Of a stretch of 64,000 nt of DNA, positions 1 to 64,000 are shown one piece after another. Made by a program: the position numbers and the translations under genes. This DNA comes from Burkholderiales bacterium. Lineage in GTDB: Bacteria > Pseudomonadota > Gammaproteobacteria > Burkholderiales > SG8-39. Position 1 is the stretch's first letter; the number at the start of each line of letters is the position of its first letter. Location: contig DASXKY010000058.1 in assembly GCA_036496555.1 (NCBI GenBank), forward strand, positions 4,115 through 68,114, read 5' to 3'. A model generated the notes under the pieces. That model saw only the letters and a list, made by a program, of their open reading frames with translations, searched no databases and was not told the DNA's origin.

Positions 1-520
1 GGCGCTTGAAATGCTCGATCGCCGGCGGGCTGGCGAGCCCGGCGTAGGTGCCGCGCAGCCCCTCGGGAATACCGGGGTGGCGCTGGGTGAAGCCCTTGAC
101 GTGCAGCTCGTAGATCACGGTGTCGCGCATCGGCGTGCGCGGCGCGCGGTCCTCACCCCACGTAAAGGCGCCGTCCACCACCTCGCAGCGGCCGAAGCCG
201 GCGGCGAGGCGGCCGCGGATCAGCCGCGCGTATGGATCGAGCAGCAGCCGCGACGCGTCGAAGCGGTGGCCGCGCGACGGGTCGTGGGGGCCGTGCACGC
301 GGTAGGCGTAGAGCTGGCCCGGACGGGCTTCGGGCAGGTACGCATGCCAGATGAAGTCGCTGCGCTCGCGCAACTCGACGGCGTGCAGCATCCGCCGGCC
401 GCGCGCGTCGAACAGGCACAACTCGACGCGCTCGGCATGCTTGGAGAACAGGGCGAAATTGACGCCCGCGCCGTCCCAAGTCGCCCCGAGCGGGTACGGC
501 CGGCCGCGCCATGCGACCAC
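1..520 (-). CDS. glgX: Glycogen debranching enzyme GlgX, N-terminal part (the gene runs off the left edge of the window)
   Basis: My own translation of the minus strand from GTG at 520 gives VAWRGRPYPLGATWDGAGVNFALFSKHAERVELCLFDARG...DTVIYELHVKGFTQRHPGIPEGLRGTYAGL. This is the canonical GlgX/isoamylase N-terminus. It is missing from the ORF track because it has no stop inside the window. Track ORFs 11..523(+) and 153..512(-) are shadows of it. Confidence 0.8.
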   Translation of the reverse strand, partial: MVAWRGRPYPLGATWDGAGVNFALFSKHAERVELCLFDARGRRMLHAVELRERSDFIWHAYLPEARPGQLYAYRVHGPHDPSRGHRFDASRLLLDPYARLIRGRLAAGFGRCEVVDGAFTWGEDRAPRTPMRDTVIYELHVKGFTQRHPGIPEGLRGTYAGLASPPAIEHFKR

Positions 521-549
521 TAAGTATTATCGACGAGCACTACGTATTC

Positions 550-990
550 TTAGTCCAGGGAGGCGGAAATCACCCTCACCGGCGGCGCAAGATAGCAGCC
601 GTTGGTCCGCCAGCTGCCGTCTTCCTGACGCTGCATCGAGTAATACGCACGCCAGACGCCGCCGCCGCGGTCGACGATCTGCACCTGCTGCACCACTTCG
701 TCGGAGAGCAGCGTGGGCTCGAGGAACGACACCCGCGCCGGACGGTAGACCGGCCGGTAGGCCATGCGCACCGTCTCGAGGAAGCGCTGCGGCGTGCCGA
801 AGGCCTGCTGCACCCCGGGCGAGGCGAGCGCGAAGGCGCCGCGCGCGTCGTCGCGCTTGAAGGCGTCGATCTGGCGGTGGATCACCGCGCGGATCTCGAG
901 CAGGTCGGCGCCGGTGACGCGCCCTTCGGCGCGGACCGGCAGGACGCACAGCATGAGCCACGCAGCCAGGGCGATGCGGACGACGGACAT
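550..990 (-). CDS. DUF4864 domain protein with signal peptide
   Basis: 146-aa ORF with an N-terminal signal-like segment (ALAAWLMLCVLPVRAEG). The motif IRAVIHRQIDAFKRDDARGAFALASP is typical of the DUF4864 family as I recall it. Confidence 0.65.
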   Translation of the reverse strand: MSVVRIALAAWLMLCVLPVRAEGRVTGADLLEIRAVIHRQIDAFKRDDARGAFALASPGVQQAFGTPQRFLETVRMAYRPVYRPARVSFLEPTLLSDEVVQQVQIVDRGGGVWRAYYSMQRQEDGSWRTNGCYLAPPVRVISASLD

Positions 991-992
991 GC

Positions 993-1616
993 TCAGCCTC
1001 CCTGAGAAACCAGAGCCGTGATGAAGGTGCCGCGCATCACGCGCTCCAGGCGCGCGCGCTCGGCGAAGACTTTCTGCGCGTAGAGCGCCGCGCTGTCGCG
1101 CGCGGCGCCGTTGTAGAGCTGCAGCCCGCCCTCGAGCGTGCCGGAGCGGCGGACGTATTCCTGCAGGATGCGCGAGCCGACGAGGATGTTGCTCTCCGGG
1201 TCGAGAACCGCGTCCTCGCCGCCTTCCGCCTCGAGCTTGGCGCGGTGGTAGCGCGGGATGATCTGCATCAGGCCTTTCGCGCCCACGCCGCTCTCGGCGA
1301 TCGGGTTGAAGCGTGATTCGACCGAGATGACGGCCAGCACCGTGAGCGGGTCGAGCCCCACTTCGTCGGCCGCGCGCCAGGCCGCCGCCACCACGCGCTC
1401 AGTCACCGAGCGCGCGACCTGGTAGCGGCGCGCGAGGAAGGCCGCCAGCACGCGCTGACGCGAGTCGAGATCGAGCTCGGCCGCAGCGGATTCATCCGGC
1501 ACCGCGCAGGCGGCGGCGACTGCCCGGTCCGGCGCGAACGCATCCTCGGCGGCGAGGCCGAGCGCGGCCACCACGAATCCGGCGGTCAACACCTGTCTGT
1601 AGTGGGGGGCGGGCAT
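993..1616 (-). CDS. Lytic transglycosylase (SLT domain)
   Basis: Contains VISVESRFNPIAESGVGAKGLMQIIPRYH, which carries the catalytic ES and GLMQ motifs of SLT-family murein transglycosylases. Confidence 0.85.
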   Translation of the reverse strand: MPAPHYRQVLTAGFVVAALGLAAEDAFAPDRAVAAACAVPDESAAAELDLDSRQRVLAAFLARRYQVARSVTERVVAAAWRAADEVGLDPLTVLAVISVESRFNPIAESGVGAKGLMQIIPRYHRAKLEAEGGEDAVLDPESNILVGSRILQEYVRRSGTLEGGLQLYNGAARDSAALYAQKVFAERARLERVMRGTFITALVSQGG

Positions 1617-1651
1617 GGAACCGAACCATCGTAGGCCGCCCGCGCGCGCCG

Positions 1652-1759
1652 GACTATCGCCGCGCCGTGAATTTGCTGTCGCGCGCCGACTACGCGTAGT
1701 CGGCTCGTTGGCGACACGCGAAAGCGAGGCCGGGCGATAGTCGCTGATTCAACGACTAC
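1652..1759. repeat. Nested inverted repeats built on a GACTAY half-site
   Basis: Perfect 20-bp palindrome GCCGACTACGCGTAGTCGGC at 1685..1704. It is flanked by GACTATCGCC (1652..1661) and its complement GGCGATAGTC (1733..1742). A fifth GACTAC lies at 1754..1759. All sit in the 202-bp intergenic region between the SLT gene and glgC. Confidence 0.7.
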
Positions 1760-1818
1760 CTATTATCCAACGCGTCCCTATCGAACTAGAAACCACTTCA
1801 AGAAAGGCTTCACCGACC

Positions 1819-2877
1819 ATGAAAACCGTTGCTCTGGTACTCGCCGGCGGCGAAGGCACGCGTCTCCACCCCCTCACCGCCGAGCACGCGAAGCCGGCGC
1901 TGCCGTTCGCGAACGGCTACCGCATCGTCGACTTCGTGCTGAGCAATCTGGTCAACTCGGGCATCCGCACCATCTACGTCCTCGCGCAGTACAAGCCCGA
2001 ATCGCTGATGCGCCACATCGAGACGGCGTGGGCACCGTGGTTCGACGGCGGCGAGGGCCTCATCAAAGTGCTGCTGCCCCGCTCGAACACGCTCGGCGGC
2101 AGCTTCAAGGGCACCGCCGACGCCGCCTACCAGTACTTCGACGTGCTGCAGGCGCATGCGCCCGACGCCGTCGCCGTGTTCGCCGCAGACCATATCTACC
2201 GGATGGACGTGCGGCAGATGACGCACTTCCACGCCAAGCGCGATGCGGATGTGACGGTTGCGGCGGTGGCGGTGCCGATCGCGCAGGCATCCGCCTTCGG
2301 CGTGATCTCGACCAACCCCGACGGCCGCGTGCTCGAGTTCCGCGAAAAGCCGCGCCAGCCGCTCCCCATCCCGGGCCATCCGGCGCACGCCTACGCTTCG
2401 ATGGGCAACTACCTGTTCCATCCAGACGTGCTGTCGATCGCGCTGCGCGATGCGCGCGCCCGCGGCGACACGGACTTCGGCCGCGACGTGCTGCCGCGCC
2501 TGTGCCAGCAGGCGCGCGTTTATGCCTACGACTTCGGCCAGAACGTGATCCCCGGCGTCCAGGACTACGAGGAGCGCGCCTACTGGCGCGACGTCGGCAC
2601 GCTGAGCGCGCTCGCCGCGGCGCAGCAGGACGCGATGGGGCATCGCCCGCGCTTCAACCTGTGGAACCGCCGCTGGCCGATCCGCGGCGAGTACGACGCC
2701 GCCCTCGTCGCGCGGCTGCGCGACTGGCGCGACCAGTTCGCGGATGCGGCGACGCCCGAGGAAGCCGTCGCCGAGGCAGCCGCGGCGGAGGCCCGCGCCG
2801 AGCTCAGGCCCGTTGCCGCAGCCTGGCTAGCCTCAGGTAGAGATCGGCATAGCGACGAGCGGGCTCTGCCCAGCTGA
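1819..2877 (+). CDS. glgC: Glucose-1-phosphate adenylyltransferase, short form lacking the C-terminal beta-helix domain
   Basis: N-terminus LVLAGGEGTRLHPLTAEHAKPALPFANGYRIVDFVLSNLVNSGI and later YWRDVGTL...NRRWPIR match GlgC. After WPIR the sequence becomes low-complexity Ala/Arg/Glu and ends at 352 aa. Confidence 0.85.
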   Translation: MKTVALVLAGGEGTRLHPLTAEHAKPALPFANGYRIVDFVLSNLVNSGIRTIYVLAQYKPESLMRHIETAWAPWFDGGEGLIKVLLPRSNTLGGSFKGTADAAYQYFDVLQAHAPDAVAVFAADHIYRMDVRQMTHFHAKRDADVTVAAVAVPIAQASAFGVISTNPDGRVLEFREKPRQPLPIPGHPAHAYASMGNYLFHPDVLSIALRDARARGDTDFGRDVLPRLCQQARVYAYDFGQNVIPGVQDYEERAYWRDVGTLSALAAAQQDAMGHRPRFNLWNRRWPIRGEYDAALVARLRDWRDQFADAATPEEAVAEAAAAEARAELRPVAAAWLASGRDRHSDERALPS

Positions 2878-4240
2878 AATCGCGCGCCATGCCGGCGCGC
2901 TGGATAGCGCGCCAGCGCGCCGCATCGCCGCGCGCCGCCAGGGCGCGGCGCACCGCCGCCGTCAGTGCCGCGCTCTGCGCCGGCCCGAACAGGAACCCGG
3001 TTTCGCCGTCGACCACCGTGTCGACGAGGCCGCCGGTCGCGCGCGCGACCGGCGGCGTGCCGTAGCGCTGGCTGTACATCTGGTTGAGCCCGCACGGCTC
3101 GAACCGCGAGGGCATCAGGAACACGTCGGCGCCCGCCTCGATGAGGTGGGCGAGCTCTTCGTTGAAGCCCGTCGCCACCGCGACCTTGCCAGGATGGCGC
3201 GCGGCGAGCGCGGCAAGCGAGTGCTCGTGCGCACGCTCGCCCTTGCCCAGCACGACGAGCTGCGCGGGTAGCGCGAGCAGCTCCTCGGCGGCGGCGAGGA
3301 CCAGGTCGATGCCTTTCTGGTGGGTGAGCCGGGAGACCATGCCGAGGAGCGGCATGCCCTCGTCCACCGAAAGCCCGACCCGCGCCTGCAGCGCCGCCTT
3401 GTTCTTGCACTTGAGCTCGAGCGAGCGCCGGTCGTAGTTGTCCGGAATCAGCGGGTCGTGCGCCGGGTCCCAGGTCGCCGAATCGATGCCGTTCAGGATG
3501 CCGCTCAGTTGCGCCGAGCGCTCGCGCATGAGCCCGTCCAGGCCGCAGCCCTGCTCCTCGCCCTGGACCTCGGCGGCGTAAGTCGGGCTGACCGTCGTCA
3601 GCGCATCGGCGCAGGCGAGCCCGCCCTTCAGGAACGAAAGGCGGCCGTAGAACTCCAGACGCTCCATCGAGTAGTCGGCGGCGGACAAGCCGAGCGTGCC
3701 GAGCACGTCGGCCTCGAACAGGCCCTGGAACGCGAGGTTGTGGACCGTCATGAGGCTCGCGGCGGGCTGCCGCTCGTTACGCAGGTAGACCGGCGCGAGC
3801 GCGGTCGGCCAGTCGTTGCAGTGCGCGACCTCGGGACGCCAGGCGAGCGGCGATGCGGCGCCGCCGAGGAGCGCGGCGGCACGCGAAAGCAGCCCGAAGC
3901 GCAGCGCGTTGTCCGGCCAGTCTTCGCCTTCGCCGGTCTGATAGGGCCCGCCGTTCCTTCTGTAGAGCTCCGGGCAATCCAGCAGGTACAGCGGCACGCC
4001 CGACGGATGCTGCGATTCATTGATGCGAACGGTTTTCCCCAGCAGCTCCACTTCTGCGAGCCTCTTCGAAGGGAGGGCACCGTAAGCGGGCAGCAGGATC
4101 CTCACATCGATCCCCATCTTTCGCAGCGCCTCAGGCAGCGCGCCGGCGACGTCGCCCAGGCCGCCGGTCTTGGTGAGCGGCGCGCACTCCGGGGCGATGA
4201 ACAGCACGCGGATTCCGGTGAAGCGTTTGTCGAGGTCCAT
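2804..4240 (-). CDS. glgA: Glycogen synthase
   Basis: IRVLFIAPECAPLTKTGGLGDVAGALPEAL is the KTGGL motif of GT5 starch/glycogen synthases. Full length at 478 aa. Confidence 0.95.
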   Translation of the reverse strand: MDLDKRFTGIRVLFIAPECAPLTKTGGLGDVAGALPEALRKMGIDVRILLPAYGALPSKRLAEVELLGKTVRINESQHPSGVPLYLLDCPELYRRNGGPYQTGEGEDWPDNALRFGLLSRAAALLGGAASPLAWRPEVAHCNDWPTALAPVYLRNERQPAASLMTVHNLAFQGLFEADVLGTLGLSAADYSMERLEFYGRLSFLKGGLACADALTTVSPTYAAEVQGEEQGCGLDGLMRERSAQLSGILNGIDSATWDPAHDPLIPDNYDRRSLELKCKNKAALQARVGLSVDEGMPLLGMVSRLTHQKGIDLVLAAAEELLALPAQLVVLGKGERAHEHSLAALAARHPGKVAVATGFNEELAHLIEAGADVFLMPSRFEPCGLNQMYSQRYGTPPVARATGGLVDTVVDGETGFLFGPAQSAALTAAVRRALAARGDAARWRAIQRAGMARDFSWAEPARRYADLYLRLARLRQRA

Positions 4241-4242
4241 AC

Positions 4243-4277
4243 AAAAAAAAGGACCCCGGTTAGGGGAACCGGGGTCC
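4243..4277 (-). terminator. Rho-independent terminator for the nupC / 90-aa ORF transcript
   Basis: Perfect 11-bp stem GGACCCCGGTT / AACCGGGGTCC (4251..4261 and 4267..4277) with a 5-nt loop. On the minus strand it is followed by 8 T (4243..4250). Confidence 0.75.
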
Positions 4278-4371
4278 GATGCTCACATACGCACGAAGGG
4301 AGGGAGGTGCATATGCAAGGGGGTCAAAACGGTGCGAAAAAGGTGAATGCGGGGGCGGTGACCTCTTCGCT

Positions 4372-4644
4372 CTAGGCGGCCAGCTCACTCGGGAAATCCT
4401 TCGGCACGGGAATCTCCAGGCACACCGCGCCGTTCGGGCCGCTCACTCCGAGGGCGCGAGCGAGCGCCGGGGTCTGCTTCGGCGACTCCAGCTCGATCAC
4501 GCAGGCGACGCGCGCGGCACCACGGTTGTGGACAAAGCGGAACGAATGCACCGGCCCGTAGGGCTCGCAGATCGACAGAATGTTCTTGGTCAGCGTATAG
4601 AAATCCCTCACTTCGCTGAACCGCTCGACTATTTCCGGCTTCAT
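4372..4644 (-). CDS. Hypothetical protein (90 aa)
   Basis: ORF directly downstream of nupC and upstream of the terminator. Non-repetitive composition. I recognise no family. Confidence 0.45.
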   Translation of the reverse strand: MKPEIVERFSEVRDFYTLTKNILSICEPYGPVHSFRFVHNRGAARVACVIELESPKQTPALARALGVSGPNGAVCLEIPVPKDFPSELAA

Positions 4645-4716
4645 TTGCGGACCATCGTAGGGCCCGGCCCCTCGCGCGGCTATCCCAGAACTCGTGATCC
4701 TGCTGTAGTAGGGCGA

Positions 4717-5934
4717 CTACAGCACGAGCGCCACGGTAGCGGCGGTGAGGCAGGTGGCGAGCGTTCCCGCCGCTATCGACCTGATTCCCAAGGCGACGAT
4801 CTCGCCGCGGCGCTCCGGGCACATGGTGCCGAGGCCGCCGATCATGATGCCGAGGCTGCCGAAGTTCGCGAAACCGCACAGCGCATAGGTCATCAGCGTT
4901 CGGCTGCGCGCCGACAGATCGGACATCCGGGACAAATCGAGATAGGCCACGAACTCGTTGATTACCGTCTTCGTGCCGAGGAGCGCGCCGCCGGCGCGCG
5001 CCTCGCTCCAGGGCAGGCCGCACAGCCACGCGAGCGGCGCGAACAGCCAGCCGAGCAGGCCCTGCAGCGTGTAGGGCGCGATGGCGAAATTGACCAGCGC
5101 CACCAGCGCCACGAAAACCACCAGCATGGCGACGATGTTGAGGAGGAGCTGCGCGCCCTGCAGAGTGCCTTGCGTGAGCGCATCCATGCTGCCGGCGGCG
5201 TCGGACTCCAATCGGAGATCCTGCCCTCCGGTCGCTTTCCCAGGGGGCACCATGATGAACGACACGGCAAGCGCCGCCGGAGCCGAAAGAATGGAAGCGA
5301 TCAGCAGGTGCGCCACCACGTCGGGCACTGCATCCTTCAGCACCTTGGCGTACAGGAACAGCACCGTGCCGGCGATGGAGGCCATGCCGCCGACCATGAT
5401 GGCGAAGAGCTCGCCGCGGGTGACGCGCGCGAGGTAGGGCCGCACGAAGAGCGGCGCCTCGACCATGCCAACGAAGACATTGGCCGCGGTCGAGAGCCCG
5501 ACCACGCCGCCGACGCCCATCGTCTTCTCCAGCAGCCACGACAGCGCGCGCACGACCCCCGGCAGCACGCGCCAGTAGAAAAGCAGCGAGGAAAGCGCGC
5601 TCATCACCAGTACGATCGGCAGCGCCTGGAAGGCGAGGATGAAGGTCGAGGCGCCCTCCTTCATCACGAACGGCACGTCGCCGCCGCCGAGATAGCCGAA
5701 CACGAGGCTGGTCCCCGCCTGCGTCGCCTTGTCGAGCACCAGCAGCACGTCGTTGAGCTGGATAAACAGGTTTTTCACGAAGGTGAACTTGAGGAACACC
5801 ACGGCGAGAAGAACCTGTAAGGCAATACCGACGACGATGGATCGCCATGGCACGGTACGGCGGTCCTCCGAAAGAAGAAAGGCGAGGCCGAGAAGGCCTG
5901 CCATTCCGGCGAAACCATGGAGCGAATCGATCAT
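4717..5934 (-). CDS. nupC: NupC/NupG-family concentrative nucleoside transporter
   Basis: 405-aa polytopic protein. The N-terminus (GLLGLAFLLSEDRRTVPWRSIVVGIALQ) and C-terminal region (ALCGFANFGSLGIMIGGLG) are typical of CNT/NupC permeases. Confidence 0.88.
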   Translation of the reverse strand: MIDSLHGFAGMAGLLGLAFLLSEDRRTVPWRSIVVGIALQVLLAVVFLKFTFVKNLFIQLNDVLLVLDKATQAGTSLVFGYLGGGDVPFVMKEGASTFILAFQALPIVLVMSALSSLLFYWRVLPGVVRALSWLLEKTMGVGGVVGLSTAANVFVGMVEAPLFVRPYLARVTRGELFAIMVGGMASIAGTVLFLYAKVLKDAVPDVVAHLLIASILSAPAALAVSFIMVPPGKATGGQDLRLESDAAGSMDALTQGTLQGAQLLLNIVAMLVVFVALVALVNFAIAPYTLQGLLGWLFAPLAWLCGLPWSEARAGGALLGTKTVINEFVAYLDLSRMSDLSARSRTLMTYALCGFANFGSLGIMIGGLGTMCPERRGEIVALGIRSIAAGTLATCLTAATVALVL

Positions 5935-5952
5935 TTATGCTGTCCAACCAGC

Positions 5953-6252
5953 ATGAAGAAATACAGGGTGGCCTGCCTTTGCGCCGCGTGGTGCGACACC
6001 TGCGTCGACTACCGTCCGGGATTCGACGCGCTCGCAGCCGAATTCCCCGAGGCGGAGTTCGTCTGGCTCGATACCGAGGACGACGCGGAGCGGATCGGCG
6101 ACCTGGAGGTCGAGAACTTTCCGACCATCCAGGTGAAACGCGGCGACGCGGTGCTCTTCTACGGCGTGCAGCTGCCGGTGCACGAGCACCTGCGCCGCCT
6201 GCTGCGGGAGCTCTTCGCTAGGGAAAGCTCTTCGCAATCGTCGACTGGATAG
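5953..6252 (+). CDS. Thioredoxin-fold protein
   Basis: Contains CAAWCDTC (a WCxxC redox motif) and ENFPTIQV. Start moved to the ATG at 5953 (MKKYRV), which is the 13th codon of track ORF 5917..6252. Confidence 0.7.
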   Translation: MKKYRVACLCAAWCDTCVDYRPGFDALAAEFPEAEFVWLDTEDDAERIGDLEVENFPTIQVKRGDAVLFYGVQLPVHEHLRRLLRELFARESSSQSSTG

Positions 6253-6919
6253 CGAGCGCGGCGGCGCGCGGGTCGGCGGCGTCGCGGATCGGCCGGCCGA
6301 CGACGATGTAGTCGGCGCCGTTCTTGAACGCTTGCGCGACGTCGACGGTGCGCTTCTGGTCGGCGGCCTCGGCGCTGGCGGGACGGATGCCCGGCGTGAC
6401 GACCAGGAGGCGGCCGCCGAACTCGGCCTTCAGCTTCGCCGCCTCGTGGCCCGAGGCGATCACGCCGTCGCAGCCGCTCTCGAGCGCGCCGCGCGCGCGG
6501 GCGAGGACCAGCTGCTCGACGGTTTTGGTGGCCCCCATTTCATCGAGGTCTTTCTGATCGAAGCTGGTGAGCACGGTGACCGCGAGGATCTTCATCGCGC
6601 CCTTCTCCCTCGCCGCCGCCTCCATCACCGAGCGGTGGCCGTGCACGGTGAGGAAGCTGGCGCCGCTCGAGCGCAGGTTGGCGACGGCGCGGCGCACCGT
6701 CTCCGGGATGTCGTAGAGCTTGAGGTCGGCGAACACCTTGTTGCCGCGCGCGGCGAGCCAGGCGAGGAGATCGAAATAGCCTTCGGTGCTGCAGAGCTCG
6801 AGGCCGATCTTGTAGAAGCGCACTGCGTCGCCCAGCTTCTCGACTAGCGCGCGCGCCTGTGCCGCATCGGGCACGTCGAGCGCGGCGATCAGCCGCTCGT
6901 GGCGCGGGATGGCGCTCAT
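6218..6919 (-). CDS. pyrF: Orotidine 5'-phosphate decarboxylase
   Basis: MSAIPRHERLIAALDVPD...FYKIGLEL...FADLKLYDIPETV...IVVGRPI match PyrF. It is the C-terminal 233 codons of track ORF 6218..7477. Its ATG overlaps the yihY stop (ATGA). Confidence 0.92.
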   Translation of the reverse strand: MSAIPRHERLIAALDVPDAAQARALVEKLGDAVRFYKIGLELCSTEGYFDLLAWLAARGNKVFADLKLYDIPETVRRAVANLRSSGASFLTVHGHRSVMEAAAREKGAMKILAVTVLTSFDQKDLDEMGATKTVEQLVLARARGALESGCDGVIASGHEAAKLKAEFGGRLLVVTPGIRPASAEAADQKRTVDVAQAFKNGADYIVVGRPIRDAADPRAAALAIQSTIAKSFP

Positions 6920-8085
6920 GCGCGCCGTTCCTGCGCGAATTCCTGCAGCGAGCGGCCGAAGTCGCGCTCGCTCACGCCGATGCTCTCGGGGTCGAAGACG
7001 AAGCCGCGGTAGACGTCCTCCAGCCTGATCGATCCGGCGCCGCGCGTGAGGAGCCAGGTCTCCTTTTGCGAGCTCGCCACCCAGCCGAGCGCCGCCGCGC
7101 GGTCGAGGATCTCCTCGACGCGGTGCGGCAGCAGGCCGACTTCCTTGGCGATGGTCATTACCGACGCCACCCGCCCCGCTGTCTGCGCGCGCGCCAGAAC
7201 GCCGAGCACGTCGAGCGCCGCGGCGAACTCGCGTCCCGGCGCGCGATCGCGCTCGACGCCGAGGTGGCCCCAGCCCGGCAGCATCGCGGTGAGCGTGGCG
7301 CCGACCAGCACCACCACCCAGGACACGTACAGCCAGACGAGGAAGATGAGGATCGTGGCGAAGGTGCCATAGATGAACTGGTAGGTCGGGAAGTGGCCGA
7401 TGTAGACGGCGAAGCCGCGCTTCGCCACCTCGAACGCGGCGCCGGCGACGAGCGCGCCGATGACGCCGTGGCGCCATTCGACGTGCCGGTGCGGCACGAA
7501 AATGTAGAGCAGCGCGAGCGCGCCGCAGGTGAGGACGAACGGCAGGATGCCGAGCGGATACTGCGCCGCGCGCGGGATCTCGAGATGCGCGAGCGCGGCG
7601 CCGAAGAGGTACGAGCTGATCGACAGGCTGCCGCCGATCAGCAGCGGGGCGAGCGTGATCAGCGCCCAGTAGGTGAGCAGCCGCAGGCCGAGCGGCCGGC
7701 GCCGGCGCACGCGGAAAATGCGGTTTAGCGCCCCGTCGATGGTGAGCATCAGCAGGACGCTGGTCACCGCCAGTCCGGCTACGCCGATCGCGGTCAGCCG
7801 CCCCGCGCGTGCGGTGAAGGCGTTGATCTGGTCGGTGAAGGCAGAGAAGCCCGGCGCGTTCGGCAGCACGTTCTGCTTGACGTAGTCCTGCAGCGTGGCG
7901 ACCGCTTCATGGAACACCGGGAAGGCGCTCGCCAGCGCGAGCGCGACCGTGAGCAGCGGCACCATGGAGAGGAGCGACGTATAGGTCAGGGCGCCCGCAG
8001 TTTGCGAGCTGCGGTCCTCGAAGAAGCGCAAAGCCACGGCGGCGCAGAACTGCCACAGCCGGCGCCACGTGTTTTTCTTCTCCAT
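6916..8085 (-). CDS. yihY: YihY/BrkB-family inner membrane protein
   Basis: FFEDRSSQTAGALTYTSLLSMVPLLTV is the hallmark N-terminus of the YihY (formerly RNase BN-like) family. Multiple TM segments. Confidence 0.85.
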   Translation of the reverse strand: MEKKNTWRRLWQFCAAVALRFFEDRSSQTAGALTYTSLLSMVPLLTVALALASAFPVFHEAVATLQDYVKQNVLPNAPGFSAFTDQINAFTARAGRLTAIGVAGLAVTSVLLMLTIDGALNRIFRVRRRRPLGLRLLTYWALITLAPLLIGGSLSISSYLFGAALAHLEIPRAAQYPLGILPFVLTCGALALLYIFVPHRHVEWRHGVIGALVAGAAFEVAKRGFAVYIGHFPTYQFIYGTFATILIFLVWLYVSWVVVLVGATLTAMLPGWGHLGVERDRAPGREFAAALDVLGVLARAQTAGRVASVMTIAKEVGLLPHRVEEILDRAAALGWVASSQKETWLLTRGAGSIRLEDVYRGFVFDPESIGVSERDFGRSLQEFAQERRA

Positions 8086-8097
8086 TGCCTTCTATGA

Positions 8098-8694
<597 letters not shown>

Positions 8695-8773
8695 CCAAAA
8701 GGCTCCGCAGCGGAAACAGGGGAGTTACCGGCCCTTCCCATAATTGCGCCCGCCTAAATCAGAGGAGGGACGC

Positions 8774-9301
8774 ATGGGCAAGATCTCCCGCTTTACCGTG
8801 TTATCGCTTTTCGCCGCCGGCTGCGCCAGCGCGGCGACCTCGCAGTCGATCATTCCCGAGCAGATCAACCCGCCCGCCGGCCAGGGGCTGAGCCTGATCG
8901 TCGCGGCGAAGGGCGTGCAGATCTACCAGTGCCGCGAGAGCAAGGAGCACGCGGGCGCGTGGGAGTGGACCTTCGTCGCGCCTTCGGCCGACCTCTACGA
9001 TACGACCGGCGCGAAGATCGGCCACCACTACGGCGGGCCGTCGTGGGAGTCGGCCGACGGCAGCAAGGTCGTCGGCACCACGAAGGGACGCGCGGACGCG
9101 CCCGCGGCAGGAGCCATTCCCTGGCTGCTGCTCGAGACCAAGTCGGTGGCGAATGCCGGCGCGTTCAGCAAGGTCACGAGCATCCAGCGCGTGAACACCG
9201 CGGGCGGCATGGCGCCCAAGGTCGGCTGCTCGGAGAGCAACGCCGGAACGCCGGTCCGCGTTCCTTATACTGCGGACTATTACTTCTTCACCGCGAAGTG
9301 A
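8774..9301 (+). CDS. DUF3455 lipoprotein
   Basis: Lipobox LFAAGC. GVQIYQC...HYGGPSWESADGSKV...AIPWLLL...IQRVNTAGG match DUF3455 as I recall it. ATG at 8774 is preceded by GAGGAGGG. Confidence 0.7.
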   Translation: MGKISRFTVLSLFAAGCASAATSQSIIPEQINPPAGQGLSLIVAAKGVQIYQCRESKEHAGAWEWTFVAPSADLYDTTGAKIGHHYGGPSWESADGSKVVGTTKGRADAPAAGAIPWLLLETKSVANAGAFSKVTSIQRVNTAGGMAPKVGCSESNAGTPVRVPYTADYYFFTAK

Positions 9302-9356
9302 CCTGACCTTACGAGGGCTGCGGGCGACGGCGTCGGTCGCCCTCGTCGCCCTGATC

Positions 9357-9647
9357 GTGCTGTGTGTCGCCTGGGAGCTGTGGCTTGCGCCGCTGCGGCC
9401 CGGCGGCTCGCTGATGGCGCTCAAGGCTTTGCCGCTGACGGCGCCTCTCTCGGGCATCCTCTTCGCCAAGAGATACACCTATCAGTGGTCGAGCATGCTG
9501 ATCCTCGCCTACTTCGCCGAAGGCGCGATGCGTGCGTGGAGCGACGGCGGCCTGTCGCAGCGGCTCGCCCTCGCCGAGGTCGCGCTCAGCCTGCTGTTCT
9601 TCGCGGCGGCTGTGAACTACGCGCGTTTGACGCGGCCCGCCGCCTAG
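9357..9647 (+). CDS. DUF2069 membrane protein (start uncertain; may be further upstream)
   Basis: LKALPLTAPLSGILFAKRYTYQWSSMLILAYFAEG resembles DUF2069. The frame stays open upstream to about 9303, where only non-ATG starts are available. Confidence 0.55.
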   Translation: MLCVAWELWLAPLRPGGSLMALKALPLTAPLSGILFAKRYTYQWSSMLILAYFAEGAMRAWSDGGLSQRLALAEVALSLLFFAAAVNYARLTRPAA

Positions 9648-9659
9648 CTATGGACTAGC

Positions 9660-10085
9660 TCAGGGACAGCCGCGCAGCTGCTCGCGCAGCTCGGCGATCC
9701 GCTTGTCGCGCGCCTGGTCGTCCATGAAAGTGCCGTAGCCCGTGGCGTCGACCTGGACGATCCGGCGCACCGGCGCGGTGAGCCGGCTGTATTCCCGTTG
9801 CAGCGGCGCGCAGCGCTTGGCCTGAGCGGCGCGCTCCTTCTCCGCCTCGCGCTCGCGCGCGATCTGGCGGCGCCTGAAGTCTGCATCCTGGCCGCTGAGG
9901 TTCTCGTTGGGCGCACGCAGCTCGCCCGAGAGCGGCGGCTGCCCCTGGATGTCGACCTTGCCGTCCTTGGCGCCGCGGCACGGCTTATCGGAATAGCTGG
10001 TCACGCCGCGCTCGTCGACGCACTTGTACATCTGCGCGAGCGCGACCGCCGGCGCGAGCAGCAAGGCGAGGACGGCGAGTCTCAC
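9660..10085 (-). CDS. DUF4124 domain protein with signal peptide
   Basis: Signal peptide followed by MYKCVDERGVTSYSDKPC, the DUF4124 motif. Confidence 0.7.
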   Translation of the reverse strand: MRLAVLALLLAPAVALAQMYKCVDERGVTSYSDKPCRGAKDGKVDIQGQPPLSGELRAPNENLSGQDADFRRRQIAREREAEKERAAQAKRCAPLQREYSRLTAPVRRIVQVDATGYGTFMDDQARDKRIAELREQLRGCP

Positions 10086-10089
10086 GGCC

Positions 10090-10536
10090 TCATGGCTTGT
10101 CGGCGATCGAGCCCGACGGGAAGCGCGCGGAGCCGTAGCGCACCACCAGGTTCGCCAGCGCCAGCAGCAGGATCGCGCCCGCCACGATCAGGATCCCCCA
10201 GCCGGGCGTGTGGTGCGTCTGTATGTCCTCGAGCAACAATCGCGTGAGCGCAGTGATGCCGACGTAGATCAGGAAGCGCACCGGCATGCGCGTGGTCTTG
10301 AAGTAGATGCCGACCATCGCGCCGAGCTCGAGGTAGATGAACAGCAGCAGGATATCGCTGATCGAGGCGAGACCCGCCGCGCCCATGGCGATGAAGGCAT
10401 GCACCGCCGACCAGACGATGGCGCCGCCGATGGCGAACAGCGCGAGATAGTGGAAGCCGTCCACCAGCAGGCTGCCGAACGCCTCGGAGATGCTGTGCAT
10501 CCCCTGGTTCAGCCGCTTTATCTTTTCCATCGGCAT
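10090..10536 (-). CDS. psiE: Phosphate-starvation-inducible protein PsiE
   Basis: Four-TM protein with FLIYVGITALTRLLL, typical of PsiE. Start taken at MPMEKIK, codon 41 of track ORF 10090..10656. Confidence 0.75.
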   Translation of the reverse strand: MPMEKIKRLNQGMHSISEAFGSLLVDGFHYLALFAIGGAIVWSAVHAFIAMGAAGLASISDILLLFIYLELGAMVGIYFKTTRMPVRFLIYVGITALTRLLLEDIQTHHTPGWGILIVAGAILLLALANLVVRYGSARFPSGSIADKP

Positions 10537-10567
10537 GGCGCCCCCCTGTCCCCGCAGTATAAGTTCC

Positions 10568-12118
10568 CTAGATCTGATATTGCGGGTTGACGCGCTCGGC
10601 CTTGCTGGCGAGCTTGTTGAGCGCGCTGATGTAGGCCTTCGCCGAGGCGACCACAATGTCGGTGTCGGCGCCGACGCCGTTGACGATGCGCCCGCCCTTC
10701 GACAGCCGCACCGTCACCTCGCCCTGCGACTCGGTGCCCTGCGTCACCGCGTTCACCGAGTAGAGCAGCAGCTCGGCGCCGCTCTTCGCCAGCGCCTCGA
10801 TCGCCTTGAAGGTGGCGTCGACCGGGCCGTCGCCTTGCGCTTCCGCGCGATGCTCCTTGTTCTGCTCGAGCAGCACGACCGCGGCATGCGGCTTCTCGCC
10901 CATGCCGCTCGCCTGGTTCATGGTGACGAGCTGCCAGTGCTCTTCCGACGCGACGCCCGCTTCCTGCGCAACCAGCGCCAGCAGGTCCTCGTCGAAGATC
11001 TCAGCCTTCTTGTCGGCCAGGTCCTTGAAGCGCTGGAACGCCTTGTTGACCGCGTCGTCGCTCTCCAGCTCGACGCCGAGCTCCTTCAGGCGCTGCTTGA
11101 AGGCGTTCCGGCCGGAGAGCTTGCCGAGCACGATCTTGTTGGTGGTCCAGCCAACGTCCTCGGCAGTCATGATCTCGTAAGTCTCACGCGCCTTGAGCAC
11201 GCCGTCCTGATGGATGCCGGAGGCGTGCGCGAAGGCGTTGGCGCCCACCACCGCCTTGTTCGGCTGCACCACGAAGCCGGTGATCTGCGAGACCAGGCGC
11301 GAAGTAGGAACGATGTGCGTGGTATCAATCCTTGTATTTAATTCAAAAAAGTCTTTTCTGGTTCGGACGGCCATGACCACCTCCTCGAGCGAGGTGTTGC
11401 CGGCGCGCTCGCCGAGGCCGTTGATGGTGCACTCGATCTGCCGCGCGCCGCCGATCTTCACCGCTGCGAGCGAGTTGGCGACCGCCATGCCGAGGTCGTT
11501 GTGGCAATGCACCGACCAGACTGCTTTGCCTGAATTTGGGATTTTTTCTCTCAATCGTTTAATGAATTCCCCAAATTGTTCGGGAACGGCATATCCCACG
11601 GTATCGGGAACGTTGATGGTCGTGGCGCCCTCCTTGATCACCGCTTCCAGCACGCGGCAGAGGAAGTCGAAGTCGGAGCGGCTGCCGTCCTCGGGCGAGA
11701 ACTCGACGTCGGGACAGTGCTTCCTCGCGAAGCGCACGGAGAGCTTCGCTTGCTCGAACACCTGCTCGGGCGTCATGCGCAGCTTCTTCTCCATGTGCAG
11801 CGCGCTGGTGGCGATGAAGGTGTGGATGCGCCACGGCCCCTTCGCCTCCTTCAGCGCGTCGATGCCGCGCTGGATGTCGCGGTCGTTGGCGCGGCACAGG
11901 CCCGCCACCACGGAGTCCTTCACCATCCCGGCAATCGCCTTCACCGCCTCGAAGTCGCCGTTGGAGGAAGCCGGGAAGCCCGCCTCGATCACGTCGATTT
12001 TCATCCGCTCCAGGGCGCGCGCTATGCGCAGCTTCTCGTCCTTGGTCATGGACGCGCCCGGGCTCTGCTCGCCGTCGCGCATGGTGGTGTCGAAAATGAT
12101 CAAGTTGTCGTTAGGCAT
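10568..12118 (-). CDS. leuA: 2-isopropylmalate synthase
   Basis: [30 protein letters not shown], and a C-terminal LeuA dimerisation/regulatory domain. 516 aa. Confidence 0.97.
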
Positions 12119-12310
12119 GTCCGTTCCCTCGGTATAGATGGACTGGTCCCTCGGCCTTGTGGGCCGGGTCGCTACTCAAATTGTGGATAGGGGGATTAGC
12201 GCGCGGGGCGCAGCAGCAGGCCCAGCGCGAGGAGCGCCGAGAGGAGGACCGCGAGAAGCATGGCCTGTTGCATGGAGGCGACTATAGCCGCTGGAATGCG
12301 CGCTGGCAAG

Positions 12311-13477
12311 CTAGCGCCCGGCGCGCTCGAGCAGGCGCCGGGCGATGATCAGGCGCTGCATCTCGTTGGTCCCTTCGCCGATGCACAGGAGCGGCGCGTC
12401 GCGGTACAGGCGCTCGACCGCGAATTCCTTCGAGTAGCCGTAGCCGCCATGGATGCGCATCGCCTCGTGGGCGTTCTCGAACGCCGCCTCGGTGGCAAAG
12501 TACTTCGCCATGCCCGCTTCCAGGTCGCAGCGCTCGCCCCGGTCGTAGGTCTCGGCGGCGTTGCGCACGAGGAGCCGCGCGGCCTCCAGCCGCGTCGCCA
12601 TCTCGGCGAGCTTGAGCTGGATCGCCTGGTGCTCGCAGATCGGCTTGCCGAAGGTCTCCCGGCTACGCGAGTACTTCAGCGCTTCGGCGAGCGCGGCGGC
12701 GGCGATGCCCACGCCGCGCGCAGCCACGTTGATACGGCCGAGCTCGAGCCCACCCACCGCCTGCTGGAAGCCGCGCCCTTCGTCGCCGATCAGGTTGGCG
12801 GCGGGCACCCGGTAGTCCTGGAAGACGAGCTCGGCCGAATCGATGCCCTTGTAGCCCAGCTTCTCGAGCTTGCGTCCGGCACTGAAGCCGGCGCCCTTCT
12901 CGCAGAGCAGCAGGCTCATGCCGCGGTGACGCGGCTCGGCCGCAGGGTCGGTTTTCACCAGGACCGCGAAGCACGAGCCCTGGATGCCGTTGGAGATCCA
13001 GGTCTTCGTGCCGTTCAGCACGTAGTGCTCGCCATCGCGCCGCGCGCGCGTGCGGATCGCCTGCAGATCGGTCCCCGCGTTCGGCTCCGTGAGTGCAAGG
13101 CCGCCGCGGATCTCGCCGCTCGCGAACCTGGGAAGGTACTTTTCCTTCAGCGCCGCCGAGCCGTACTTCTCGACCAGCAGCGCCATCATCAGGTGCGAGT
13201 TGAAGATGCCGGTAAGCGACATCCACACCTCGGAAATGCGCGCGACGATGCGCGCATAGAGCTGCGCGGAGAGGCCGAGGCCGCCGTAGGCCGGATCGAT
13301 GGTGGCGCCGAACAGGCCTAGCACCTTCATCTGCTCGACCAGCTCTGCCGGCCAGACGTCGTCGCGCTCGAGCTGCATGACGCGCGGCGCCACCTCGCGC
13401 GCGAGCCAGCGGTCGACCGCGTCGAGGATCGGCGCCGCTTCCGCGGCCGCATCCGCCATCTCGCGCTGCGCCGGCAA
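12311..13477 (-). CDS. Acyl-CoA dehydrogenase
   Basis: ALTEPNAGTDLQAI, KTWISNG and the C-terminal IGEGTNEMQRLIIAR are ACAD family signatures. Confidence 0.92.
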   Translation of the reverse strand: MPAQREMADAAAEAAPILDAVDRWLAREVAPRVMQLERDDVWPAELVEQMKVLGLFGATIDPAYGGLGLSAQLYARIVARISEVWMSLTGIFNSHLMMALLVEKYGSAALKEKYLPRFASGEIRGGLALTEPNAGTDLQAIRTRARRDGEHYVLNGTKTWISNGIQGSCFAVLVKTDPAAEPRHRGMSLLLCEKGAGFSAGRKLEKLGYKGIDSAELVFQDYRVPAANLIGDEGRGFQQAVGGLELGRINVAARGVGIAAAALAEALKYSRSRETFGKPICEHQAIQLKLAEMATRLEAARLLVRNAAETYDRGERCDLEAGMAKYFATEAAFENAHEAMRIHGGYGYSKEFAVERLYRDAPLLCIGEGTNEMQRLIIARRLLERAGR

Positions 13478-13480
13478 CTT

Positions 13481-13996
13481 TCAGCCCGCCTTGATCACTC
13501 CGCAGGCGATGCGCGCGCCGGAGTTGCCGGTCGGCTGCGTCTTGTAGTCGTCGGGGTCGGCATGGATGATCAGCCCGCGGCCGACGATGCTGGCCGGCCC
13601 CGGCGCGATGCTGACGCCCTCCAGGTCGGCCTCGAGCGCGGCGTGGCCGCCCTTGTCGGCCTGCAGCGCGGGCAGGTCGCCGGCGTGGTGCTCGGCGGAG
13701 GCCGGATCACCGTGCGGCTTGGCGCCGGGGTTGAAGTGCCCTTTGGCGCTCATGCCGTCGTCCGAGCTGCAGTCGCCGGCCTCATGGATGTGGAAGCCGT
13801 GCGTCTGCCCCGGCTTGAGTCCCTGGGCGAGGACGCTGATATGAACCTTGTTTCCCACCTGCTCGAAGGTCACCTCCCCGGCGGCCTTGTTCCCCTTGGT
13901 TGGCTGCAGCGCAGCAGTCGCGCGCAACGGCTCCTCGGGAACACTCTGGCAGCCGGCGAGGATCGCCCCGCAAGCGGCTACGACGACGAATCTCAT
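13481..13996 (-). CDS. sodC: Cu,Zn superoxide dismutase (lipoprotein)
   Basis: Lipobox LAGC. Also GFHIHEAGDC, GHFNP, HAGDLP and GARIACGVI. Confidence 0.93.
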   Translation of the reverse strand: MRFVVVAACGAILAGCQSVPEEPLRATAALQPTKGNKAAGEVTFEQVGNKVHISVLAQGLKPGQTHGFHIHEAGDCSSDDGMSAKGHFNPGAKPHGDPASAEHHAGDLPALQADKGGHAALEADLEGVSIAPGPASIVGRGLIIHADPDDYKTQPTGNSGARIACGVIKAG

Positions 13997-14102
13997 GATG
14001 TTCTTCCTCCGAACTACAATTTACACTTAATCCAGTCGGGCACGTAAGCGGGCGGCACAACCGCGGCGCCCCGGGTCAGGGAGACCTCTAGGAGGAGGAA
14101 CG

Positions 14103-15221
14103 ATGGAACGCAACACGGTACGTCTGTACGCGGGTGCGGCGCTGGCTGCGCTGGTCTCGCTTTACGCACTGCCCGGCGCGCAGGCGCAGGCGCCGAAGCC
14201 GGTCGTCCTGCGCTTCGCCGCCGACTTCACGCCGCCGCCGCACCCGGCCGGCATGGCGATGAAGTTCTTCGCCGAGCGCCTGCCGCAGGTCATCCCGGGC
14301 AGCGAGGCGCGCATCTACTATGCCGGCGCCCTCTACACGATCCCGGAGGCCTTCGAGGCGATGAAGCGCGGCAACCTCGAGATGGCGTGGATGCAGATGG
14401 GCAAGGCGGCGCCGGTCGATCCATGGATGATGACGGTGGTCGGCCCCGGGGTCATGACCACGGTCGGCGCGGTCGACAGCGTCGAAAAGACCTCGACCTA
14501 CAAGATGCTGGTCGAGCGCATGGACAAGAACCAGAACATCAAGGTGCTCGGCACGGCGCAGATGAGCTTCGGCATGGGCGTAGGCGGCTCCAAGCGCTAT
14601 CTCAGGCCTGACGACTTCACCGGGCGCAAGCTGCGCAGCATGGGCCCGGTCGAGAACGCCTCGCTGCAGTCGTGGAAGGCGTCGCCGGTCGTGATGGCTT
14701 TCGGCGAGGTGCCGAGCGCGCTGCAGTCGGGCGTGATCGACGGCCTGATGACCAGTATCGGCGGCTGGCTCTCGGTGCGGGAGCAGGCGCCTTTCTACAC
14801 TACCGGCGGTGCCGGCGCGTTCACCGGCGACTACTACATGATCGCCGCCAGCAAGCGCTGGTGGAACCGCCTCACGCCGGCGACGCAGGCGGCGATCGAG
14901 AAGGTGGTGCAGGAGACGATCCAGACCGAGAAGCAGTACAACTGGTGCGTCGATCGCCTGACCTACGAGAAGTACGGCACCAAGGACCCGTCCAAGCCCG
15001 GCGTGTACTGGATGACGCCGCAGGAGGTCACTGCCATGACTGACGCGGTGGGCGACGCCTCGATCCGCTACGTGAAGAGCAAGATCCCGGCAGATGCCGC
15101 GCCCTGGCTCGACCGCTTCGTCAAGGAAGGCCGCGAGCTGTCCAAGGAGAACCCGCCGGGGTCGTCCTGGATCGAGAAGGTCGACTGCTCGAAGTTCGCC
15201 TCGGTGATCCACATCAAGTAG
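14103..15221 (+). CDS. TRAP transporter substrate-binding protein (DctP family)
   Basis: Signal peptide, about 370 aa, and position immediately upstream of the small and large TRAP permease genes. Confidence 0.85.
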   Translation: MERNTVRLYAGAALAALVSLYALPGAQAQAPKPVVLRFAADFTPPPHPAGMAMKFFAERLPQVIPGSEARIYYAGALYTIPEAFEAMKRGNLEMAWMQMGKAAPVDPWMMTVVGPGVMTTVGAVDSVEKTSTYKMLVERMDKNQNIKVLGTAQMSFGMGVGGSKRYLRPDDFTGRKLRSMGPVENASLQSWKASPVVMAFGEVPSALQSGVIDGLMTSIGGWLSVREQAPFYTTGGAGAFTGDYYMIAASKRWWNRLTPATQAAIEKVVQETIQTEKQYNWCVDRLTYEKYGTKDPSKPGVYWMTPQEVTAMTDAVGDASIRYVKSKIPADAAPWLDRFVKEGRELSKENPPGSSWIEKVDCSKFASVIHIK

Positions 15222-15781
15222 TGGAGAAGGCTTACGCCTTCTGGCGGGCGCTGCAGGACCATCTGCTCGCGCCCGCCGCCGCCCTGCTGCTCCTCGGCTG
15301 CACCCTCCTCGCTTTGCTCGAGGTGGTGCGCCGCTACGTCTTCGGCGTGTCTTACGAGTGGCAGCAGGACGCGGTCACCTACTTTCTGCTGAGCGCGGTG
15401 TTCCTCTACTTCGGCATCTCGCAGCGCCGCGGCACGCACCTGACGGTCGACATCTTCGTGCACGCCGCGCGCTCGATCGGCCCGCGCGCGAGGCGCGCCA
15501 CCGAGTACGTCGAGGTCGGCGCGACGATCTTCGCCTTCCTGTTCATGCTCGGCGTGGTCTGGTGGGGATCCGAGGAGGTGCTGGAGGTGCAGCGCGACGC
15601 GCCGCGCACCGAGAGCCTGGAGTTCCCGCTCGCGCCCTTCCTCTGGGTGCTGCTCCTCGGTTTCGCCGGCATGGCGATCTCGCTGTTCTTCCAGTCCTGG
15701 CGCGGCATCCAGAAGCTGCGCGGCCGCGAGGTGCTGGTCGAGCCCGCCGATCCGCACGACATAAAGGACCTGGTGGACTGA
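15221..15781 (+). CDS. TRAP transporter small permease (DctQ family)
   Basis: 186-aa four-TM protein. Its GTG start overlaps the stop of the binding-protein gene by 1 nt. Confidence 0.85.
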   Translation: MEKAYAFWRALQDHLLAPAAALLLLGCTLLALLEVVRRYVFGVSYEWQQDAVTYFLLSAVFLYFGISQRRGTHLTVDIFVHAARSIGPRARRATEYVEVGATIFAFLFMLGVVWWGSEEVLEVQRDAPRTESLEFPLAPFLWVLLLGFAGMAISLFFQSWRGIQKLRGREVLVEPADPHDIKDLVD

Positions 15782-17065
15782 ATGGCCCTGATCGCCGTCG
15801 TGGTCTTCGTCCTGCTGATCCTGAGCGTGCCGATCGGCATCGCGCTCTCCGGCGCCGCGCTCACCTACATCATGGTCGATCCGCTGCTCGAGCCGACGGT
15901 GGTGTTCCGCGCCTTCTTCAACTTCATCTCGAAGTACACGCTGATGGCGATCCCGCTGTTCATCTTCGCCGGCTTCCTGACGGAGCGCACCGGGCTGGTC
16001 GCGCTGCTGTTCGAGTTCGCCGACGCGCTGGTCGGCTGGCTGCCGGGCGGCTTCGGCATCGCCACCATCCTCGCCTGCGTCATCTTCGCCGCCATCTCGG
16101 GCTCGAGCGTGGCGATGGCGGCGGCGATGAGCGTGATCGCGATCCCGGAGATGCTCAAGCGCGGGTATCCGCCTTGGGTCGCCAGCGGCCTGGTGGCAAC
16201 CAGCGGCGGCATCGCCATCCTGATCCCGCCGAGCATCCCGCTGATTCTCTATGGCATCGTCACCGAGACTTCGGTGGTGGATCTGTTCTTCGCCGGCGTG
16301 ATCCCGGGGCTGCTGCTCGCGCTCGCCAACGTCGCCACCATCGTCTTCCTCGCCTGGAAGCTGAAGCTGCAGCGCGGCGTGTTCGACGCGAAGCGGCTGT
16401 GGCCGGCGACGCGGGCGGCGCTGCCGGCGTTCGGCATGCCGGTGCTGATTCTCGGCGGGCTCTACGGCGGCCTGTTCACCCCGACCGAAGCCGCTGCCGC
16501 GGCCTGCGGCTATGCGCTGATCTACGGCCTGATCACGCGCGGCCGCGCCTTCCTGCGCGACCTGCCGCCGGTGCTCTACCGCTCGCTCAACCTCGCCGCG
16601 GTGATCCTGTTCCTCGTCGGCTGCGTCGGCGTGTTCCAGTTCCTCGCCGCCAACCTGTACTGGCCGCAGACCATCACCCACACCGTGGCTTCGTGGGGAT
16701 TGAGCCCGGTCGGCTTCATCTTCACGTTCATCGCGCTGGAGATGGTCCTTGGCTGCTTCGTCGACGGCGTGGCGATGATCCTGCTCACCATCCCGGTCAT
16801 CTATCCGGTCGCGCAAGCCATGAAGATCGACCTGGTCCACCTCGGCATCATGATGACGCTCACCGTGGAGATGAGCCTGGTCACGCCGCCGGTCGGCCTG
16901 AACCTGTTCGCGGTGAGCGGCGTGTCGAAGATCCCGGTCTCCGAGGTGGTGAAGGGCTCGATACCGTTTTTTCTCACCGACGCCCTGGTGCTGCTCGCGG
17001 TGGTGTTTGTGCCGGCGCTGGCGACCTGGCTGCCCAGCGTACTGGTTCAGTCCGCGTTCAAGTAG
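15782..17065 (+). CDS. TRAP transporter large permease (DctM family)
   Basis: 427-aa polytopic protein. AISGSSVAMAAAMSVIAIPEM and MSLVTPPVGLNLF are DctM-type motifs. Confidence 0.92.
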   Translation: MALIAVVVFVLLILSVPIGIALSGAALTYIMVDPLLEPTVVFRAFFNFISKYTLMAIPLFIFAGFLTERTGLVALLFEFADALVGWLPGGFGIATILACVIFAAISGSSVAMAAAMSVIAIPEMLKRGYPPWVASGLVATSGGIAILIPPSIPLILYGIVTETSVVDLFFAGVIPGLLLALANVATIVFLAWKLKLQRGVFDAKRLWPATRAALPAFGMPVLILGGLYGGLFTPTEAAAAACGYALIYGLITRGRAFLRDLPPVLYRSLNLAAVILFLVGCVGVFQFLAANLYWPQTITHTVASWGLSPVGFIFTFIALEMVLGCFVDGVAMILLTIPVIYPVAQAMKIDLVHLGIMMTLTVEMSLVTPPVGLNLFAVSGVSKIPVSEVVKGSIPFFLTDALVLLAVVFVPALATWLPSVLVQSAFK

Positions 17066-17073
17066 CGCCCGCG

Positions 17074-17868
17074 CTATTCGTCGGGCAACACCGAGCGCAC
17101 GCGGTGCCCCATCGCCCACATCACGTAGCCGGAGAGCGAGTAGCCGAAGAACAGCAGGAACAGGATCACCGGGGGCTTGAAGGAGACGACGGCGAAGCCG
17201 ATCACGCAGGCGAGGATCACCCAGAGGGGCACGCGCTTCCTCCAGTTGACCTCCTTGAAGCTCCAGAACGGCACGTTGAGCACCATCGTCACGCCGGCGA
17301 AGACCGCCACCACCCAGCAGGCGCCCGCCAGCCAGTAGGAGTTGTCGGGATCGAAGCCGAGCTCGGTCAGCGCCCAGATGAAGCCGGCGAGGACCGCCGC
17401 GCCCGAGGGGCTCGGCATGCCCTGGAAGTAGCGCTTGTCGACCACGCCGATATTGGCGTTGAAGCGTGCCAGCCGGATGCCGGCGGCGGCGCAGTAGATG
17501 AAGGCGCCGATCCAGCCCGCGGTGCCGAGCTCCTTCAGCGCCCATTCGTAGGCGATCAGCGCCGGCGCGGCGCCGAAGGCGACCATGTCGGCGATGCTGT
17601 CGTATTGCGCGCCGAACTCGCTCTGCGTATGGGTCCAGCGCGCGACGCGGCCGTCCATGCCATCGAGCACCAAGGCGACGAAGATGGCGGTGCCGGCGGT
17701 GTCGAAGCGGCCGTTGATCGCCTGCACGATGGCGAAGAAGCCGGCGAAAAGGACGCCGGTGGTGAAGAGATTGGGCAGCAGGTAGATGCCGCGGCGGCGC
17801 AGGCCGCCGAGGCCGCCGCCGGGGCGCTCGCCGTTCAGCTCCGCGTCGAAGTCGTCGTCTTCAGCCAT
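17074..17868 (-). CDS. pssA: CDP-diacylglycerol--serine O-phosphatidyltransferase
   Basis: [26 protein letters not shown] is the CDP-alcohol phosphatidyltransferase motif. Sits next to psd. Confidence 0.92.
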
Positions 17869-18499
17869 GCCAGCACGCTTTCGGCAGCGTACACCTTGTC
17901 GCCGAGGGCCGCCTTGACCTCGGCGTCAGGCGGCAGGTAGACGTCCACCCGCGAGCCGAAGCGGATGAAGCCGTAGCGCTCGCCGCGCACCAGGCTCGTT
18001 CCGGGCTGCACGTAGCAAAGGATGCGCCGCGCGATCAGCCCCGCCACCTGAACGCACGTGACGTCGGCGCCGCCCGTGGTGCGCAGCCACAGCGCGTTGC
18101 GCTCGTTCTCGAGCGAGGCCTTGTCGAGCGCGGCGTTGACGAACGCGCCGGGAAAGTACCAGCGCTCCCTCACCGCGCCGTCGACCGGCGAACGGTTGGA
18201 GTGCACGTTGAAGACGTTCATGAACACGCTGATCTTCAGCGCGTCGCGCTTGAGATACGGGTCCTGCGCCCGGCTCACCTCGACGATGCGGCCGTCGGCG
18301 GGGGACACCACCGCGCGCGGGTCGTCTGGCACCTCGCGCGGCGGATCGCGGAAGAACTGCAGGACGAAGGCGCTCGCGAGCCAGAACGGCAGGGACCACC
18401 ACGAGAAAAAATACGTTACCAGGAATGAGACAACGACTGCAGCGGCCAGGAAGGGCCAGCCTTCCCGGGCGACGAGCGGATGCGGATACGGCGGCCGCA

Positions 18500-18500
<1 letters not shown>
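17835..18500 (-). CDS. psd: Phosphatidylserine decarboxylase proenzyme (short type)
   Basis: [14 protein letters not shown]-terminus and [10 protein letters not shown], a GS self-cleavage motif. GTG start at 18500 (codon 45 of track ORF 17835..18632) overlaps the stop of the upstream small ORF (TAGTG). Confidence 0.85.
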
Positions 18501-19697
<1,197 letters not shown>

Positions 19698-20192
19698 TTA
19701 AACACGCAGGACGCGACTGCCGCGTCCTATGCCGCTTGCCCCGGTTCGCACGGTCTCGATGATCGAGCCCTGGTCGAGCGACTTGATGAAGGCGTCGAGC
19801 TTGGCGCCGTTGCCGGTGAGCTCGATGGTGTAGGTGTTGTCGGACACGTCGATGATGCGGCCGCGGAAGATGTCGGCCATGCGCTTCATGTCCTCGCGTT
19901 CCTTCTGGCCGGCGCGCACCTTGATCAGCATCAGCTCGCGCTCGATGTGCTCGGCCTCCGACAGGTCGATCACCTTGACGATCTCGATCAGCTTGTTCAG
20001 CTGCTTGGTGATCTGCTCGACCACGTCCTCCGAGCCGGTGGTGACGATGGTCATGCGCGACATCGAGGCGTCCTCGGTCGGCGCCACGGTGAGCGACTCG
20101 ATGTTGTAGCCGCGCGCCGAGAACAGGCCGGCGATGCGCGAAAGCGCGCCCGCCTCGTTCTCCACGAGGACGCTGATGATGTGACGGCTCAC
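19698..20192 (-). CDS. ilvH: Acetolactate synthase small (regulatory) subunit
   Basis: RHIISVLVENEAGALSRIAGLFSARGYNIESLTV is an ACT domain. GTG start at 20192 overlaps the ilvI stop (GTGA). It is the last 164 codons of track ORF 19698..21938. Confidence 0.93.
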   Translation of the reverse strand: MSRHIISVLVENEAGALSRIAGLFSARGYNIESLTVAPTEDASMSRMTIVTTGSEDVVEQITKQLNKLIEIVKVIDLSEAEHIERELMLIKVRAGQKEREDMKRMADIFRGRIIDVSDNTYTIELTGNGAKLDAFIKSLDQGSIIETVRTGASGIGRGSRVLRV

Positions 20193-21910
20193 AGTTCCTC
20201 GGACAGGATCATTTCCGTGATCCCCTTGCCGCCGGGGATCATCGGATACACGTTCTCGGCCTGGTCGGTGATGAAGTCCAGGAACACCAGCTCGTTTTTC
20301 TTCGAGAACGCCTCTCTCAGCGCGCCTTCGACGTCGGCGGGCTTGTCGATCAGCATGCCGCTGTGGCCATAGCCTTCGGCCAGCTTGACGAAGTCGGGCA
20401 GCGCGTCCATGTACGACTCGGAGTAGCGGTTGCCGTGGAAGAACTGCTGCCACTGGCGCACCATGCCCATGTACTTGTTGTTCAGGTTCACGATCTTGAT
20501 CGGCAGGCGGTACTGCTTGCAGGTGGAGAGCTCCTGCAGGCACATCTGGATCGACGACTCGCCGGTGACGCACGCCACCGTCGCGCCGGGGTTGGCCATC
20601 TGCGCGCCCATCGCCGCCGGCAGGCCGAAGCCCATCGTGCCCAGGCCGCCGGAGTTGATCCAGCGCCGCGGCTTGTCGAACTTGTAGAACTGCGCTGCCC
20701 ACATCTGGTGCTGGCCGACGTCGGAAGTGATGAAGGCCTCGCCCTTGGTCACCTCGTAGAGCTTCTCCAGCACGAACTGCGGCTTGATGATCTTGGAGTT
20801 GCGGTCGTACTTCAGGCAGTCCTTCCCCCGCCAGTCCTCGATCTGCTTCCACCAGGCCTTGATGTCCTGCGTCTTGCCGTCCTTCAGGTTCTTCAGGACC
20901 TCGTCCAGGACGTCGGGAATGTTGCCGACGATCGGCACGTCCACCTTGACGCGCTTGGAGATCGACGACGGGTCGATGTCGATGTGGATGATCTTGCGCG
21001 GGTTCTGCGCGAAGTGCGCCGGGTTGCCGATGACGCGGTCGTCGAAGCGCGCGCCAATGGCGAGCAGCACGTCGCAATGCTGCATGGCCATGTTGGCTTC
21101 GTAGGTGCCATGCATGCCGAGCATGCCGAGGAACTGCTTGTCGGTCGCCGGATAGGCGCCCAGGCCCATCAGCGTGTTGGTGATGGGAAATCCCGTCTGC
21201 TTGATCAGATCCTTCAGCTGGCCGGAAGAATTCGAAAGCACGACACCGCCGCCCGTGTACACCATCGGCCGCTGCGCCTCGAGCAGCAGCTGCACCGCCT
21301 TCTTGATCTGCCCGGCGTGGCCCTTGCGCACCGGCTGGTAGGAGCGCATCGAGACTTCTTCCGGATAGGAGAACTCGCAGGTCGCGGTGGTGACGTCCTT
21401 GGGGATGTCCACCACGACCGGGCCGGGACGCCCGGTGGTCGCGATGTGGAATGCCTTCTTCATCGCCGAGGCGAGGTCCTTCACGTCCTTCACCAGCATG
21501 TTGTGCTTCACGATGGGGCGCGTGATGCCCACCGTGTCGCACTCCTGGAAAGCATCGAGGCCGATGGCGTGCGTCGGCACCTGGCCGGTGATCACCACCA
21601 TCGGGATCGAATCCATGTAGGCGGTGGCGATGCCGGTCACCGCGTTGGTGACGCCGGGTCCGGAGGTCACCAGCGCCACGCCGGTCTTCAGCGAGGAGCG
21701 CGAATAGCCGTCGGCGGCATGCACCGCGCCCTGCTCGTGGCGCACCAGCACGTGCTTCACCTTGTCCTGCTTGAAGAGCTCGTCGTAGATGTAGAGGACC
21801 GCGCCGCCGGGATAGCCGAATACGTACTCGACGCCCTCTTCCTGCAGGCAGCGAATCACGATCTCGGCTCCGTTCAGCGTGCTCGTCTTGATGCGGTCCA
21901 TGGCGGGCAA
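20189..21910 (-). CDS. ilvI: Acetolactate synthase large subunit
   Basis: 573-aa ThDP enzyme: GAEIVIRCLQEEGVEYVFGYPGGAVL, GGLGTMGFGLPAAMGA. Confidence 0.97.
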   Translation of the reverse strand: MPAMDRIKTSTLNGAEIVIRCLQEEGVEYVFGYPGGAVLYIYDELFKQDKVKHVLVRHEQGAVHAADGYSRSSLKTGVALVTSGPGVTNAVTGIATAYMDSIPMVVITGQVPTHAIGLDAFQECDTVGITRPIVKHNMLVKDVKDLASAMKKAFHIATTGRPGPVVVDIPKDVTTATCEFSYPEEVSMRSYQPVRKGHAGQIKKAVQLLLEAQRPMVYTGGGVVLSNSSGQLKDLIKQTGFPITNTLMGLGAYPATDKQFLGMLGMHGTYEANMAMQHCDVLLAIGARFDDRVIGNPAHFAQNPRKIIHIDIDPSSISKRVKVDVPIVGNIPDVLDEVLKNLKDGKTQDIKAWWKQIEDWRGKDCLKYDRNSKIIKPQFVLEKLYEVTKGEAFITSDVGQHQMWAAQFYKFDKPRRWINSGGLGTMGFGLPAAMGAQMANPGATVACVTGESSIQMCLQELSTCKQYRLPIKIVNLNNKYMGMVRQWQQFFHGNRYSESYMDALPDFVKLAEGYGHSGMLIDKPADVEGALREAFSKKNELVFLDFITDQAENVYPMIPGGKGITEMILSEEL

Positions 21911-22020
21911 AAACCTTTGTAAACCATGATGGTAACATCGTCTTGCCCGACTACAACGCGTAACAACGGAGGGCCCTCACACTGGCATCCCGCAGCGAGC
22001 TGTCCGCCTTCCTCGCCGGC

Positions 22021-22548
22021 GTGGAGCGGCGGGCATTCAAGCAGGCCATGTTCGCCGTGCGCGACGAGGAGGCGGCGCTCGACATCGTGCAGGACGCCAT
22101 GCTGCGCCTCGCCGAGAAGTACGGCCACCGGCCCGCAGCCGAGCTGCCGCTGCTTTTCCACCGCATCGTGCAGAACGCGGTACGCGACTGGTTCCGCCGC
22201 CAAAAGGTGCGCTCGTTGTGGACCACCCTCTTTTCCTCCCTCTCCGGCGGCACGGAGGACGAAGATCGCGATCCGCTGGAAACGCTTGAGGCCGCCGGTG
22301 GGTCCAATCCCCAGGACAATCCTGCGGGCCAGCTCGAGCAGGCTCAAGTGCTTGAAATTATTGAGCAAGAGCTGGCACGACTGCCCGAGCGTCAACGACA
22401 GGCCTTCCTCATGCGTTACTGGGAGGAGCGAGACGTTGCCGAGACCGCGAAGATCATGGGCTGCTCCGAGGGAAGCGTGAAAACTCACTGCTCTCGGGCT
22501 ACGCACGCGTTGGCTTCCGCATTGAGGGCACGCGGTATTACGCTATGA
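22021..22548 (+). CDS. ECF-type RNA polymerase sigma factor (start may be CTG at 21982)
   Basis: Region 2 (ALDIVQDAMLRLAEKY...FHRIVQNAVRDWFRRQ) and region 4 (LPERQRQAFLMRYWEERDVAETAKIMGCSEGSVKTHCSRA). Confidence 0.88.
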   Translation: MERRAFKQAMFAVRDEEAALDIVQDAMLRLAEKYGHRPAAELPLLFHRIVQNAVRDWFRRQKVRSLWTTLFSSLSGGTEDEDRDPLETLEAAGGSNPQDNPAGQLEQAQVLEIIEQELARLPERQRQAFLMRYWEERDVAETAKIMGCSEGSVKTHCSRATHALASALRARGITL

Positions 22549-22940
22549 GCGAAATGAACGAACAGCACTTCGGCAACCGGGTCCGGCAGGCGCTCAATCA
22601 AGGGCTGCGGCTCAACGCGAGCCAGGCGGAACGCCTGCACGCCGCGCGCGAGCGCGCGCTCGCCCGCCAGCGTCCGCAGCTCGCCCCGGCCCTCGCCTGG
22701 GCCGACAACGTGGTCGGCGGCTTCGGCGGCTGGAGCGGCGTGTCGCTGAGGCTGATCGCACCGCTCGCCGCGCTGGTGGTTTCCGCCGCCGCGCTCTACA
22801 CGTGGCAGCAGAACCGGATCATTTCCGACTTCGAGGAGATCGACGCCATGCTCCTCACCGACGACCTGCCGATCGACGCCTACCTCGATCGCGGTTTCCA
22901 GAACTGGCTGAAGAAGCACCCGGCAACGACGGAGGAGTGA
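22545..22940 (+). CDS. DUF3619 membrane protein (ECF-associated)
   Basis: Its ATG overlaps the sigma-factor stop (ATGA). N-terminus FGNRVRQALNQG plus one TM, as in DUF3619 proteins that follow this sigma factor in betaproteobacteria. Confidence 0.72.
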   Translation: MSEMNEQHFGNRVRQALNQGLRLNASQAERLHAARERALARQRPQLAPALAWADNVVGGFGGWSGVSLRLIAPLAALVVSAAALYTWQQNRIISDFEEIDAMLLTDDLPIDAYLDRGFQNWLKKHPATTEE

Positions 22941-23434
22941 TGCTGCGCGCCCTGCTCGCCCTCCTCGGTCTCGCCTTGGCCGTCGGAACGGCAGCGCAGC
23001 AGCCGCCCGCGCCCGACGCGCCAAAGCCGGCGCCGAAAGCCGTCGCAAAATCCCCCGCCAAGGCCGTGCCGAAGAAGAAGCTCGCGGTAGTGCGCCCGAC
23101 CTGGATCGAGCTCTCTCCCGAGCAGCGGCAGGTCCTCGCGCCGCTGCAGGACGACTGGGAAAACCTGGAGCGTGAGCGCCGCCAGAAGTGGATCGGCATC
23201 GCCAAGCGCTACCCGAAGATGAAGCCGGAGGAGCAGGCGAAGATGCAACGGCGCATGCACGACTGGGCCAGCCTCACGCCCGAGCAACGCCGCCAGGCGC
23301 GCGAGAACTACAAGAACATGATCGCCAAGACGCCGCCCGAAAAGCGCCGCAAGCTGCGCGAGCAATGGGCCGAATACCAGGCCCTGCCGCCACAGGAGCG
23401 CGAAGAGATGCTGCAGGAGAAGAACAAGCGGTGA
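22940..23434 (+). CDS. DUF3106 periplasmic protein
   Basis: Signal peptide, then repeated W..L.PEQR/EEQ helices (WIELSPEQRQVLAPL, WASLTPEQRRQAREN, WAEYQALPPQERE). Start is codon 47 of track ORF 22802..23434. Confidence 0.72.
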   Translation: MLRALLALLGLALAVGTAAQQPPAPDAPKPAPKAVAKSPAKAVPKKKLAVVRPTWIELSPEQRQVLAPLQDDWENLERERRQKWIGIAKRYPKMKPEEQAKMQRRMHDWASLTPEQRRQARENYKNMIAKTPPEKRRKLREQWAEYQALPPQEREEMLQEKNKR

Positions 23435-23829
23435 GCCCGCTCGCGCCGGGTCTGCCGCGGCGCCTGGCGAGCATGGGATACGAGGCGCTGCTGCTCTTCG
23501 CCGTGGCCTTCTTCGCCGCCTGGCTGTTTTTCTTCGCCAGCGGCGGGCGCGACGCCACCCACGGCTGGACGCGCTATGTCCTGCAGGTTTTCATCCTGGT
23601 GGTGTTCGCGGCCTACTTCCTGTGGTGCTGGCTGCGCGGCGGGCAGACGCTCGCCATGAAGGCGTGGCGCATCCGGCTGGCGGACGTCACGCCGGCGAAG
23701 GCGATCCTGCGATTCCTCTACGGCCTGATGCTCGTGCCGACGGGGATCGCCATCGTGTGGGCCTTCTTCGATCGCGACCGCCAGTTCCTGCACGACCGCC
23801 TGGCGGGCACGCGGCTTGAGCGGGTATAG
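23431..23829 (+). CDS. RDD-family membrane protein
   Basis: RRLASMGYEALLLFAV...GQTLAMKAWRIRL...FLHDRLAGTRL is the RDD domain pattern. GTG start at 23431 overlaps the preceding stop (GTGA). Confidence 0.72.
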   Translation: MSPLAPGLPRRLASMGYEALLLFAVAFFAAWLFFFASGGRDATHGWTRYVLQVFILVVFAAYFLWCWLRGGQTLAMKAWRIRLADVTPAKAILRFLYGLMLVPTGIAIVWAFFDRDRQFLHDRLAGTRLERV

Positions 23830-23838
23830 ATGCGGCGC

Positions 23839-24912
23839 CTAGCGCCGCTCGAGCCACCACATCATGCCGACCGCGGCGAGGAGGAACGCCACCGAAGGCA
23901 GCGCGGCCGCCGACAGCGGCGGCCAGTTCTGCAGCAGCCCGATGTGCGAAAACAGGCTGTTCAGCAGGTGGAAGAAGATGCCGAGCATGATGCCGAGGAA
24001 CACCTTCAGGCCGACCATCCCGGCGCGCGCCTGCATGTAACCGAAGGGCAGCGCGAGCGCCATCATCACCAGCGCGGCGAGCGGGTAAAAGAGCTTCTTC
24101 CAGAGCGCGATGTCGTAGAGCTCGGTCTTCTGGCGGTTGACCTCGAGGTGCTGCACGTACTTGTGCAGCGCCCAGGCGGACATGCGGTCGGGCTGCACGA
24201 TCAGCGCATCGAGCATGTCCGGCGTCACCGCCGAGTGCCATTCCAGCTCGGCCTCGCGCGTGGTGCGCGGGCCGTCGCCCGTGAAGCGCGTCTGCACCAC
24301 GCCGAGCAGCTGCCAAGTGTTGTGGCCGCGGTATTCGGCGCGATCCACGGCGGTCATCTCCTCGAGCCGATAGCTCGCGTCGAAGCGGAAGATGCGCATC
24401 CCGCCGAGTGAGTTGGAATGCCGTGCCTCCTTGACGTTGATGAAGGAGGTGTCGTCCTTGAACCACAGCCCCGACTGCAGGTCCTGGCCGATCAGCGAGC
24501 TGGTCGCGCGCAGCTTCACCTTCTGCGCGGCCTCCTCCGCGGCCGGCGCGATCCACTCGCCGATCAGGAATGTGAGGACCACGAAGGCGAGGCCGATCTT
24601 GCCGAGCGCCGCCGCTGCGCCGCGCGGCGACATGCCGGAGCCGCGCATCACGGTGAATTCCGAGCTGCCGGCGAGGTGAGCGAGCACGTACAGCGTGCCG
24701 ATCAGCACCGCCACCGGAAACAGCTCGTACGCATGCCCCGGCGCGCTGAGCAGCACGAACGTGAACACCTGGGGCAGGTGGTAATCGCCCTGGCCGATGT
24801 CGGCGAGCTCCCTGATCAGATCGAAGAACGCGAACAGCGCGAGGAAGCCGAGGAACACGAAGCCGACCGCGGCGTAGATCTGGCGGGCGAGGTAGCGCTC
24901 GAGGGTGCGCAT
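23839..24912 (-). CDS. lptG: LPS export ABC transporter permease LptG
   Basis: MRTLERYLARQIYAAVGFVFLGFLALFAFFDLI matches YjgP/YjgQ-family LptG. Sits next to lptF. Confidence 0.92.
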   Translation of the reverse strand: MRTLERYLARQIYAAVGFVFLGFLALFAFFDLIRELADIGQGDYHLPQVFTFVLLSAPGHAYELFPVAVLIGTLYVLAHLAGSSEFTVMRGSGMSPRGAAAALGKIGLAFVVLTFLIGEWIAPAAEEAAQKVKLRATSSLIGQDLQSGLWFKDDTSFINVKEARHSNSLGGMRIFRFDASYRLEEMTAVDRAEYRGHNTWQLLGVVQTRFTGDGPRTTREAELEWHSAVTPDMLDALIVQPDRMSAWALHKYVQHLEVNRQKTELYDIALWKKLFYPLAALVMMALALPFGYMQARAGMVGLKVFLGIMLGIFFHLLNSLFSHIGLLQNWPPLSAAALPSVAFLLAAVGMMWWLERR

Positions 24913-24916
24913 CGGC

Positions 24917-25993
24917 TCAGCGCGCGAAGCGCAGGCGGATCAGTTGCATGCGCTGCGCGAACATGAACACCAGCAGCAGCGTCATGCCGATGTGCACCAT
25001 CGAGACGCCGGCGGCGAAGTCCATGCGCCCCTGCGCGACGCGCGCGACGCTCACCGACAGCAGGTTCGAGTACACGATGTAGGTCAGCAGCGCGATCATC
25101 AGGTTGATCGAGCGGCCGGCGCGCGGGTTGACGAAGCTCATCGGGATCGCCATCAGCACCAGCACCAGCGCCGAGATCGGCACGCCGACGCGCCACAGCA
25201 GCTCGCCCAGGTTCTGGTTGGTCGGGTTCATCACCAGCGCCCAGGTCGGCAGGGTCTTCTGCGTCACCGCCGGCTCCTTGCCCTCGCGGGTCTCGATGCG
25301 CGCGGCGTAGCGGTCGAACTCGGTGATCCGGTACTGCTGGTCGCCCGGCGCGCCCTCGTAGCGGCGGCCCTGCTCGAGCACCAGGAAGCGGTCGCCGTTC
25401 GCCTCGCTCTCGGTATGGCCGCTGCGGCTCATGCTGACGCCGCTCTTCGCCTGCTGCGAGGAGCTGACGAACACGTTCTGCACCGAGCTCTGGTCGCCCG
25501 ACACCGACTCGACGAAGAACACGCGGTCGCGGCTCGCCGTCTCGCCGAACACGCCCGGGCTCACGCGCGAGACGTCGTCGCGCGACTCGAGCTTGGTGGC
25601 GTACTGCGAGCCCATCTGCGCCGCCCAGGGCGAGATGAAGATCGACAGCGCGGTGATCACCGCCACCAGCGGCAGCGCGAAGATCATCACCGGCTTGAGC
25701 CACGCGGCGAGCGACAGCCCCGAACCGAACCAGATCACCATCTCGGAGTCGCGCCAGCTGCGCGTCAGCGTCATCAGCACCGAGATGAACATGGTGAGCG
25801 AGAGCAGCACCGGCAGGGTGCCGAGCGCGAAGAAGCCGAGGAAGGCGATCACCGCGTCGGAGGGGATCTTGCCGCCGGCCGCCTGGCCGAGCAGGCGGAT
25901 CAGCCGCGTGGTGAGCGCAATGGCGAACAGCGTCATGAACACCGCGCCGGCAAGACTGGCGAACTCCCGAAGCAAGGCGCGCTGAAAGATCAC
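24917..25993 (-). CDS. lptF: LPS export ABC transporter permease LptF
   Basis: MIFQRALLREFASLAGAVFMTLFAIALTTRLIRLLGQAA is the LptF N-terminus. Divergent from pepA, as in many proteobacteria. Confidence 0.92.
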   Translation of the reverse strand: MIFQRALLREFASLAGAVFMTLFAIALTTRLIRLLGQAAGGKIPSDAVIAFLGFFALGTLPVLLSLTMFISVLMTLTRSWRDSEMVIWFGSGLSLAAWLKPVMIFALPLVAVITALSIFISPWAAQMGSQYATKLESRDDVSRVSPGVFGETASRDRVFFVESVSGDQSSVQNVFVSSSQQAKSGVSMSRSGHTESEANGDRFLVLEQGRRYEGAPGDQQYRITEFDRYAARIETREGKEPAVTQKTLPTWALVMNPTNQNLGELLWRVGVPISALVLVLMAIPMSFVNPRAGRSINLMIALLTYIVYSNLLSVSVARVAQGRMDFAAGVSMVHIGMTLLLVFMFAQRMQLIRLRFAR

Positions 25994-26016
25994 GAGTGGA
26001 ACGCTATACTTTCACT

Positions 26017-27495
26017 ATGGAATTTAGCATAAAGCCGCTCTCGCCCGAGACGGCGAAGACGGACTGCGTCATCCTCGGCGTCCACGCCAACCAGGAGCTC
26101 ACCCCCGCCGCGCGCCGCGCCGACCAGGCCGCGAAGGGCGGGCTGCGCAAGGCGCTCGCCGACCTGGCCACCAAGGCCGGCGCCACGCTGCTGCTGCGCT
26201 CGGTGCCCGGCCTCGCCGCCGAGCGGGTCCTGCTGGTGAGCCTCGGCGAGCGCGGCGAGTTCGGCGAAAACGCCTACCGCGACGCGGTGCGCGGCGCGGC
26301 CGCCGCGCTGAAGGACCTCGGCGCGAGGGACGCCGCCTTCTTCCTCGTCGACGGCAAGGTTGGCTCCCGCCACGTCAGCTGGAACCTGCGCCACGCCATC
26401 CTCGGTTTGCGCGAAGGCTTTTATCGTTTCGATCAACTCAAGTCTCAGAAAAAGCAGCCGTCGGCGGCCTTGCAGACGGTGACCTTCCCGCTGACCGCAA
26501 AGCCCGATCTGCAGAAAGCCCTGGTCGAGGCCGGCGCGACCGCCGACGGCATCGACCTCGCCAAGACCCTCGGCAACCTGCCGCCCAACATCTGCACGCC
26601 GGCCTACCTCGCCGACGAGGCGAAGAAGCTCGCGCGCCAGTACAAGCTGCAGGTCGAGGTGCTCGAACGCGCCGACATGCAGAAGCTCGGCATGGGCGCG
26701 CTGCTCGCCGTCGCCCACGCCTCGCACAACCCGCCCAAGCTGATCGTGCTGCGCTACAACGGCGCGGCGAAGGGCAAGAAGCCGATCGCCCTGGTCGGCA
26801 AGGGCATCACCTTCGACACCGGCGGCATCTCGCTCAAGCCGGCGGCCGAGATGGACGAGATGAAGTTCGACATGTCGGGCGCCGGCTCGGTGCTTGGCGC
26901 GCTGCGCGCGCTCGCCGGCATGAAGGCGCCGGTCAACGTAGTCGGCGTGATCCCGACCTGCGAGAACATGCCGGGCGGCCACGCCGCGCGGCCCGGCGAC
27001 ATCGTCACCACGCTGTCGGGCCAGACCGTCGAGATCCTGAATACCGACGCCGAGGGGCGCCTGATCCTCTGCGACGCGCTCACCTACGCCGCGCGCTACC
27101 AGCCCGAGAAGGTCATCGACATCGCCACCCTCACCGGCGCCTGCGTCGTCGCCCTCGGCCATGTGGCGAGCGGCCTGTTCTCGAACGACGAGGCGCTCGC
27201 CGCCGAGGTGCTGGCCGCCGCCGACGACGCGCGCGACCCGGTCTGGCGCCTGCCGCTGTGGGAGGAATACCAGGAAGGGCTGCGCTCCAACTTCGCAGAC
27301 TTCGCCAACATCGGCGGCCGCCCCGGCGGCGCGATCACCGCCGCCTGCTACCTCGCCCGCTTCACGCGCAAGATGCGCTGGGCGCACCTCGACGTCGCCG
27401 GCACCGCGTGGAAAAGCGGCCGCGAGAAAGGCTCCACCGGCCGCCCGGTGCCGCTGCTCGTGCGCTTCGCCTTGCGCCACGCCGGTCGCAAGTGA
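26017..27495 (+). CDS. pepA: Leucyl aminopeptidase
   Basis: VGKGITFDTGGISLKP and NTDAEGRLILCDAL are M17 signatures. Start taken at MEFSIK, codon 8 of the track ORF. Confidence 0.95.
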   Translation: MEFSIKPLSPETAKTDCVILGVHANQELTPAARRADQAAKGGLRKALADLATKAGATLLLRSVPGLAAERVLLVSLGERGEFGENAYRDAVRGAAAALKDLGARDAAFFLVDGKVGSRHVSWNLRHAILGLREGFYRFDQLKSQKKQPSAALQTVTFPLTAKPDLQKALVEAGATADGIDLAKTLGNLPPNICTPAYLADEAKKLARQYKLQVEVLERADMQKLGMGALLAVAHASHNPPKLIVLRYNGAAKGKKPIALVGKGITFDTGGISLKPAAEMDEMKFDMSGAGSVLGALRALAGMKAPVNVVGVIPTCENMPGGHAARPGDIVTTLSGQTVEILNTDAEGRLILCDALTYAARYQPEKVIDIATLTGACVVALGHVASGLFSNDEALAAEVLAAADDARDPVWRLPLWEEYQEGLRSNFADFANIGGRPGGAITAACYLARFTRKMRWAHLDVAGTAWKSGREKGSTGRPVPLLVRFALRHAGRK

Positions 27496-27920
27496 CCTCG
27501 ATCGATTTCTACTTCAACGCCGAAGACCGCCTCCAGGTAGCGTGCCGGCTCGCCGCCAAGGCGTTCAGCCAGCAGAAGCGCATGGTCATCTATGCGCCGG
27601 AGGGCGACACCGCCGGCCGCGTCGACAAGATGCTGTGGACCTGGCAGGCGATCGGTTTCGTGCCGCACGTCGCCGCCACCGACGAGCTCGCCGCCGAGAC
27701 GCCGGTCCTCATCGCCAGCGGCGAGGAGACGCCGGCAGGCTGCGGCCTGCTCCTCAACCTGTCGTCGGGAACGCCGCCGCACTTCGCGCGCTTCGAGCGC
27801 CTGTTCGAAGTGGTGTCGGCGGGCGAGGCCGAGCGCGCCGTGGCGCGCGAGCGCTACCGCTTCTACCAGGAGCGCGGCTACAAGATCGCCAACCACGACC
27901 TCGCCGCCGCCCATGAGTGA
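27492..27920 (+). CDS. holC: DNA polymerase III subunit chi
   Basis: VTSIDFYFNAEDRLQVACRLAAKAFSQQKRMVIY...MLWTWQAIGFVPH is the HolC pattern. Conserved pepA-holC-valS order. GTG start overlaps the pepA stop. Confidence 0.85.
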   Translation: MTSIDFYFNAEDRLQVACRLAAKAFSQQKRMVIYAPEGDTAGRVDKMLWTWQAIGFVPHVAATDELAAETPVLIASGEETPAGCGLLLNLSSGTPPHFARFERLFEVVSAGEAERAVARERYRFYQERGYKIANHDLAAAHE

Positions 27921-28286
27921 CGACGAGCGCGACGCGAAACCGCTGTTCGAGCGCGTCGACGCGCTGCTGAAGAAAGCCCAGCCGGTGCGCGGGCCGGCCG
28001 ACGTGCCGGTGCTCACCGAGGTGGTGACCGACGAGCTGGTGCGCCGCCGCATCGGCGTCGACCGCGCCGCGCTCGAGCGCATCGCGCACGAGATCGAGGC
28101 GGCGATGCTCGCGCGCCTGCAGCCCGAGCTCGAGCGCCTGGTGAGCGAGAACCTCAACCGCGCGTTGAGCACCGCGCTCGGCAAGGCGCTCGACACGGTC
28201 GGCGGCGAGCTGCGCACGGCCGTGCGCCACATGGTGCGCGAGGCGATCGCCGCCTCGGTGGCGAACGCGGTCAAGTCCGACCCGCA

Positions 28287-28290
<4 letters not shown>
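27913..28290 (+). CDS. Hypothetical protein (125 aa, helical)
   Basis: ORF between holC and valS that overlaps both neighbours by a few nt. Non-repetitive sequence. I recognise no family. Confidence 0.5.
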
Positions 28291-31150
<2,860 letters not shown>

Positions 31151-31154
<4 letters not shown>

Positions 31155-32410
31155 ACCTTCCGGCAGGCCTCAGGGCGCTCCGCCACCGCAACTTCCGGCT
31201 GTTCTTCGTCGGCCAGGGCTGCTCGCAGATCGGCTTCTGGCTGCAGCTCATCGCCACCAGCTGGCTGGTCTACAAGCTGTCGGGCTCGACCCTCCTGCTC
31301 GGCGTCGCCGCCTTCGCGCTGCAGATCCCGTTCCTCGTCATGACGCCGCTCGCCGGCGTGATCATCGACCGCGCCGACCCGCGCCGCATCCTGATGGTGA
31401 CCAACTCGATCGCCGCGCTGCAGGCGGCGACGATGTTCCTCCTGGTGCGCTTCGGCCAGGTGCAGCCCTGGCACCTGGTGGCCGCCAACCTGGTGCTCGG
31501 CCTGGTGAACGCCTGCGACGCGCCGGCGCGGCAGTCGATCCTCATCCGCCTGGTCGGCGGCAAGGCCGACCTGGTGAACGCCATCGCGCTCAACTCGATC
31601 ATGATGAACGGCGCGCGCTTCATCGGTCCGGTCGCCGCTGGCGCGCTGATCGCGGCCTTCGGCGAGCGCTGGGGCTTCGGCCTCAACGTCTTCACCTACC
31701 TCGGCATGGTGTTTGCGCTATCGCGCATGCGCCTCGCGCCGGCGCTGCACGGCGCGCCCGAGGCGGGCCTGCTCGCCCAGCTCGCCGCCGGGGCGCGCTA
31801 CGCGTACGGGTTCCTGCCCTCGCGCTGCGCGTTGCTGCTCCTCACCGCGATCAGCCTCAGCGTGAACTCCTACGCCGCGCTGATGCCCTGGTTCGCCCGC
31901 GAGGCCTTCGGCGGCGACTCGGGCGTGCTCGGCCTGATGCTGAGCGCCGCCGGCTTTGGCGCGGTATCGGGCATGGTGTACCTCGCCTCGCGGCCGGGCA
32001 TCCGCGGCCTGTTCCGCGTCATCGGCTGGACCGCGACGCTCGCCGGCGCGGCGCTGATCGTGTTCTCGCTCAGCGCGACGCTATGGCTTGCGCTGCCCTC
32101 GCTTTACTTCGTCGGCATGGGGCTCATGCTCACCGCCGCCTCGACCAACACCGTCCTGCAAAGCATCGTGCCCGACGAGCTGCGCGGACGCGTGGCCTCG
32201 CTCTACGTCATGTCGTTCCTCGGCATGACGCCGCTCGGCGCCCTCGCCTCGGGCTGGGCGGCGGGGCACATCGGACCGCCCGTAACGCTGGCGATCTGCG
32301 GCACGGTCGCGCTCGTCGCGGCGGCGGTCTACGCCTGGAAGCTGCCGGCGATCCGCAAGGAGATCCGGCCGGTCTACGAGCGTCTAGGGGTAATCGACCC
32401 GGCTCACTGA
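31151..32410 (+). CDS. MFS transporter (EntS/MFS_3-like)
   Basis: [31 protein letters not shown], with about 12 TM segments. GTG start overlaps the valS stop (GTGA). Confidence 0.85.
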
Positions 32411-32417
32411 TTCGGGG

Positions 32418-33041
32418 TCACTGATATGGCCGTACGCCCGTGCCGATGAAGGGCGGCTGGCGACCGACCAGGCTCTCCAGCAGGATCAGCTCGGCGTCGG
32501 TGTGGTTGAGTACCGGCGCCTGCATCAGCATCTGCGGCGAGCCCGCCGGCATGATGTAGCGCGGCGACTCGTGGTGCGAGGTGCGCACCGTTTCCGCGGC
32601 GGATGGGTCGCTCGCCGGCGCAAGCACCGTCTCGCCGTAGCAGGTACAGGCGTAGGTGCGGCTCGGGTCGACCTCGATGTAGATGCCGGTGCCGCGGATG
32701 CCGATGTTCGCGGTCGGGGTGCGGATCTCCTTGCGCTCTCCCGACGCAAACACGGACAGCACGGCGCCCGTGACGATGCGCAGGCCGTTCGCCACCAGCG
32801 ACACCTCGGTGTTCTCGCGCACCATGAAGGCGTCGCGCGCCGAGACGAAGACGATCTCCGAGCCGCGCTGCGCACGCACAGTGTCGCCGGCGCGCAACTC
32901 GGCGCCGCGCTGCGCTGGCGCGCCGTTCACCTGCACCTCGCCTTGCAAGCGGTAGACCCCCTTCTCCAGGCGCCCCTGCGCGAGCGCATCCCGCACCAGG
33001 AAAAGCGCCGCCGCGCCTTGAAGGAGCGCGCGGCGCTTCAT
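32418..33041 (-). CDS. Secreted FecR-domain protein (Tat-like signal)
   Basis: MKRRALLQGAAALFL is Tat-like. GEVQVNGAPAQRGAELRAGDTVRAQRGSEIVFV resembles the FecR beta-sandwich. Confidence 0.55.
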   Translation of the reverse strand: MKRRALLQGAAALFLVRDALAQGRLEKGVYRLQGEVQVNGAPAQRGAELRAGDTVRAQRGSEIVFVSARDAFMVRENTEVSLVANGLRIVTGAVLSVFASGERKEIRTPTANIGIRGTGIYIEVDPSRTYACTCYGETVLAPASDPSAAETVRTSHHESPRYIMPAGSPQMLMQAPVLNHTDAELILLESLVGRQPPFIGTGVRPYQ

Positions 33042-33056
33042 ATCAGGTAAATGCGG

Positions 33057-33542
33057 CTAGGCAACCGCGTAGTTCAGGCGCTCGGCGCGACTCGGCCAGG
33101 AGGTGTCGAACTGCCAGCCGTGCTGCGCCTCGAGGCGCAGGCGGAAGGCCTGCTCGAGATCGCGCGCCGGCACCGCCACGCACTGCGCCGGAAAGCGTGC
33201 AAGGAAGCTCGAGGCAATGAGCGCGCAGTCGCCGACGACCTTCACCGCGCCCTCGCCGATGCGGCGGCCGTGCAGCCAGAGCGCCCCGGCCTCGACATAG
33301 GCCGGCAGGCCGAACTGTCGGTAGGTGGCGGCGGCGGGCGCCGCGGCCCAGGCGAACCAGCGCAGGCGGCGGCCGGGCATCAGCTTGAACGGCGCGATCA
33401 GTCCGAACAGGTGGGACGCTTCGCCCGGCGCCCAGGCGAGGATCGGCGCCGCGCAGCCGTCTTGCGCCTGCGCGAGCTGCGCGCAGGCGGCGTCGAACTC
33501 GGCGGGCCCGGATGAACCGAGCCGGATCCAGCGCGCCATCAT
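33057..33542 (-). CDS. Hypothetical protein (weak resemblance to biotin/lipoate protein-ligase fold)
   Basis: Track ORF 33057..33569 begins at TTG followed by AT-rich codons. The ATG at 33542 (MMARWIRL) is a more plausible start. The family call is tentative. Confidence 0.4.
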   Translation of the reverse strand: MMARWIRLGSSGPAEFDAACAQLAQAQDGCAAPILAWAPGEASHLFGLIAPFKLMPGRRLRWFAWAAAPAAATYRQFGLPAYVEAGALWLHGRRIGEGAVKVVGDCALIASSFLARFPAQCVAVPARDLEQAFRLRLEAQHGWQFDTSWPSRAERLNYAVA

Positions 33543-33558
33543 GCGGCTGATTATTTCA

Positions 33559-33572
33559 TAATTGGCCAATTA
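33559..33572. promoter_or_regulatory. Perfect 14-bp palindrome TAATTGGCCAATTA in a divergent promoter region
   Basis: Read directly from the sequence. It lies in the only AT-rich stretch between the minus-strand gene ending at 33542/33569 and the plus-strand small ORF at 33590. Confidence 0.6.
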
Positions 33573-33589
33573 CATTCAGGAGCGCGGCG

Positions 33590-33760
33590 ATGATCCCGAT
33601 GAGCACCAAGGAGATCAAGGATTTCTGGCACGGTTTCTGCGAGCGCCAGAAAGTTCCCGCGGATTTGCGCGCCCAGGGTGACAAGAAAATCGACGAGGAT
33701 CCCGAGCACTGGGCCGACCACACCATGTGGGAGCTCCTCGACGCCGTCAAGGGCAAGTAG
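33590..33760 (+). CDS. Small protein (56 aa), not in the ORF track
   Basis: ATG at 33590 lies 7 nt after AGGAG (33578..33582). Translation: MIPMSTKEIKDFWHGFCERQKVPADLRAQGDKKIDEDPEHWADHTMWELLDAVKGK. Codons are mostly G/C-ending, as in neighbouring genes, and the composition is mixed and charged. Confidence 0.5.
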   Translation: MIPMSTKEIKDFWHGFCERQKVPADLRAQGDKKIDEDPEHWADHTMWELLDAVKGK

Positions 33761-33764
33761 ACCC

Positions 33765-34250
33765 TTAGAGCTCGATATCCTCGCGAATCGCGGCGATTCC
33801 CGCCGCGGCGCACGCTTCATCCGCTTTCCCGCCGGGCGCGCCCGACACGCCGATCGCGCCGAGCAGCGAGCCGCCCGCCTCGATCATCAGCCCGCCCGCC
33901 ACCGCGGCGACGCCGGGGCGGTCGCGGATGCCGCTCTGCGGCTTGCCGGGCTGCGTGGCGTCGGCCAGCTCGGCGGTGCTGGTGCGGAAGCTGACTGCGG
34001 TCCAGGCTTTGGCTTGCGCCAGGTCGAGGGTGTGAGGGCCGGCGAAGCGGTCGCGCAGCAGCACCTGCGTCACGCCCATGCGATCGACCACCGCGACCGT
34101 CGCCTGGTACCCGCCGTCGCGGCACTTCTTCTGAGCCGCCTGCGCCGCTTTCAAGGCGGTTTCAGGGGTGAGAATTTTCTGGGTGAAGGTCGCTTGCGCG
34201 AATACCTGAAAAGCAAAAACGAAGCTTAGGAAACCCCAGGCCCCCCTCAC
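33765..34250 (-). CDS. GlcG/HbpS-like heme-binding protein (DUF336)
   Basis: AVVDRMGVTQVLLRD...AQAKAWTAVSF...GGLMIEAGGSLLGAIGVSGAPGG match DUF336. GTG start overlaps the tusA-like stop. Confidence 0.8.
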   Translation of the reverse strand: MRGAWGFLSFVFAFQVFAQATFTQKILTPETALKAAQAAQKKCRDGGYQATVAVVDRMGVTQVLLRDRFAGPHTLDLAQAKAWTAVSFRTSTAELADATQPGKPQSGIRDRPGVAAVAGGLMIEAGGSLLGAIGVSGAPGGKADEACAAAGIAAIREDIEL

Positions 34251-34474
34251 TTCTTCCTCATGAAGAAGGTGAACTCCTTGTCAGCCTCGCCGTGCTGCAG
34301 CAATTGGTGCCCGGTCTGCTTCGAGAACGCCTGGAAGTCCTTCACCGCGCCCGGGTCGGTGGCGACCACTTTCAGCACCTGCCCGGACTGCAGATCGCTC
34401 AGGGCCTTCTTGGTGCGCAGGATGGGCAGCGGGCAGTTGAGGCCGCGCGTGTCGAGCTCCTTGTCGAAGTCCAT
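34247..34474 (-). CDS. tusA: TusA-family sulfurtransferase
   Basis: LDTRGLNCPLPILRTKKAL carries the CPxP active-site motif. 75 aa. Confidence 0.88.
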   Translation of the reverse strand: MDFDKELDTRGLNCPLPILRTKKALSDLQSGQVLKVVATDPGAVKDFQAFSKQTGHQLLQHGEADKEFTFFMRKK

Positions 34475-34489
34475 AAAGTATTATGCCGC

Positions 34490-35458
34490 ATGGACAAACC
34501 GGCGCCGGAAGCGGCGGCGAGCTGGCTCGTGACGGTGGCGCTGCTGCCGACCGAGGATCCGGCTTCGCGCATGCGCGTGCTGCGCACGCTCGAGTCGCTC
34601 GGCGCCGCGGTGATGCGCGAAGGCGTCTACCTGCTGCCCGACACGCGCGCCAACCGCCAGGCGCTCGAGGCGCTCGGCCAGTACATCGCGAAGAGCGCCG
34701 GAGTCGCGCACGTGCTGCAGGTCGCCGCCGCCTCGCCCGAGCAGCAGCGCGGATTCCAGCGCATGTTCGACCGCAGCACGCGCTACGGGGAACTGATCAA
34801 GAACGTGGAGGCGCTGCGCGTCGGCTTCGGCCATTCCGACCCCAGCGCGATTGCGAGCGTGCTGCACAAGCAGCGCCGCGAGCTCGAGACCATCGTCGCC
34901 CTCGACTTCTTCCCGAACGAGATGCGCACCCGCGCGGAGAAAGTGCTCGCCGAGACCGACGCCGCGGTGAGGAAGCTCATGTTCCCGGGACACACCCAGA
35001 CCGGCGTCGGCCCCGGCGAGCGCCTCACGCAGCGCACCTGGGTAACCAGGAAGCCGCTGTGGGCCGACCGCCTCGCCTGCGCCTGGCTGATCCGACGCTT
35101 CGTCGACCCGGAGGGCACCGTGGTGTGGCTCGACAAGTCGCAGCCGGTGCAGGCCAACGCGCTCACCTACGGCTTCGACGGCGCGCACTTCGCGAACAGC
35201 GAGAGCCGCGTCACCTACGAGGAGATGCTGGCGCAGCTCGGCCTGGGCAAGAACCCGGCGCTCGCGCGCATCGGCAGCATCGTGCACTTCCTGGAGGCCG
35301 GCGGGACAGCGGTGCCGGAAGCGGCCGGCGTGCAGACCCTGCTGCAGGGCGCGGTGAGGCGCTCGCAGAACGAGGAGCAGCTTCTCAGCGAGGCGGAAAA
35401 GACCTTCGACCTGCTCTACGAGGCTTACTTCGAAGCGCCCAAGGCGAGGAGCGCTTGA
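34490..35458 (+). CDS. chrB: ChrB-family protein (chromate-resistance regulator-like)
   Basis: RMRVLRTLESLGAAVMREGVYLLPD (ChrB N domain) and TWVTRKPLWADRLACAWLIRRFVDPEGTVVW (ChrB C domain). Start is codon 67 of track ORF 34292..35458. Confidence 0.78.
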   Translation: MDKPAPEAAASWLVTVALLPTEDPASRMRVLRTLESLGAAVMREGVYLLPDTRANRQALEALGQYIAKSAGVAHVLQVAAASPEQQRGFQRMFDRSTRYGELIKNVEALRVGFGHSDPSAIASVLHKQRRELETIVALDFFPNEMRTRAEKVLAETDAAVRKLMFPGHTQTGVGPGERLTQRTWVTRKPLWADRLACAWLIRRFVDPEGTVVWLDKSQPVQANALTYGFDGAHFANSESRVTYEEMLAQLGLGKNPALARIGSIVHFLEAGGTAVPEAAGVQTLLQGAVRRSQNEEQLLSEAEKTFDLLYEAYFEAPKARSA

Positions 35459-35487
35459 AGCCGCGCTAGAGGCAGCCCGCCCCGCGC

Positions 35488-36930
35488 CTAGCGCTTCATG
35501 TCCTTCATTTCCTGCGTGTGCTGATTGCGCAGCTCCTTCAGCCGCGCGTCGATCACCGACAGCTGGTAGAAGTCGCCGTCGCCTGCCGAGCGCGCGAGCG
35601 TCAGCTGCTCGATCGCCGCCGGCAGCGAGCCTTGCAGCGCGTAGTACTCGGCCTGCGCCTGGTGCTGCAGCAGGCGCTTGCCGAGGGCCTCGTAGGTGCG
35701 CGACTGCAGCGAGAGCAGGCGCGGGTCGTGCGGGTAGGTGCGCACTGCGTCGGCGAGCTGCGCCGAGGCCTCCGGGCTGCGGCCCGCGTCGAGCAGCGCC
35801 GCGACATGCGCGTACAGCACCGGCCGCGAGTACGGATAGCGCGCCCGCGCCTGAGCCAGCAGCCCGGCCGCGCCGGCGTTGTCGCCCAGCGCCTGCTTCA
35901 CCCGCGCAGCGAGGGTCTCCACCATCGGCCCGGCGAGGCCCGCCTTGCGCAGCTGCGCCAGCTCGGCGTCCGCCTCCTTCGCACGGCGCGCACGCACCAG
36001 CGCCTCGGTGAGGCCGTAGCGCGCCGCCGCCTGGCTCACGTAGCGGCCGTCGCGCAGCGCGTTCTCGAAGTGCTCGACCGCGTCGCGCGCGTCGCCGCCG
36101 TCGGCGCGCAGCTTCGCCCGCACCAGCTGGAAGTCGGGATTGTCGAGGTGCTGCTTGTAGTGCAGGTTCGCGGCGCGGTTCTGCGCGTCGGCGATGCGCT
36201 CCGGGTTGAGCGGGTGCGTGCGCAGGTAGCCCGGCATGTTGCCGTCGTCGCCGATGCGCGTGGCGCGCTGCATCCGCTCGAAGAACACCGGCATCGCCGC
36301 CGGGTCGAAGCCGGCCGCGGCGAGCGTCTGCATGCCGAAGCGGTCGGCCTCGCGCTCGAAGTCGCGCGAATAGGCGAGGCTCGCCTGCACCGCGGCGCCC
36401 TGCACCGCGGCGGTGGCGCCGGCGGCGAGGTCGGGCCGCGAGCGGCCGAGCAGCAGCGCCGCGGCGATCGCCGCCAGCATCGGGATCTGCATCTGCTGCT
36501 GCTGGTTGATCATGCGCGCGATGTGGCGCTGGGTGACGTGCGAGATCTCGTGGCCGAGCACCGAGGCGAGCTCCGACTCGGTCTCGGTGAGCGCTATCAG
36601 CCCGGTGTGCACGCAGACGAAGCCGCCGGGCAGGGCGAACGCGTTGATGACCGGGTCGCGCAGCGCGCAGAACTCGAAGTCCTGCCGCGCGCCGGGCGCG
36701 TCCTGCACCAGCCGCCCGCCGAGCGTGTTGAGGTAGTCGTTGACTTCCGGGTCGTCGATGTACGCCGGGTCGCGGCGGATGTCGCGCATGATGCTCTCGC
36801 CCAGGCGCCGCTCGACCTGCGGCGACATCGTCGCGTCGCCCGAGCCGAGGTCGGGCAGCGTAGTTTGCGCCAGCGCCCGCGGCAGGACCGCCGCCGTTAG
36901 CACCGCAACGAGAAGTGCCTTTCCGCGCAT
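35488..36930 (-). CDS. bepA: M48 metalloprotease with TPR domain (BepA/YfgC-like)
   Basis: Signal peptide, NAFALPGGFVCVHTGL, the HEISHV zinc motif, and a C-terminal TPR-like region. Start is codon 145 of track ORF 35488..37362. Confidence 0.88.
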   Translation of the reverse strand: MRGKALLVAVLTAAVLPRALAQTTLPDLGSGDATMSPQVERRLGESIMRDIRRDPAYIDDPEVNDYLNTLGGRLVQDAPGARQDFEFCALRDPVINAFALPGGFVCVHTGLIALTETESELASVLGHEISHVTQRHIARMINQQQQMQIPMLAAIAAALLLGRSRPDLAAGATAAVQGAAVQASLAYSRDFEREADRFGMQTLAAAGFDPAAMPVFFERMQRATRIGDDGNMPGYLRTHPLNPERIADAQNRAANLHYKQHLDNPDFQLVRAKLRADGGDARDAVEHFENALRDGRYVSQAAARYGLTEALVRARRAKEADAELAQLRKAGLAGPMVETLAARVKQALGDNAGAAGLLAQARARYPYSRPVLYAHVAALLDAGRSPEASAQLADAVRTYPHDPRLLSLQSRTYEALGKRLLQHQAQAEYYALQGSLPAAIEQLTLARSAGDGDFYQLSVIDARLKELRNQHTQEMKDMKR

Positions 36931-36952
36931 GTGTTTATGATAGCGCCCGGCC

Positions 36953-37462
36953 ATGCCAGGTTCCGTGAAGAAACGCAGTCCGCGCCTCTCCCGGCGTCTT
37001 TCCCACTTCGATCGACGGGGCGCGGCGCATATGGTAGACGTCGGCGAGAAGGCCTCTACCCACCGGGTCGCGGTCGCCTCGGGACGCATCCGCATGCGCC
37101 CTGCGACGCTGCGCCTGGCGGCCGCCGGCAAGGCGAAGAAAGGCGACGTGCTCGGGGTCGCGCGCCTCGCCGCGATCCAGGCCGCGAAGCGCACCCCGGA
37201 GCTCATCCCGCTCGCCCATCCCCTCGCGCTTACCCGCGTTTCAGTTGATTTTTCTTTGAATAAAAAACAATCGTCAATCGAGCTGACGGCCCGCGTCGAG
37301 TGCCGCGGACCGACCGGCGTCGAGATGGAGGCGCTCACCGCCGCGGCGGTCGGCTTGCTCACGATCTACGACATGCTGAAGGCGGTCGACCGCGGCATGA
37401 TGATCGGGCCGATCAGGCTGGAGGAGAAGCGCGGCGGCAAGTCGGGCGCGTTTCGCCGCTAA
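36953..37462 (+). CDS. moaC: Cyclic pyranopterin monophosphate synthase accessory protein MoaC
   Basis: [18 protein letters not shown]...[28 protein letters not shown]...[24 protein letters not shown]. Confidence 0.93.
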
Positions 37463-37471
37463 AATAGCGCC

Positions 37472-37912
37472 ATGAACCTGCTTCGCAGAAAGACCCTGCT
37501 CGGCGCGACCGCCGCGCTGCTGCTGAAACCCTTCGCAGCGCTCGCCGCCTGGAACAAGGACGCCTTCGGCGCGAAGACGCCGGCCGACGCGCTGAAGAGC
37601 CTCGGCGTCGCCGGCGCGCAGCCGAGCAAGGACCTCGTCATCGACGCGCCGCAGATCGCCGAGAACGGCGCGGTGGTGCCGATCGAGATCGAGAGCCGCA
37701 TTCCCGGCACCACTTCGCTCACCGTGCTGATCGACAAGAACCCCTTCCCGCTCAACAGCCGCTTCACCTTCCTCGACGGCGCGCTGCCCTTCGTCAAGCT
37801 GAACGTGAAGATGGGCGAGACCTCGGAGGTGCGCGTGCTCGCGCAGGCGGGCGGCCGCTACTACGCGGCGAGCCAGGAAATCAAAGTGACCATAGGTGGA
37901 TGCGGCGGCTGA
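37472..37912 (+). CDS. soxY: Thiosulfate-oxidation carrier protein SoxY
   Basis: Tat-type signal (RRKTLLGATAALLL) and the C-terminal carrier motif VTIGGCGG. Confidence 0.92.
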   Translation: MNLLRRKTLLGATAALLLKPFAALAAWNKDAFGAKTPADALKSLGVAGAQPSKDLVIDAPQIAENGAVVPIEIESRIPGTTSLTVLIDKNPFPLNSRFTFLDGALPFVKLNVKMGETSEVRVLAQAGGRYYAASQEIKVTIGGCGG

Positions 37913-37947
37913 GCCGCCTTGGCGGTTGCTCGGCTTAAGGAGAAGAG

Positions 37948-38259
37948 ATGGCAGGACCGATGAAGATGCGCGCGACGCTCGGCCAGGGCTACACCGACGT
38001 GCGCGTGCTGATGACGCACCCGATGGAAACCGGCCTGCGGAAGGACGCCGACGGCAAGATCGTGCCGGCGCACTTCATCCAGACCATCACCGTCCGGCGC
38101 AACGGCAAGACGGTGGTCGAGGCCGAGACCAGCCAGGCCGTCGCGCGCAACCCGGTGTTCACCTTCCGCATCAAGGGCGGCGCGAAGGGCGACAAGATCG
38201 AGGTGAGCTGGACCGACACCGAGAACGACGGCAACAAGACGGAGGCGGTGGTCGCCTGA
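37948..38259 (+). CDS. soxZ: Thiosulfate-oxidation carrier complex protein SoxZ
   Basis: 103 aa. VRVLMTHPMETGLRKD...HFIQTITV is the SoxZ pattern. Follows soxY. Confidence 0.92.
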   Translation: MAGPMKMRATLGQGYTDVRVLMTHPMETGLRKDADGKIVPAHFIQTITVRRNGKTVVEAETSQAVARNPVFTFRIKGGAKGDKIEVSWTDTENDGNKTEAVVA

Positions 38260-39047
38260 TGCGGTATCTGGTTTTTCTCTGGATCGGTCTGGCTTTCCAG
38301 GCGTCCGCGCAAGACGCCAAGAAGGAGATCCAGCGCTACCAGCAGATGATCGCCGAAGGCAGCCCGGTCGAGCTGTTCGAGCTCGAGGGCGAGACCCTGT
38401 GGAAGAAGCCGCAGGGCCCGCGCAACGTGTCGCTCGAGAAATGCGACCTCGGCCAGGGGGCGGGCGTGCTGAAGGGCGCCTACGCCAGGCTGCCGCGCTA
38501 CTTCAAGGACGCCGACCGCGTCATGGATCTCGAGGCGCGGCTGCTCTACTGCATGACGACGTTGCAGGGCCGCAGCCGCGACGAAGCCACCAAGCGCGTG
38601 TTCGGCAACGACGACCGGCCTTCCGAGATGGAGTCGCTCTCGGCGTACATCGCCGCGCAGTCGCGCGGCGTGCCGATGGCCGCCGGGGCCTCTCACCCGA
38701 AGGAGAAGGCCGCCTACGCGCTCGGCCGCGAGCTGTTCTTCCACCGCGCCGGGCCGTGGGACTTCGCCTGCGCGAGCTGCCACGGCGTGGCGAACCAGCG
38801 CATCCGCATGCAGGAGCTGCCGGCGCTCGCCGAGCCGAAGTACGCGCGGCCGGTGATGGCGACCTGGCCCGCCTACCGCGTCTCCAACAGCCAGTTCAAG
38901 ACCATCGAGTGGCGCATGAACGATTGCTACCGGCAGATGCGCATGCCCGAGCCGGTCTTCGCCTCCGACGCCGCCATTGCGCTGATTACGTTCCTGACTG
39001 TAAATGCCAAGGGCGAGCCGTACCGCGGACCCGGAACGAAGAGATGA
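38259..39047 (+). CDS. soxA: Sulfur-oxidation c-type cytochrome SoxA (single heme motif)
   Basis: Signal peptide, one CASCH heme-binding motif, and the conserved WRMNDCYRQMR region. Start is codon 122 of track ORF 37896..39047 and overlaps the soxZ stop. Confidence 0.88.
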   Translation: MRYLVFLWIGLAFQASAQDAKKEIQRYQQMIAEGSPVELFELEGETLWKKPQGPRNVSLEKCDLGQGAGVLKGAYARLPRYFKDADRVMDLEARLLYCMTTLQGRSRDEATKRVFGNDDRPSEMESLSAYIAAQSRGVPMAAGASHPKEKAAYALGRELFFHRAGPWDFACASCHGVANQRIRMQELPALAEPKYARPVMATWPAYRVSNSQFKTIEWRMNDCYRQMRMPEPVFASDAAIALITFLTVNAKGEPYRGPGTKR

Positions 39048-39625
39048 GAAAAGTACTCCTCCTGGTCGGTTTTTTCTTTGTTACCTCCGCATTCGGCGAC
39101 GACGTCGAATCGGTCTTGAAGCGCGACTTCAAGGCGCGCGGACAGGCGACGATGGACCGCATCCCGCAGGACGCGCTGCAGCGCCTGTGCACGGAGGCGC
39201 ACGACAAGCCGCCCGCCGCGCTCGCCAAGGAGCTCGAAGCCGACCAGATGAAGACCGTCGCCTACCCGACGGGCAGCCTGATCGGCGACTGGAAGGCGGG
39301 CGAGCGCATCGCGCAGGGCGGGCGCGGCCTCACCTGGAGCGACAAGCCGGGCGGGCCGAACGACGGCAGCTGCTACAACTGCCACCAGATCGGCCCGCAG
39401 GAAGCGTCCTACGGCACCATCGGCCCGAGCCTGCTCGGCTTCGGCAAGAAGCGCGGCAGCGGCGAGGACGCGCAGCGCTACGTCTACGGCAAGATCTACA
39501 ACGCCAAGGCCTACAACCTCTGCTCGCAGATGCCGCGCCTCGGCTACTCCGGCACGCTGAGCGCCGAGCAGATCCGCGACCTCGTCGGACTGCTGCTCGA
39601 CCCGGCCTCGCCGGTCAACCGCTAA
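39044..39625 (+). CDS. soxX: Sulfur-oxidation c-type cytochrome SoxX
   Basis: Signal peptide and CYNCH heme motif. ATG overlaps the soxA stop (ATGA). It is codon 216 of track ORF 38399..39625. Confidence 0.86.
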   Translation: MRKVLLLVGFFFVTSAFGDDVESVLKRDFKARGQATMDRIPQDALQRLCTEAHDKPPAALAKELEADQMKTVAYPTGSLIGDWKAGERIAQGGRGLTWSDKPGGPNDGSCYNCHQIGPQEASYGTIGPSLLGFGKKRGSGEDAQRYVYGKIYNAKAYNLCSQMPRLGYSGTLSAEQIRDLVGLLLDPASPVNR

Positions 39626-39651
39626 GAGCCGGGCGCGCGGCGCGCCCCTCC

Positions 39652-41280
39652 ATGGATCGCCGCGAATTCCTCAAGCTCCTCTCCCTCGCCACTGCGGCCG
39701 GCGCCGGCCTGCGGCCCGGACAGTCCGAAGCGCAGGCAGCCGACGCCCTCTACCGGGTTCCGCGTTACGGCAACGTCTCGCTGCTCCACATCACCGACAC
39801 GCACGCGCAGCTCCTGCCGACTTATTTCAGGGAGCCTGAAGGAGAGGACTTTCTAAAGAAATACCGTTTGCAGCGCGGCAGCCGCCCGGCCTATGCGCAC
39901 ACCCACCTCGACTACGAGACCCTCGCCCGGCGCTACGGCAAGATCGGCGGCTTCGCCCACCTCGCGGCGCTGCTCAAGCGCCTGCGCGCCTCGCGCCCCG
40001 GCGCGCTGACCCTCGACGGCGGCGACAGCTGGCAGGGCTCGGCCACCTCGCTGTGGACCCAGGGCGCCGACATGATCGGCGCGCAGCGCCTGCTCGGCGT
40101 GCACTTCTCGACCGGCCACTGGGAGTTCACCTACGGCGCCGCGCGCGTGCGCAGCGCGGTAGAGCGCGAGCTGACGCCGATGGAGTTCCTCGCGCAGAAC
40201 GTGCGCACCGCCGATTTCGAGGAGCCGGTGTTCAAGCCCTACGCGCTGCGCCTGGTCAACCACCAGCCGGTGGCGATCATCGGCCAGGCCTACCCGTACA
40301 CGCCGATCGCCAATCCGCGCCATCTCGTGCCGAACTGGACCTTCGGCATCCAGGAGAAACGCCTGCAGGGCGTCATCGATCAGGCGCGCGGCAAGGGCGC
40401 GCGCGCGGTGGTCCTCCTTTCGCACAACGGCCGCGACATCGACCTCAAGCTCGCCTCGCGCGTGCGCGGCCTCGACGCGATCCTCGGCGGCCACACCCAC
40501 GACGCCTTGCCCGAGCCGGTGAAGATCGGCGCGACGCTCGTCACCAATGCCGGCTGCAACGGCAAATTCGTCGGCGTCCTCGACCTGCAGGTAGGCAGCA
40601 GCGGCGTCACGGGTGCCCGCTATCACCTCCTCCCCGTCTTTTCCAATCTGATACCTCCGGACGCTGAAATGGCGAGGTATGTGGAGAAGGCAAGGCAGCC
40701 GTTCGAGAAAAAACTGAGCGAGCCCCTCGCGGTCACGGAGGGCACGCTCTATCGTCGCGGCACCTACAACGGCAGCTTCGATCAGCTGATCCTCGACGCG
40801 CTGCTGGCGCAGAAGCAGGCGCAGATCGCCTTCTCGCCCGGCTTCCGCTGGGGCACTACGCTGCTCGCGGGCGACACCATCACCTTCGAGCAGCTGATGG
40901 ACCAGACCGCGATCACCTATCCGCAGGTCACGCTCAACGCGCTCACCGGCGCGCAGATCAAGTCGATCCTGGAGGATATCGCCGACAACCTGTTTCACCC
41001 CGACCCCTACCTGCGCCAGGGCGGCGACATGGTGCGCGTGGCCGGCATGAGCTACGCGGTGAACCCCGCCGCCGCGATCGGCTCGCGCATCTCGGACATG
41101 AGGCTGGGCGGCGAGCCGATGGGCGCCGACAAGTCCTTCAAGGTCGCCGGCTGGGCCTCGGTGCAGGAAGGCGTGACCGGCGAGCCGGTCTGGGACCTCG
41201 TCGGCCGGCACCTGCGCGCGCTGAAGACGATCCCGGCGCCGACGGTTAACCAGCCCCGCGCCGCGCGCGTTAAGGAGTAG
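39652..41280 (+). CDS. soxB: Thiosulfohydrolase SoxB
   Basis: Tat signal MDRREFLKLLSLATAAGAG, metallophosphoesterase motifs (LLHITDTHAQ, DGGDSWQGS, LLSHNGRDIDLKLA, GGHTHD), and a 5'-nucleotidase-like C-terminus. It is codon 217 of track ORF 39004..41280. Confidence 0.95.
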   Translation: MDRREFLKLLSLATAAGAGLRPGQSEAQAADALYRVPRYGNVSLLHITDTHAQLLPTYFREPEGEDFLKKYRLQRGSRPAYAHTHLDYETLARRYGKIGGFAHLAALLKRLRASRPGALTLDGGDSWQGSATSLWTQGADMIGAQRLLGVHFSTGHWEFTYGAARVRSAVERELTPMEFLAQNVRTADFEEPVFKPYALRLVNHQPVAIIGQAYPYTPIANPRHLVPNWTFGIQEKRLQGVIDQARGKGARAVVLLSHNGRDIDLKLASRVRGLDAILGGHTHDALPEPVKIGATLVTNAGCNGKFVGVLDLQVGSSGVTGARYHLLPVFSNLIPPDAEMARYVEKARQPFEKKLSEPLAVTEGTLYRRGTYNGSFDQLILDALLAQKQAQIAFSPGFRWGTTLLAGDTITFEQLMDQTAITYPQVTLNALTGAQIKSILEDIADNLFHPDPYLRQGGDMVRVAGMSYAVNPAAAIGSRISDMRLGGEPMGADKSFKVAGWASVQEGVTGEPVWDLVGRHLRALKTIPAPTVNQPRAARVKE

Positions 41281-41281
41281 C

Positions 41282-42493
41282 ATGCGGCCCATCAAACGCT
41301 TCCTGCCACTCGGCCTGGTGATCCTCGCGCTCGCCGCGGCGTGCGCGGGCGGCTGGTACTGGACACGCGCCAAGCCCGGCGCCGGCGAGGTGCGCTACCG
41401 CACCGCCAAGGTCCAGCGCGGGCCGATCGCGGCGCTCGCTTCCGCGAGCGGCACGCTGAATGCCGTTTCCATCGTGCAAGTCGCGCCGCCCATCCCCGGC
41501 CAGGTGAAGGACATCCTGGCCGACTTCAACACGCCGGTGAAGAAAGACCAGGTGCTGGCGCGCCTCGACGCGGCGGCCTTCGAGCTGCGCGCGAGCCAGG
41601 CGCGCGCCGACGTCGACGCGGCGCGCAGCGCGCTCGGGCTCTCGCGCGCCAACGCGGCGGCCGCCGAGGCCGAGGCGGCGCGCCTGCGCGCGGCCGAGCG
41701 CGATGCCGAGCGCGAGCTCGGGCGCAAGAAGCCGCTCGCCGAGAAGAGCTTCATCTCGCCGGCGGAGTGGGACCGCACCAAGGCGGCGCTCGGCGCCGCC
41801 CGGGACAACGCCAAGGCGGCCGAGGCGCAGCTGAACGGCGCGCACGCGCGGCTCGCCGCGGCGGCGACCCACATCAAGCAGCGCGAGGCGCTCGCCAGCC
41901 AGGCGCAAGCCGAGCTCGAGCGCACCGTGATCCGCGCGCCGGTGGACGGCACGGTGATCCTGCGCAACGTCGAGGCCGGGCAGAGCGTGGCGCCGGGCCG
42001 CCAGGCCGCCGCGCTCTTCACCATCGCGCAGGATCTCCACATGATGCAGCTCGACGCGGCGATGAGCACGGCCGACGCCGCGCACCTGCGCGAAGGCCAG
42101 CAGGCGAGCTTCGCCGTCGACGCGCTGCCGCGGCGCCGCTTCACGGGCACGGTGCGCGAGATCCGCCGCTCCGCGGCGACGGAGGAGGCGTCCGGCTATA
42201 CCGTCGTGATCGCGGTGCCCAATCCCGACCTCGCCTTGCTGCCGGGCATGGCGGCCAAGGTCAGCATCACGCTCGACAGCCGCGCCAGCGCCCTCAAGCT
42301 GCCGAACGCCGCGCTGCGCTTTCGGCCTGCTTCTGATCCGGATGGCGGGCGCGTGTGGATGTTCCTCGAAGGCGAGCTGGTGCCGGTCGAGGTGCGGCTC
42401 GGCATCAGCGACGGCGCCTTCACCGAGATCGTCGCCGGGCCGCTCGCCGCGGGCGACGAGGTGGTGGTGGGCGCCGCGCAGGCTGCGCAGTAG
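41282..42493 (+). CDS. HlyD/MacA-type periplasmic efflux adaptor subunit (no cognate pump gene nearby)
   Basis: N-terminal TM, a lipoyl-like half (GQVKDILADFNTPVKKDQVLARLD...IRAPVDGTVILRNVEAGQSV), and a long coiled-coil hairpin between the two halves. Confidence 0.85.
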   Translation: MRPIKRFLPLGLVILALAAACAGGWYWTRAKPGAGEVRYRTAKVQRGPIAALASASGTLNAVSIVQVAPPIPGQVKDILADFNTPVKKDQVLARLDAAAFELRASQARADVDAARSALGLSRANAAAAEAEAARLRAAERDAERELGRKKPLAEKSFISPAEWDRTKAALGAARDNAKAAEAQLNGAHARLAAAATHIKQREALASQAQAELERTVIRAPVDGTVILRNVEAGQSVAPGRQAAALFTIAQDLHMMQLDAAMSTADAAHLREGQQASFAVDALPRRRFTGTVREIRRSAATEEASGYTVVIAVPNPDLALLPGMAAKVSITLDSRASALKLPNAALRFRPASDPDGGRVWMFLEGELVPVEVRLGISDGAFTEIVAGPLAAGDEVVVGAAQAAQ

Positions 42494-42555
42494 TCCGCGA
42501 CCCCGCGCTGTAACCCCCGCAAGGTCGACGCTCGGGCCGCAGGTACACTTCGGCC

Positions 42556-43485
42556 ATGGCGTCGTGTCTGGTCCTGGGAGGGGGCGGCTTCATCGGCTCG
42601 CATTTGGCAGAGGCGCTGCTCTCCGCCGGGCACCGCGTGCGGCTTTTCGAGCGTCCGCACCTCATGGCGCTGACCGCGCCCGCAACCGCTGCGAAGGCGG
42701 AGATCGTCACCGGCGACTTTCTCAACTACGGCGACCTCGCGCGCGCGCTGTCGGGTATCGAGGTGGTGTTCCACCTCATTTCCACCACCCTGCCCAAGCC
42801 GTCCAATGACAACCCGGTGTATGACGTCGAGACCAACCTGGTCGGCTCGCTTCGCCTGCTCGAGCTCTGCCGGGCGCACCGCGTGCGCAAGGTCGTTTTC
42901 AGCTCTTCCGGCGGCACGGTGTACGGCGTGCCGGCCACCGTCCCGATCGCCGAGGCCCATCCGACCGAGCCGCTCTGCTCCTACGGCATCCAGAAGCTCG
43001 CCATCGAGAAATACCTCCAGCTCGAGCACGCCCTGCACGGACTCGACTATTGCATCCTGCGGCCGTCGAACCCTTACGGCGAGCGCCAGCGCACCGACGT
43101 CGCGCAGGGTGCGATCGCGGTGTTCCTCGAGCGCGCGCTGCGCGGCGAGCCGATCGAGATCTGGGGCGACGGCTCCGTCGTGCGCGACTACGTCTACGTC
43201 GGCGACGTCGCCGAGGCGTTCGTGCGCGCGGTCTCCTACGAAGGCGCGCAGCGCGTCTTTAACGTCGGCTCGGGTACCGGCACCAGCCTGAAAGAGCTGA
43301 TCGAGAAGATCGGCGCCCTGCTCGGCCGCAAGCCGGCAGTCGACTACCGGCCGGCGCGGCGCGTCGACGTGCCGATCAACGTTCTCGACTCCTCGGCCGC
43401 AGCCCGCCACCTCGGCTGGCGGGCGCGCACCCCGCTCGCGCAAGGCCTGCAGCGCACCTGCGACTGGATGCGCGCCGCGCGGTGA
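42556..43485 (+). CDS. NAD-dependent nucleotide-sugar epimerase/dehydratase (SDR)
   Basis: VLGGGGFIGSHLAEALL Rossmann motif, and YGIQK, which is the YxxxK catalytic motif. Confidence 0.9.
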   Translation: MASCLVLGGGGFIGSHLAEALLSAGHRVRLFERPHLMALTAPATAAKAEIVTGDFLNYGDLARALSGIEVVFHLISTTLPKPSNDNPVYDVETNLVGSLRLLELCRAHRVRKVVFSSSGGTVYGVPATVPIAEAHPTEPLCSYGIQKLAIEKYLQLEHALHGLDYCILRPSNPYGERQRTDVAQGAIAVFLERALRGEPIEIWGDGSVVRDYVYVGDVAEAFVRAVSYEGAQRVFNVGSGTGTSLKELIEKIGALLGRKPAVDYRPARRVDVPINVLDSSAAARHLGWRARTPLAQGLQRTCDWMRAAR

Positions 43486-44630
43486 AAATCGCGCTGATCA
43501 GCCACTACTACCCGGCGCATCGGGGCGGCGTCGAACGCATCGCAGGCCAGCTCACGGAGCGGCTCGCGCGCGGCGGCGGGTTGCAGTTCGAATGGCACGC
43601 GAGCGACTGCGATCCGGCGCCGGCCCCGGCAGCAGGCATCGCCTGCGCGCCCGCTCGCAGCTGGAACGGCATCGAGCGCGGGCTCGGCCTGCCCTACCCG
43701 CTCTGGTCGCCGGCCGCGCTGCGCAAGCTCCTCCGCGCGGTGCGCTCGGCCGACGTGGTCCATCTGCACGACTGCCTGTACCTGCCGAACGTCGTCGCTT
43801 ATCTCGGCGCGCGAATCGCGCGGCGGCCGGTGCTCGTCACGCAGCACGTCGGCTGGGTACCCTACCGCAATCCGCTGCTGCGCCTCGCGCTCGCGCTCGC
43901 CAACCGCGCGCTCGGCAACCTCGTACTCGGCGGCGCCTGCCGCGTCGTCTTCGAGAGCGACGCGGTGCGGCGCTACTTCGCGCGCTTCGTACGCTTTCGC
44001 GCCGCGCCCGAGCTGGTGGCGAACGGGGTCGACACGCAGGTCTTCGCTCCCGCCGATCCCGCCGCGCGGCGCAGGCTGCGGGCGGCCTTGGGCGCGGACG
44101 AGGCGACGCCGCTGCTCCTCTTCATCGGCCGCTTCGTCGAGAAAAAAGGCCTGCCGATACTCGGCGAGCTCGCCGCGCGCTTTCCGCGCGCGCGCTGGAT
44201 CCTCGCCGGCGCCGGGCCGGTCGATCCCGCGCGCTGGCAGCGACCGAACGTGCAGGTGATCCACGCGCCGCGGCCCGACGAGATCGCGCCGCTCTATCAG
44301 GCCGCCGACCTGTTCGTGCTGCCGAGCGTCGGCGAGGGCCTGCCGCTCGCGGTGCAGGAAGCGATGGCCTGCGGCACGCCGGCGCTGGTCGGCGACGAGA
44401 CCGCCGCAGCGTGCCCGCCGCAGGCCGAGGCGCCGATCCTGCACGAGCCGACCGGCGCCAGCGACGACGCGGCGCGCTGGGCGGCGCGGCTCGAGCGCCT
44501 GCTCGCCGACCCGGCCGCGCTCGCCGCGCTGCGGCCGCGCGTCGCCGCCTTCGCGCGCCGCGAATGGGCCTGGGAGCGCTGCGTCGAGCGCTACGCAGCG
44601 CTGCTGCGCGAGTGCGCAGCCGCGCGATGA
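43482..44630 (+). CDS. Glycosyltransferase family 4 (GT-B)
   Basis: MKIALISHYYPAHRGGVE and the EX7E region VLPSVGEGLPLAVQEAMACGTPAL. GTG start overlaps the epimerase stop. Confidence 0.88.
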   Translation: MKIALISHYYPAHRGGVERIAGQLTERLARGGGLQFEWHASDCDPAPAPAAGIACAPARSWNGIERGLGLPYPLWSPAALRKLLRAVRSADVVHLHDCLYLPNVVAYLGARIARRPVLVTQHVGWVPYRNPLLRLALALANRALGNLVLGGACRVVFESDAVRRYFARFVRFRAAPELVANGVDTQVFAPADPAARRRLRAALGADEATPLLLFIGRFVEKKGLPILGELAARFPRARWILAGAGPVDPARWQRPNVQVIHAPRPDEIAPLYQAADLFVLPSVGEGLPLAVQEAMACGTPALVGDETAAACPPQAEAPILHEPTGASDDAARWAARLERLLADPAALAALRPRVAAFARREWAWERCVERYAALLRECAAAR

Positions 44631-46300
44631 GGCGCGCGCTTTTCGATCCGCGCGCGGCCGCGCTCGCCGTCGCCGCCGTCAGCGGTGCGATGGCGCTCTA
44701 TGTCCTCGCCTACACCGAATATCCGTATCCGATCTGGCGCGGCCTCATCTTCCAGTACCTCCTGCGCCATCAGGACCTCGCCGGTCTCGCGCTCGTCGCC
44801 GCGCTCGCCCTCGGCGCTTGTCTGCCGGCGACGCACCAGCCGGCGCTCGCCTTCGTGGAAAAGCTCGGCGAGCGCCCCTGGCTCGTTGCGCTCGTCGCTT
44901 TTCTGGCGCTTTGCGCCGGTATGCTGCTGCTCGCGCACGGCCATGCGCTCGCCGGCGACGAGTACCTGACGCTGATGCAGAGCCGCATCTTCGCCGCCGG
45001 GCACCTCACGGGCCAGTACCCGCCGGACCTGCTGCCGTGGCTGATGCCGGACCACTATCGCTACCGCTGGATCATGGTCTCGGCGAACGGCGGCATCGCG
45101 GCGACCTATTGGCCCGGCTTCGCCCTGGTCCTCACGCCCTTCACGCTACTCGGCGCCTCCTGGGCCTGCAATCCCGCGCTTGCCGCGCTCTCGCTGGTGC
45201 TGATGGCGAAGCTGGCTGGCCGTCTCGCCGGGGGCCCCCAGGCGAGCGGCTGGGCGATGCTCTTCGCGCTCGCCTCGCCGGGCTTCGCTGGCCTTGCGCT
45301 GTCGTACTTCTCGATGACCGCGCACCTCCTTGCCAGCCTGGCCTTCGCCTGGCTGCTGCTCGAGCCGACGCCGCGGCGGCTGGTCGGCGCAGGGCTGGTC
45401 GGCTCGGCTGCGCTGCTCCTGCACCAGCCGGTGCCGCATATGCTGTTCGCCGCACCCTGGCTGGTCTGGCTCGCGCTTCAGCCGCGCGGGCGGCGCAATC
45501 TCGCGCTCATCGCGCTCGGCTACCTGCCCGGCGTCGCCGGCGGCGTCGCCTGGGCGGCATTCCTGCGCGAGATGCACGGGTTCATCATCGCGGCGCCGTT
45601 CGCTTCCGACGGCGAGCTCGGCAACCGCATCGGCAACCTAATCTGGTACTGGCAGATGCGCACGAGCTGGATCTTCGAGGCGCCCGCCGGCTACGCGATC
45701 GGCGCGCGCCTCGGCGAGCAGGTACGGCTGTGGGCGTGGGCCGCGCCCGGGCTGCCGCTCCTCGCCGCGGCCGGCTGGTGGATGAGCCGCCGGGAGCGCG
45801 CGCTCAATCTGCTCGCGCTTTCCTTCGGCGCCACGGTGCTCGGCTACTTCCTCGTGCGCTTCGACCAAGGCTACGGCTGGGGCGCGCGCTATGTGCATCC
45901 GGCGTTCGGCGCGCTGCCCGTTCTGGCCGCCGCGGCAATGGCGCGCCTGAAGGATCGCCCTGAGGGGGCGGCGCTGCGCGGCTGGGCGGCCGCCGCGGCG
46001 GCTGCGAGCCTCGTCTTCGCCACCGCGCTGCGCGGCGGACAGATCGAGGCCTTCATGGCCGAGCACCTTTCACACCGGCCGCCCTATGTCAGCGGCGAGC
46101 GCCAGGTGGTGCTCATCAAGCATGACGTCGACTACTACTTCGACTGGGATCTGGTGCAGAACGACCCATTCCTGCGCTCGCCTACCCTCGTGCTACTCAG
46201 CCGTGGCGCCGAGGAGGACGCGCGGATGATGGCCGGGCGCTTCCCGCGTGCGCGGCGCGTCTACCAGGGACTGTACGGCGAGGTCTGGACGCTGGACTGA
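44627..46300 (+). CDS. Polytopic membrane protein, GT-C-like glycosyltransferase candidate (557 aa)
   Basis: Many TM segments. An acidic motif sits in the first predicted external loop (HALAGDEYLTLMQSRIFAAG), as in ArnT/PMT-type enzymes. C-terminal soluble region. ATG overlaps the GT4 stop. It is codon 346 of track ORF 43592..46300. Confidence 0.6.
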   Translation: MRRALFDPRAAALAVAAVSGAMALYVLAYTEYPYPIWRGLIFQYLLRHQDLAGLALVAALALGACLPATHQPALAFVEKLGERPWLVALVAFLALCAGMLLLAHGHALAGDEYLTLMQSRIFAAGHLTGQYPPDLLPWLMPDHYRYRWIMVSANGGIAATYWPGFALVLTPFTLLGASWACNPALAALSLVLMAKLAGRLAGGPQASGWAMLFALASPGFAGLALSYFSMTAHLLASLAFAWLLLEPTPRRLVGAGLVGSAALLLHQPVPHMLFAAPWLVWLALQPRGRRNLALIALGYLPGVAGGVAWAAFLREMHGFIIAAPFASDGELGNRIGNLIWYWQMRTSWIFEAPAGYAIGARLGEQVRLWAWAAPGLPLLAAAGWWMSRRERALNLLALSFGATVLGYFLVRFDQGYGWGARYVHPAFGALPVLAAAAMARLKDRPEGAALRGWAAAAAAASLVFATALRGGQIEAFMAEHLSHRPPYVSGERQVVLIKHDVDYYFDWDLVQNDPFLRSPTLVLLSRGAEEDARMMAGRFPRARRVYQGLYGEVWTLD

Positions 46301-47886
46301 ACGGGCGGCGGCATCAGATGCAGCCGGTACCAGGTCCCTCGCTCCCCGCTGCCTCTCGGCGAGAGCGCCTCGAGCGTACGGCCGTAGTGGATGCTGAGAT
46401 GGCGCTGCAGCACGTGCAGCTGCCAGTAGTCGGCGATCAGGTCGAGATCCTTGCCTGCGAGCAGCACCGCGATCACGTCGCCCTCGCCGGTCGCGTCGCG
46501 CAGGGTCTTCAGCGCATAGGGCGCATAGGTGTGCACGGCCAGTGGATAGAGGCGAAGCGGGCAGCCGTCGCGTTGCGCCGAGAGCGGCCGGTAGAGCTCC
46601 TCGTAGGCGAGGCGCTCACCCCATACGACGTATAGCCCATCGCGCGGCAGGTTGCACAGCCGCGCACGCTGGTCGAGCTCCTCCGTGCGGTCGCCGGCGT
46701 TGCGCACGCCCAGCGCGGCCGCGAGCGCGAGCACCACGGCGACGGCGACCGCCGCTTCGCTCCGCGTCGCGCCGGCCGGGCGCGCGGCGAGCGCGAAAAG
46801 CAGGATGCCGGCGAGGAGCGGAATGTAGATGCGCATGGTGTTCGGCCGGCCGAGCACCAGCAGCGCGACCATCAGCACCGCGAAGCCGGCGAGCGACCAC
46901 CAACCCGCGCGCGTGCGCGCGCGCCAAACCGCGCAGGCGGCGAGCAGAAGCGGCGCGAGGAACGATTCGTTGGCGAAGGGCGCCGCGAACTCGGGCAGGC
47001 GCTGCACGTTCGACCACCACCACGCCGGTAGCGAGACGAAGCGGGTGAGCTCGAGCAGCCGGGCCGGCGGGAAGATGCGCGGGTCGGCGAAGAACCAGCC
47101 CTCGACCATGATCAGGTCGTTCGGCACGAAGCCTAGGCGCATCGCGTGCAGCGGGTCGTGCATGAGGTATTGCCGCAGCCCGTAGTCGGTGAAGAGCATG
47201 CGCGCCGGCTGCATGTCCATGAACGGCTGCCATTCGGGCGCGGCGTAGAACGCCTGGTCGTAGAGGGCGCTCGCGCCGAGGAGCAACGCCGCGCCCGCCA
47301 GCACCGCCGCGGTTCGCCACCAGCCGGCGCGCGGCGCGCCTAGCGGCGGCGCCAGCCAGAAAGGCGCCGTGACCGCGAGCACGAGCGCCGTCTCTGCGGC
47401 GCGCACCATTCCCCCGGCGACGAGCAGCGCGCCGGCGAGCGCCGCCCCCGGCGCGGTGCGCGCCGTGGCGAGGACCAGCGCGCCGGCGAGCGCAACCAGG
47501 CCCGCGACCACGGTGAACTGCGGGTACAGCGCCGCCGGCCCGAACACCGCCAGCAGGGCGGCCGCCGCGAGCGGCGTCGGCGCGCCGGCGCGCCAAAGGA
47601 AGCGCGCCGACACCGCGCCGGCGAGGGCCAGCAGCGCATACGTCATCAGGTCGTAGGCGCGGAACCCCCACGGCGTGCCGAGCGCACCGAGCAGCCTGCC
47701 GTAGGCGACCGAGAGGTAGAAGGTGCCCGGGCTCGGCGCTTCGGCGATGCCGTAGCCGTGCACGATCATCGCCATCATGGGATCGTCGACGGTCTGCCAG
47801 TAGGGATGGCCGAGCGCGAACGGCAGCAGGAGCGCCGCGGCGAGGGCTGCGCCTACGGCGAGCGCGGCGCGACCGCCTGCGCCCAT
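46261..47886 (-). CDS. Polytopic membrane protein, GT-C-like glycosyltransferase candidate (541 aa)
   Basis: TM1, then a loop GHPYWQTVDDPMMAMIVHGYG (DD motif), many further TM segments, and a C-terminal soluble domain. Last gene of the minus-strand operon. Start overlaps the GT2 stop (TGATG). Confidence 0.55.
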   Translation of the reverse strand: MGAGGRAALAVGAALAAALLLPFALGHPYWQTVDDPMMAMIVHGYGIAEAPSPGTFYLSVAYGRLLGALGTPWGFRAYDLMTYALLALAGAVSARFLWRAGAPTPLAAAALLAVFGPAALYPQFTVVAGLVALAGALVLATARTAPGAALAGALLVAGGMVRAAETALVLAVTAPFWLAPPLGAPRAGWWRTAAVLAGAALLLGASALYDQAFYAAPEWQPFMDMQPARMLFTDYGLRQYLMHDPLHAMRLGFVPNDLIMVEGWFFADPRIFPPARLLELTRFVSLPAWWWSNVQRLPEFAAPFANESFLAPLLLAACAVWRARTRAGWWSLAGFAVLMVALLVLGRPNTMRIYIPLLAGILLFALAARPAGATRSEAAVAVAVVLALAAALGVRNAGDRTEELDQRARLCNLPRDGLYVVWGERLAYEELYRPLSAQRDGCPLRLYPLAVHTYAPYALKTLRDATGEGDVIAVLLAGKDLDLIADYWQLHVLQRHLSIHYGRTLEALSPRGSGERGTWYRLHLMPPPVQSSVQTSPYSPW

Positions 47887-48803
47887 CACCGCCGCCAGAC
47901 TTTGCGCACGATGGTAAAGGGCCGGCGCTTGGTCTCGACGAACATCTTCGACAGGTAGATGCCGATCACGCCGAGAAACGAGATCATCAGGCCGCCGAGA
48001 AGCCAGACCGACGCGATGACCGAAGTCCAGCCCGCCGGCTGCGACACCAGCCACCAGCGCAGGAAGACGTAGACCAGGTAGCCGACGGCGAGGGCCGAGA
48101 TCGCCGCGCCGAAGTAGAAGATGGCGATCAGCGGCAGGTTGCTGAACGAGGTGATCGAGTTCACCGCCAGCGTGAGCTTGCGCCGCAGCGTATAGGTCGA
48201 CTGGTTGCCGTGGAAGCCCTTGCGCACCGCGAGCGGCACCTGCTCGAAGCCGGCCATCGACCACAGGCCGGGCAGGAACAGCTCGCGCTCGCGGAAGCGC
48301 AGCAGGCTCCGCACGTAGCGCCGCGTCATCAGGCGCGCGGTGAGCATGTTGGGCGCCACCGGCTGCGGCGACAGGCGGTTGAACAGCCACCAGAACAGCT
48401 CGCCCGAGGCGCGCTCGAACCACCGGCCTTTGCGCGCCACCTGCACGCCGTACACCACATCGCAGGCGCGGTGCTCCATCTCGGCGGCGAACTGCGTCAG
48501 CAGCTCTGGCTCCTCCTCGAGGTCGACGTCGATCAGGAAAACGCGCTCGCCGCGCGCGTAGGCGAGCCCGGTCATCATCGCCTTGTGGTGGCCGAAGTTG
48601 CGCGACAGGTCGACGCCGACCACGCGGGGGTCGGCGCGCTGCAGCTCGAGCACGCGCGCGAACGCGTCGTCGGGCGAGCCGTCGTTGACGAAGACGATCT
48701 CGAAGTCGTCGGTCAACGGCTGCGCGACGCGCACGATGCGCTCGTAGAACTCCCTCACGTACGGAGCCGAATGGAACAGCGTCGCGACGATCGACAGTTT
48801 CAT
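47886..48803 (-). CDS. GT2 polyprenyl-phosphate glycosyltransferase (GtrB/ArnC-like)
   Basis: KLSIVATLFHSAPYVREFYERI...EIVFVNDGSPDD...LSRNFGHHKAMMTGL...FLIDVDLEE, plus two C-terminal TM helices. It is codon 221 of track ORF 47886..49463. Confidence 0.88.
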   Translation of the reverse strand: MKLSIVATLFHSAPYVREFYERIVRVAQPLTDDFEIVFVNDGSPDDAFARVLELQRADPRVVGVDLSRNFGHHKAMMTGLAYARGERVFLIDVDLEEEPELLTQFAAEMEHRACDVVYGVQVARKGRWFERASGELFWWLFNRLSPQPVAPNMLTARLMTRRYVRSLLRFRERELFLPGLWSMAGFEQVPLAVRKGFHGNQSTYTLRRKLTLAVNSITSFSNLPLIAIFYFGAAISALAVGYLVYVFLRWWLVSQPAGWTSVIASVWLLGGLMISFLGVIGIYLSKMFVETKRRPFTIVRKVWRR

Positions 48804-49498
48804 GGGGCGCGGAGCATAGCAGAGCGCAGACGGAACAGGACCTCGAGCCGGTTCGGAAAAGCGGCGCCCATCGCGCCGCTCCTGTAGCGCGGCCCGACGA
48901 CGCGCTCGGCGTCGCAGCGCGCCGCGTCGAACAGCGCGCGCCACTGCGCATCGGTCAGGTAGCGCGCCCACACCATGCCGCCGAAGGGCAGGTTGCCGAT
49001 GAAGTCGAGCGCGGCGAGCCGCGCGTGGTCTAGCGCGGACGCCGCCAGGTGGTCCTTGATGACGATGCAGCGCCCGCCGGTGACGCGCACCGTTTCGGCG
49101 AGCAGCGGCGCGCGCGCCGCGAGCGGCACGTGGTGCAGCACGTTGCTGAAGATCGCGCAATCGAACGCGCCGTCGCCGTGCGGGATGCGCCTGCCGTCGA
49201 AGGTGGAGTGCGCGACGCCGAGGCCGGGCAGGAAGCGGTCGACCACGTCGATCGCGGTGACGTGCTTGCCCGGGAAGAAGCGCGCGATCGTCTCGCCGAC
49301 CAGGCCGCTGCCCGCGCCGACGTCGATCACGCGGCACGGCCCTTCGGGCATCAGGGCGGCCAGGTCCTTCAGCTGCCGCAGCAGGTAGCGCGGGCGGCGC
49401 CAGCGGTAGACCGGCTGGCGCGCGGCGAGCGCGCGCTCGAGCTCGGCGTCCGGCGGGAACCATGCCGGCGCGGGCCGCGGCGCGAGCTCGGCGATCAT
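48800..49498 (-). CDS. Class I SAM-dependent methyltransferase
   Basis: RVIDVGAGSGLVGE (motif I) and AFDCAIFSNVLHHV. It is codon 134 of track ORF 48800..49897. ATGA overlaps at both ends. Confidence 0.8.
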   Translation of the reverse strand: MIAELAPRPAPAWFPPDAELERALAARQPVYRWRRPRYLLRQLKDLAALMPEGPCRVIDVGAGSGLVGETIARFFPGKHVTAIDVVDRFLPGLGVAHSTFDGRRIPHGDGAFDCAIFSNVLHHVPLAARAPLLAETVRVTGGRCIVIKDHLAASALDHARLAALDFIGNLPFGGMVWARYLTDAQWRALFDAARCDAERVVGPRYRSGAMGAAFPNRLEVLFRLRSAMLRAP

Positions 49499-49869
49499 GC
49501 CTGCCCCCGCTTCACGCGCAGCGCCCAGCGATTGGCGATCCAGTTGAAGAGGAACAGCAGCGCGGTGACGGCGGGCGCGGCGAGCGGCACCGGCACGCCC
49601 AGGAGGTCGACGAATACGTAGAGCCCCGCGAGCGACAGCGGATAATTCGCGCTCACGGTGGCGGCGTAGCGCGCGAAGGACGCGTGACCGCGCGCGGCAC
49701 CCGGGAAGGTCCAGCGCGTATGCAGCACGTAGCCGAACACGGTCACCACCGCGAGCGACACCAGCGAGGAGACGAAATAGTGCCAGCCGGCGAAATCGCC
49801 GCCGATCATGATCACGTTGTGCAGCAGCGCGCAGGCGAGGCCGACGCCGAGAAAGCGGCCGATCGCCAT
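49495..49869 (-). CDS. GtrA-family membrane protein (lipid-linked sugar translocation)
   Basis: 124 aa, four TM. RFLGVGLACALLHNVIM...GYVLHTRWTF...LFLFNWIANRWALR is the GtrA pattern. Confidence 0.85.
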   Translation of the reverse strand: MAIGRFLGVGLACALLHNVIMIGGDFAGWHYFVSSLVSLAVVTVFGYVLHTRWTFPGAARGHASFARYAATVSANYPLSLAGLYVFVDLLGVPVPLAAPAVTALLFLFNWIANRWALRVKRGQA

Positions 49870-50555
49870 CAGGGCAGCCGCCTGAAGAGCGCGACATAGA
49901 CGCAGGCGTTGTCGTTCACCACTGCGCGCGGCGTGAGGCGATCCTCGAGCCAGGCCTTGAAGCTGAAGAGGCAGGCGGCCGTCGCCGCGAGCAGGCCGCC
50001 CGCCACCGGCAGGCGCCGCAGGAAGTGGCACAGGCCGACCGACCGCAGCACGGTGGTCCAGGCGAGCGGGCCGGCGACCGCCTGCATCGCCTGCAGCGCG
50101 AAGCCGCCCGCCTCCACCTCGCGCTTCAGGCCCTCGCCGGTCCAGCGGCGGTAGTCGCCTGGATGCGGGTGGTAGAGCCAGGCGCCGTGGGTCGAGAGCA
50201 GCAGCCAGCCTCCCGGTGCGAGCACACGATGCGCCTCGCCGAGGTAGCGCGGCACGTCCCACACGTGCTCGAGCACCTGGAACGAGGCGACGAGGTCGGC
50301 GCTCGCGTCGCCCGCGCCGAGGCGGCCGTCCGCGGCGATCGCCACCTCATGGCCGCCGTCCAGGTCGGCGCCGCTGTAGTGCGCCCCGGCGGCTGCGAAC
50401 CAGCGCTCGTAGGGACGCTCGCCGCAGCCGAAATCGAGCACGCGTCGGCCCTTCAGCTCGAGCGGCGCGAGCGCCGCCCGGATCGCGTGCGCGAGCCCGC
50501 TCAGCACGTACCACTCGGGCTGCCAGGGACGCGGCGCGCTGCGGCTCGCATTCAC
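49869..50555 (-). CDS. Class I SAM-dependent methyltransferase (second copy, different sequence)
   Basis: RVLDFGCGERPY (motif I), ADLVASFQVLEHV and LAPGGWLLLST. GTG at 50555 overlaps the upstream stop (GTGA). Confidence 0.8.
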   Translation of the reverse strand: MNASRSAPRPWQPEWYVLSGLAHAIRAALAPLELKGRRVLDFGCGERPYERWFAAAGAHYSGADLDGGHEVAIAADGRLGAGDASADLVASFQVLEHVWDVPRYLGEAHRVLAPGGWLLLSTHGAWLYHPHPGDYRRWTGEGLKREVEAGGFALQAMQAVAGPLAWTTVLRSVGLCHFLRRLPVAGGLLAATAACLFSFKAWLEDRLTPRAVVNDNACVYVALFRRLP

Positions 50556-52513
50556 CGGCGCAGGCCCTCGCGGCAGGCTTCGGCGAGCGGCGCCGGCACG
50601 CCGCTCTCCCAATCCTCGACGCGCCCGAGCGGGAAATGGCGCAGCTCGAAGAACGGCGCCAGCGCGAGCGCGCCGCCGCGCGTTTCGAGGCGCGCCTCCA
50701 GGCCGGCATAGTTGCGCGACCACTCGCTGCCCATGCGCTCGGTGACCGCGGTCTGTCCGCGGAACACGCCGGGGCAGCTCCTCTCCATGCGATCGAACAG
50801 CGTGGACATGCGTCGCTCCTCAGCCTGCTCCTCGGCGCTCCACGCGCCGGGACGCAGGCCGCACGATACCAGCGCCAGCGGCGGCGGCCGCAGGGAACTG
50901 TCCTCGGTGACCAGCAGGTTGGCAAAACCCGATAAGGCATCGTCGCGGCGCGGCCGCCAGGGGATGGCGAAGCAGTCATCCGGGTCGACGCGAAAGCCGT
51001 AGCGCAACAGCGTCGCGTCGTAGTTCTCGACCGTCTCCGCGCGCGGCCGGCCGTCGCGCTGCAGGCGCAGTGCGCGCCCGAGCGTGCGCACGCGGCCCGC
51101 GTGCCGCGCCTCGAGTGCCCGCAGGCGCTTGGCGCCCTGCTCGAGGCTGTGCTGGCCGCGCAGGTTGACGAAGGAGGAGTCCGGATGCAGGAACGGCGCG
51201 ACCGCGGCCATCGACTGCGTCTCGATGGTGAGGTAGAGAGCCGCTTCGCGGCGTGCGCGCTCCGGCACCTGCCAGCCGAACCAGCGCTCCGACCAGCGGT
51301 CGACCATGAAGTAGCGTGTGGGCGAGATGAGCGCGCAGGCGGTCACCTGCGCGACGAGCAGCACGAGGAGCGCGCCGCGCGCGTAGCGGCCGAGCAGGCG
51401 CGCGGCGAGCAGCGCGGCGAGCGGTCCGGCGAGCAGCAGGAGGAGCAGGCCGTAGCGCGCGTTGCCCGAGGTCGCGAGCCAGAGCGCATAGGCGGCGGCG
51501 AAAAACCCAGCGAGCCGCAAGTCGAGCGGCGCCAGGGCGCGGCCGGGCGCGCCGGCGGGCCGCACGCGCCGTGCGATGGCGAGCGCAAGCAAGCCGAGGG
51601 CAAGGAGCACGAGCGCCGCGAAGCGCAGATCCGGTGCGCTGATCTCGGCGTAGGTCATGCTGTCGGGCGAAAGGATGCGCAGCGGGAACAGCAACGCGTC
51701 GCCGAGGCCGCGCGGCGCGAAGCGCTCGGCGCCGATGTTGATCGGCGGGAAATCGGGCGAGCGGAACCAGCCGTTGAAGAGCGGGAAGAACGGGTTGCCG
51801 AACGCGCGCCACAACGCGACGACGGTCGGTCCGGCCAGGGCCGCGACGGCGATCGTGCCGCCGGCGGCGTAGGCGGCGAGCGCGCGCCAGCGCAAGCCGA
51901 GAAGCGGCAGCGCCGCCAGCGCGAAGAGCGCGTTCGAGTACTTCAGCGCCGCGGCGGCGCCGAAGAGGAGGCCCGCAAGCGCGGCGCGGCGCGGCGCCGG
52001 CATCCCGCCTTCCCCGGCGAGCAGCAGCACGGCGCCCAGCATCGGCACGGTGAGCAGCGGGTCGAGGAAGGAGGTGCCGACGGTCGCGGCAAAGACCGCG
52101 CCGGCGGCGCCGAGGGCGGCGCCGAGCGCCGAAAGGAGCGCGCGCTCGCGCGGCGGCTGATCGGCAAAGAGGCGGCTCGCGAGCAGGTAGAGCAGCACGA
52201 TATTGGCGGCGTGGACGAGCGCGAGCACGGCCGACACCACGGCGCTGTGCCAGCCGGCCGAGACCATCCAGTAGAACGGCAGGTACCCCAGCGGATTGAG
52301 ATAGCTTTGCGCGCTGGCGGCGAAGTAGTCGCGCTCGAGGCCGCCGTTCAGGAATGCGTAGGCGACGTAGTAGTGATAGTGCAGCAGGTCCCAGTTGAGG
52401 TCCTTGCCGGCGTACAGCGTCCACACCACGGCGAGCAACGCCGCCGCGAGCGAGAAGCCGCGCGCGCCAAGCAGCGAGACCACCTTGAATCCGTCAAACC
52501 ACCCCTTGAACAA
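50552..52513 (-). CDS. Polytopic membrane protein, GT-C-like candidate (653 aa); paralogue of 57509..59440
   Basis: TTG start preceded by AAGGGGGG. N-terminal KDLNWDLLHYHYYVAYAFLNGGLERDYFAASAQSYLNPLGYLPFYW, then about 10 or more TM segments, and a roughly 200-aa Cys-containing C-terminal domain. Confidence 0.65.
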   Translation of the reverse strand: MFKGWFDGFKVVSLLGARGFSLAAALLAVVWTLYAGKDLNWDLLHYHYYVAYAFLNGGLERDYFAASAQSYLNPLGYLPFYWMVSAGWHSAVVSAVLALVHAANIVLLYLLASRLFADQPPRERALLSALGAALGAAGAVFAATVGTSFLDPLLTVPMLGAVLLLAGEGGMPAPRRAALAGLLFGAAAALKYSNALFALAALPLLGLRWRALAAYAAGGTIAVAALAGPTVVALWRAFGNPFFPLFNGWFRSPDFPPINIGAERFAPRGLGDALLFPLRILSPDSMTYAEISAPDLRFAALVLLALGLLALAIARRVRPAGAPGRALAPLDLRLAGFFAAAYALWLATSGNARYGLLLLLLAGPLAALLAARLLGRYARGALLVLLVAQVTACALISPTRYFMVDRWSERWFGWQVPERARREAALYLTIETQSMAAVAPFLHPDSSFVNLRGQHSLEQGAKRLRALEARHAGRVRTLGRALRLQRDGRPRAETVENYDATLLRYGFRVDPDDCFAIPWRPRRDDALSGFANLLVTEDSSLRPPPLALVSCGLRPGAWSAEEQAEERRMSTLFDRMERSCPGVFRGQTAVTERMGSEWSRNYAGLEARLETRGGALALAPFFELRHFPLGRVEDWESGVPAPLAEACREGLRR

Positions 52514-52531
52514 CCGCCCCCCTTGCCTGCG

Positions 52532-54571
52532 CTAGTTCTTCAGACGCGCCTCCAGCGCCTGCAGCGCCGCCGCGTCGCCTTTGTTGCGCAGCAGGTCCGT
52601 CAGCACGATGAGCGCGGTGTTTTCCCGCACCGGCCACAGCGAAATGGCGGTCTGCAGGTCGTCGATCGCGCCGGCCTCATCGCCGGCGCGCAACCGCATG
52701 TGCCCGCGCAGCTCGAAATAACGCGCCTGGTAATTCTTCGGCGGGTCGCTCGGCATGCCGAGGCGCACGCGCTCGAGCAGCCGCGCCGCGTCCGCGGCCG
52801 AGTAGCCCTTCTCTTCGCCGAGCATGCCCTCCAGGAGCCCGAGCGCGCCGTAATAGTCCTCGGCGAGCGCCGCGGCATGGCGCGCCGCGCGCGCATCGAG
52901 CGCCTGCCCGCGGCCCTTGCGCAAGGCGAGCAGCCGGGCGTACTTGCGCCGCAGCTCGCCCTGCAGCGCCTCGTCCCATGCGCTGTCGCCGCGGACATTG
53001 AGGAGGTCATCCTCGAGGAAGCGCAGGAAGCTCTCCGGCAGCTCGCCCGGCGTGACGGCCGTGCCGGGCTTGCGATCGAGCACCAGGTACAGCCAGTAGT
53101 TGGTGCGCGACCAATCGGTGAAATAGGACTCGCTGAAGGTCGCGACGGCGATGACGCCGCGCTCGGCCTCGACGTTGCGTCGCAGCTGGTCCTTCATGCC
53201 CTGCGCCGTGATGCGCAGCGGATGGAACATGCGGTTGCCTAGCGTGAGCCCGGCGGGCTGCACCAGCGTCAGGTCGGGCCGCCGCCCCTCGATCAGGTGG
53301 AAGTACGCCATCGGGATGAGGTCCCATTCGCCGCGCGCCGCGACGATGGCGTCCTTCGGCAGCGCATCCATCAGCGTCTTCACGTAGCGCCCGGACCATT
53401 GCGAGCCGTCGCGCAGGTTGCGCTCGAGGCCGAGGCCGAGGATCGCCGCGAGCAGCACGGCGCAGGCCGCGGCGGTGGGCGCAGGCCGCAGCTTCTCGCG
53501 CAGCCGCGCGAAGCCGAGCGCCATCCAGATCGCGCCGATGCCGTACGCCGGCAGCGGATAGACGTGGAACATGTGCTTGTGCAGCCCGTCGTAGTCGAAG
53601 GCGAGCACGAGCAGCAGCACCACCGACGGGCCGAGAAAAGCGAGCGTCAGGCCGAGCGCGACGCGCGTCCCCCAGGCGCGCCACTGCAGCGCGAAGCCGG
53701 CGGCGGCGAGCAGGCCGCCCGCGAGCGCGAACTGGTAGAAGAACTCGCGCCAGAAGAAGACCAGGAAATTGAGGTGATCGAGCCAGGTCGACGTGTAGGA
53801 GAAGTCCACCTCGCCGTAACCCCTGCGACCGAGGAAGAACCAGATCTCGCGCCACGATTCGAGCGGGCCGTAGAAGCTGACCGGCAGCGGCGCCCATGAG
53901 CGCACCACCAGCCAGACGTAGGGCAGCACGCCGAGCAGGAACAGGGCCGCGAGGAGGAAGAATCGGCGGCGGATCTCCTGCGCGCGCGGCCACAGCAGCA
54001 CCGCGATGCCCGGCGCGGCGAGGAGCATCAGCGGGTAGTGGTTGGCGAGGCTCATGCCGGCCACCGCCGCGAGCAGCGGCAGCACGCGGCCGTTCGCCGG
54101 CGGGCCTTCGGCGGGCGCAGCGCGTAGCGCGAGGTACAGCACCGAGAACAAGAACAGCGTGTTGAGCGTGTAGACCTCGGCGATGATGGCCTGCGACCAG
54201 TAGACCGGCGAGAGGCCGAGGCCGAGCGCGGCAAGCCAGGCAGGCAGGCGTCCGTCGACCAGCTGCCGCACGCACAGCCACAGCACGCCGCAGCTCAGGC
54301 CTCCGAACAGCGCGCTCAGGAGGTGCACGCGGTAGGCGACCGAGCCGAAGGGCAGCATCGAGAAGAGATGGCCGGCGAGGGTGAACAGCGGATAGCCCGG
54401 CGGATGCTCGATGCCGAGGAAATAGCTCGACATCACGAACAGGCCGTCGTCTTCCAGCGCGACCGAGCGCGGCGCAGTCGCCGCGTAGAGCGCGAACAGC
54501 GCCACGGCGATCGCCGCCGCCTGCAGCCAGTCGGCCCTGTCCGGCTGCCGCGGCGTCGCGCGCAGCGTCAT
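52532..54571 (-). CDS. DUF2723/TMEM260-type GT-C membrane protein with C-terminal TPR domain
   Basis: SVALEDDGLFVMSSYFLGIEHPPGYPLFTLAGHLF is the DUF2723 signature as I recall it. Multi-TM, with a TPR-like C-terminus. ATG at 54571 (codon 42 of the track ORF) overlaps the upstream stop (ATGA). Confidence 0.78.
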   Translation of the reverse strand: MTLRATPRQPDRADWLQAAAIAVALFALYAATAPRSVALEDDGLFVMSSYFLGIEHPPGYPLFTLAGHLFSMLPFGSVAYRVHLLSALFGGLSCGVLWLCVRQLVDGRLPAWLAALGLGLSPVYWSQAIIAEVYTLNTLFLFSVLYLALRAAPAEGPPANGRVLPLLAAVAGMSLANHYPLMLLAAPGIAVLLWPRAQEIRRRFFLLAALFLLGVLPYVWLVVRSWAPLPVSFYGPLESWREIWFFLGRRGYGEVDFSYTSTWLDHLNFLVFFWREFFYQFALAGGLLAAAGFALQWRAWGTRVALGLTLAFLGPSVVLLLVLAFDYDGLHKHMFHVYPLPAYGIGAIWMALGFARLREKLRPAPTAAACAVLLAAILGLGLERNLRDGSQWSGRYVKTLMDALPKDAIVAARGEWDLIPMAYFHLIEGRRPDLTLVQPAGLTLGNRMFHPLRITAQGMKDQLRRNVEAERGVIAVATFSESYFTDWSRTNYWLYLVLDRKPGTAVTPGELPESFLRFLEDDLLNVRGDSAWDEALQGELRRKYARLLALRKGRGQALDARAARHAAALAEDYYGALGLLEGMLGEEKGYSAADAARLLERVRLGMPSDPPKNYQARYFELRGHMRLRAGDEAGAIDDLQTAISLWPVRENTALIVLTDLLRNKGDAAALQALEARLKN

Positions 54572-55662
54572 TCGCGCGAGCGCGCCGCCGCGCCCCAGGT
54601 GAACGAAGCCGTGGTGAAGAAGTTCCAAAACGCGGCGGTGAGCGCGCCGACGATCCCCGCCAGCCAGTACGTCCCCGAATGCAGGTACAGCCACTCGGCG
54701 ACGGCGAGGTTGACGATCGAGCCGATGCCGCAGGCGAGATAGAAGCTGACGAGCGCGCGCCAGACCTGCCGGCCGCGCACGCGCTGGTCGGCGTAGGTGA
54801 AGGCATTGTTGAGGAAGAAGTTGCTGGTCATCGCGGCCAGCGTGGCGAGCGCCTGGCTGGCGAGGAACTGGCCGCCGCTCGCCTGGAACACCGCGGTCAG
54901 CACCGCGAGGTGCACCCCGACGCCGGTGACGCCGACTGCGCAGAACAGGAAGAAGCGCGCCGGCAGCAGCCGGCCGAAGAGATGGTAGAGGAGCAGCACG
55001 AAGAACTCGGCCATCACGCGCAGGCCGAGCTTGCTCTCGCCGCGCTGGCGGCTGCGCATGCGGTACGGCACCTCCGAGATGCGCACCTCGCTTCGCGCCG
55101 CGGCAATCAGGTCGAGCAGGATCTTGAAGCCGCGGCCGTACAGGCGCCGCACCACGCGCTCGAGGAAGCGGCGGCGCACCATGAAGAAGCCGCTCATCGG
55201 ATCGGTGATGCCGCCGGCGAGCGAGCGGCCGAAGAAGGTGGCGAGACGGCTCGCGCCGACGCGATGCGCCGAGAGCTCGCCGGTGCTGCCGCCCTCGAGG
55301 TAGCGGCTCGCGTTGACGATATCGTCGTCGCCGGACTTGAGGCGCTCGAGCATCTGCGGCAGGAGGCGCTCGTCGTGCTGCATGTCGGCGTCGATCACGG
55401 CGATGTACGGCGCCGAGCTCGCCAGCATGCCCTCGACGCAGGCGGAGGCGAGGCCACGGCGCCCGATGCGCTGCAGGCAGCGCACGCGCGCGTCGCGCTG
55501 CGCGCGCTCGCGCACCAGCTGCTCGCTGCCGTCGTCGGCGTCGTCGACGACGACGATGGTTTCCCAGTCGCGGCCTTCAAGCGCGCGCTCGAGCGCCTCG
55601 AGGAGCGTGGGAATGTTCTCGCGCTCGCGGTAGGCGGGCACTACCACCGTAAGCTCCGGCAT
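54568..55662 (-). CDS. GT2 polyprenyl-phosphate mannose/hexose synthase (Dpm1-like) fused to a GtrA-like domain
   Basis: N-terminal part: LTVVVPAYRERENIPTLLEAL...VVDDADDGSEQL...IAVIDADMQHD. C-terminal four-TM part: FFLFCAVGVTGVGVHLAVL...MTSNFFLNNAFTY (GtrA pattern). Confidence 0.88.
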   Translation of the reverse strand: MPELTVVVPAYRERENIPTLLEALERALEGRDWETIVVVDDADDGSEQLVRERAQRDARVRCLQRIGRRGLASACVEGMLASSAPYIAVIDADMQHDERLLPQMLERLKSGDDDIVNASRYLEGGSTGELSAHRVGASRLATFFGRSLAGGITDPMSGFFMVRRRFLERVVRRLYGRGFKILLDLIAAARSEVRISEVPYRMRSRQRGESKLGLRVMAEFFVLLLYHLFGRLLPARFFLFCAVGVTGVGVHLAVLTAVFQASGGQFLASQALATLAAMTSNFFLNNAFTYADQRVRGRQVWRALVSFYLACGIGSIVNLAVAEWLYLHSGTYWLAGIVGALTAAFWNFFTTASFTWGAAARSRE

Positions 55663-55667
55663 GCGCG

Positions 55668-56813
55668 CTAGGTCTCGTTCATGCGCAGCAGGCTAAGAAG
55701 AAACGAGGCAAGCGAGACTTCCATCCCGCCGATCATCATGGTGGCGGCGGGGATGGTGTCGCGCATCACTACTCGCGGGTCGAGCGGCCCGAAGCCGCCT
55801 TCGCGCCATACCCAGAAAGCGCCAGCGCTCCACGCGAACCCCGTAACGGCCAGCGCCACGCCGGCGAGCAGCCCTCGTTCGAGCGTGAACAGGCCGAGCA
55901 ACCGCTCCAGGCCGGCCCGGCGCGGCAGCAGCCCCGCGTTCTGCGCCGCGACGCGCGCGAACAGGGCAAACAGACAGAGCTGCAGGCCAAGCAGGGTAGC
56001 GGAGGACGAATACAGCATGGTGTGGATGTCGAGGCCGGCGCCGCCGATGCGAAGCGGCGCGAAGTAAAGCGCGAACGTGAGTAGCGAGCCGAGCGTCAGC
56101 AACGCAATCCCGGGATACAGGAACAGCCAGCGCGGGCTGAAGAGCAGCAGGAAACGCAGGTGACGCCAGCCGTCGCGCCAGCTGCGCAGGTGCGGCGGCC
56201 GGCCGCGGCCGTCCGGCCGCAGCGTGGTGGGGACTTCGACGATGCGCCAGCCCGCCAGCGCCGCCTTTACCACCACCTCGCTCGCGAACTCCATCCCCGG
56301 GCTCTTCAGCCCGAGCGAAAGGATGCGGTCGCGGTCGAAGCCGCGCAGGCCGCAATGGAAGTCGCGCGCGACGCCGATGCGGAAGAACACCCGCCCGATG
56401 AGGGAGAGCACGGGATTGCCGAGATAGCGGTGCAACGGCGGCATCGCGCCGGGCTCGATGCCGCCCGTGAAGCGGTTGCCCATCACCAGCGGGTAGCCCT
56501 CGCGCAGCTTCTCGACGAAAGGCTCGAGACGGCTGAAGTCGTAGCTCTCGTCGGCGTCGCCCATGATGACGTACCTGCCCTGCGCCGCCTCGATCCCGGC
56601 GCGCAGGGCCGCGCCGTACCCGCGCTGCCTCACGCCCACCACGCGCGCCCCGGCGCGCTCGGCGAGGCTCTGCGAGCCGTCCTTCGAGCCGTTGTCGGCG
56701 ACGAGCACCTCGCCGTCGATGCCGGCGCGCTCGAGGAAGGCCCGCGCGGTGGCCACGCAGCGCGCGACCGTGGCCGCTTCGTCCAGGCAGGGCATCAGAA
56801 TCGTGAGTTCCAT
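55668..56813 (-). CDS. GT2 glycosyltransferase with C-terminal multi-TM region
   Basis: LTILMPCLDEAATV...VLVADNGSKDGS...VIMGDADESYD (DxD motif), followed by at least four TM helices. Confidence 0.86.
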   Translation of the reverse strand: MELTILMPCLDEAATVARCVATARAFLERAGIDGEVLVADNGSKDGSQSLAERAGARVVGVRQRGYGAALRAGIEAAQGRYVIMGDADESYDFSRLEPFVEKLREGYPLVMGNRFTGGIEPGAMPPLHRYLGNPVLSLIGRVFFRIGVARDFHCGLRGFDRDRILSLGLKSPGMEFASEVVVKAALAGWRIVEVPTTLRPDGRGRPPHLRSWRDGWRHLRFLLLFSPRWLFLYPGIALLTLGSLLTFALYFAPLRIGGAGLDIHTMLYSSSATLLGLQLCLFALFARVAAQNAGLLPRRAGLERLLGLFTLERGLLAGVALAVTGFAWSAGAFWVWREGGFGPLDPRVVMRDTIPAATMMIGGMEVSLASFLLSLLRMNET

Positions 56814-56836
56814 CCGGTCGCGCGGTCAGTGAAGGC

Positions 56837-56869
56837 AAAAAAAAAGGTACCCCACAGGGTACCTTTTTT
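56837..56869 (-). terminator. Strong rho-independent terminator downstream of pilA (bidirectional geometry)
   Basis: GGTACCC (56846..56852) / GGGTACC (56857..56863) stem with a 4-nt loop. It is flanked by a 9-A run on the plus strand, which reads as 9 U after the stem on the minus strand, and by 6 T on the other side. Confidence 0.8.
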
Positions 56870-56884
56870 CCGGTCTTGAGCCGG

Positions 56885-57352
56885 TTAGCCGCGGCAGGAG
56901 CCGGGCAGGTATTTCGTGTTGACGGTGGTGCCGTCGGTCGTGCTGCCGCAGCGCCAGCCGAACAGGCCCGAACCGGAGTTCGTGGTCCACACGGCAGCGG
57001 TCGACCCGTTCGACAGCGGGATCAGCGTCACCAGCGAGGCGTTCACCGCCTGCGAGATGTTCTGGATCGTCGCCGTCACGGCGCCGTCCTGCGAGGTCGA
57101 AAGGCCGGCCACGTATTTCGACGCAACGCCGCCTTCGCAACCCCAGCTGTTGGCGGCCGGCTGGCTGCCACCCGACTGGTACACCTCGGTGATCGACGTA
57201 CGGCACGCACTCATGGCGAGAATAACTTCCGACATCTTCGCCCGCACCGTGTAGTCCTGATACGCCGGCAGCGCGACGGCCGCCAGAATGCCGATAATCG
57301 CGACCACGATCATCAGTTCGATCAGCGTAAAGCCCTTCTGCAGTTGTTTCAT
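56885..57352 (-). CDS. pilA: Type IVa major pilin
   Basis: [34 protein letters not shown] class III signal with a conserved Glu5. C-terminal disulfide loop [22 protein letters not shown] at 57352 (codon 51 of the track ORF) follows AAGGAG. Confidence 0.93.
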
Positions 57353-57406
57353 TTGCTTCTCCTTCTCCCGTTGTTGTTTAGAGGCATGAATGCCCGAGAC
57401 AGATAC

Positions 57407-57422
57407 TGCACAAGCTATGCCA
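57407..57422 (-). promoter_or_regulatory. Candidate sigma-54 (-24/-12) promoter of pilA
   Basis: The minus strand reads TGGCATAGCTTGTGCA. The GG and GC doublets are spaced exactly as in the consensus TGGCACG-N4-TTGCW. It lies about 55 nt upstream of the pilA ATG. Confidence 0.6.
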
Positions 57423-57508
57423 AGGCTTGAATCTCGCAATTTCGTTAGGAAAGTCGCGGTTTTGGCGAGGTCTGGGCGACCAAATTCGGCCCGGGGTGAC
57501 AACTTTCG

Positions 57509-64000: not shown

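What the first reader, a model, noticed from the sequence alone, without database searches (positions are those of the whole stretch)
52532..55662. DUF2723/TMEM260-type GT-C with TPRs, translationally coupled to a Dpm1-GtrA fusion: a self-contained O-mannosylation-like module
**What the sequence shows:**
- Gene 54568..55662 fuses a Dpm1/Ppm1-like GT2 domain (VVVPAYRERENIP...DDADDGS...DADMQHD) to a four-TM GtrA-like domain.
- Its stop overlaps (ATGA) the start of a 679-aa protein carrying the DUF2723 signature EDDGLFVMSSYFLGIEHPPGYPLF and a C-terminal TPR region.

**Established knowledge:** Dpm1/Ppm1 makes polyprenyl-P-mannose. GtrA proteins are implicated in flipping lipid-linked sugars. The human DUF2723 member TMEM260 has been reported as a protein O-mannosyltransferase. 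Bacterial DUF2723 proteins are essentially uncharacterised.

**Inference:** donor synthesis, flipping and transfer are encoded in two coupled genes, and the TPR domain may serve to recognise the protein substrate.
Basis: partly seen in the sequence, partly recalled or inferred. Interest (0 to 1): 0.6.

Follow-up and report, generated by a model that had tools for sequence, protein, structure and literature searches.

The report
Pilin-linked TMEM260-type sugar-transfer gene pair
Two overlapping genes in an uncultured soil Burkholderiales bacterium encode a maker of a lipid-linked sugar (probably mannose) and a bacterial relative of the human protein O-mannosyltransferase TMEM260; they lie in an operon that starts just after the pilus-subunit gene, so they most likely sugar-coat the pilus, a job not yet described for this enzyme family in bacteria.

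Summary
Gene 54568..55662(-) is a GT2 domain fused to a GtrA-like 4-TM domain. Its TGA overlaps (ATGA) the ATG of a 679-aa PF11028 (TMEM260/DUF2723) GT-C at 52532..54571(-).

- **Donor synthase:** it aligns end to end with Pyrococcus furiosus Dol-P-Man synthase (5mlz, E 4e-45) and keeps all eight active-site residues.
- **Transferase:** it aligns with human TMEM260 (9rql, profile E 6e-47). It keeps D52, H67, R264 and Y267, has Glu at the catalytic-base position D441, and lacks R355. The AlphaFold model (pLDDT 86.7) shows a TM core, an alpha/beta domain and a helical repeat. No TPR HMM hits this protein.
- **Not self-contained:** the pair are genes 2 and 3 of an operon starting 23 nt after the pilA terminator. 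The island has two more polyprenyl-P-sugar synthases, a free GtrA, at least four more polytopic GT-C-like proteins and two methyltransferases.
- **Synteny:** in 24 close relatives the fusion gene is directly upstream in 21 of 23 testable loci, and a pilin gene lies 2.7-5.8 kb upstream in 15. In a distant gammaproteobacterial clade the pilin lies just downstream instead.

Best reading: a polyprenyl-P-mannose-dependent O-glycosyltransferase that primes PilA. This is a new variant of known three-component and pilA-linked (TfpW-like) systems. Sugar and acceptor are inferred, not shown.

The parts
54568..55662 (-). GT2 + GtrA-like 4-TM fusion, 364 aa: candidate polyprenyl-phosphate mannose (hexose) synthase of the P. 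furiosus type-III DPMS architecture
   Evidence: - Pfam: PF00535 2.9e-28, PF04138 2.4e-19.
- 5mlz DPMS: E 4.2e-45 over query 4-356 / chain 25-372.
- PfDPMS D89, D91, Q93, R117, R131, S135, F177, K178 correspond to D91, D93, Q95, R120, R134, S138, F179, K180.
52532..54571 (-). TMEM260/DUF2723-family GT-C, 679 aa: TM core about 12-403, alpha/beta (Rossmann-like) domain about 404-512, helical TPR-like repeat 513-676
   Evidence: - PF11028 at 2.1e-28.
- Human TMEM260 9rql: phmmer 5e-32, profile 6e-47.
- AlphaFold pLDDT 86.7, pTM 0.87.
- Foldseek best hits are GT-C enzymes: PglB, Pmt4, ALG9/12, DPY19.
- It is the only PF11028 gene in the genome.
54568..54571 (-). ATGA stop/start overlap between the two genes (translational coupling)
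   Evidence: Read directly. The same 4-nt or 1-nt overlap is seen in relatives' called genes.
56885..57352 (-). pilA: type IVa prepilin, 155 aa ([21 protein letters not shown]...), Ser/Thr-rich, four Cys; the likely acceptor
   Evidence: - PF00114 at 6e-16 plus N_methyl at 7.7e-10; translation.
- Orthologous pilins lie beside the cluster in relatives.
56837..56869 (-). Intrinsic terminator after pilA: perfect 13-bp stem AAAAAAGGTACCC/GGGTACCTTTTTT, 3-nt loop, T-run. The operon's first ATG (56813) lies 23 nt after the T-run
   Evidence: Read directly. The simple consensus scan did not list it.
55668..56813 (-). First operon gene: second GT2 lipid-sugar-synthase-like protein, 381 aa (AglJ/PpgS-like; GT2_TM_C in orthologues). 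It ends 5 nt before the fusion gene
   Evidence: - PF00535 at 2.8e-22.
- TIGR04182 AglJ 3e-32 and PpgS 1e-19, both below cut-off.
- 5mlz only 1.2e-7; junction read.
50552..52513 (-). GT-C-like polytopic protein, 653 aa, starting 18 nt after the TMEM260-like gene; weak GT87 similarity; paralogue of 57509..59434
   Evidence: - PF09594 GT87 at 3.9e-5, 24.0 bits against a 25-bit cut-off.
- No PDB sequence hit.
- Always directly downstream in close relatives.
57509..59434 (-). GT-C-like paralogue, about 641 aa, directly upstream of pilA
   Evidence: PMT_2 at 1.6e-5, just below cut-off. It is 35-39% identical to the orthologues of the other paralogue.
46261..50555 (-). Rest of the operon (boundaries approximate): methyltransferase 49869-50555, free GtrA 49495-49869, methyltransferase 48800-49498, GtrB-type GT2 47886-48803, 541-aa polytopic protein 46261-47886
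   Evidence: - Pfam methyltransferase hits; GT2 hit.
- Translations read.
- The GtrB-type GT2 hits Synechocystis sll0501 (5ekp) at 3.6e-47 over its full length.

Best explanation
The two genes are the donor-and-transferase core of a pilA-linked periplasmic O-glycosylation island.

1. **Donor synthesis (inferred from homology).** On the cytoplasmic face, the GT2 domain of the fusion protein transfers a hexose, most likely mannose from GDP-mannose, to polyprenyl (undecaprenyl) phosphate.
2. **Flipping (inferred; suggested for PfDPMS only).** The lipid-linked sugar is moved to the periplasmic face, possibly by the enzyme's own GtrA-like four-helix domain.
3. **Transfer (inferred from residue conservation with human TMEM260).** The TMEM260-like GT-C binds the lipid-linked sugar through D41 and H56 in the first periplasmic loop and R249 and Y252 in the loading loop. 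Its periplasmic alpha/beta and helical-repeat domains hold an extended acceptor segment. E415 (Asp in most relatives) activates a Ser/Thr hydroxyl, giving an O-linked sugar with inversion.
4. **Acceptor (inferred from conserved synteny).** The acceptor is most likely the membrane-anchored pilin PilA before it is assembled into the pilus.
5. **Elaboration (speculative).** The other lipid-sugar synthases, GT-C-like proteins and methyltransferases of the island would extend and decorate the glycan.
For: **Donor synthase**
- It aligns over its full length with PfDPMS at E 4.2e-45, against ArnC at 7e-13 and GtrB at 1e-4.
- All eight PfDPMS active-site residues are kept, including D89 and K178, which contact the mannosyl group.
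- The TM-pocket Arg341 is Asn, as in non-Thermococcales type-III DPMS.
- The genome has two full-length ManC genes, so GDP-mannose is available.
- The island's three GT2 proteins are three different subtypes, and the DPMS-type one is the one coupled to the TMEM260-type gene.

**Transferase**
- PF11028 scores far above its cut-off.
- The profile alignment to human TMEM260 covers residues 31-468, at E 6e-47.
- D52, H67, R264 and Y267 are invariant in 33 of 33 homologues. The D441 position is Asp in 25 and Glu in 8. The roles of these residues come from bioRxiv 10.64898/2026.03.17.711096.
- The model is confident and GT-C-like.

**Acceptor**
- The operon starts 23 nt after the pilA terminator.
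- In 24 genome loci at 45% identity or more, the fusion gene is directly upstream in 21 of 23 testable loci, and a pilin lies 2.7-5.8 kb upstream in 15. Most of the rest have flanks too short to tell.
- In a gammaproteobacterial clade at 31-44% identity the pilin lies 0.3-5.5 kb downstream of the GT-C in 10 loci. This is a different gene order, without the GT87-like neighbour.
- Prepilin motifs number about 8 in 3.0 Mb, so about 5% would be expected per 18-kb window. The binomial tails are 1e-14 and 6e-5, and they ignore relatedness.

**Conservation pattern**
- The donor side is well conserved: the synthase is 72-76% identical among relatives and the first-loop motif 82%.
- The periplasmic domains are only 43-48% identical, as expected if they track a variable acceptor.
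Against: - There is no experiment of any kind.
- Sugar specificity of GT2 polyprenyl-phosphate glycosyltransferases cannot be read reliably from sequence. All NCBIfam hits are far below their cut-offs.
- R355 of TMEM260, a mannose contact, aligns with an invariant Val.
- The catalytic-base position is Glu, not Asp, in this protein.
- Three close loci (L020-L022), and one genome of another Burkholderiales family (G475), have the gene pair but no pilin within 6-9 kb.
- Most distant relatives (45 of 56) have no pilin nearby.
- One sister genus has pilin and the TMEM260-like gene but no fusion gene nearby.
- With four or more other GT-C-like proteins in the island, a different one could be the priming enzyme.
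Confidence: 0.5

Rival explanations
1. The TMEM260-like enzyme is not the priming protein glycosyltransferase. It adds its sugar to a glycan: either a chain that another GT-C of the island started on pilin, or a surface polysaccharide or LPS. This is what GtrC-type and ArnT-type enzymes do.
For: - The island holds at least four more GT-C-like polytopic proteins and three lipid-sugar synthases. This suggests a multi-sugar product.
- Most bacterial three-component systems modify glycans (PMC11194591).
- The pair occurs without a pilin in G475 and in L020-L022.
Against: - The only characterised family member is protein-specific, and its acceptor-side catalytic residue in the luminal domain is kept here as Asp or Glu.
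- In the gammaproteobacterial clade the GT-C sits next to pilin without the other GT-C-like genes.
Confidence: 0.2
2. The pair glycosylates proteins other than PilA, or many periplasmic or surface proteins, as actinobacterial Ppm1/Pmt do. On this reading the position next to pilA reflects co-regulation or a shared island, not substrate choice.
For: - 45 of 56 distant relatives and some close ones lack a neighbouring pilin.
- The family is very large: 7,152 clusters at E<=1e-10. It cannot all be pilin-dedicated.
Against: - Linkage to pilin is kept in two different gene orders, far above chance.
- The operon begins 23 nt after the pilA terminator. This is the layout of the known pilin accessory genes in P. 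aeruginosa (PMC11841053).
Confidence: 0.15
3. The mechanism is the same but the donor is different. The fusion enzyme makes polyprenyl-P-glucose, -HexNAc or another sugar, not mannose. This concerns only the sugar and is compatible with any of the acceptor readings.
For: - The best NCBIfam hits are PgfS, AglJ and ArnC-type enzymes with various sugars, all below cut-off.
- The DAD-x-Q motif is shared with ArnC.
- The mannose-contact residue R355 of TMEM260 is not kept.
Against: - Similarity to a mannose-specific enzyme is much stronger and spans the full length, and its mannosyl contacts D89 and K178 are kept.
- TMEM260's mannose contacts D52, H67 and Y267 are invariant.
- ManC is present.
- The automated JGI name is dolichol-phosphate mannosyltransferase. 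This is an annotation, not evidence.
Confidence: 0.3

Closest known systems
Human TMEM260 (CAZy GT117; PDB 9rql, 9rqm, 9rqn), the ER protein O-mannosyltransferase of IPT domains
   Same: - Same Pfam family.
- Alignable from TM1 into the luminal alpha/beta domain (E 6e-47).
- Donor-binding residues D52, H67, R264 and Y267 are kept.
- An acidic residue sits at the catalytic-base position.
- Same three-part layout: TM core, alpha/beta domain, C-terminal helical repeat.
   Different: - It is bacterial and periplasmic.
- It has Glu instead of Asp at position 441, and R355 is not kept.
- There is no Asn ladder in the helical repeat; only N651 is nearly invariant.
- No TPR HMM hits it.
- The likely acceptor is a pilin, not an IPT domain.
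- The lipid carrier would be undecaprenyl, not dolichyl.
Pyrococcus furiosus type-III dolichyl-phosphate mannose synthase (PDB 5mlz, 5mm0, 5mm1, 9ep0)
   Same: - Same one-chain layout: GT2 catalytic domain plus a GtrA-like four-helix domain.
- Full-length alignment at E 4e-45.
- All eight listed active-site residues are kept.
- Arg341 is Asn, as in other type-III members.
   Different: - It is bacterial and mesophilic. PMC12992685 states that, by its strict motif definition, type III occurs only in archaea.
- Pocket residue Asn248 is His here.
- Its activity is untested.
TfpW cassette of Pseudomonas aeruginosa group IV strains (pilA-tfpW, with a GtrA-like partner and the D-arabinofuranose donor genes)
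   Same: - A GT-C enzyme encoded behind pilA.
- About 650 aa, 11 TM helices, a DD motif in the first periplasmic loop, and a periplasmic C-terminal TPR domain.
- It depends on a lipid-linked monosaccharide and a GtrA-like protein (bioRxiv 10.1101/2020.04.19.049825).
   Different: - The donor pathway differs. The island scanned here has no DprE1/DprE2 or phosphoribosyltransferase genes, and has a DPMS-type synthase instead.
- The GT-C is the third gene after pilA, not the first.
- I could not test whether TfpW is itself a PF11028 member.
GtrA/GtrB/GtrC-type three-component periplasmic glycosylation systems
   Same: A polyprenyl-P-sugar synthase (GT2), a GtrA-type small membrane module and a polytopic periplasmic transferase are encoded together (PMC11194591).
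   Different: - The synthase and the GtrA module are fused in one chain.
- The transferase belongs to the TMEM260 family.
- The likely acceptor is a protein, not O-antigen.
- A separate, classical GtrA plus GtrB-type set also sits in the same operon.
Actinobacterial protein O-mannosylation
   Same: The logic is the same: polyprenyl-P-mannose is made inside and then used by a GT-C enzyme outside to O-mannosylate Ser/Thr.
   Different: - The GT-C family differs (GT39 against GT117).
- The synthase has no fused GtrA domain.
- It acts on many substrates rather than being pilin-linked.

Membership tests
TMEM260 / DUF2723 (PF11028; CAZy GT117) | Match to the family HMM above the curated cut-off | tested here: met
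   99.8 bits against a 24.2-bit cut-off, E 2.1e-28. All 33 aligned homologues match.
TMEM260 / DUF2723 (PF11028; CAZy GT117) | Sequence homology to human TMEM260 beyond the generic GT-C first loop | tested here: met
   The profile of 33 homologues aligns with 9rql at E 6.1e-47, positions 20-447 against chain 31-468. This includes the luminal RGD...EGLRPDI segment.
TMEM260 / DUF2723 (PF11028; CAZy GT117) | Donor-binding residues D52, H67, R264 and Y267 (mutation abolishes human activity) | tested here: met
   They map to D41, H56, R249 and Y252, each invariant in 33 of 33.
TMEM260 / DUF2723 (PF11028; CAZy GT117) | Catalytic base D441 in the luminal alpha/beta domain | tested here: inconclusive
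   The aligned position is E415 in this protein. It is Asp in 25 and Glu in 8 of 33 homologues. The acidic character is kept, but activity with Glu is untested.
TMEM260 / DUF2723 (PF11028; CAZy GT117) | R355 in TMH10 contacting mannose (R355A keeps about 20% activity) | tested here: not met
   It aligns with an invariant Val337. His333 and His336 lie nearby, and the alignment is less certain in this stretch.
TMEM260 / DUF2723 (PF11028; CAZy GT117) | Architecture: 11-TMH GT-C core, Rossmann-like domain, then TPR domain | tested here: met
   - The AlphaFold model (pLDDT 86.7) has TM helices at 12-403, a strand/helix domain at 409-508 and eight helices at 513-676.
- The helical part matches TPR proteins only weakly by fold and not at all by HMM.
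TMEM260 / DUF2723 (PF11028; CAZy GT117) | Polyprenyl-P-mannose-dependent O-mannosylation of protein Ser/Thr | not testable with these tools
   This needs enzyme assays or glycoproteomics.
Type-III DPMS (P. furiosus type) | Single chain with a GT2 domain plus a GtrA-like 4-TM domain, alignable over the full length | tested here: met
   5mlz at E 4.2e-45, query 4-356 against chain 25-372 of 374. PF00535 plus PF04138.
Type-III DPMS (P. furiosus type) | Active-site residues D89, D91, Q93, R117, R131, S135, F177 and K178 | tested here: met
   All eight are identical in the HMMER alignment (chain numbering = native + 22).
Type-III DPMS (P. furiosus type) | TM-domain polar-pocket residues Asn248, Phe338 and Arg341/Asn | tested here: inconclusive
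   - Asn248 is His here.
- Arg341 is Asn, the state in non-Thermococcales members.
- Phe338 aligns with Ala, with a Phe one position later.
Type-III DPMS (P. furiosus type) | The authors' full motif definition, by which the type is archaeal only | not tested
   I did not retrieve or apply the motif set in the Methods of PMC12992685.
Three-component (GtrABC-like) periplasmic glycosylation | GT2 polyprenyl-P-sugar synthase, GtrA-type module and polytopic periplasmic transferase encoded together | tested here: met
   All three functions are present in two coupled genes. The adjacency is kept in 21 of 23 close loci.
pilA-linked pilin glycosyltransferase cassettes (TfpW type) | GT-C gene co-located with and downstream of the major pilin gene, conserved in relatives | tested here: met
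   It is the third gene after pilA, with the terminator and a 23-nt gap before the operon. The layout is conserved.
pilA-linked pilin glycosyltransferase cassettes (TfpW type) | Sequence homology to TfpW itself | not testable with these tools
   - No TfpW sequence could be reached.
- PF11028 was found in only 1 of 201 genomes sampled from the family that holds Teredinibacter, which is reported to carry a TfpW homologue.
- No Pseudomonas or Azotobacter names appeared among the 120 best relatives of a Pseudomonadales member.
pilA-linked pilin glycosyltransferase cassettes (TfpW type) | Polyprenyl-P-D-arabinofuranose donor genes (phosphoribosyltransferase, DprE1, DprE2) | tested here: not met
   None of the island's ORFs from 39004 to 63914 gave such Pfam or NCBIfam hits.

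The most novel reading that the evidence does not exclude
Bacterial GT117 (TMEM260-family) enzymes, paired with a bacterial type-III-like, possibly self-flipping polyprenyl-P-mannose synthase, would be dedicated type IV pilin O-mannosyltransferases. That would be a third enzymatic route to glycosylated pili, beside the PglL/TfpO and TfpW routes. It would also be the first assigned substrate for a family of more than 7,000 sequence clusters, and a bacterial counterpart of a human disease enzyme. If TfpW turns out to be a remote member of the same family, the two pilin routes would merge into one.
Probability: 0.4. Interest if true: 0.75.

Novelty: new variant of a known kind. Interest (0 to 1): 0.57.

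Why it matters
- **An unassigned family.** TMEM260 is a human disease gene. Its bacterial relatives form a very large family: 13,536 clusters at E<=0.001 and 7,152 at E<=1e-10. In the literature I could search, none has an assigned substrate.
- **A concrete experiment.** This locus offers a small, testable three-gene set: pilA, a lipid-sugar synthase and the transferase.
- **Known biology to test against.** Pilin glycosylation is known to alter pilus function and to protect against pilus-specific phages in Pseudomonas.
- **A challenge to a recent statement.** The locus also shows a bacterial enzyme with the architecture and active site of the archaeal type-III Dol-P-Man synthase, which a 2026 paper describes as restricted to hyperthermophilic archaea.

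Tried and rejected
1. **Whether TfpW is a PF11028 member.** I could not obtain a TfpW sequence.
   - The Kus 2008 paper (PMC2576659) is not held.
   - A 201-genome sample of the Cellvibrionaceae group gave only the known Pseudomaricurvus hit.
   - The 120 best relatives of the Pseudomaricurvus protein named no Pseudomonas, Azotobacter, Acinetobacter or Teredinibacter.
   - The question stays open.
2. **Fold comparison with TMEM260 itself.** The Foldseek PDB copy (to April 2026) does not list 9rql, so only generic GT-C hits came back. I used sequence-profile alignment instead.
3. **Other libraries.**
   - NCBIfam gave nothing for the GT-C.
   - PADLOC gave nothing for four island proteins.
   - PHROGs gave only a GtrB-like hit for the GT2 domain.
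4. **TPR by sequence.** There was no hit for this protein.
5. **Consensus promoter and terminator scan of 52000-58000.** It found nothing above chance, and it missed the pilA hairpin, which I read by eye.
6. **Considered and rejected.**
   - The 720-aa GTG-started version of the GT-C ORF: homologue lengths and N-termini fit the ATG at 54571.
   - An ArnC/ArnT-type lipid A modification: ArnC similarity is 30 orders of magnitude weaker than DPMS similarity.

Full report
**1. The observation**

The region is about 70% G+C. Both reading frames have coding-type third-position G+C of 0.93-0.94.

Gene 54568..55662(-) encodes 364 aa and contains the quoted motifs. Its TGA shares bases with the ATG at 54571 (ATGA) of a 679-aa frame that ends at 52532.

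- The first protein matches PF00535 (2.9e-28) and PF04138 GtrA_DPMS_TM (2.4e-19).
- The second matches PF11028 TMEM260-like (2.1e-28, 99.8 bits against a 24.2-bit cut-off) and PMT_2 (2.2e-9).

A longer GTG start at 54694 is possible. However, about 1,000 full-length relatives are 673-709 aa and begin like the ATG form. In relatives, the called genes overlap by 4 nt or 1 nt in the same way.

The one soft point is the 'TPR region'. No TPR HMM hits this protein, even at E 0.1. The claim rests on eight predicted helices at 513-676, weak fold matches to MamA, LapB and OGT-TPR, and the position of the TPR domain in human TMEM260.

**2. The fusion protein**

Against all PDB sequences, the best hit is Pyrococcus furiosus Dol-P-Man synthase (5mlz), at E 4.2e-45 and aligned end to end. 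ArnC scores 7e-13 and Synechocystis GtrB 1e-4.

I mapped the residues that PMC12992685 lists for donor, metal and lipid-phosphate binding: D89, D91, Q93, R117, R131, S135, F177 and K178. All eight are identical here (D91, D93, Q95, R120, R134, S138, F179, K180).

In the membrane domain:
- Arg341 is Asn, as that paper reports for all type-III members outside Thermococcales.
- Asn248 is His.

The same paper reports a crystal state with Dol-P-Man bound upside-down inside the GtrA-like domain. It proposes that the enzyme may flip its own product.

That paper also says that, by its strict definition, type III occurs only in archaea. This bacterial protein, and thousands of relatives at 72-90% identity, at least share the architecture and the active site.

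The genome has two full-length ManC genes, so GDP-mannose is available.

**3. The GT-C**

It hits human TMEM260 (9rql) at 5e-32. A profile of 33 homologues hits it at 6e-47 over chain residues 31-468, that is, the whole membrane core and the start of the luminal domain.

The cryo-EM preprint (10.64898/2026.03.17.711096) defines three groups of residues:
- D52 and H67 in the sugar-recognition motif.
- R264 and Y267 in the donor-loading loop.
- R355, and D441 as the catalytic base in the luminal Rossmann-like domain.

In the alignment these map as follows:
- D52, H67, R264 and Y267 map to D41, H56, R249 and Y252, all invariant in 33 of 33 homologues.
- D441 maps to E415 here (Asp in 25 homologues, Glu in 8).
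- R355 maps to an invariant Val.

The AlphaFold model is confident (pLDDT 86.7, pTM 0.87). It shows the same three-part build. Its best structural neighbours are lipid-linked-sugar GT-C enzymes: PglB, Pmt4, ALG9/12, DPY19 and AftB. The Foldseek library did not list 9rql.

The genome has a single PF11028 gene.

**4. The surroundings**

The pair is not a stand-alone module. On the same strand, in order of transcription, lie the following:

| Coordinates | Product |
|---|---|
| 62445-63914 | GAF-HD-GYP protein |
| 59437-62424 | 995-aa membrane/spermidine-synthase-like fusion |
| 57509-59434 | GT-C-like protein |
| 56885-57352 | pilA, a classical type IVa prepilin |
| 56837-56869 | perfect 13-bp terminator hairpin with T-run |
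| 55668-56813 | AglJ/PpgS-like GT2 (starts 23 nt after the T-run) |
| 54568-55662 | the fusion gene (starts 5 nt later) |
| 52532-54571 | the TMEM260-like gene (4-nt overlap) |
| 50552-52513 | GT87-like polytopic protein (starts 18 nt later) |
| 46261-50555 | methyltransferase, free GtrA, second methyltransferase, GtrB-type GT2 (5ekp 3.6e-47), 541-aa polytopic protein |

The junctions were read directly.

The three GT2 proteins are three different subtypes. The DPMS-type one is the one coupled to the TMEM260-type gene.

**5. Comparative evidence**

*Metagenome contigs.* Three unrelated contig families carrying 50-55%-identical GT-C genes show the same block: pilin (one or two copies), GT2, GT2-GtrA, TMEM260-like, GT-C-like, then methyltransferases. 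Upstream lie a GAF-MshEN-type pilus ATPase and the HD-GYP gene.

*Species-representative genomes.* I analysed 80 loci.
- Among 24 loci at 45% identity or more, the fusion gene is directly upstream in 21 of 23 with enough sequence.
- In the same 24, a pilin gene lies 2.7-5.8 kb upstream on the same strand in 15. Six of the other nine have upstream flanks too short to reach it. L020-L022 have no pilin within their 6.3-8 kb upstream flanks.
- Among 56 loci below 45% identity, 11 have a pilin. Ten of these lie 0.3-5.5 kb downstream of the GT-C, a different gene order that lacks the GT87-like neighbour. A full-length fusion-gene homologue lies upstream in five of these loci, directly adjacent in one and 2-5 kb away in four.
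- Loci from Nitrospirales, Latescibacterota, Binatia and Vicinamibacterales have neither partner.

*Chance expectation.* The genome has about eight prepilin motifs in 3.0 Mb. That gives about a 5% chance per 18-kb window. The observed frequencies are far above this, although the loci are not independent.

*Distribution.* In an even sample of 401 Burkholderiales genomes, only 6 have a PF11028 match, 4 of them in the window's own family.

*Exceptions.*
- One genome of another family (G475) has the pair with spermidine-synthase-like, TPR-GT41 and FkbM genes, but no pilin within 9 kb.
- Two genomes of a sister genus have pilins, the first GT2, a YfhO-like protein and the TMEM260-like gene, but no fusion gene.

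*Conservation pattern.* Among relatives the synthase is 72-76% identical and the first-loop motif of the GT-C 82%. The periplasmic domains of the GT-C are only 43-48% identical. This fits a fixed donor and a diverging acceptor.

**6. Mechanism**

Shown:
- The domain content.
- The gene coupling.
- Conservation of the catalytic residues.
- The synteny with pilA.

Inferred:
- Polyprenyl-P-mannose is made on the cytoplasmic face.
- It is flipped, perhaps by the fused GtrA-like domain.
- It is used in the periplasm by the GT-C to O-glycosylate Ser/Thr of membrane-anchored PilA.
- The remaining enzymes extend and methylate the glycan.

A possible acceptor site is the Ser/Thr immediately before K-Y-V/I at the end of the alpha-beta loop. 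It is present in all the Burkholderiales-clade pilins aligned except one apparently frameshifted copy. This is a hypothesis only.

**7. Comparison with known systems**

The system works like a GtrABC-type three-component system, and like the pilA-linked TfpW cassette of P. aeruginosa group IV strains. TfpW is about 650 aa, with 11 TM helices, a DD motif in loop 1, a periplasmic TPR domain and a GtrA-like partner.

It differs in three ways:
- The transferase family is GT117.
- The synthase is DPMS-type and carries a fused GtrA module.
- There are no arabinofuranose donor genes.

I could not test whether TfpW itself belongs to PF11028.

In the paper library:
- 'DUF2723' occurs in one paper, the human TMEM260 discovery, which mentions only 'distant homologs in bacteria'.
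- No paper contains both 'TMEM260' and 'pilin'.

Earlier notes of this scan report similar pilin-plus-DUF2723 pairings in other phyla. I treat these as leads, not as evidence.

**8. Verdict**

However, it is one part of a larger pilin glycosylation island, not a self-contained module. It is a new variant of known kinds of system.

Interest is moderate to good. It gives a specific, easily testable substrate hypothesis for a very large uncharacterised family (7,152 clusters at E<=1e-10), and it provides a bacterial example of the type-III DPMS architecture. The sugar and the acceptor remain inferences.

Noticed in passing
window 54568-55662: A bacterial protein with the full architecture and all eight active-site residues of the P. 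furiosus type-III Dol-P-Man synthase. It has thousands of relatives at 72-90% identity in Burkholderiales metagenomes. A 2026 paper (PMC12992685) describes type III as restricted to hyperthermophilic archaea.
   Followed up: partly
window 59437-62424; also L001, L009, L013, L016, L036, L053, L063, L097: A roughly 1,000-aa membrane/spermidine-synthase-like fusion protein (NF037959-like) recurs near TMEM260-like genes, including in distant loci that have no pilin (30-63% identity). Its role in the island is unexplained.
   Followed up: partly
window 56885-57352 and pilins of L001-L044: All aligned Burkholderiales-clade pilins but one (L010, apparently frameshifted) share WGCE...[S/T]-K-Y-[V/I] at the end of the alpha-beta loop. 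From memory, this is the region where Neisseria PilE Ser63 is glycosylated. The gammaproteobacterial clade instead keeps a Thr four residues earlier (G-x-T-x-x-G-K-Y-V).
   Followed up: partly
window 62445-63914 and upstream genes in L001, L004, L005: The pilin island is preceded by a GAF-HD-GYP gene and, in relatives, by a GAF-MshEN-T2SSE pilus ATPase. This suggests a pilus controlled by c-di-GMP. The ATPase gene lies beyond the window end.
   Followed up: no
window 50552-52513 and 57509-59434: Two paralogous polytopic proteins of about 650 aa bracket pilA. Their Pfam hits (GT87, PMT_2) fall just below cut-off, and the downstream one (50552-52513, the only one searched) has no PDB sequence hit. 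They may be an unnamed GT-C family.
   Followed up: no
L098 10262-12535 and L100 (sister genus); L003 6662-8917: In some relatives a protein of about 750 aa with a weak YfhO-type C-terminus sits between the first GT2 and the TMEM260-like gene. In one genus it takes the place of the GT2-GtrA fusion gene.
   Followed up: partly
L068 / L089 (Pseudomaricurvus alkylphenolicus KCTC 32386): A cultured gammaproteobacterium carries an adjacent GT2-GtrA plus TMEM260-like pair (49% and 32% identity to the window proteins), with no pilin within 8 kb. It is a possible experimental handle.
   Followed up: partly

What the first reader, a model, noticed from the sequence alone, without database searches (positions are those of the whole stretch)
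56814..57422. pilA has its own sigma-54 promoter and terminator, and the 9-gene glycosylation operon starts 23 nt past that terminator
**What the sequence shows:**
- A TGGCAT-N-TGTGCA element with exact -24/-12 spacing lies at 57407..57422.
- A strong AAGGAG ribosome-binding site precedes the pilA ATG at 57352.
- A GC stem with a 9-U tail (56837..56869) begins 16 nt after the pilA stop.
- The next gene, a GT2, starts at 56813. Only 23 nt separate it from the terminator, and this gap contains no recognisable promoter or Shine-Dalgarno sequence.

**Inference:** the downstream operon (56813 down to 46261) is probably expressed by partial read-through of the pilA terminator or from a promoter inside pilA. 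Either would tie its expression, at a lower level, to pilin expression, as reported for pilA-tfpO in P. aeruginosa. This is the strongest sequence-level link between the pilin and the glycosylation genes.
Basis: partly seen in the sequence, partly recalled or inferred. Interest (0 to 1): 0.65.

Follow-up and report, generated by a model that had tools for sequence, protein, structure and literature searches.

The report
Pilin gene, leaky terminator, glycosylation operon
A pilus-subunit gene in an uncultured soil Burkholderiales bacterium has its own sigma-54 promoter and a strongly conserved terminator hairpin, with a nine-gene sugar-transfer operon starting 23 bases later; this layout is already known from Pseudomonas, so it is a solid but ordinary new example.

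Summary
- a sigma-54 -24/-12 element (57422..57407)
- an AAGGAG ribosome-binding site
- pilA (57352..56885)
- an A6 / 7-bp stem / U9 hairpin (56869..56837)
- the GT2 start codon at 56813, after a 23-nt spacer with no Shine-Dalgarno sequence

**Conservation.** All 13 co-directional pilA-GT2 loci (the window plus 12 GTDB genome loci) have a hairpin plus T-run in this position. The sigma-54 motif is present in 84 of 87 related pilA upstream regions, and a TGAC-N7-GTCA palindrome, a candidate activator site, in 50 of 84. The hairpin is the best-conserved stretch of the locus.

In related soil contigs the same hairpin is followed either by this GT2 (start codon 16-51 nt after the T-run) or by a TfpW-like GT-C/TPR gene (0-13 nt after it). 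A separate promoter cannot fit in these spacers, so downstream expression has to cross the terminator.

**Known precedent.** This matches the pilin / attenuating terminator / accessory-gene cassette shown experimentally in P. aeruginosa.

**Verdict.** Observation confirmed and interpretation supported. It is a new member of a known kind and of modest interest. No transcript data were available.

The parts
57497..57511 (-). Palindrome TGACGAAAGTTGTCA (TGAC-N7-GTCA), a candidate binding site for a PilR/Npa-type enhancer-binding protein. Its centre is about 84 nt upstream of the -24 GG. It overlaps the TGA stop of the upstream GT87-like gene.
   Evidence: The same N7 palindrome occurs in 50 of 84 related pilA upstream regions, mostly 87-124 nt upstream of the -24 element. 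It is also present in the divergent loci L017, L031 and L059.
57407..57422 (-). Sigma-54-type -24/-12 promoter element TGGCAT-AGCTT-GTGCA.
   Evidence: The motif NGGCAY-N5-TTGC lies 37-70 nt before the pilA ATG in 84 of 87 unique related loci. The window has G where 97% of relatives have T at motif position 12.
57359..57364 (-). Shine-Dalgarno sequence AAGGAG of pilA, 6 nt before the ATG.
   Evidence: Anti-SD duplex -8.8 kcal/mol.
56885..57352 (-). pilA, a type IVa major pilin of 155 aa with leader [14 protein letters not shown]. The C-terminal part is Ser/Thr-rich and carries a Cys-Cys loop.
   Evidence: Pfam Pilin 2.9e-16 and N_methyl 5.1e-10. NCBIfam prepilin N-terminal domain.
56837..56869 (-). 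Intrinsic terminator: A6, stem GGTACCC, loop UGUG, stem GGGTACC, then U9.
- Conserved in all 13 co-directional genome loci, with 3 compensatory base pairs.
- 92% mean pairwise identity, against 45-61% for the flanking spacers.
- More than 100 metagenome contigs carry it directly after pilA.
56814..56836 (-). 23-nt spacer between the U-tract and the GT2 start. It has no Shine-Dalgarno sequence and no room for a promoter.
55668..56813 (-). GT2a, 381 aa. A GT2 catalytic domain followed by C-terminal transmembrane helices; it resembles polyprenyl-phosphate hexose synthases.
   Evidence: Pfam Glycos_transf_2. NCBIfam AglJ, PpgS and Dol-P-hexose transferase, all below their cut-offs. Best PDB match is Pyrococcus DPMS 5mlz, followed among others by GtrB and ArnC.
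54568..55662 (-). GT2b, 364 aa. GT2 domain plus GtrA/DPMS transmembrane domain. It starts 5 nt after the GT2a stop.
52532..54571 (-). TMEM260-like GT-C glycosyltransferase, 679 aa. Its ATG overlaps the GT2b stop (ATGA).
   Evidence: Pfam TMEM260-like 2.5e-28 and PMT_2. PDB match to human protein O-mannosyltransferase TMEM260 (9rql) at 5e-32. Start coordinate.
50552..52513 (-). GT87-like polytopic membrane protein, 653 aa, a putative GT-C. It has a TTG start preceded by GGGGGG.
   Evidence: Pfam GT87 3.9e-05, just under the cut-off. No PDB or NCBIfam hit. A GT87-like gene also lies next to the GT2a homologue in more distant betaproteobacterial loci, with pilA adjacent in L024, L031, L037, L059 and L080.
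49869..50555 (-). SAM-dependent methyltransferase 1. Its GTG overlaps the preceding stop (GTGA).
49495..49869 (-). GtrA-family small membrane protein. Its start overlaps the preceding stop by 1 nt.
48800..49498 (-). SAM-dependent methyltransferase 2. ATGA overlap with the preceding stop.
47886..48803 (-). GT2c, 305 aa. Resembles the undecaprenyl-phosphate glycosyltransferases PgfS and ArnC. ATGA overlap with the preceding stop.
46261..47886 (-). Last operon gene, a 541-aa polytopic membrane protein with no family match. Its start overlaps the preceding stop by 1 nt.
57509..59440 (-). Upstream GT87-like paralogue, 643 aa. It ends 87 nt before the -24 element, and no terminator lies between it and the pilA promoter.
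   Evidence: In the 12 co-directional genome loci compared, no separate copy lies upstream of pilA.

Best explanation
**Proposed mechanism.**
1. pilA is transcribed from its own sigma-54 promoter. An NtrC-family enhancer-binding protein (PilR/Npa-type) activates it by binding the TGAC-N7-GTCA palindrome about 84 nt upstream.
2. Most transcripts end at the A6 / 7-bp stem / U9 intrinsic terminator that starts 16 nt after the pilA stop. This gives an abundant monocistronic pilin mRNA capped by a hairpin.
3. A minority of polymerases read through into the nine-gene, translationally coupled operon that begins 23 nt later.
4. That operon encodes lipid-linked-sugar synthases (three GT2s), GT-C transferases (one TMEM260-type, one GT87-like), a GtrA-family protein and two methyltransferases.
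5. The first gene of the operon has no Shine-Dalgarno sequence, so translation lowers the enzyme-to-pilin ratio further.

The result would be low-level enzyme expression coupled to pilin expression.

**Shown here:** the sequence elements, their geometry, their conservation and the protein family assignments.

**Inferred:** RpoN and activator dependence, partial termination, and pilin as the substrate.
For: - The elements are at the stated coordinates.
- The sigma-54 motif is conserved in 84 of 87 related pilA upstream regions.
- The N7 palindrome is present in 50 of 84.
- A hairpin plus T-run sits between pilA and the GT2 in 13 of 13 co-directional genome loci, which were found through the GT2 protein and so independently of the hairpin. 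Distant relatives (L037, L080) have different stems and there are 3 compensatory pairs.
- The hairpin is the best-conserved stretch of the locus.
- All 92 metagenome contigs with enough upstream sequence carry pilA right before the hairpin.
- Accessory genes start 0-51 nt after the T-run, so a separate promoter has no room.
- No sigma-70-like match lies between the pilA start and the GT2 start in 12 of 13 loci.
- pilA has a strong Shine-Dalgarno sequence and GT2a has none.
- Six of the eight internal operon junctions have overlapping start and stop codons.
- In P. aeruginosa a terminator after pilA attenuates accessory-gene expression. Mutating its U-stretch raised TfpY levels, and expressing a second pilin in trans, expected to lower PilSR signalling, lowered both native PilA and TfpY (PMC11841053). 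pilA-tfpW-tfpX are co-transcribed (bioRxiv 10.1101/2020.04.19.049825).
- A betaproteobacterial pilE uses RpoN, an upstream activator sequence and the activator Npa (PMC6528607).
Against: - There are no transcript data for this MAG or its relatives.
- A perfect U9 tail with an A-tract looks like a very efficient terminator, so read-through could be close to zero without an added factor.
- The sigma-70 scan finds no promoter anywhere in 46000..64000. It is insensitive in this 68.6% GC genome, so its silence counts for little.
- The window's -12 region is GTGC where 97% of relatives have TTGC.
- No enhancer-binding-protein gene, identified by the GAFTGA motif, is in the window.
- No IHF site was recognised.
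- In other betaproteobacteria (L017, L024, L031, L059) pilA and the GT2 are divergent. Those GT2 genes must have their own promoters.
- The upstream HD-GYP / SpdSyn-like / GT87 genes have no terminator before pilA and could contribute sigma-54-independent transcription.
Confidence: 0.7

Rival explanations
1. The operon has its own promoter. It would lie either inside the pilA coding region or overlap the hairpin, with the -10 in the 3' arm or T-run (TACCTT) and the start site in the 23-nt spacer. Expression would then not be tied to PilR or sigma-54.
For: - Divergently arranged relatives show that the GT2 can run from its own promoter.
- The promoter scan is insensitive in this genome, so a non-consensus promoter cannot be excluded.
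- Strict conservation of GGTACCTTTTTTTTT could in principle reflect a DNA-level signal.
Against: - By my own reading of the sequence, the best hexamer pair overlapping the hairpin matches only about 6 of 12 positions. No match of 8 of 12 or better lies between the pilA start and the GT2 start in the window or in 11 of the 12 genome relatives.
- The palindrome, the UUCG tetraloop, the A-tract and the compensatory stems in L037 and L080 point to an RNA hairpin.
- In relatives with the start codon 0-13 nt after the T-run, a start site downstream of the hairpin is essentially impossible.
- A promoter inside pilA would still have to read through the terminator.
Confidence: 0.1
2. The hairpin terminates almost completely by default. 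The operon would be expressed only when read-through is actively induced, for example by a factor that binds the conserved hairpin or by an antitermination signal. It would be a regulated switch rather than a fixed leak.
For: - The stem and U9 are conserved at the sequence level across species whose flanking genes are only 76-88% identical at the DNA level, which is more than a generic terminator needs.
- The A-tract plus a perfect U9 suggests high intrinsic efficiency.
Against: - No candidate factor or alternative anti-terminator fold was found. The surrounding fold is unremarkable (z = -1.97).
- There is no Rfam match.
- The spacers on both sides are not conserved.
- In the P. aeruginosa precedent the terminator is interpreted as a fixed attenuator that sets stoichiometry (PMC11841053).
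Confidence: 0.1
3. The hairpin acts mainly after transcription. A full-length pilA-operon mRNA would be made and cleaved, with the hairpin protecting the pilA segment from 3' exonucleases. Differential mRNA stability, rather than termination, would then set the ratio.
For: - The stable tetraloop hairpin sits right after the pilA stop.
- From my own knowledge, segmental mRNA stability of this kind is established for pap and puf operons.
Against: A run of exactly 9 U directly after the stem, conserved in all 11 close genome loci, is the signature of termination. A stabiliser hairpin does not need it. The two roles are not mutually exclusive.
Confidence: 0.1
4. The transcriptional layout is real, but the operon does not act on pilin. 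It would modify other periplasmic or surface proteins or envelope glycans, and its position after pilA would simply borrow a strong promoter.
For: - The GT2a family is widespread in phyla where no pilin gene is nearby.
- Several betaproteobacterial loci with the GT2 and the GT87-like gene have no pilin within 6 kb (L002, L015, L023).
- No enzyme here is an equivalog of a known pilin glycosyltransferase.
Against: - The pilin-GT2 linkage recurs in two orientations across Betaproteobacteria: 17 of the 80 genome loci.
- In sister contigs the same slot after the hairpin holds a GT-C/TPR protein with TfpW-like architecture.
- The third gene matches a protein O-mannosyltransferase at 5e-32.
- The pilin has Ser/Thr-rich C-terminal segments.
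Confidence: 0.25

Closest known systems
P. aeruginosa pilin-accessory gene cassettes (pilA-tfpO group I, pilA-tfpW-tfpX group IV, pilA-tfpY group III, pilA-tfpZ group V) with a Rho-independent terminator after pilA
   Same: - The major pilin gene has an RpoN-type promoter with an activator site, as the PilSR-controlled pilA of P. aeruginosa does.
- An intrinsic terminator follows the pilin gene directly.
- Accessory genes lie on the same strand immediately downstream with no promoter of their own.
- In groups I and IV the accessory genes glycosylate pilin.
- Attenuation at the terminator and PilSR-linked co-regulation of pilA and tfpY were shown experimentally (PMC11841053). Co-transcription of pilA-tfpW-tfpX is stated in bioRxiv 10.1101/2020.04.19.049825.
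   Different: - The cargo is a nine-gene, 10.5-kb operon that opens with a DPMS-like GT2, not a single oligosaccharyltransferase.
- It contains no Wzy_C (TfpO/PglL) domain.
- Its GT-C enzyme is TMEM260-type, and homology to TfpW was not tested.
- The host is an uncultured Burkholderiales MAG with no experimental data.
pilA-tfpW clusters linked to D-arabinofuranose biosynthesis genes in Pseudomonas indica and Kingella denitrificans (bioRxiv 10.1101/2020.04.19.049825)
   Same: The pilin gene is physically clustered with a GT-C transferase and with the genes that make the lipid-linked sugar donor.
   Different: - The donor genes there are DprE1, DprE2 and UbiA-type (decaprenyl-phospho-arabinose). 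Here they are GT2 polyprenyl-phosphate hexose-synthase-like genes plus methyltransferases.
- There the GT-C gene directly follows pilA. Here a GT2 does.
RpoN / IHF / Npa (PilR-type) control of pilE in commensal Neisseria (PMC6528607)
   Same: A betaproteobacterial major pilin gene with a sigma-54 promoter and an upstream activator sequence.
   Different: - No IHF site was recognised here.
- The activator is unidentified and is not encoded in the window.
- I could not compare the TGAC-N7-GTCA palindrome with the Npa site.
[quoted passage not shown]
   Same: A pilin gene followed by a hairpin terminator and then an accessory gene.
   Different: The accessory genes there are single genes and are not glycosylation operons. 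I did not read the primary papers.
Dol-P-Man synthase plus TMEM260/PMT protein O-mannosylation (PDB 5mlz, 9rql)
   Same: The same enzyme logic: a GT2 makes a polyprenyl-phosphate sugar, and a GT-C enzyme transfers it to Ser/Thr on the far side of the membrane. Sequence matches are 1.2e-07 and 5.1e-32.
   Different: The system here is bacterial. The sugar and the acceptor are unknown. There are extra GT-C paralogues and methyltransferases. NCBIfam scores are all below the equivalog cut-offs.

Membership tests
Sigma-54 (RpoN)-dependent promoter | -24 GG and -12 GC separated by exactly 10 nt | tested here: met
   TGGCATAGCTTGTGCA at 57422..57407.
Sigma-54 (RpoN)-dependent promoter | Match to the extended consensus TGGCAC-N5-TTGCW | tested here: met
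   9 of the 11 specified positions match. The differences are T for C at motif position 6 and G for T at position 12. About half of relatives share the T at position 6, while position 12 is T in 97% of relatives.
Sigma-54 (RpoN)-dependent promoter | Conserved position upstream of the orthologous gene | tested here: met
   84 of 87 unique pilA upstream regions carry the motif 37-70 nt before the ATG. The divergent loci carry it too.
Sigma-54 (RpoN)-dependent promoter | Upstream binding site for an enhancer-binding protein | tested here: inconclusive
   The TGAC-N7-GTCA palindrome lies at 57511..57497, and 50 of 84 relatives have it. Which protein binds it is unknown, and no GAFTGA-motif gene is in the window.
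Sigma-54 (RpoN)-dependent promoter | IHF site between the activator site and the promoter (common but not obligatory) | tested here: not met
   The only match to WATCAANNNNTTR has 2 mismatches and overlaps the -24 element.
Sigma-54 (RpoN)-dependent promoter | Transcription depends on RpoN and an activator | not testable with these tools
   Needs rpoN and pilR mutants or in vitro transcription.
Rho-independent (intrinsic) terminator | GC-rich stem-loop followed directly by a U-tract | tested here: met
   A 7-bp stem with 5 G-C pairs, a 4-nt loop and then U9. Folding energy is -11.0 kcal/mol, or -17.2 with the A/U extension. The consensus scan tool did not call it.
Rho-independent (intrinsic) terminator | Located just after a stop codon and conserved as a structure | tested here: met
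   The T-run ends 43-56 nt after the pilA stop in 13 of 13 loci. There are 3 pairs with compensatory changes, and L037 and L080 have different stems.
Rho-independent (intrinsic) terminator | Forms RNA 3' ends in vivo or in vitro, with a measurable efficiency | not testable with these tools
   Needs Term-seq or in vitro transcription.
Pilin-accessory gene cassette with attenuating terminator | Type IVa major pilin gene | tested here: met
   Pfam Pilin and N_methyl, a short leader and the GFTLIE motif.
Pilin-accessory gene cassette with attenuating terminator | Accessory gene on the same strand directly after the terminator, with no room for its own promoter | tested here: met
   The spacer is 23 nt here and 0-66 nt in relatives.
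Pilin-accessory gene cassette with attenuating terminator | Co-transcription by partial read-through | not testable with these tools
   No transcript data. Inferred from geometry and from PMC11841053.
Pilin-accessory gene cassette with attenuating terminator | The accessory product acts on the pilin | not testable with these tools
   Only indirect support: recurrent linkage, the match to a protein O-mannosyltransferase, and a TfpW-like gene in the same slot in sister contigs.
TfpO/PglL O-oligosaccharyltransferase system | Wzy_C-domain oligosaccharyltransferase next to pilA | tested here: not met
   None of the nine products has a Wzy_C hit.
TfpW-type pilin glycosyltransferase | GT-C membrane protein with a DDX motif in the first periplasmic loop and a C-terminal TPR domain, encoded directly after pilA | tested here: inconclusive
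   The gene directly after pilA is a GT2. The third gene is a GT-C (TMEM260-like) with an E-DD-G motif, but Pfam gives no TPR hit at E <= 0.01. No TfpW sequence was available to compare.

The most novel reading that the evidence does not exclude
The nine genes behind the pilA terminator could be a pilin O-glycosylation pathway that has not been described.
- It would be built from DPMS-like polyprenyl-phosphate sugar synthases, a TMEM260-type protein O-mannosyltransferase, GT87-like GT-C enzymes and methyltransferases.
- It would be distinct from the TfpO/PglL, TfpM and TfpW systems.
- In soil Burkholderiales the near-invariant GGUACC-C(UUCG)G-GGUACC-U9 hairpin would serve two roles: an expression valve, and the fixed 3' boundary of exchangeable pilin/accessory cassettes. 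At least two alternative modules occupy the slot behind it.
Probability: 0.35. Interest if true: 0.55.

Novelty: new member of a known kind. Interest (0 to 1): 0.3.

Why it matters
- **Testable design.** It gives a concrete way for a bacterium to make very large amounts of pilin but only catalytic amounts of the enzymes thought to modify it. Both would come from one regulated promoter and be tuned by one terminator and a weak ribosome-binding site.
- **Reach of the known logic.** The pilin-terminator-accessory arrangement known from Pseudomonas extends to abundant uncultured soil Burkholderiales, with a much larger glycosylation cargo.
- **Practical marker.** The conserved hairpin can be used to find pilin cassettes in metagenomes.
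- **Ecology.** Pilin glycosylation protects P. aeruginosa against pilus-specific phages (bioRxiv 10.1101/150227). Swappable accessory modules behind a fixed terminator could matter for phage-host dynamics in soil.
- **Limit.** None of this changes current understanding. It is a well-supported new example.

Tried and rejected
- **Promoter/terminator scan tool.** It found no sigma-70-like site anywhere in 46000..64000 and did not call the pilA hairpin. It is therefore uninformative here, so I read and folded the hairpin directly.
- **Rfam on 56500..57800.** Only sub-threshold hits to unrelated terminator-like hairpins.
- **IHF consensus.** No convincing site.
- **GAFTGA/Walker motif search for a sigma-54 activator gene in the window.** None found.
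- **Second TGAC-N7-GTCA palindrome at 18559..18573.** It lies in apparently coding DNA and is probably chance.
- **tblastn of the TfpW-like class-B protein against the window.** No homologue.
- **NCBIfam.** All hits to the glycosyltransferases fall below the curated cut-offs, so no equivalog names can be assigned.
- **Literature searches for a published PilR or Npa palindrome, or for this GT2/GT-C pilin cluster.** They gave only the general RpoN/activator-site model and the P. aeruginosa hallmarks (TGT-N11-AGA and GTCT elements). The TGAC-N7-GTCA site is therefore only a candidate.
- **Promoter overlapping the hairpin.** Considered and rejected as the main explanation: only about 6 of 12 hexamer matches by my own reading, and the hairpin features act at the RNA level.
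- **Alternative-frame ORF 56826..57206 running through the hairpin.** Not followed up; treated as spurious.
Full report
**Source.** The window has 68.6% G+C. The GT2 protein next to pilA is identical to a database protein labelled 'MAG TPA: Burkholderiales bacterium', from a 69,890-bp contig. The window therefore comes from an uncultured Burkholderiales genome. All features discussed lie on the minus strand.

**Observation**

Reading 57700..56600 on the minus strand confirms every element.
- **Sigma-54 element.** TGGCATAGCTTGTGCA occupies 57422..57407. GG and GC are separated by exactly 10 nt, and 54 nt lie between the motif and the pilA ATG.
- **pilA.** AAGGAG (57364..57359) lies 6 nt before the ATG at 57352. 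pilA ends with TAA at 56887..56885. It encodes a 155-aa type IVa pilin (Pfam Pilin 2.9e-16, N_methyl 5.1e-10).
- **Hairpin.** An A6 tract (56869..56864) begins 16 nt after the stop. Then come GGTACCC-tgtg-GGGTACC (56863..56846) and nine T (56845..56837). The stem-loop alone folds at -11.0 kcal/mol, and at -17.2 with the A/U extension.
- **GT2 start.** The next ATG is at 56813, after a 23-nt spacer. An in-frame TGA at 56828..56826 excludes a start further upstream. The identical database protein and most homologues are 381 aa long with full coverage.
- **Ribosome binding.** The spacer pairs with the anti-Shine-Dalgarno sequence at only -1.1 kcal/mol, against -8.8 for pilA.

**Is it more than chance?**
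- The degenerate sigma-54 pattern matches only here in 64 kb. However, 19 of 100 shuffles give at least one match, so the motif alone proves little.
- The hairpin pattern never appears in shuffles.
- Runs of six or more A or T are rare in the window. Only two of them belong to a hairpin-plus-T-run terminator, and the pilA one is the longer.
- The consensus scan tool does not report the hairpin. I suspect it extends the stem through the A:T pairs and uses up the T tail.
- The same tool finds no sigma-70-like promoter anywhere in 46000..64000. Its silence in the 23-nt gap therefore carries little weight.

**Comparative evidence from genomes**

I searched one genome per species with the GT2 protein, which does not depend on the hairpin. 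This returned 80 loci.
- Twelve have a pilin gene directly upstream on the same strand. Ten are Burkholderiales-type MAGs with 74-78% GT2 identity. The other two are Caenimonas sedimenti (L037) and Variovorax sp. WDL1 (L080), at 59-63%.
- All twelve, like the window, have a hairpin plus T-run ending 43-56 nt after the pilA stop.
- The ten close loci share the stem GGTACC and exactly nine T, while the spacers on both sides are not alignable.
- L037 and L080 have different GC stems. An RNAalifold consensus shows three pairs with compensatory changes.
- Mean pairwise identity is 92% for the hairpin plus T-run. It is 88% for the pilA 5' end, 76% for the rest of pilA and 79% for the GT2 5' end. The two spacers are at 61% and 45%.
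- The hairpin is therefore under selection in its own right.

**Comparative evidence from metagenomes**

- Of 107 contigs with the GGTACCC-type stem, all 92 with enough upstream sequence have a pilA match ending just before the hairpin.
- Downstream there are two main classes.
  - **Class A** (42 hairpins): the same GT2, starting 16-51 nt after the T-run, usually behind a G-rich Shine-Dalgarno-like stretch.
  - **Class B** (37 hairpins): a membrane protein of about 560 aa, starting 0-13 nt after the T-run. It has a VFDD motif and C-terminal TPR repeats (Pfam TPR families, weak PMT_2). This is the architecture described for the pilin arabinosyltransferase TfpW. It has no homologue in the window.
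- A few contigs have two pilA copies, each with its own hairpin (L103, L112, L123, L180).
- This scan was selected on the hairpin sequence. It shows what the hairpin is associated with, not how conserved it is.

**Promoter and activator site**
- The motif NGGCAY-N5-TTGC lies 37-70 nt before the pilA ATG in 84 of 87 unique upstream regions. GG and TTGC are 97-100% conserved.
- The window deviates at one well-conserved position: G instead of T at motif position 12.
- A palindrome, TGAC-N7-GTCA, occurs in 50 of 84 upstream regions, almost always with N7 spacing. It mostly lies 87-124 nt upstream of the -24 element.
- The window's copy, TGACGAAAGTTGTCA, is at 57511..57497 and overlaps the stop codon of the preceding gene.
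- The same palindrome is present in betaproteobacteria where pilA and the GT2 are divergent (L017, L031, L059).
- This fits the RpoN, upstream-activator-sequence and PilR-type-activator model shown for pilE of commensal Neisseria (PMC6528607) and for P. aeruginosa pilA (PMC6058289).
- The binding protein is not identified. No activator gene is in the window, and I found no IHF site.

**The downstream operon**

Nine genes run from 56813 to 46261.

| Gene | Coordinates | Assignment |
|---|---|---|
| GT2a | 56813..55668 | GT2 with C-terminal transmembrane helices |
| GT2b | 55662..54568 | GT2 plus GtrA/DPMS transmembrane domain |
| TMEM260-like | 54571..52532 | GT-C glycosyltransferase |
| GT87-like | 52513..50552 | polytopic membrane protein, putative GT-C |
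| Methyltransferase 1 | 50555..49869 | SAM-dependent |
| GtrA-family | 49869..49495 | small membrane protein |
| Methyltransferase 2 | 49498..48800 | SAM-dependent |
| GT2c | 48803..47886 | PgfS/ArnC-like GT2 |
| Membrane protein | 47886..46261 | no family match |

- Of the eight internal junctions, six have overlapping start and stop codons. The other two have gaps of 5 and 18 nt. This is a translationally coupled operon.
- GT2a's best solved-structure match is Pyrococcus dolichol-phosphate mannose synthase. Further down the list are GtrB and ArnC.
- The TMEM260-like protein matches human protein O-mannosyltransferase TMEM260 at 5e-32.
- The cluster therefore looks like a pathway in which GT-C enzymes transfer lipid-linked monosaccharides, quite possibly to a protein.
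- That the target is pilin remains an inference. It rests on recurrent linkage in two orientations (17 of 80 genome loci have a pilin nearby), on the TfpW-like gene occupying the same slot in sister contigs, and on the Ser/Thr-rich C-terminal part of the pilin.

**Mechanism**

Geometry is the strongest argument. A promoter plus leader cannot fit in 23 nt, let alone in 0-13 nt. Any transcript reaching the accessory gene must therefore pass through the hairpin and U-tract, wherever it began.

The simplest model has three steps.
1. The sigma-54 promoter drives pilA.
2. Most transcripts stop at the terminator.
3. A minority continue into the operon.

In the window, the missing Shine-Dalgarno sequence of GT2a would lower enzyme output further.

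This is the model already proposed and tested for P. aeruginosa.
- A Rho-independent terminator after the pilin gene is described as a common feature of the pilin-accessory cassettes.
- Mutating the U-stretch raised TfpY levels.
- Expressing a second pilin in trans, which is expected to lower PilSR signalling, lowered both native PilA and TfpY.
- Similar terminators are cited for D. nodosus, E. corrodens and X. campestris (PMC11841053).
- pilA-tfpW-tfpX are co-transcribed, and in some species pilA-tfpW is clustered with sugar-donor genes (bioRxiv 10.1101/2020.04.19.049825).

**Rival explanations**
- **Own promoter overlapping the hairpin.** By my own reading the best hexamer pair matches about 6 of 12 positions. 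The palindrome, tetraloop and compensatory stems point to RNA-level function.
- **Regulated antitermination.** The near-invariant stem and perfect U9 make this worth testing, but I found no alternative fold or known RNA family.
- **mRNA processing and stabilisation.** This probably also occurs, but it does not explain the conserved U9.
- **Substrate other than pilin.** The transcriptional layout could be real while the enzymes act on something else.
- **Transcription from upstream.** There is no terminator between the upstream HD-GYP / SpdSyn-like / GT87-like genes and pilA. Transcription from upstream that does not depend on sigma-54 may therefore add to the total, but it would still meet the same terminator.

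**Verdict**

It is a new member of a known kind, the pilin / attenuating terminator / accessory-gene cassette.

What this work adds:
- the breadth of conservation in soil Burkholderiales
- the candidate activator palindrome
- the two alternative accessory modules behind one conserved hairpin
- the unusual cargo, a TMEM260-type and GT87-type lipid-linked-sugar pathway

Interest is modest (0.3). The more novel reading, a previously undescribed pilin glycosylation pathway in exchangeable cassettes, is possible but untested.

Noticed in passing
L086, L092, L102, L125, L152, L168 and about 30 other metagenome loci (downstream of the pilA hairpin): An alternative accessory gene follows the same pilA hairpin. 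It encodes a membrane protein of about 560 aa with a VFDD motif and C-terminal TPR repeats, the architecture described for TfpW. Its start codon lies only 0-13 nt after the T-run, so the usual Shine-Dalgarno position falls in the U-tract or the stem. It has no homologue in the window.
   Followed up: partly
L103, L112, L123, L180: Two pilA copies lie on one contig, each followed by its own copy of the conserved hairpin. In L112, L123 and L180 they are in tandem; in L103 they are about 4 kb apart. In L103, L112 and L180 the second copy is followed by the GT2.
   Followed up: no
window 57509..59440 (minus strand): A GT87-like paralogue of the operon's fourth gene sits directly upstream of pilA. 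Its start overlaps the stop of the 995-aa fused membrane/spermidine-synthase-like gene (62424..59437). In the 12 co-directional genome loci compared, no separate copy lies upstream of pilA. The glycosylation-type genes therefore flank pilA on both sides here.
   Followed up: partly
window 62445..63914 (minus strand); also L001, L004-L010, L013 and many metagenome loci: A GAF plus HD-GYP protein, a likely c-di-GMP phosphodiesterase, is syntenic upstream of pilA in most relatives at 77-84% identity.
   Followed up: no
L004-L007, L082, L138, L140, L164, L176, L180, L182, L200 (between GT2a and GT2b): An insert of about 1.3-3.8 kb separates GT2a from GT2b in many relatives but is absent from the window. 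Its content was not identified.
   Followed up: no
L005, L008, L013, L014 and many class-A metagenome loci (between the T-run and the GT2a start): The spacers are G-rich and often form a small GC hairpin, with GGGG or GGAGG in the loop just before the start codon. The window lacks this and has no Shine-Dalgarno sequence at all.
   Followed up: partly
window 55668..56813 and loci L011-L079: The GT2a family is unusually conserved: 52-63% identity in Firmicutes, Actinobacteria, Acidobacteria, Planctomycetes, Cyanobacteria and others. Outside Betaproteobacteria no pilin gene is nearby. The precomputed annotation lists a second Pfam family, PF26629, that my Pfam scan did not report.
   Followed up: no
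window about 4243..4290 (minus strand): This is the only other hairpin-plus-T-run terminator in the 64-kb window (GGACCCCGGTT...AACCGGGGTCC followed by T8).
   Followed up: no
window 43592..46300 (plus strand) against 46261..47886 (minus strand): A convergent membrane-protein ORF overlaps the 3' end of the last operon gene by 40 nt. Its annotated N-terminal third is Arg/Ala-rich and probably not coding. It has no Pfam match.
   Followed up: no
window 56826..57206 (minus strand, alternative frame): A 126-aa ORF in another frame of pilA runs through the terminator hairpin and stops 12 nt before the GT2a ATG. It is probably spurious in this high-GC genome.
   Followed up: no
window 18559..18573: This is the only other TGAC-N7-GTCA palindrome in the window. 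It lies in apparently coding DNA and is probably chance.
   Followed up: partly
window 37463..38259 and 41225..43485 (plus strand): SoxY and SoxZ sulfur-oxidation genes, an HlyD-type membrane-fusion protein and an NAD-dependent sugar epimerase/dehydratase lie a few kb beyond the operon's end. The epimerase could supply a nucleotide sugar.
   Followed up: no
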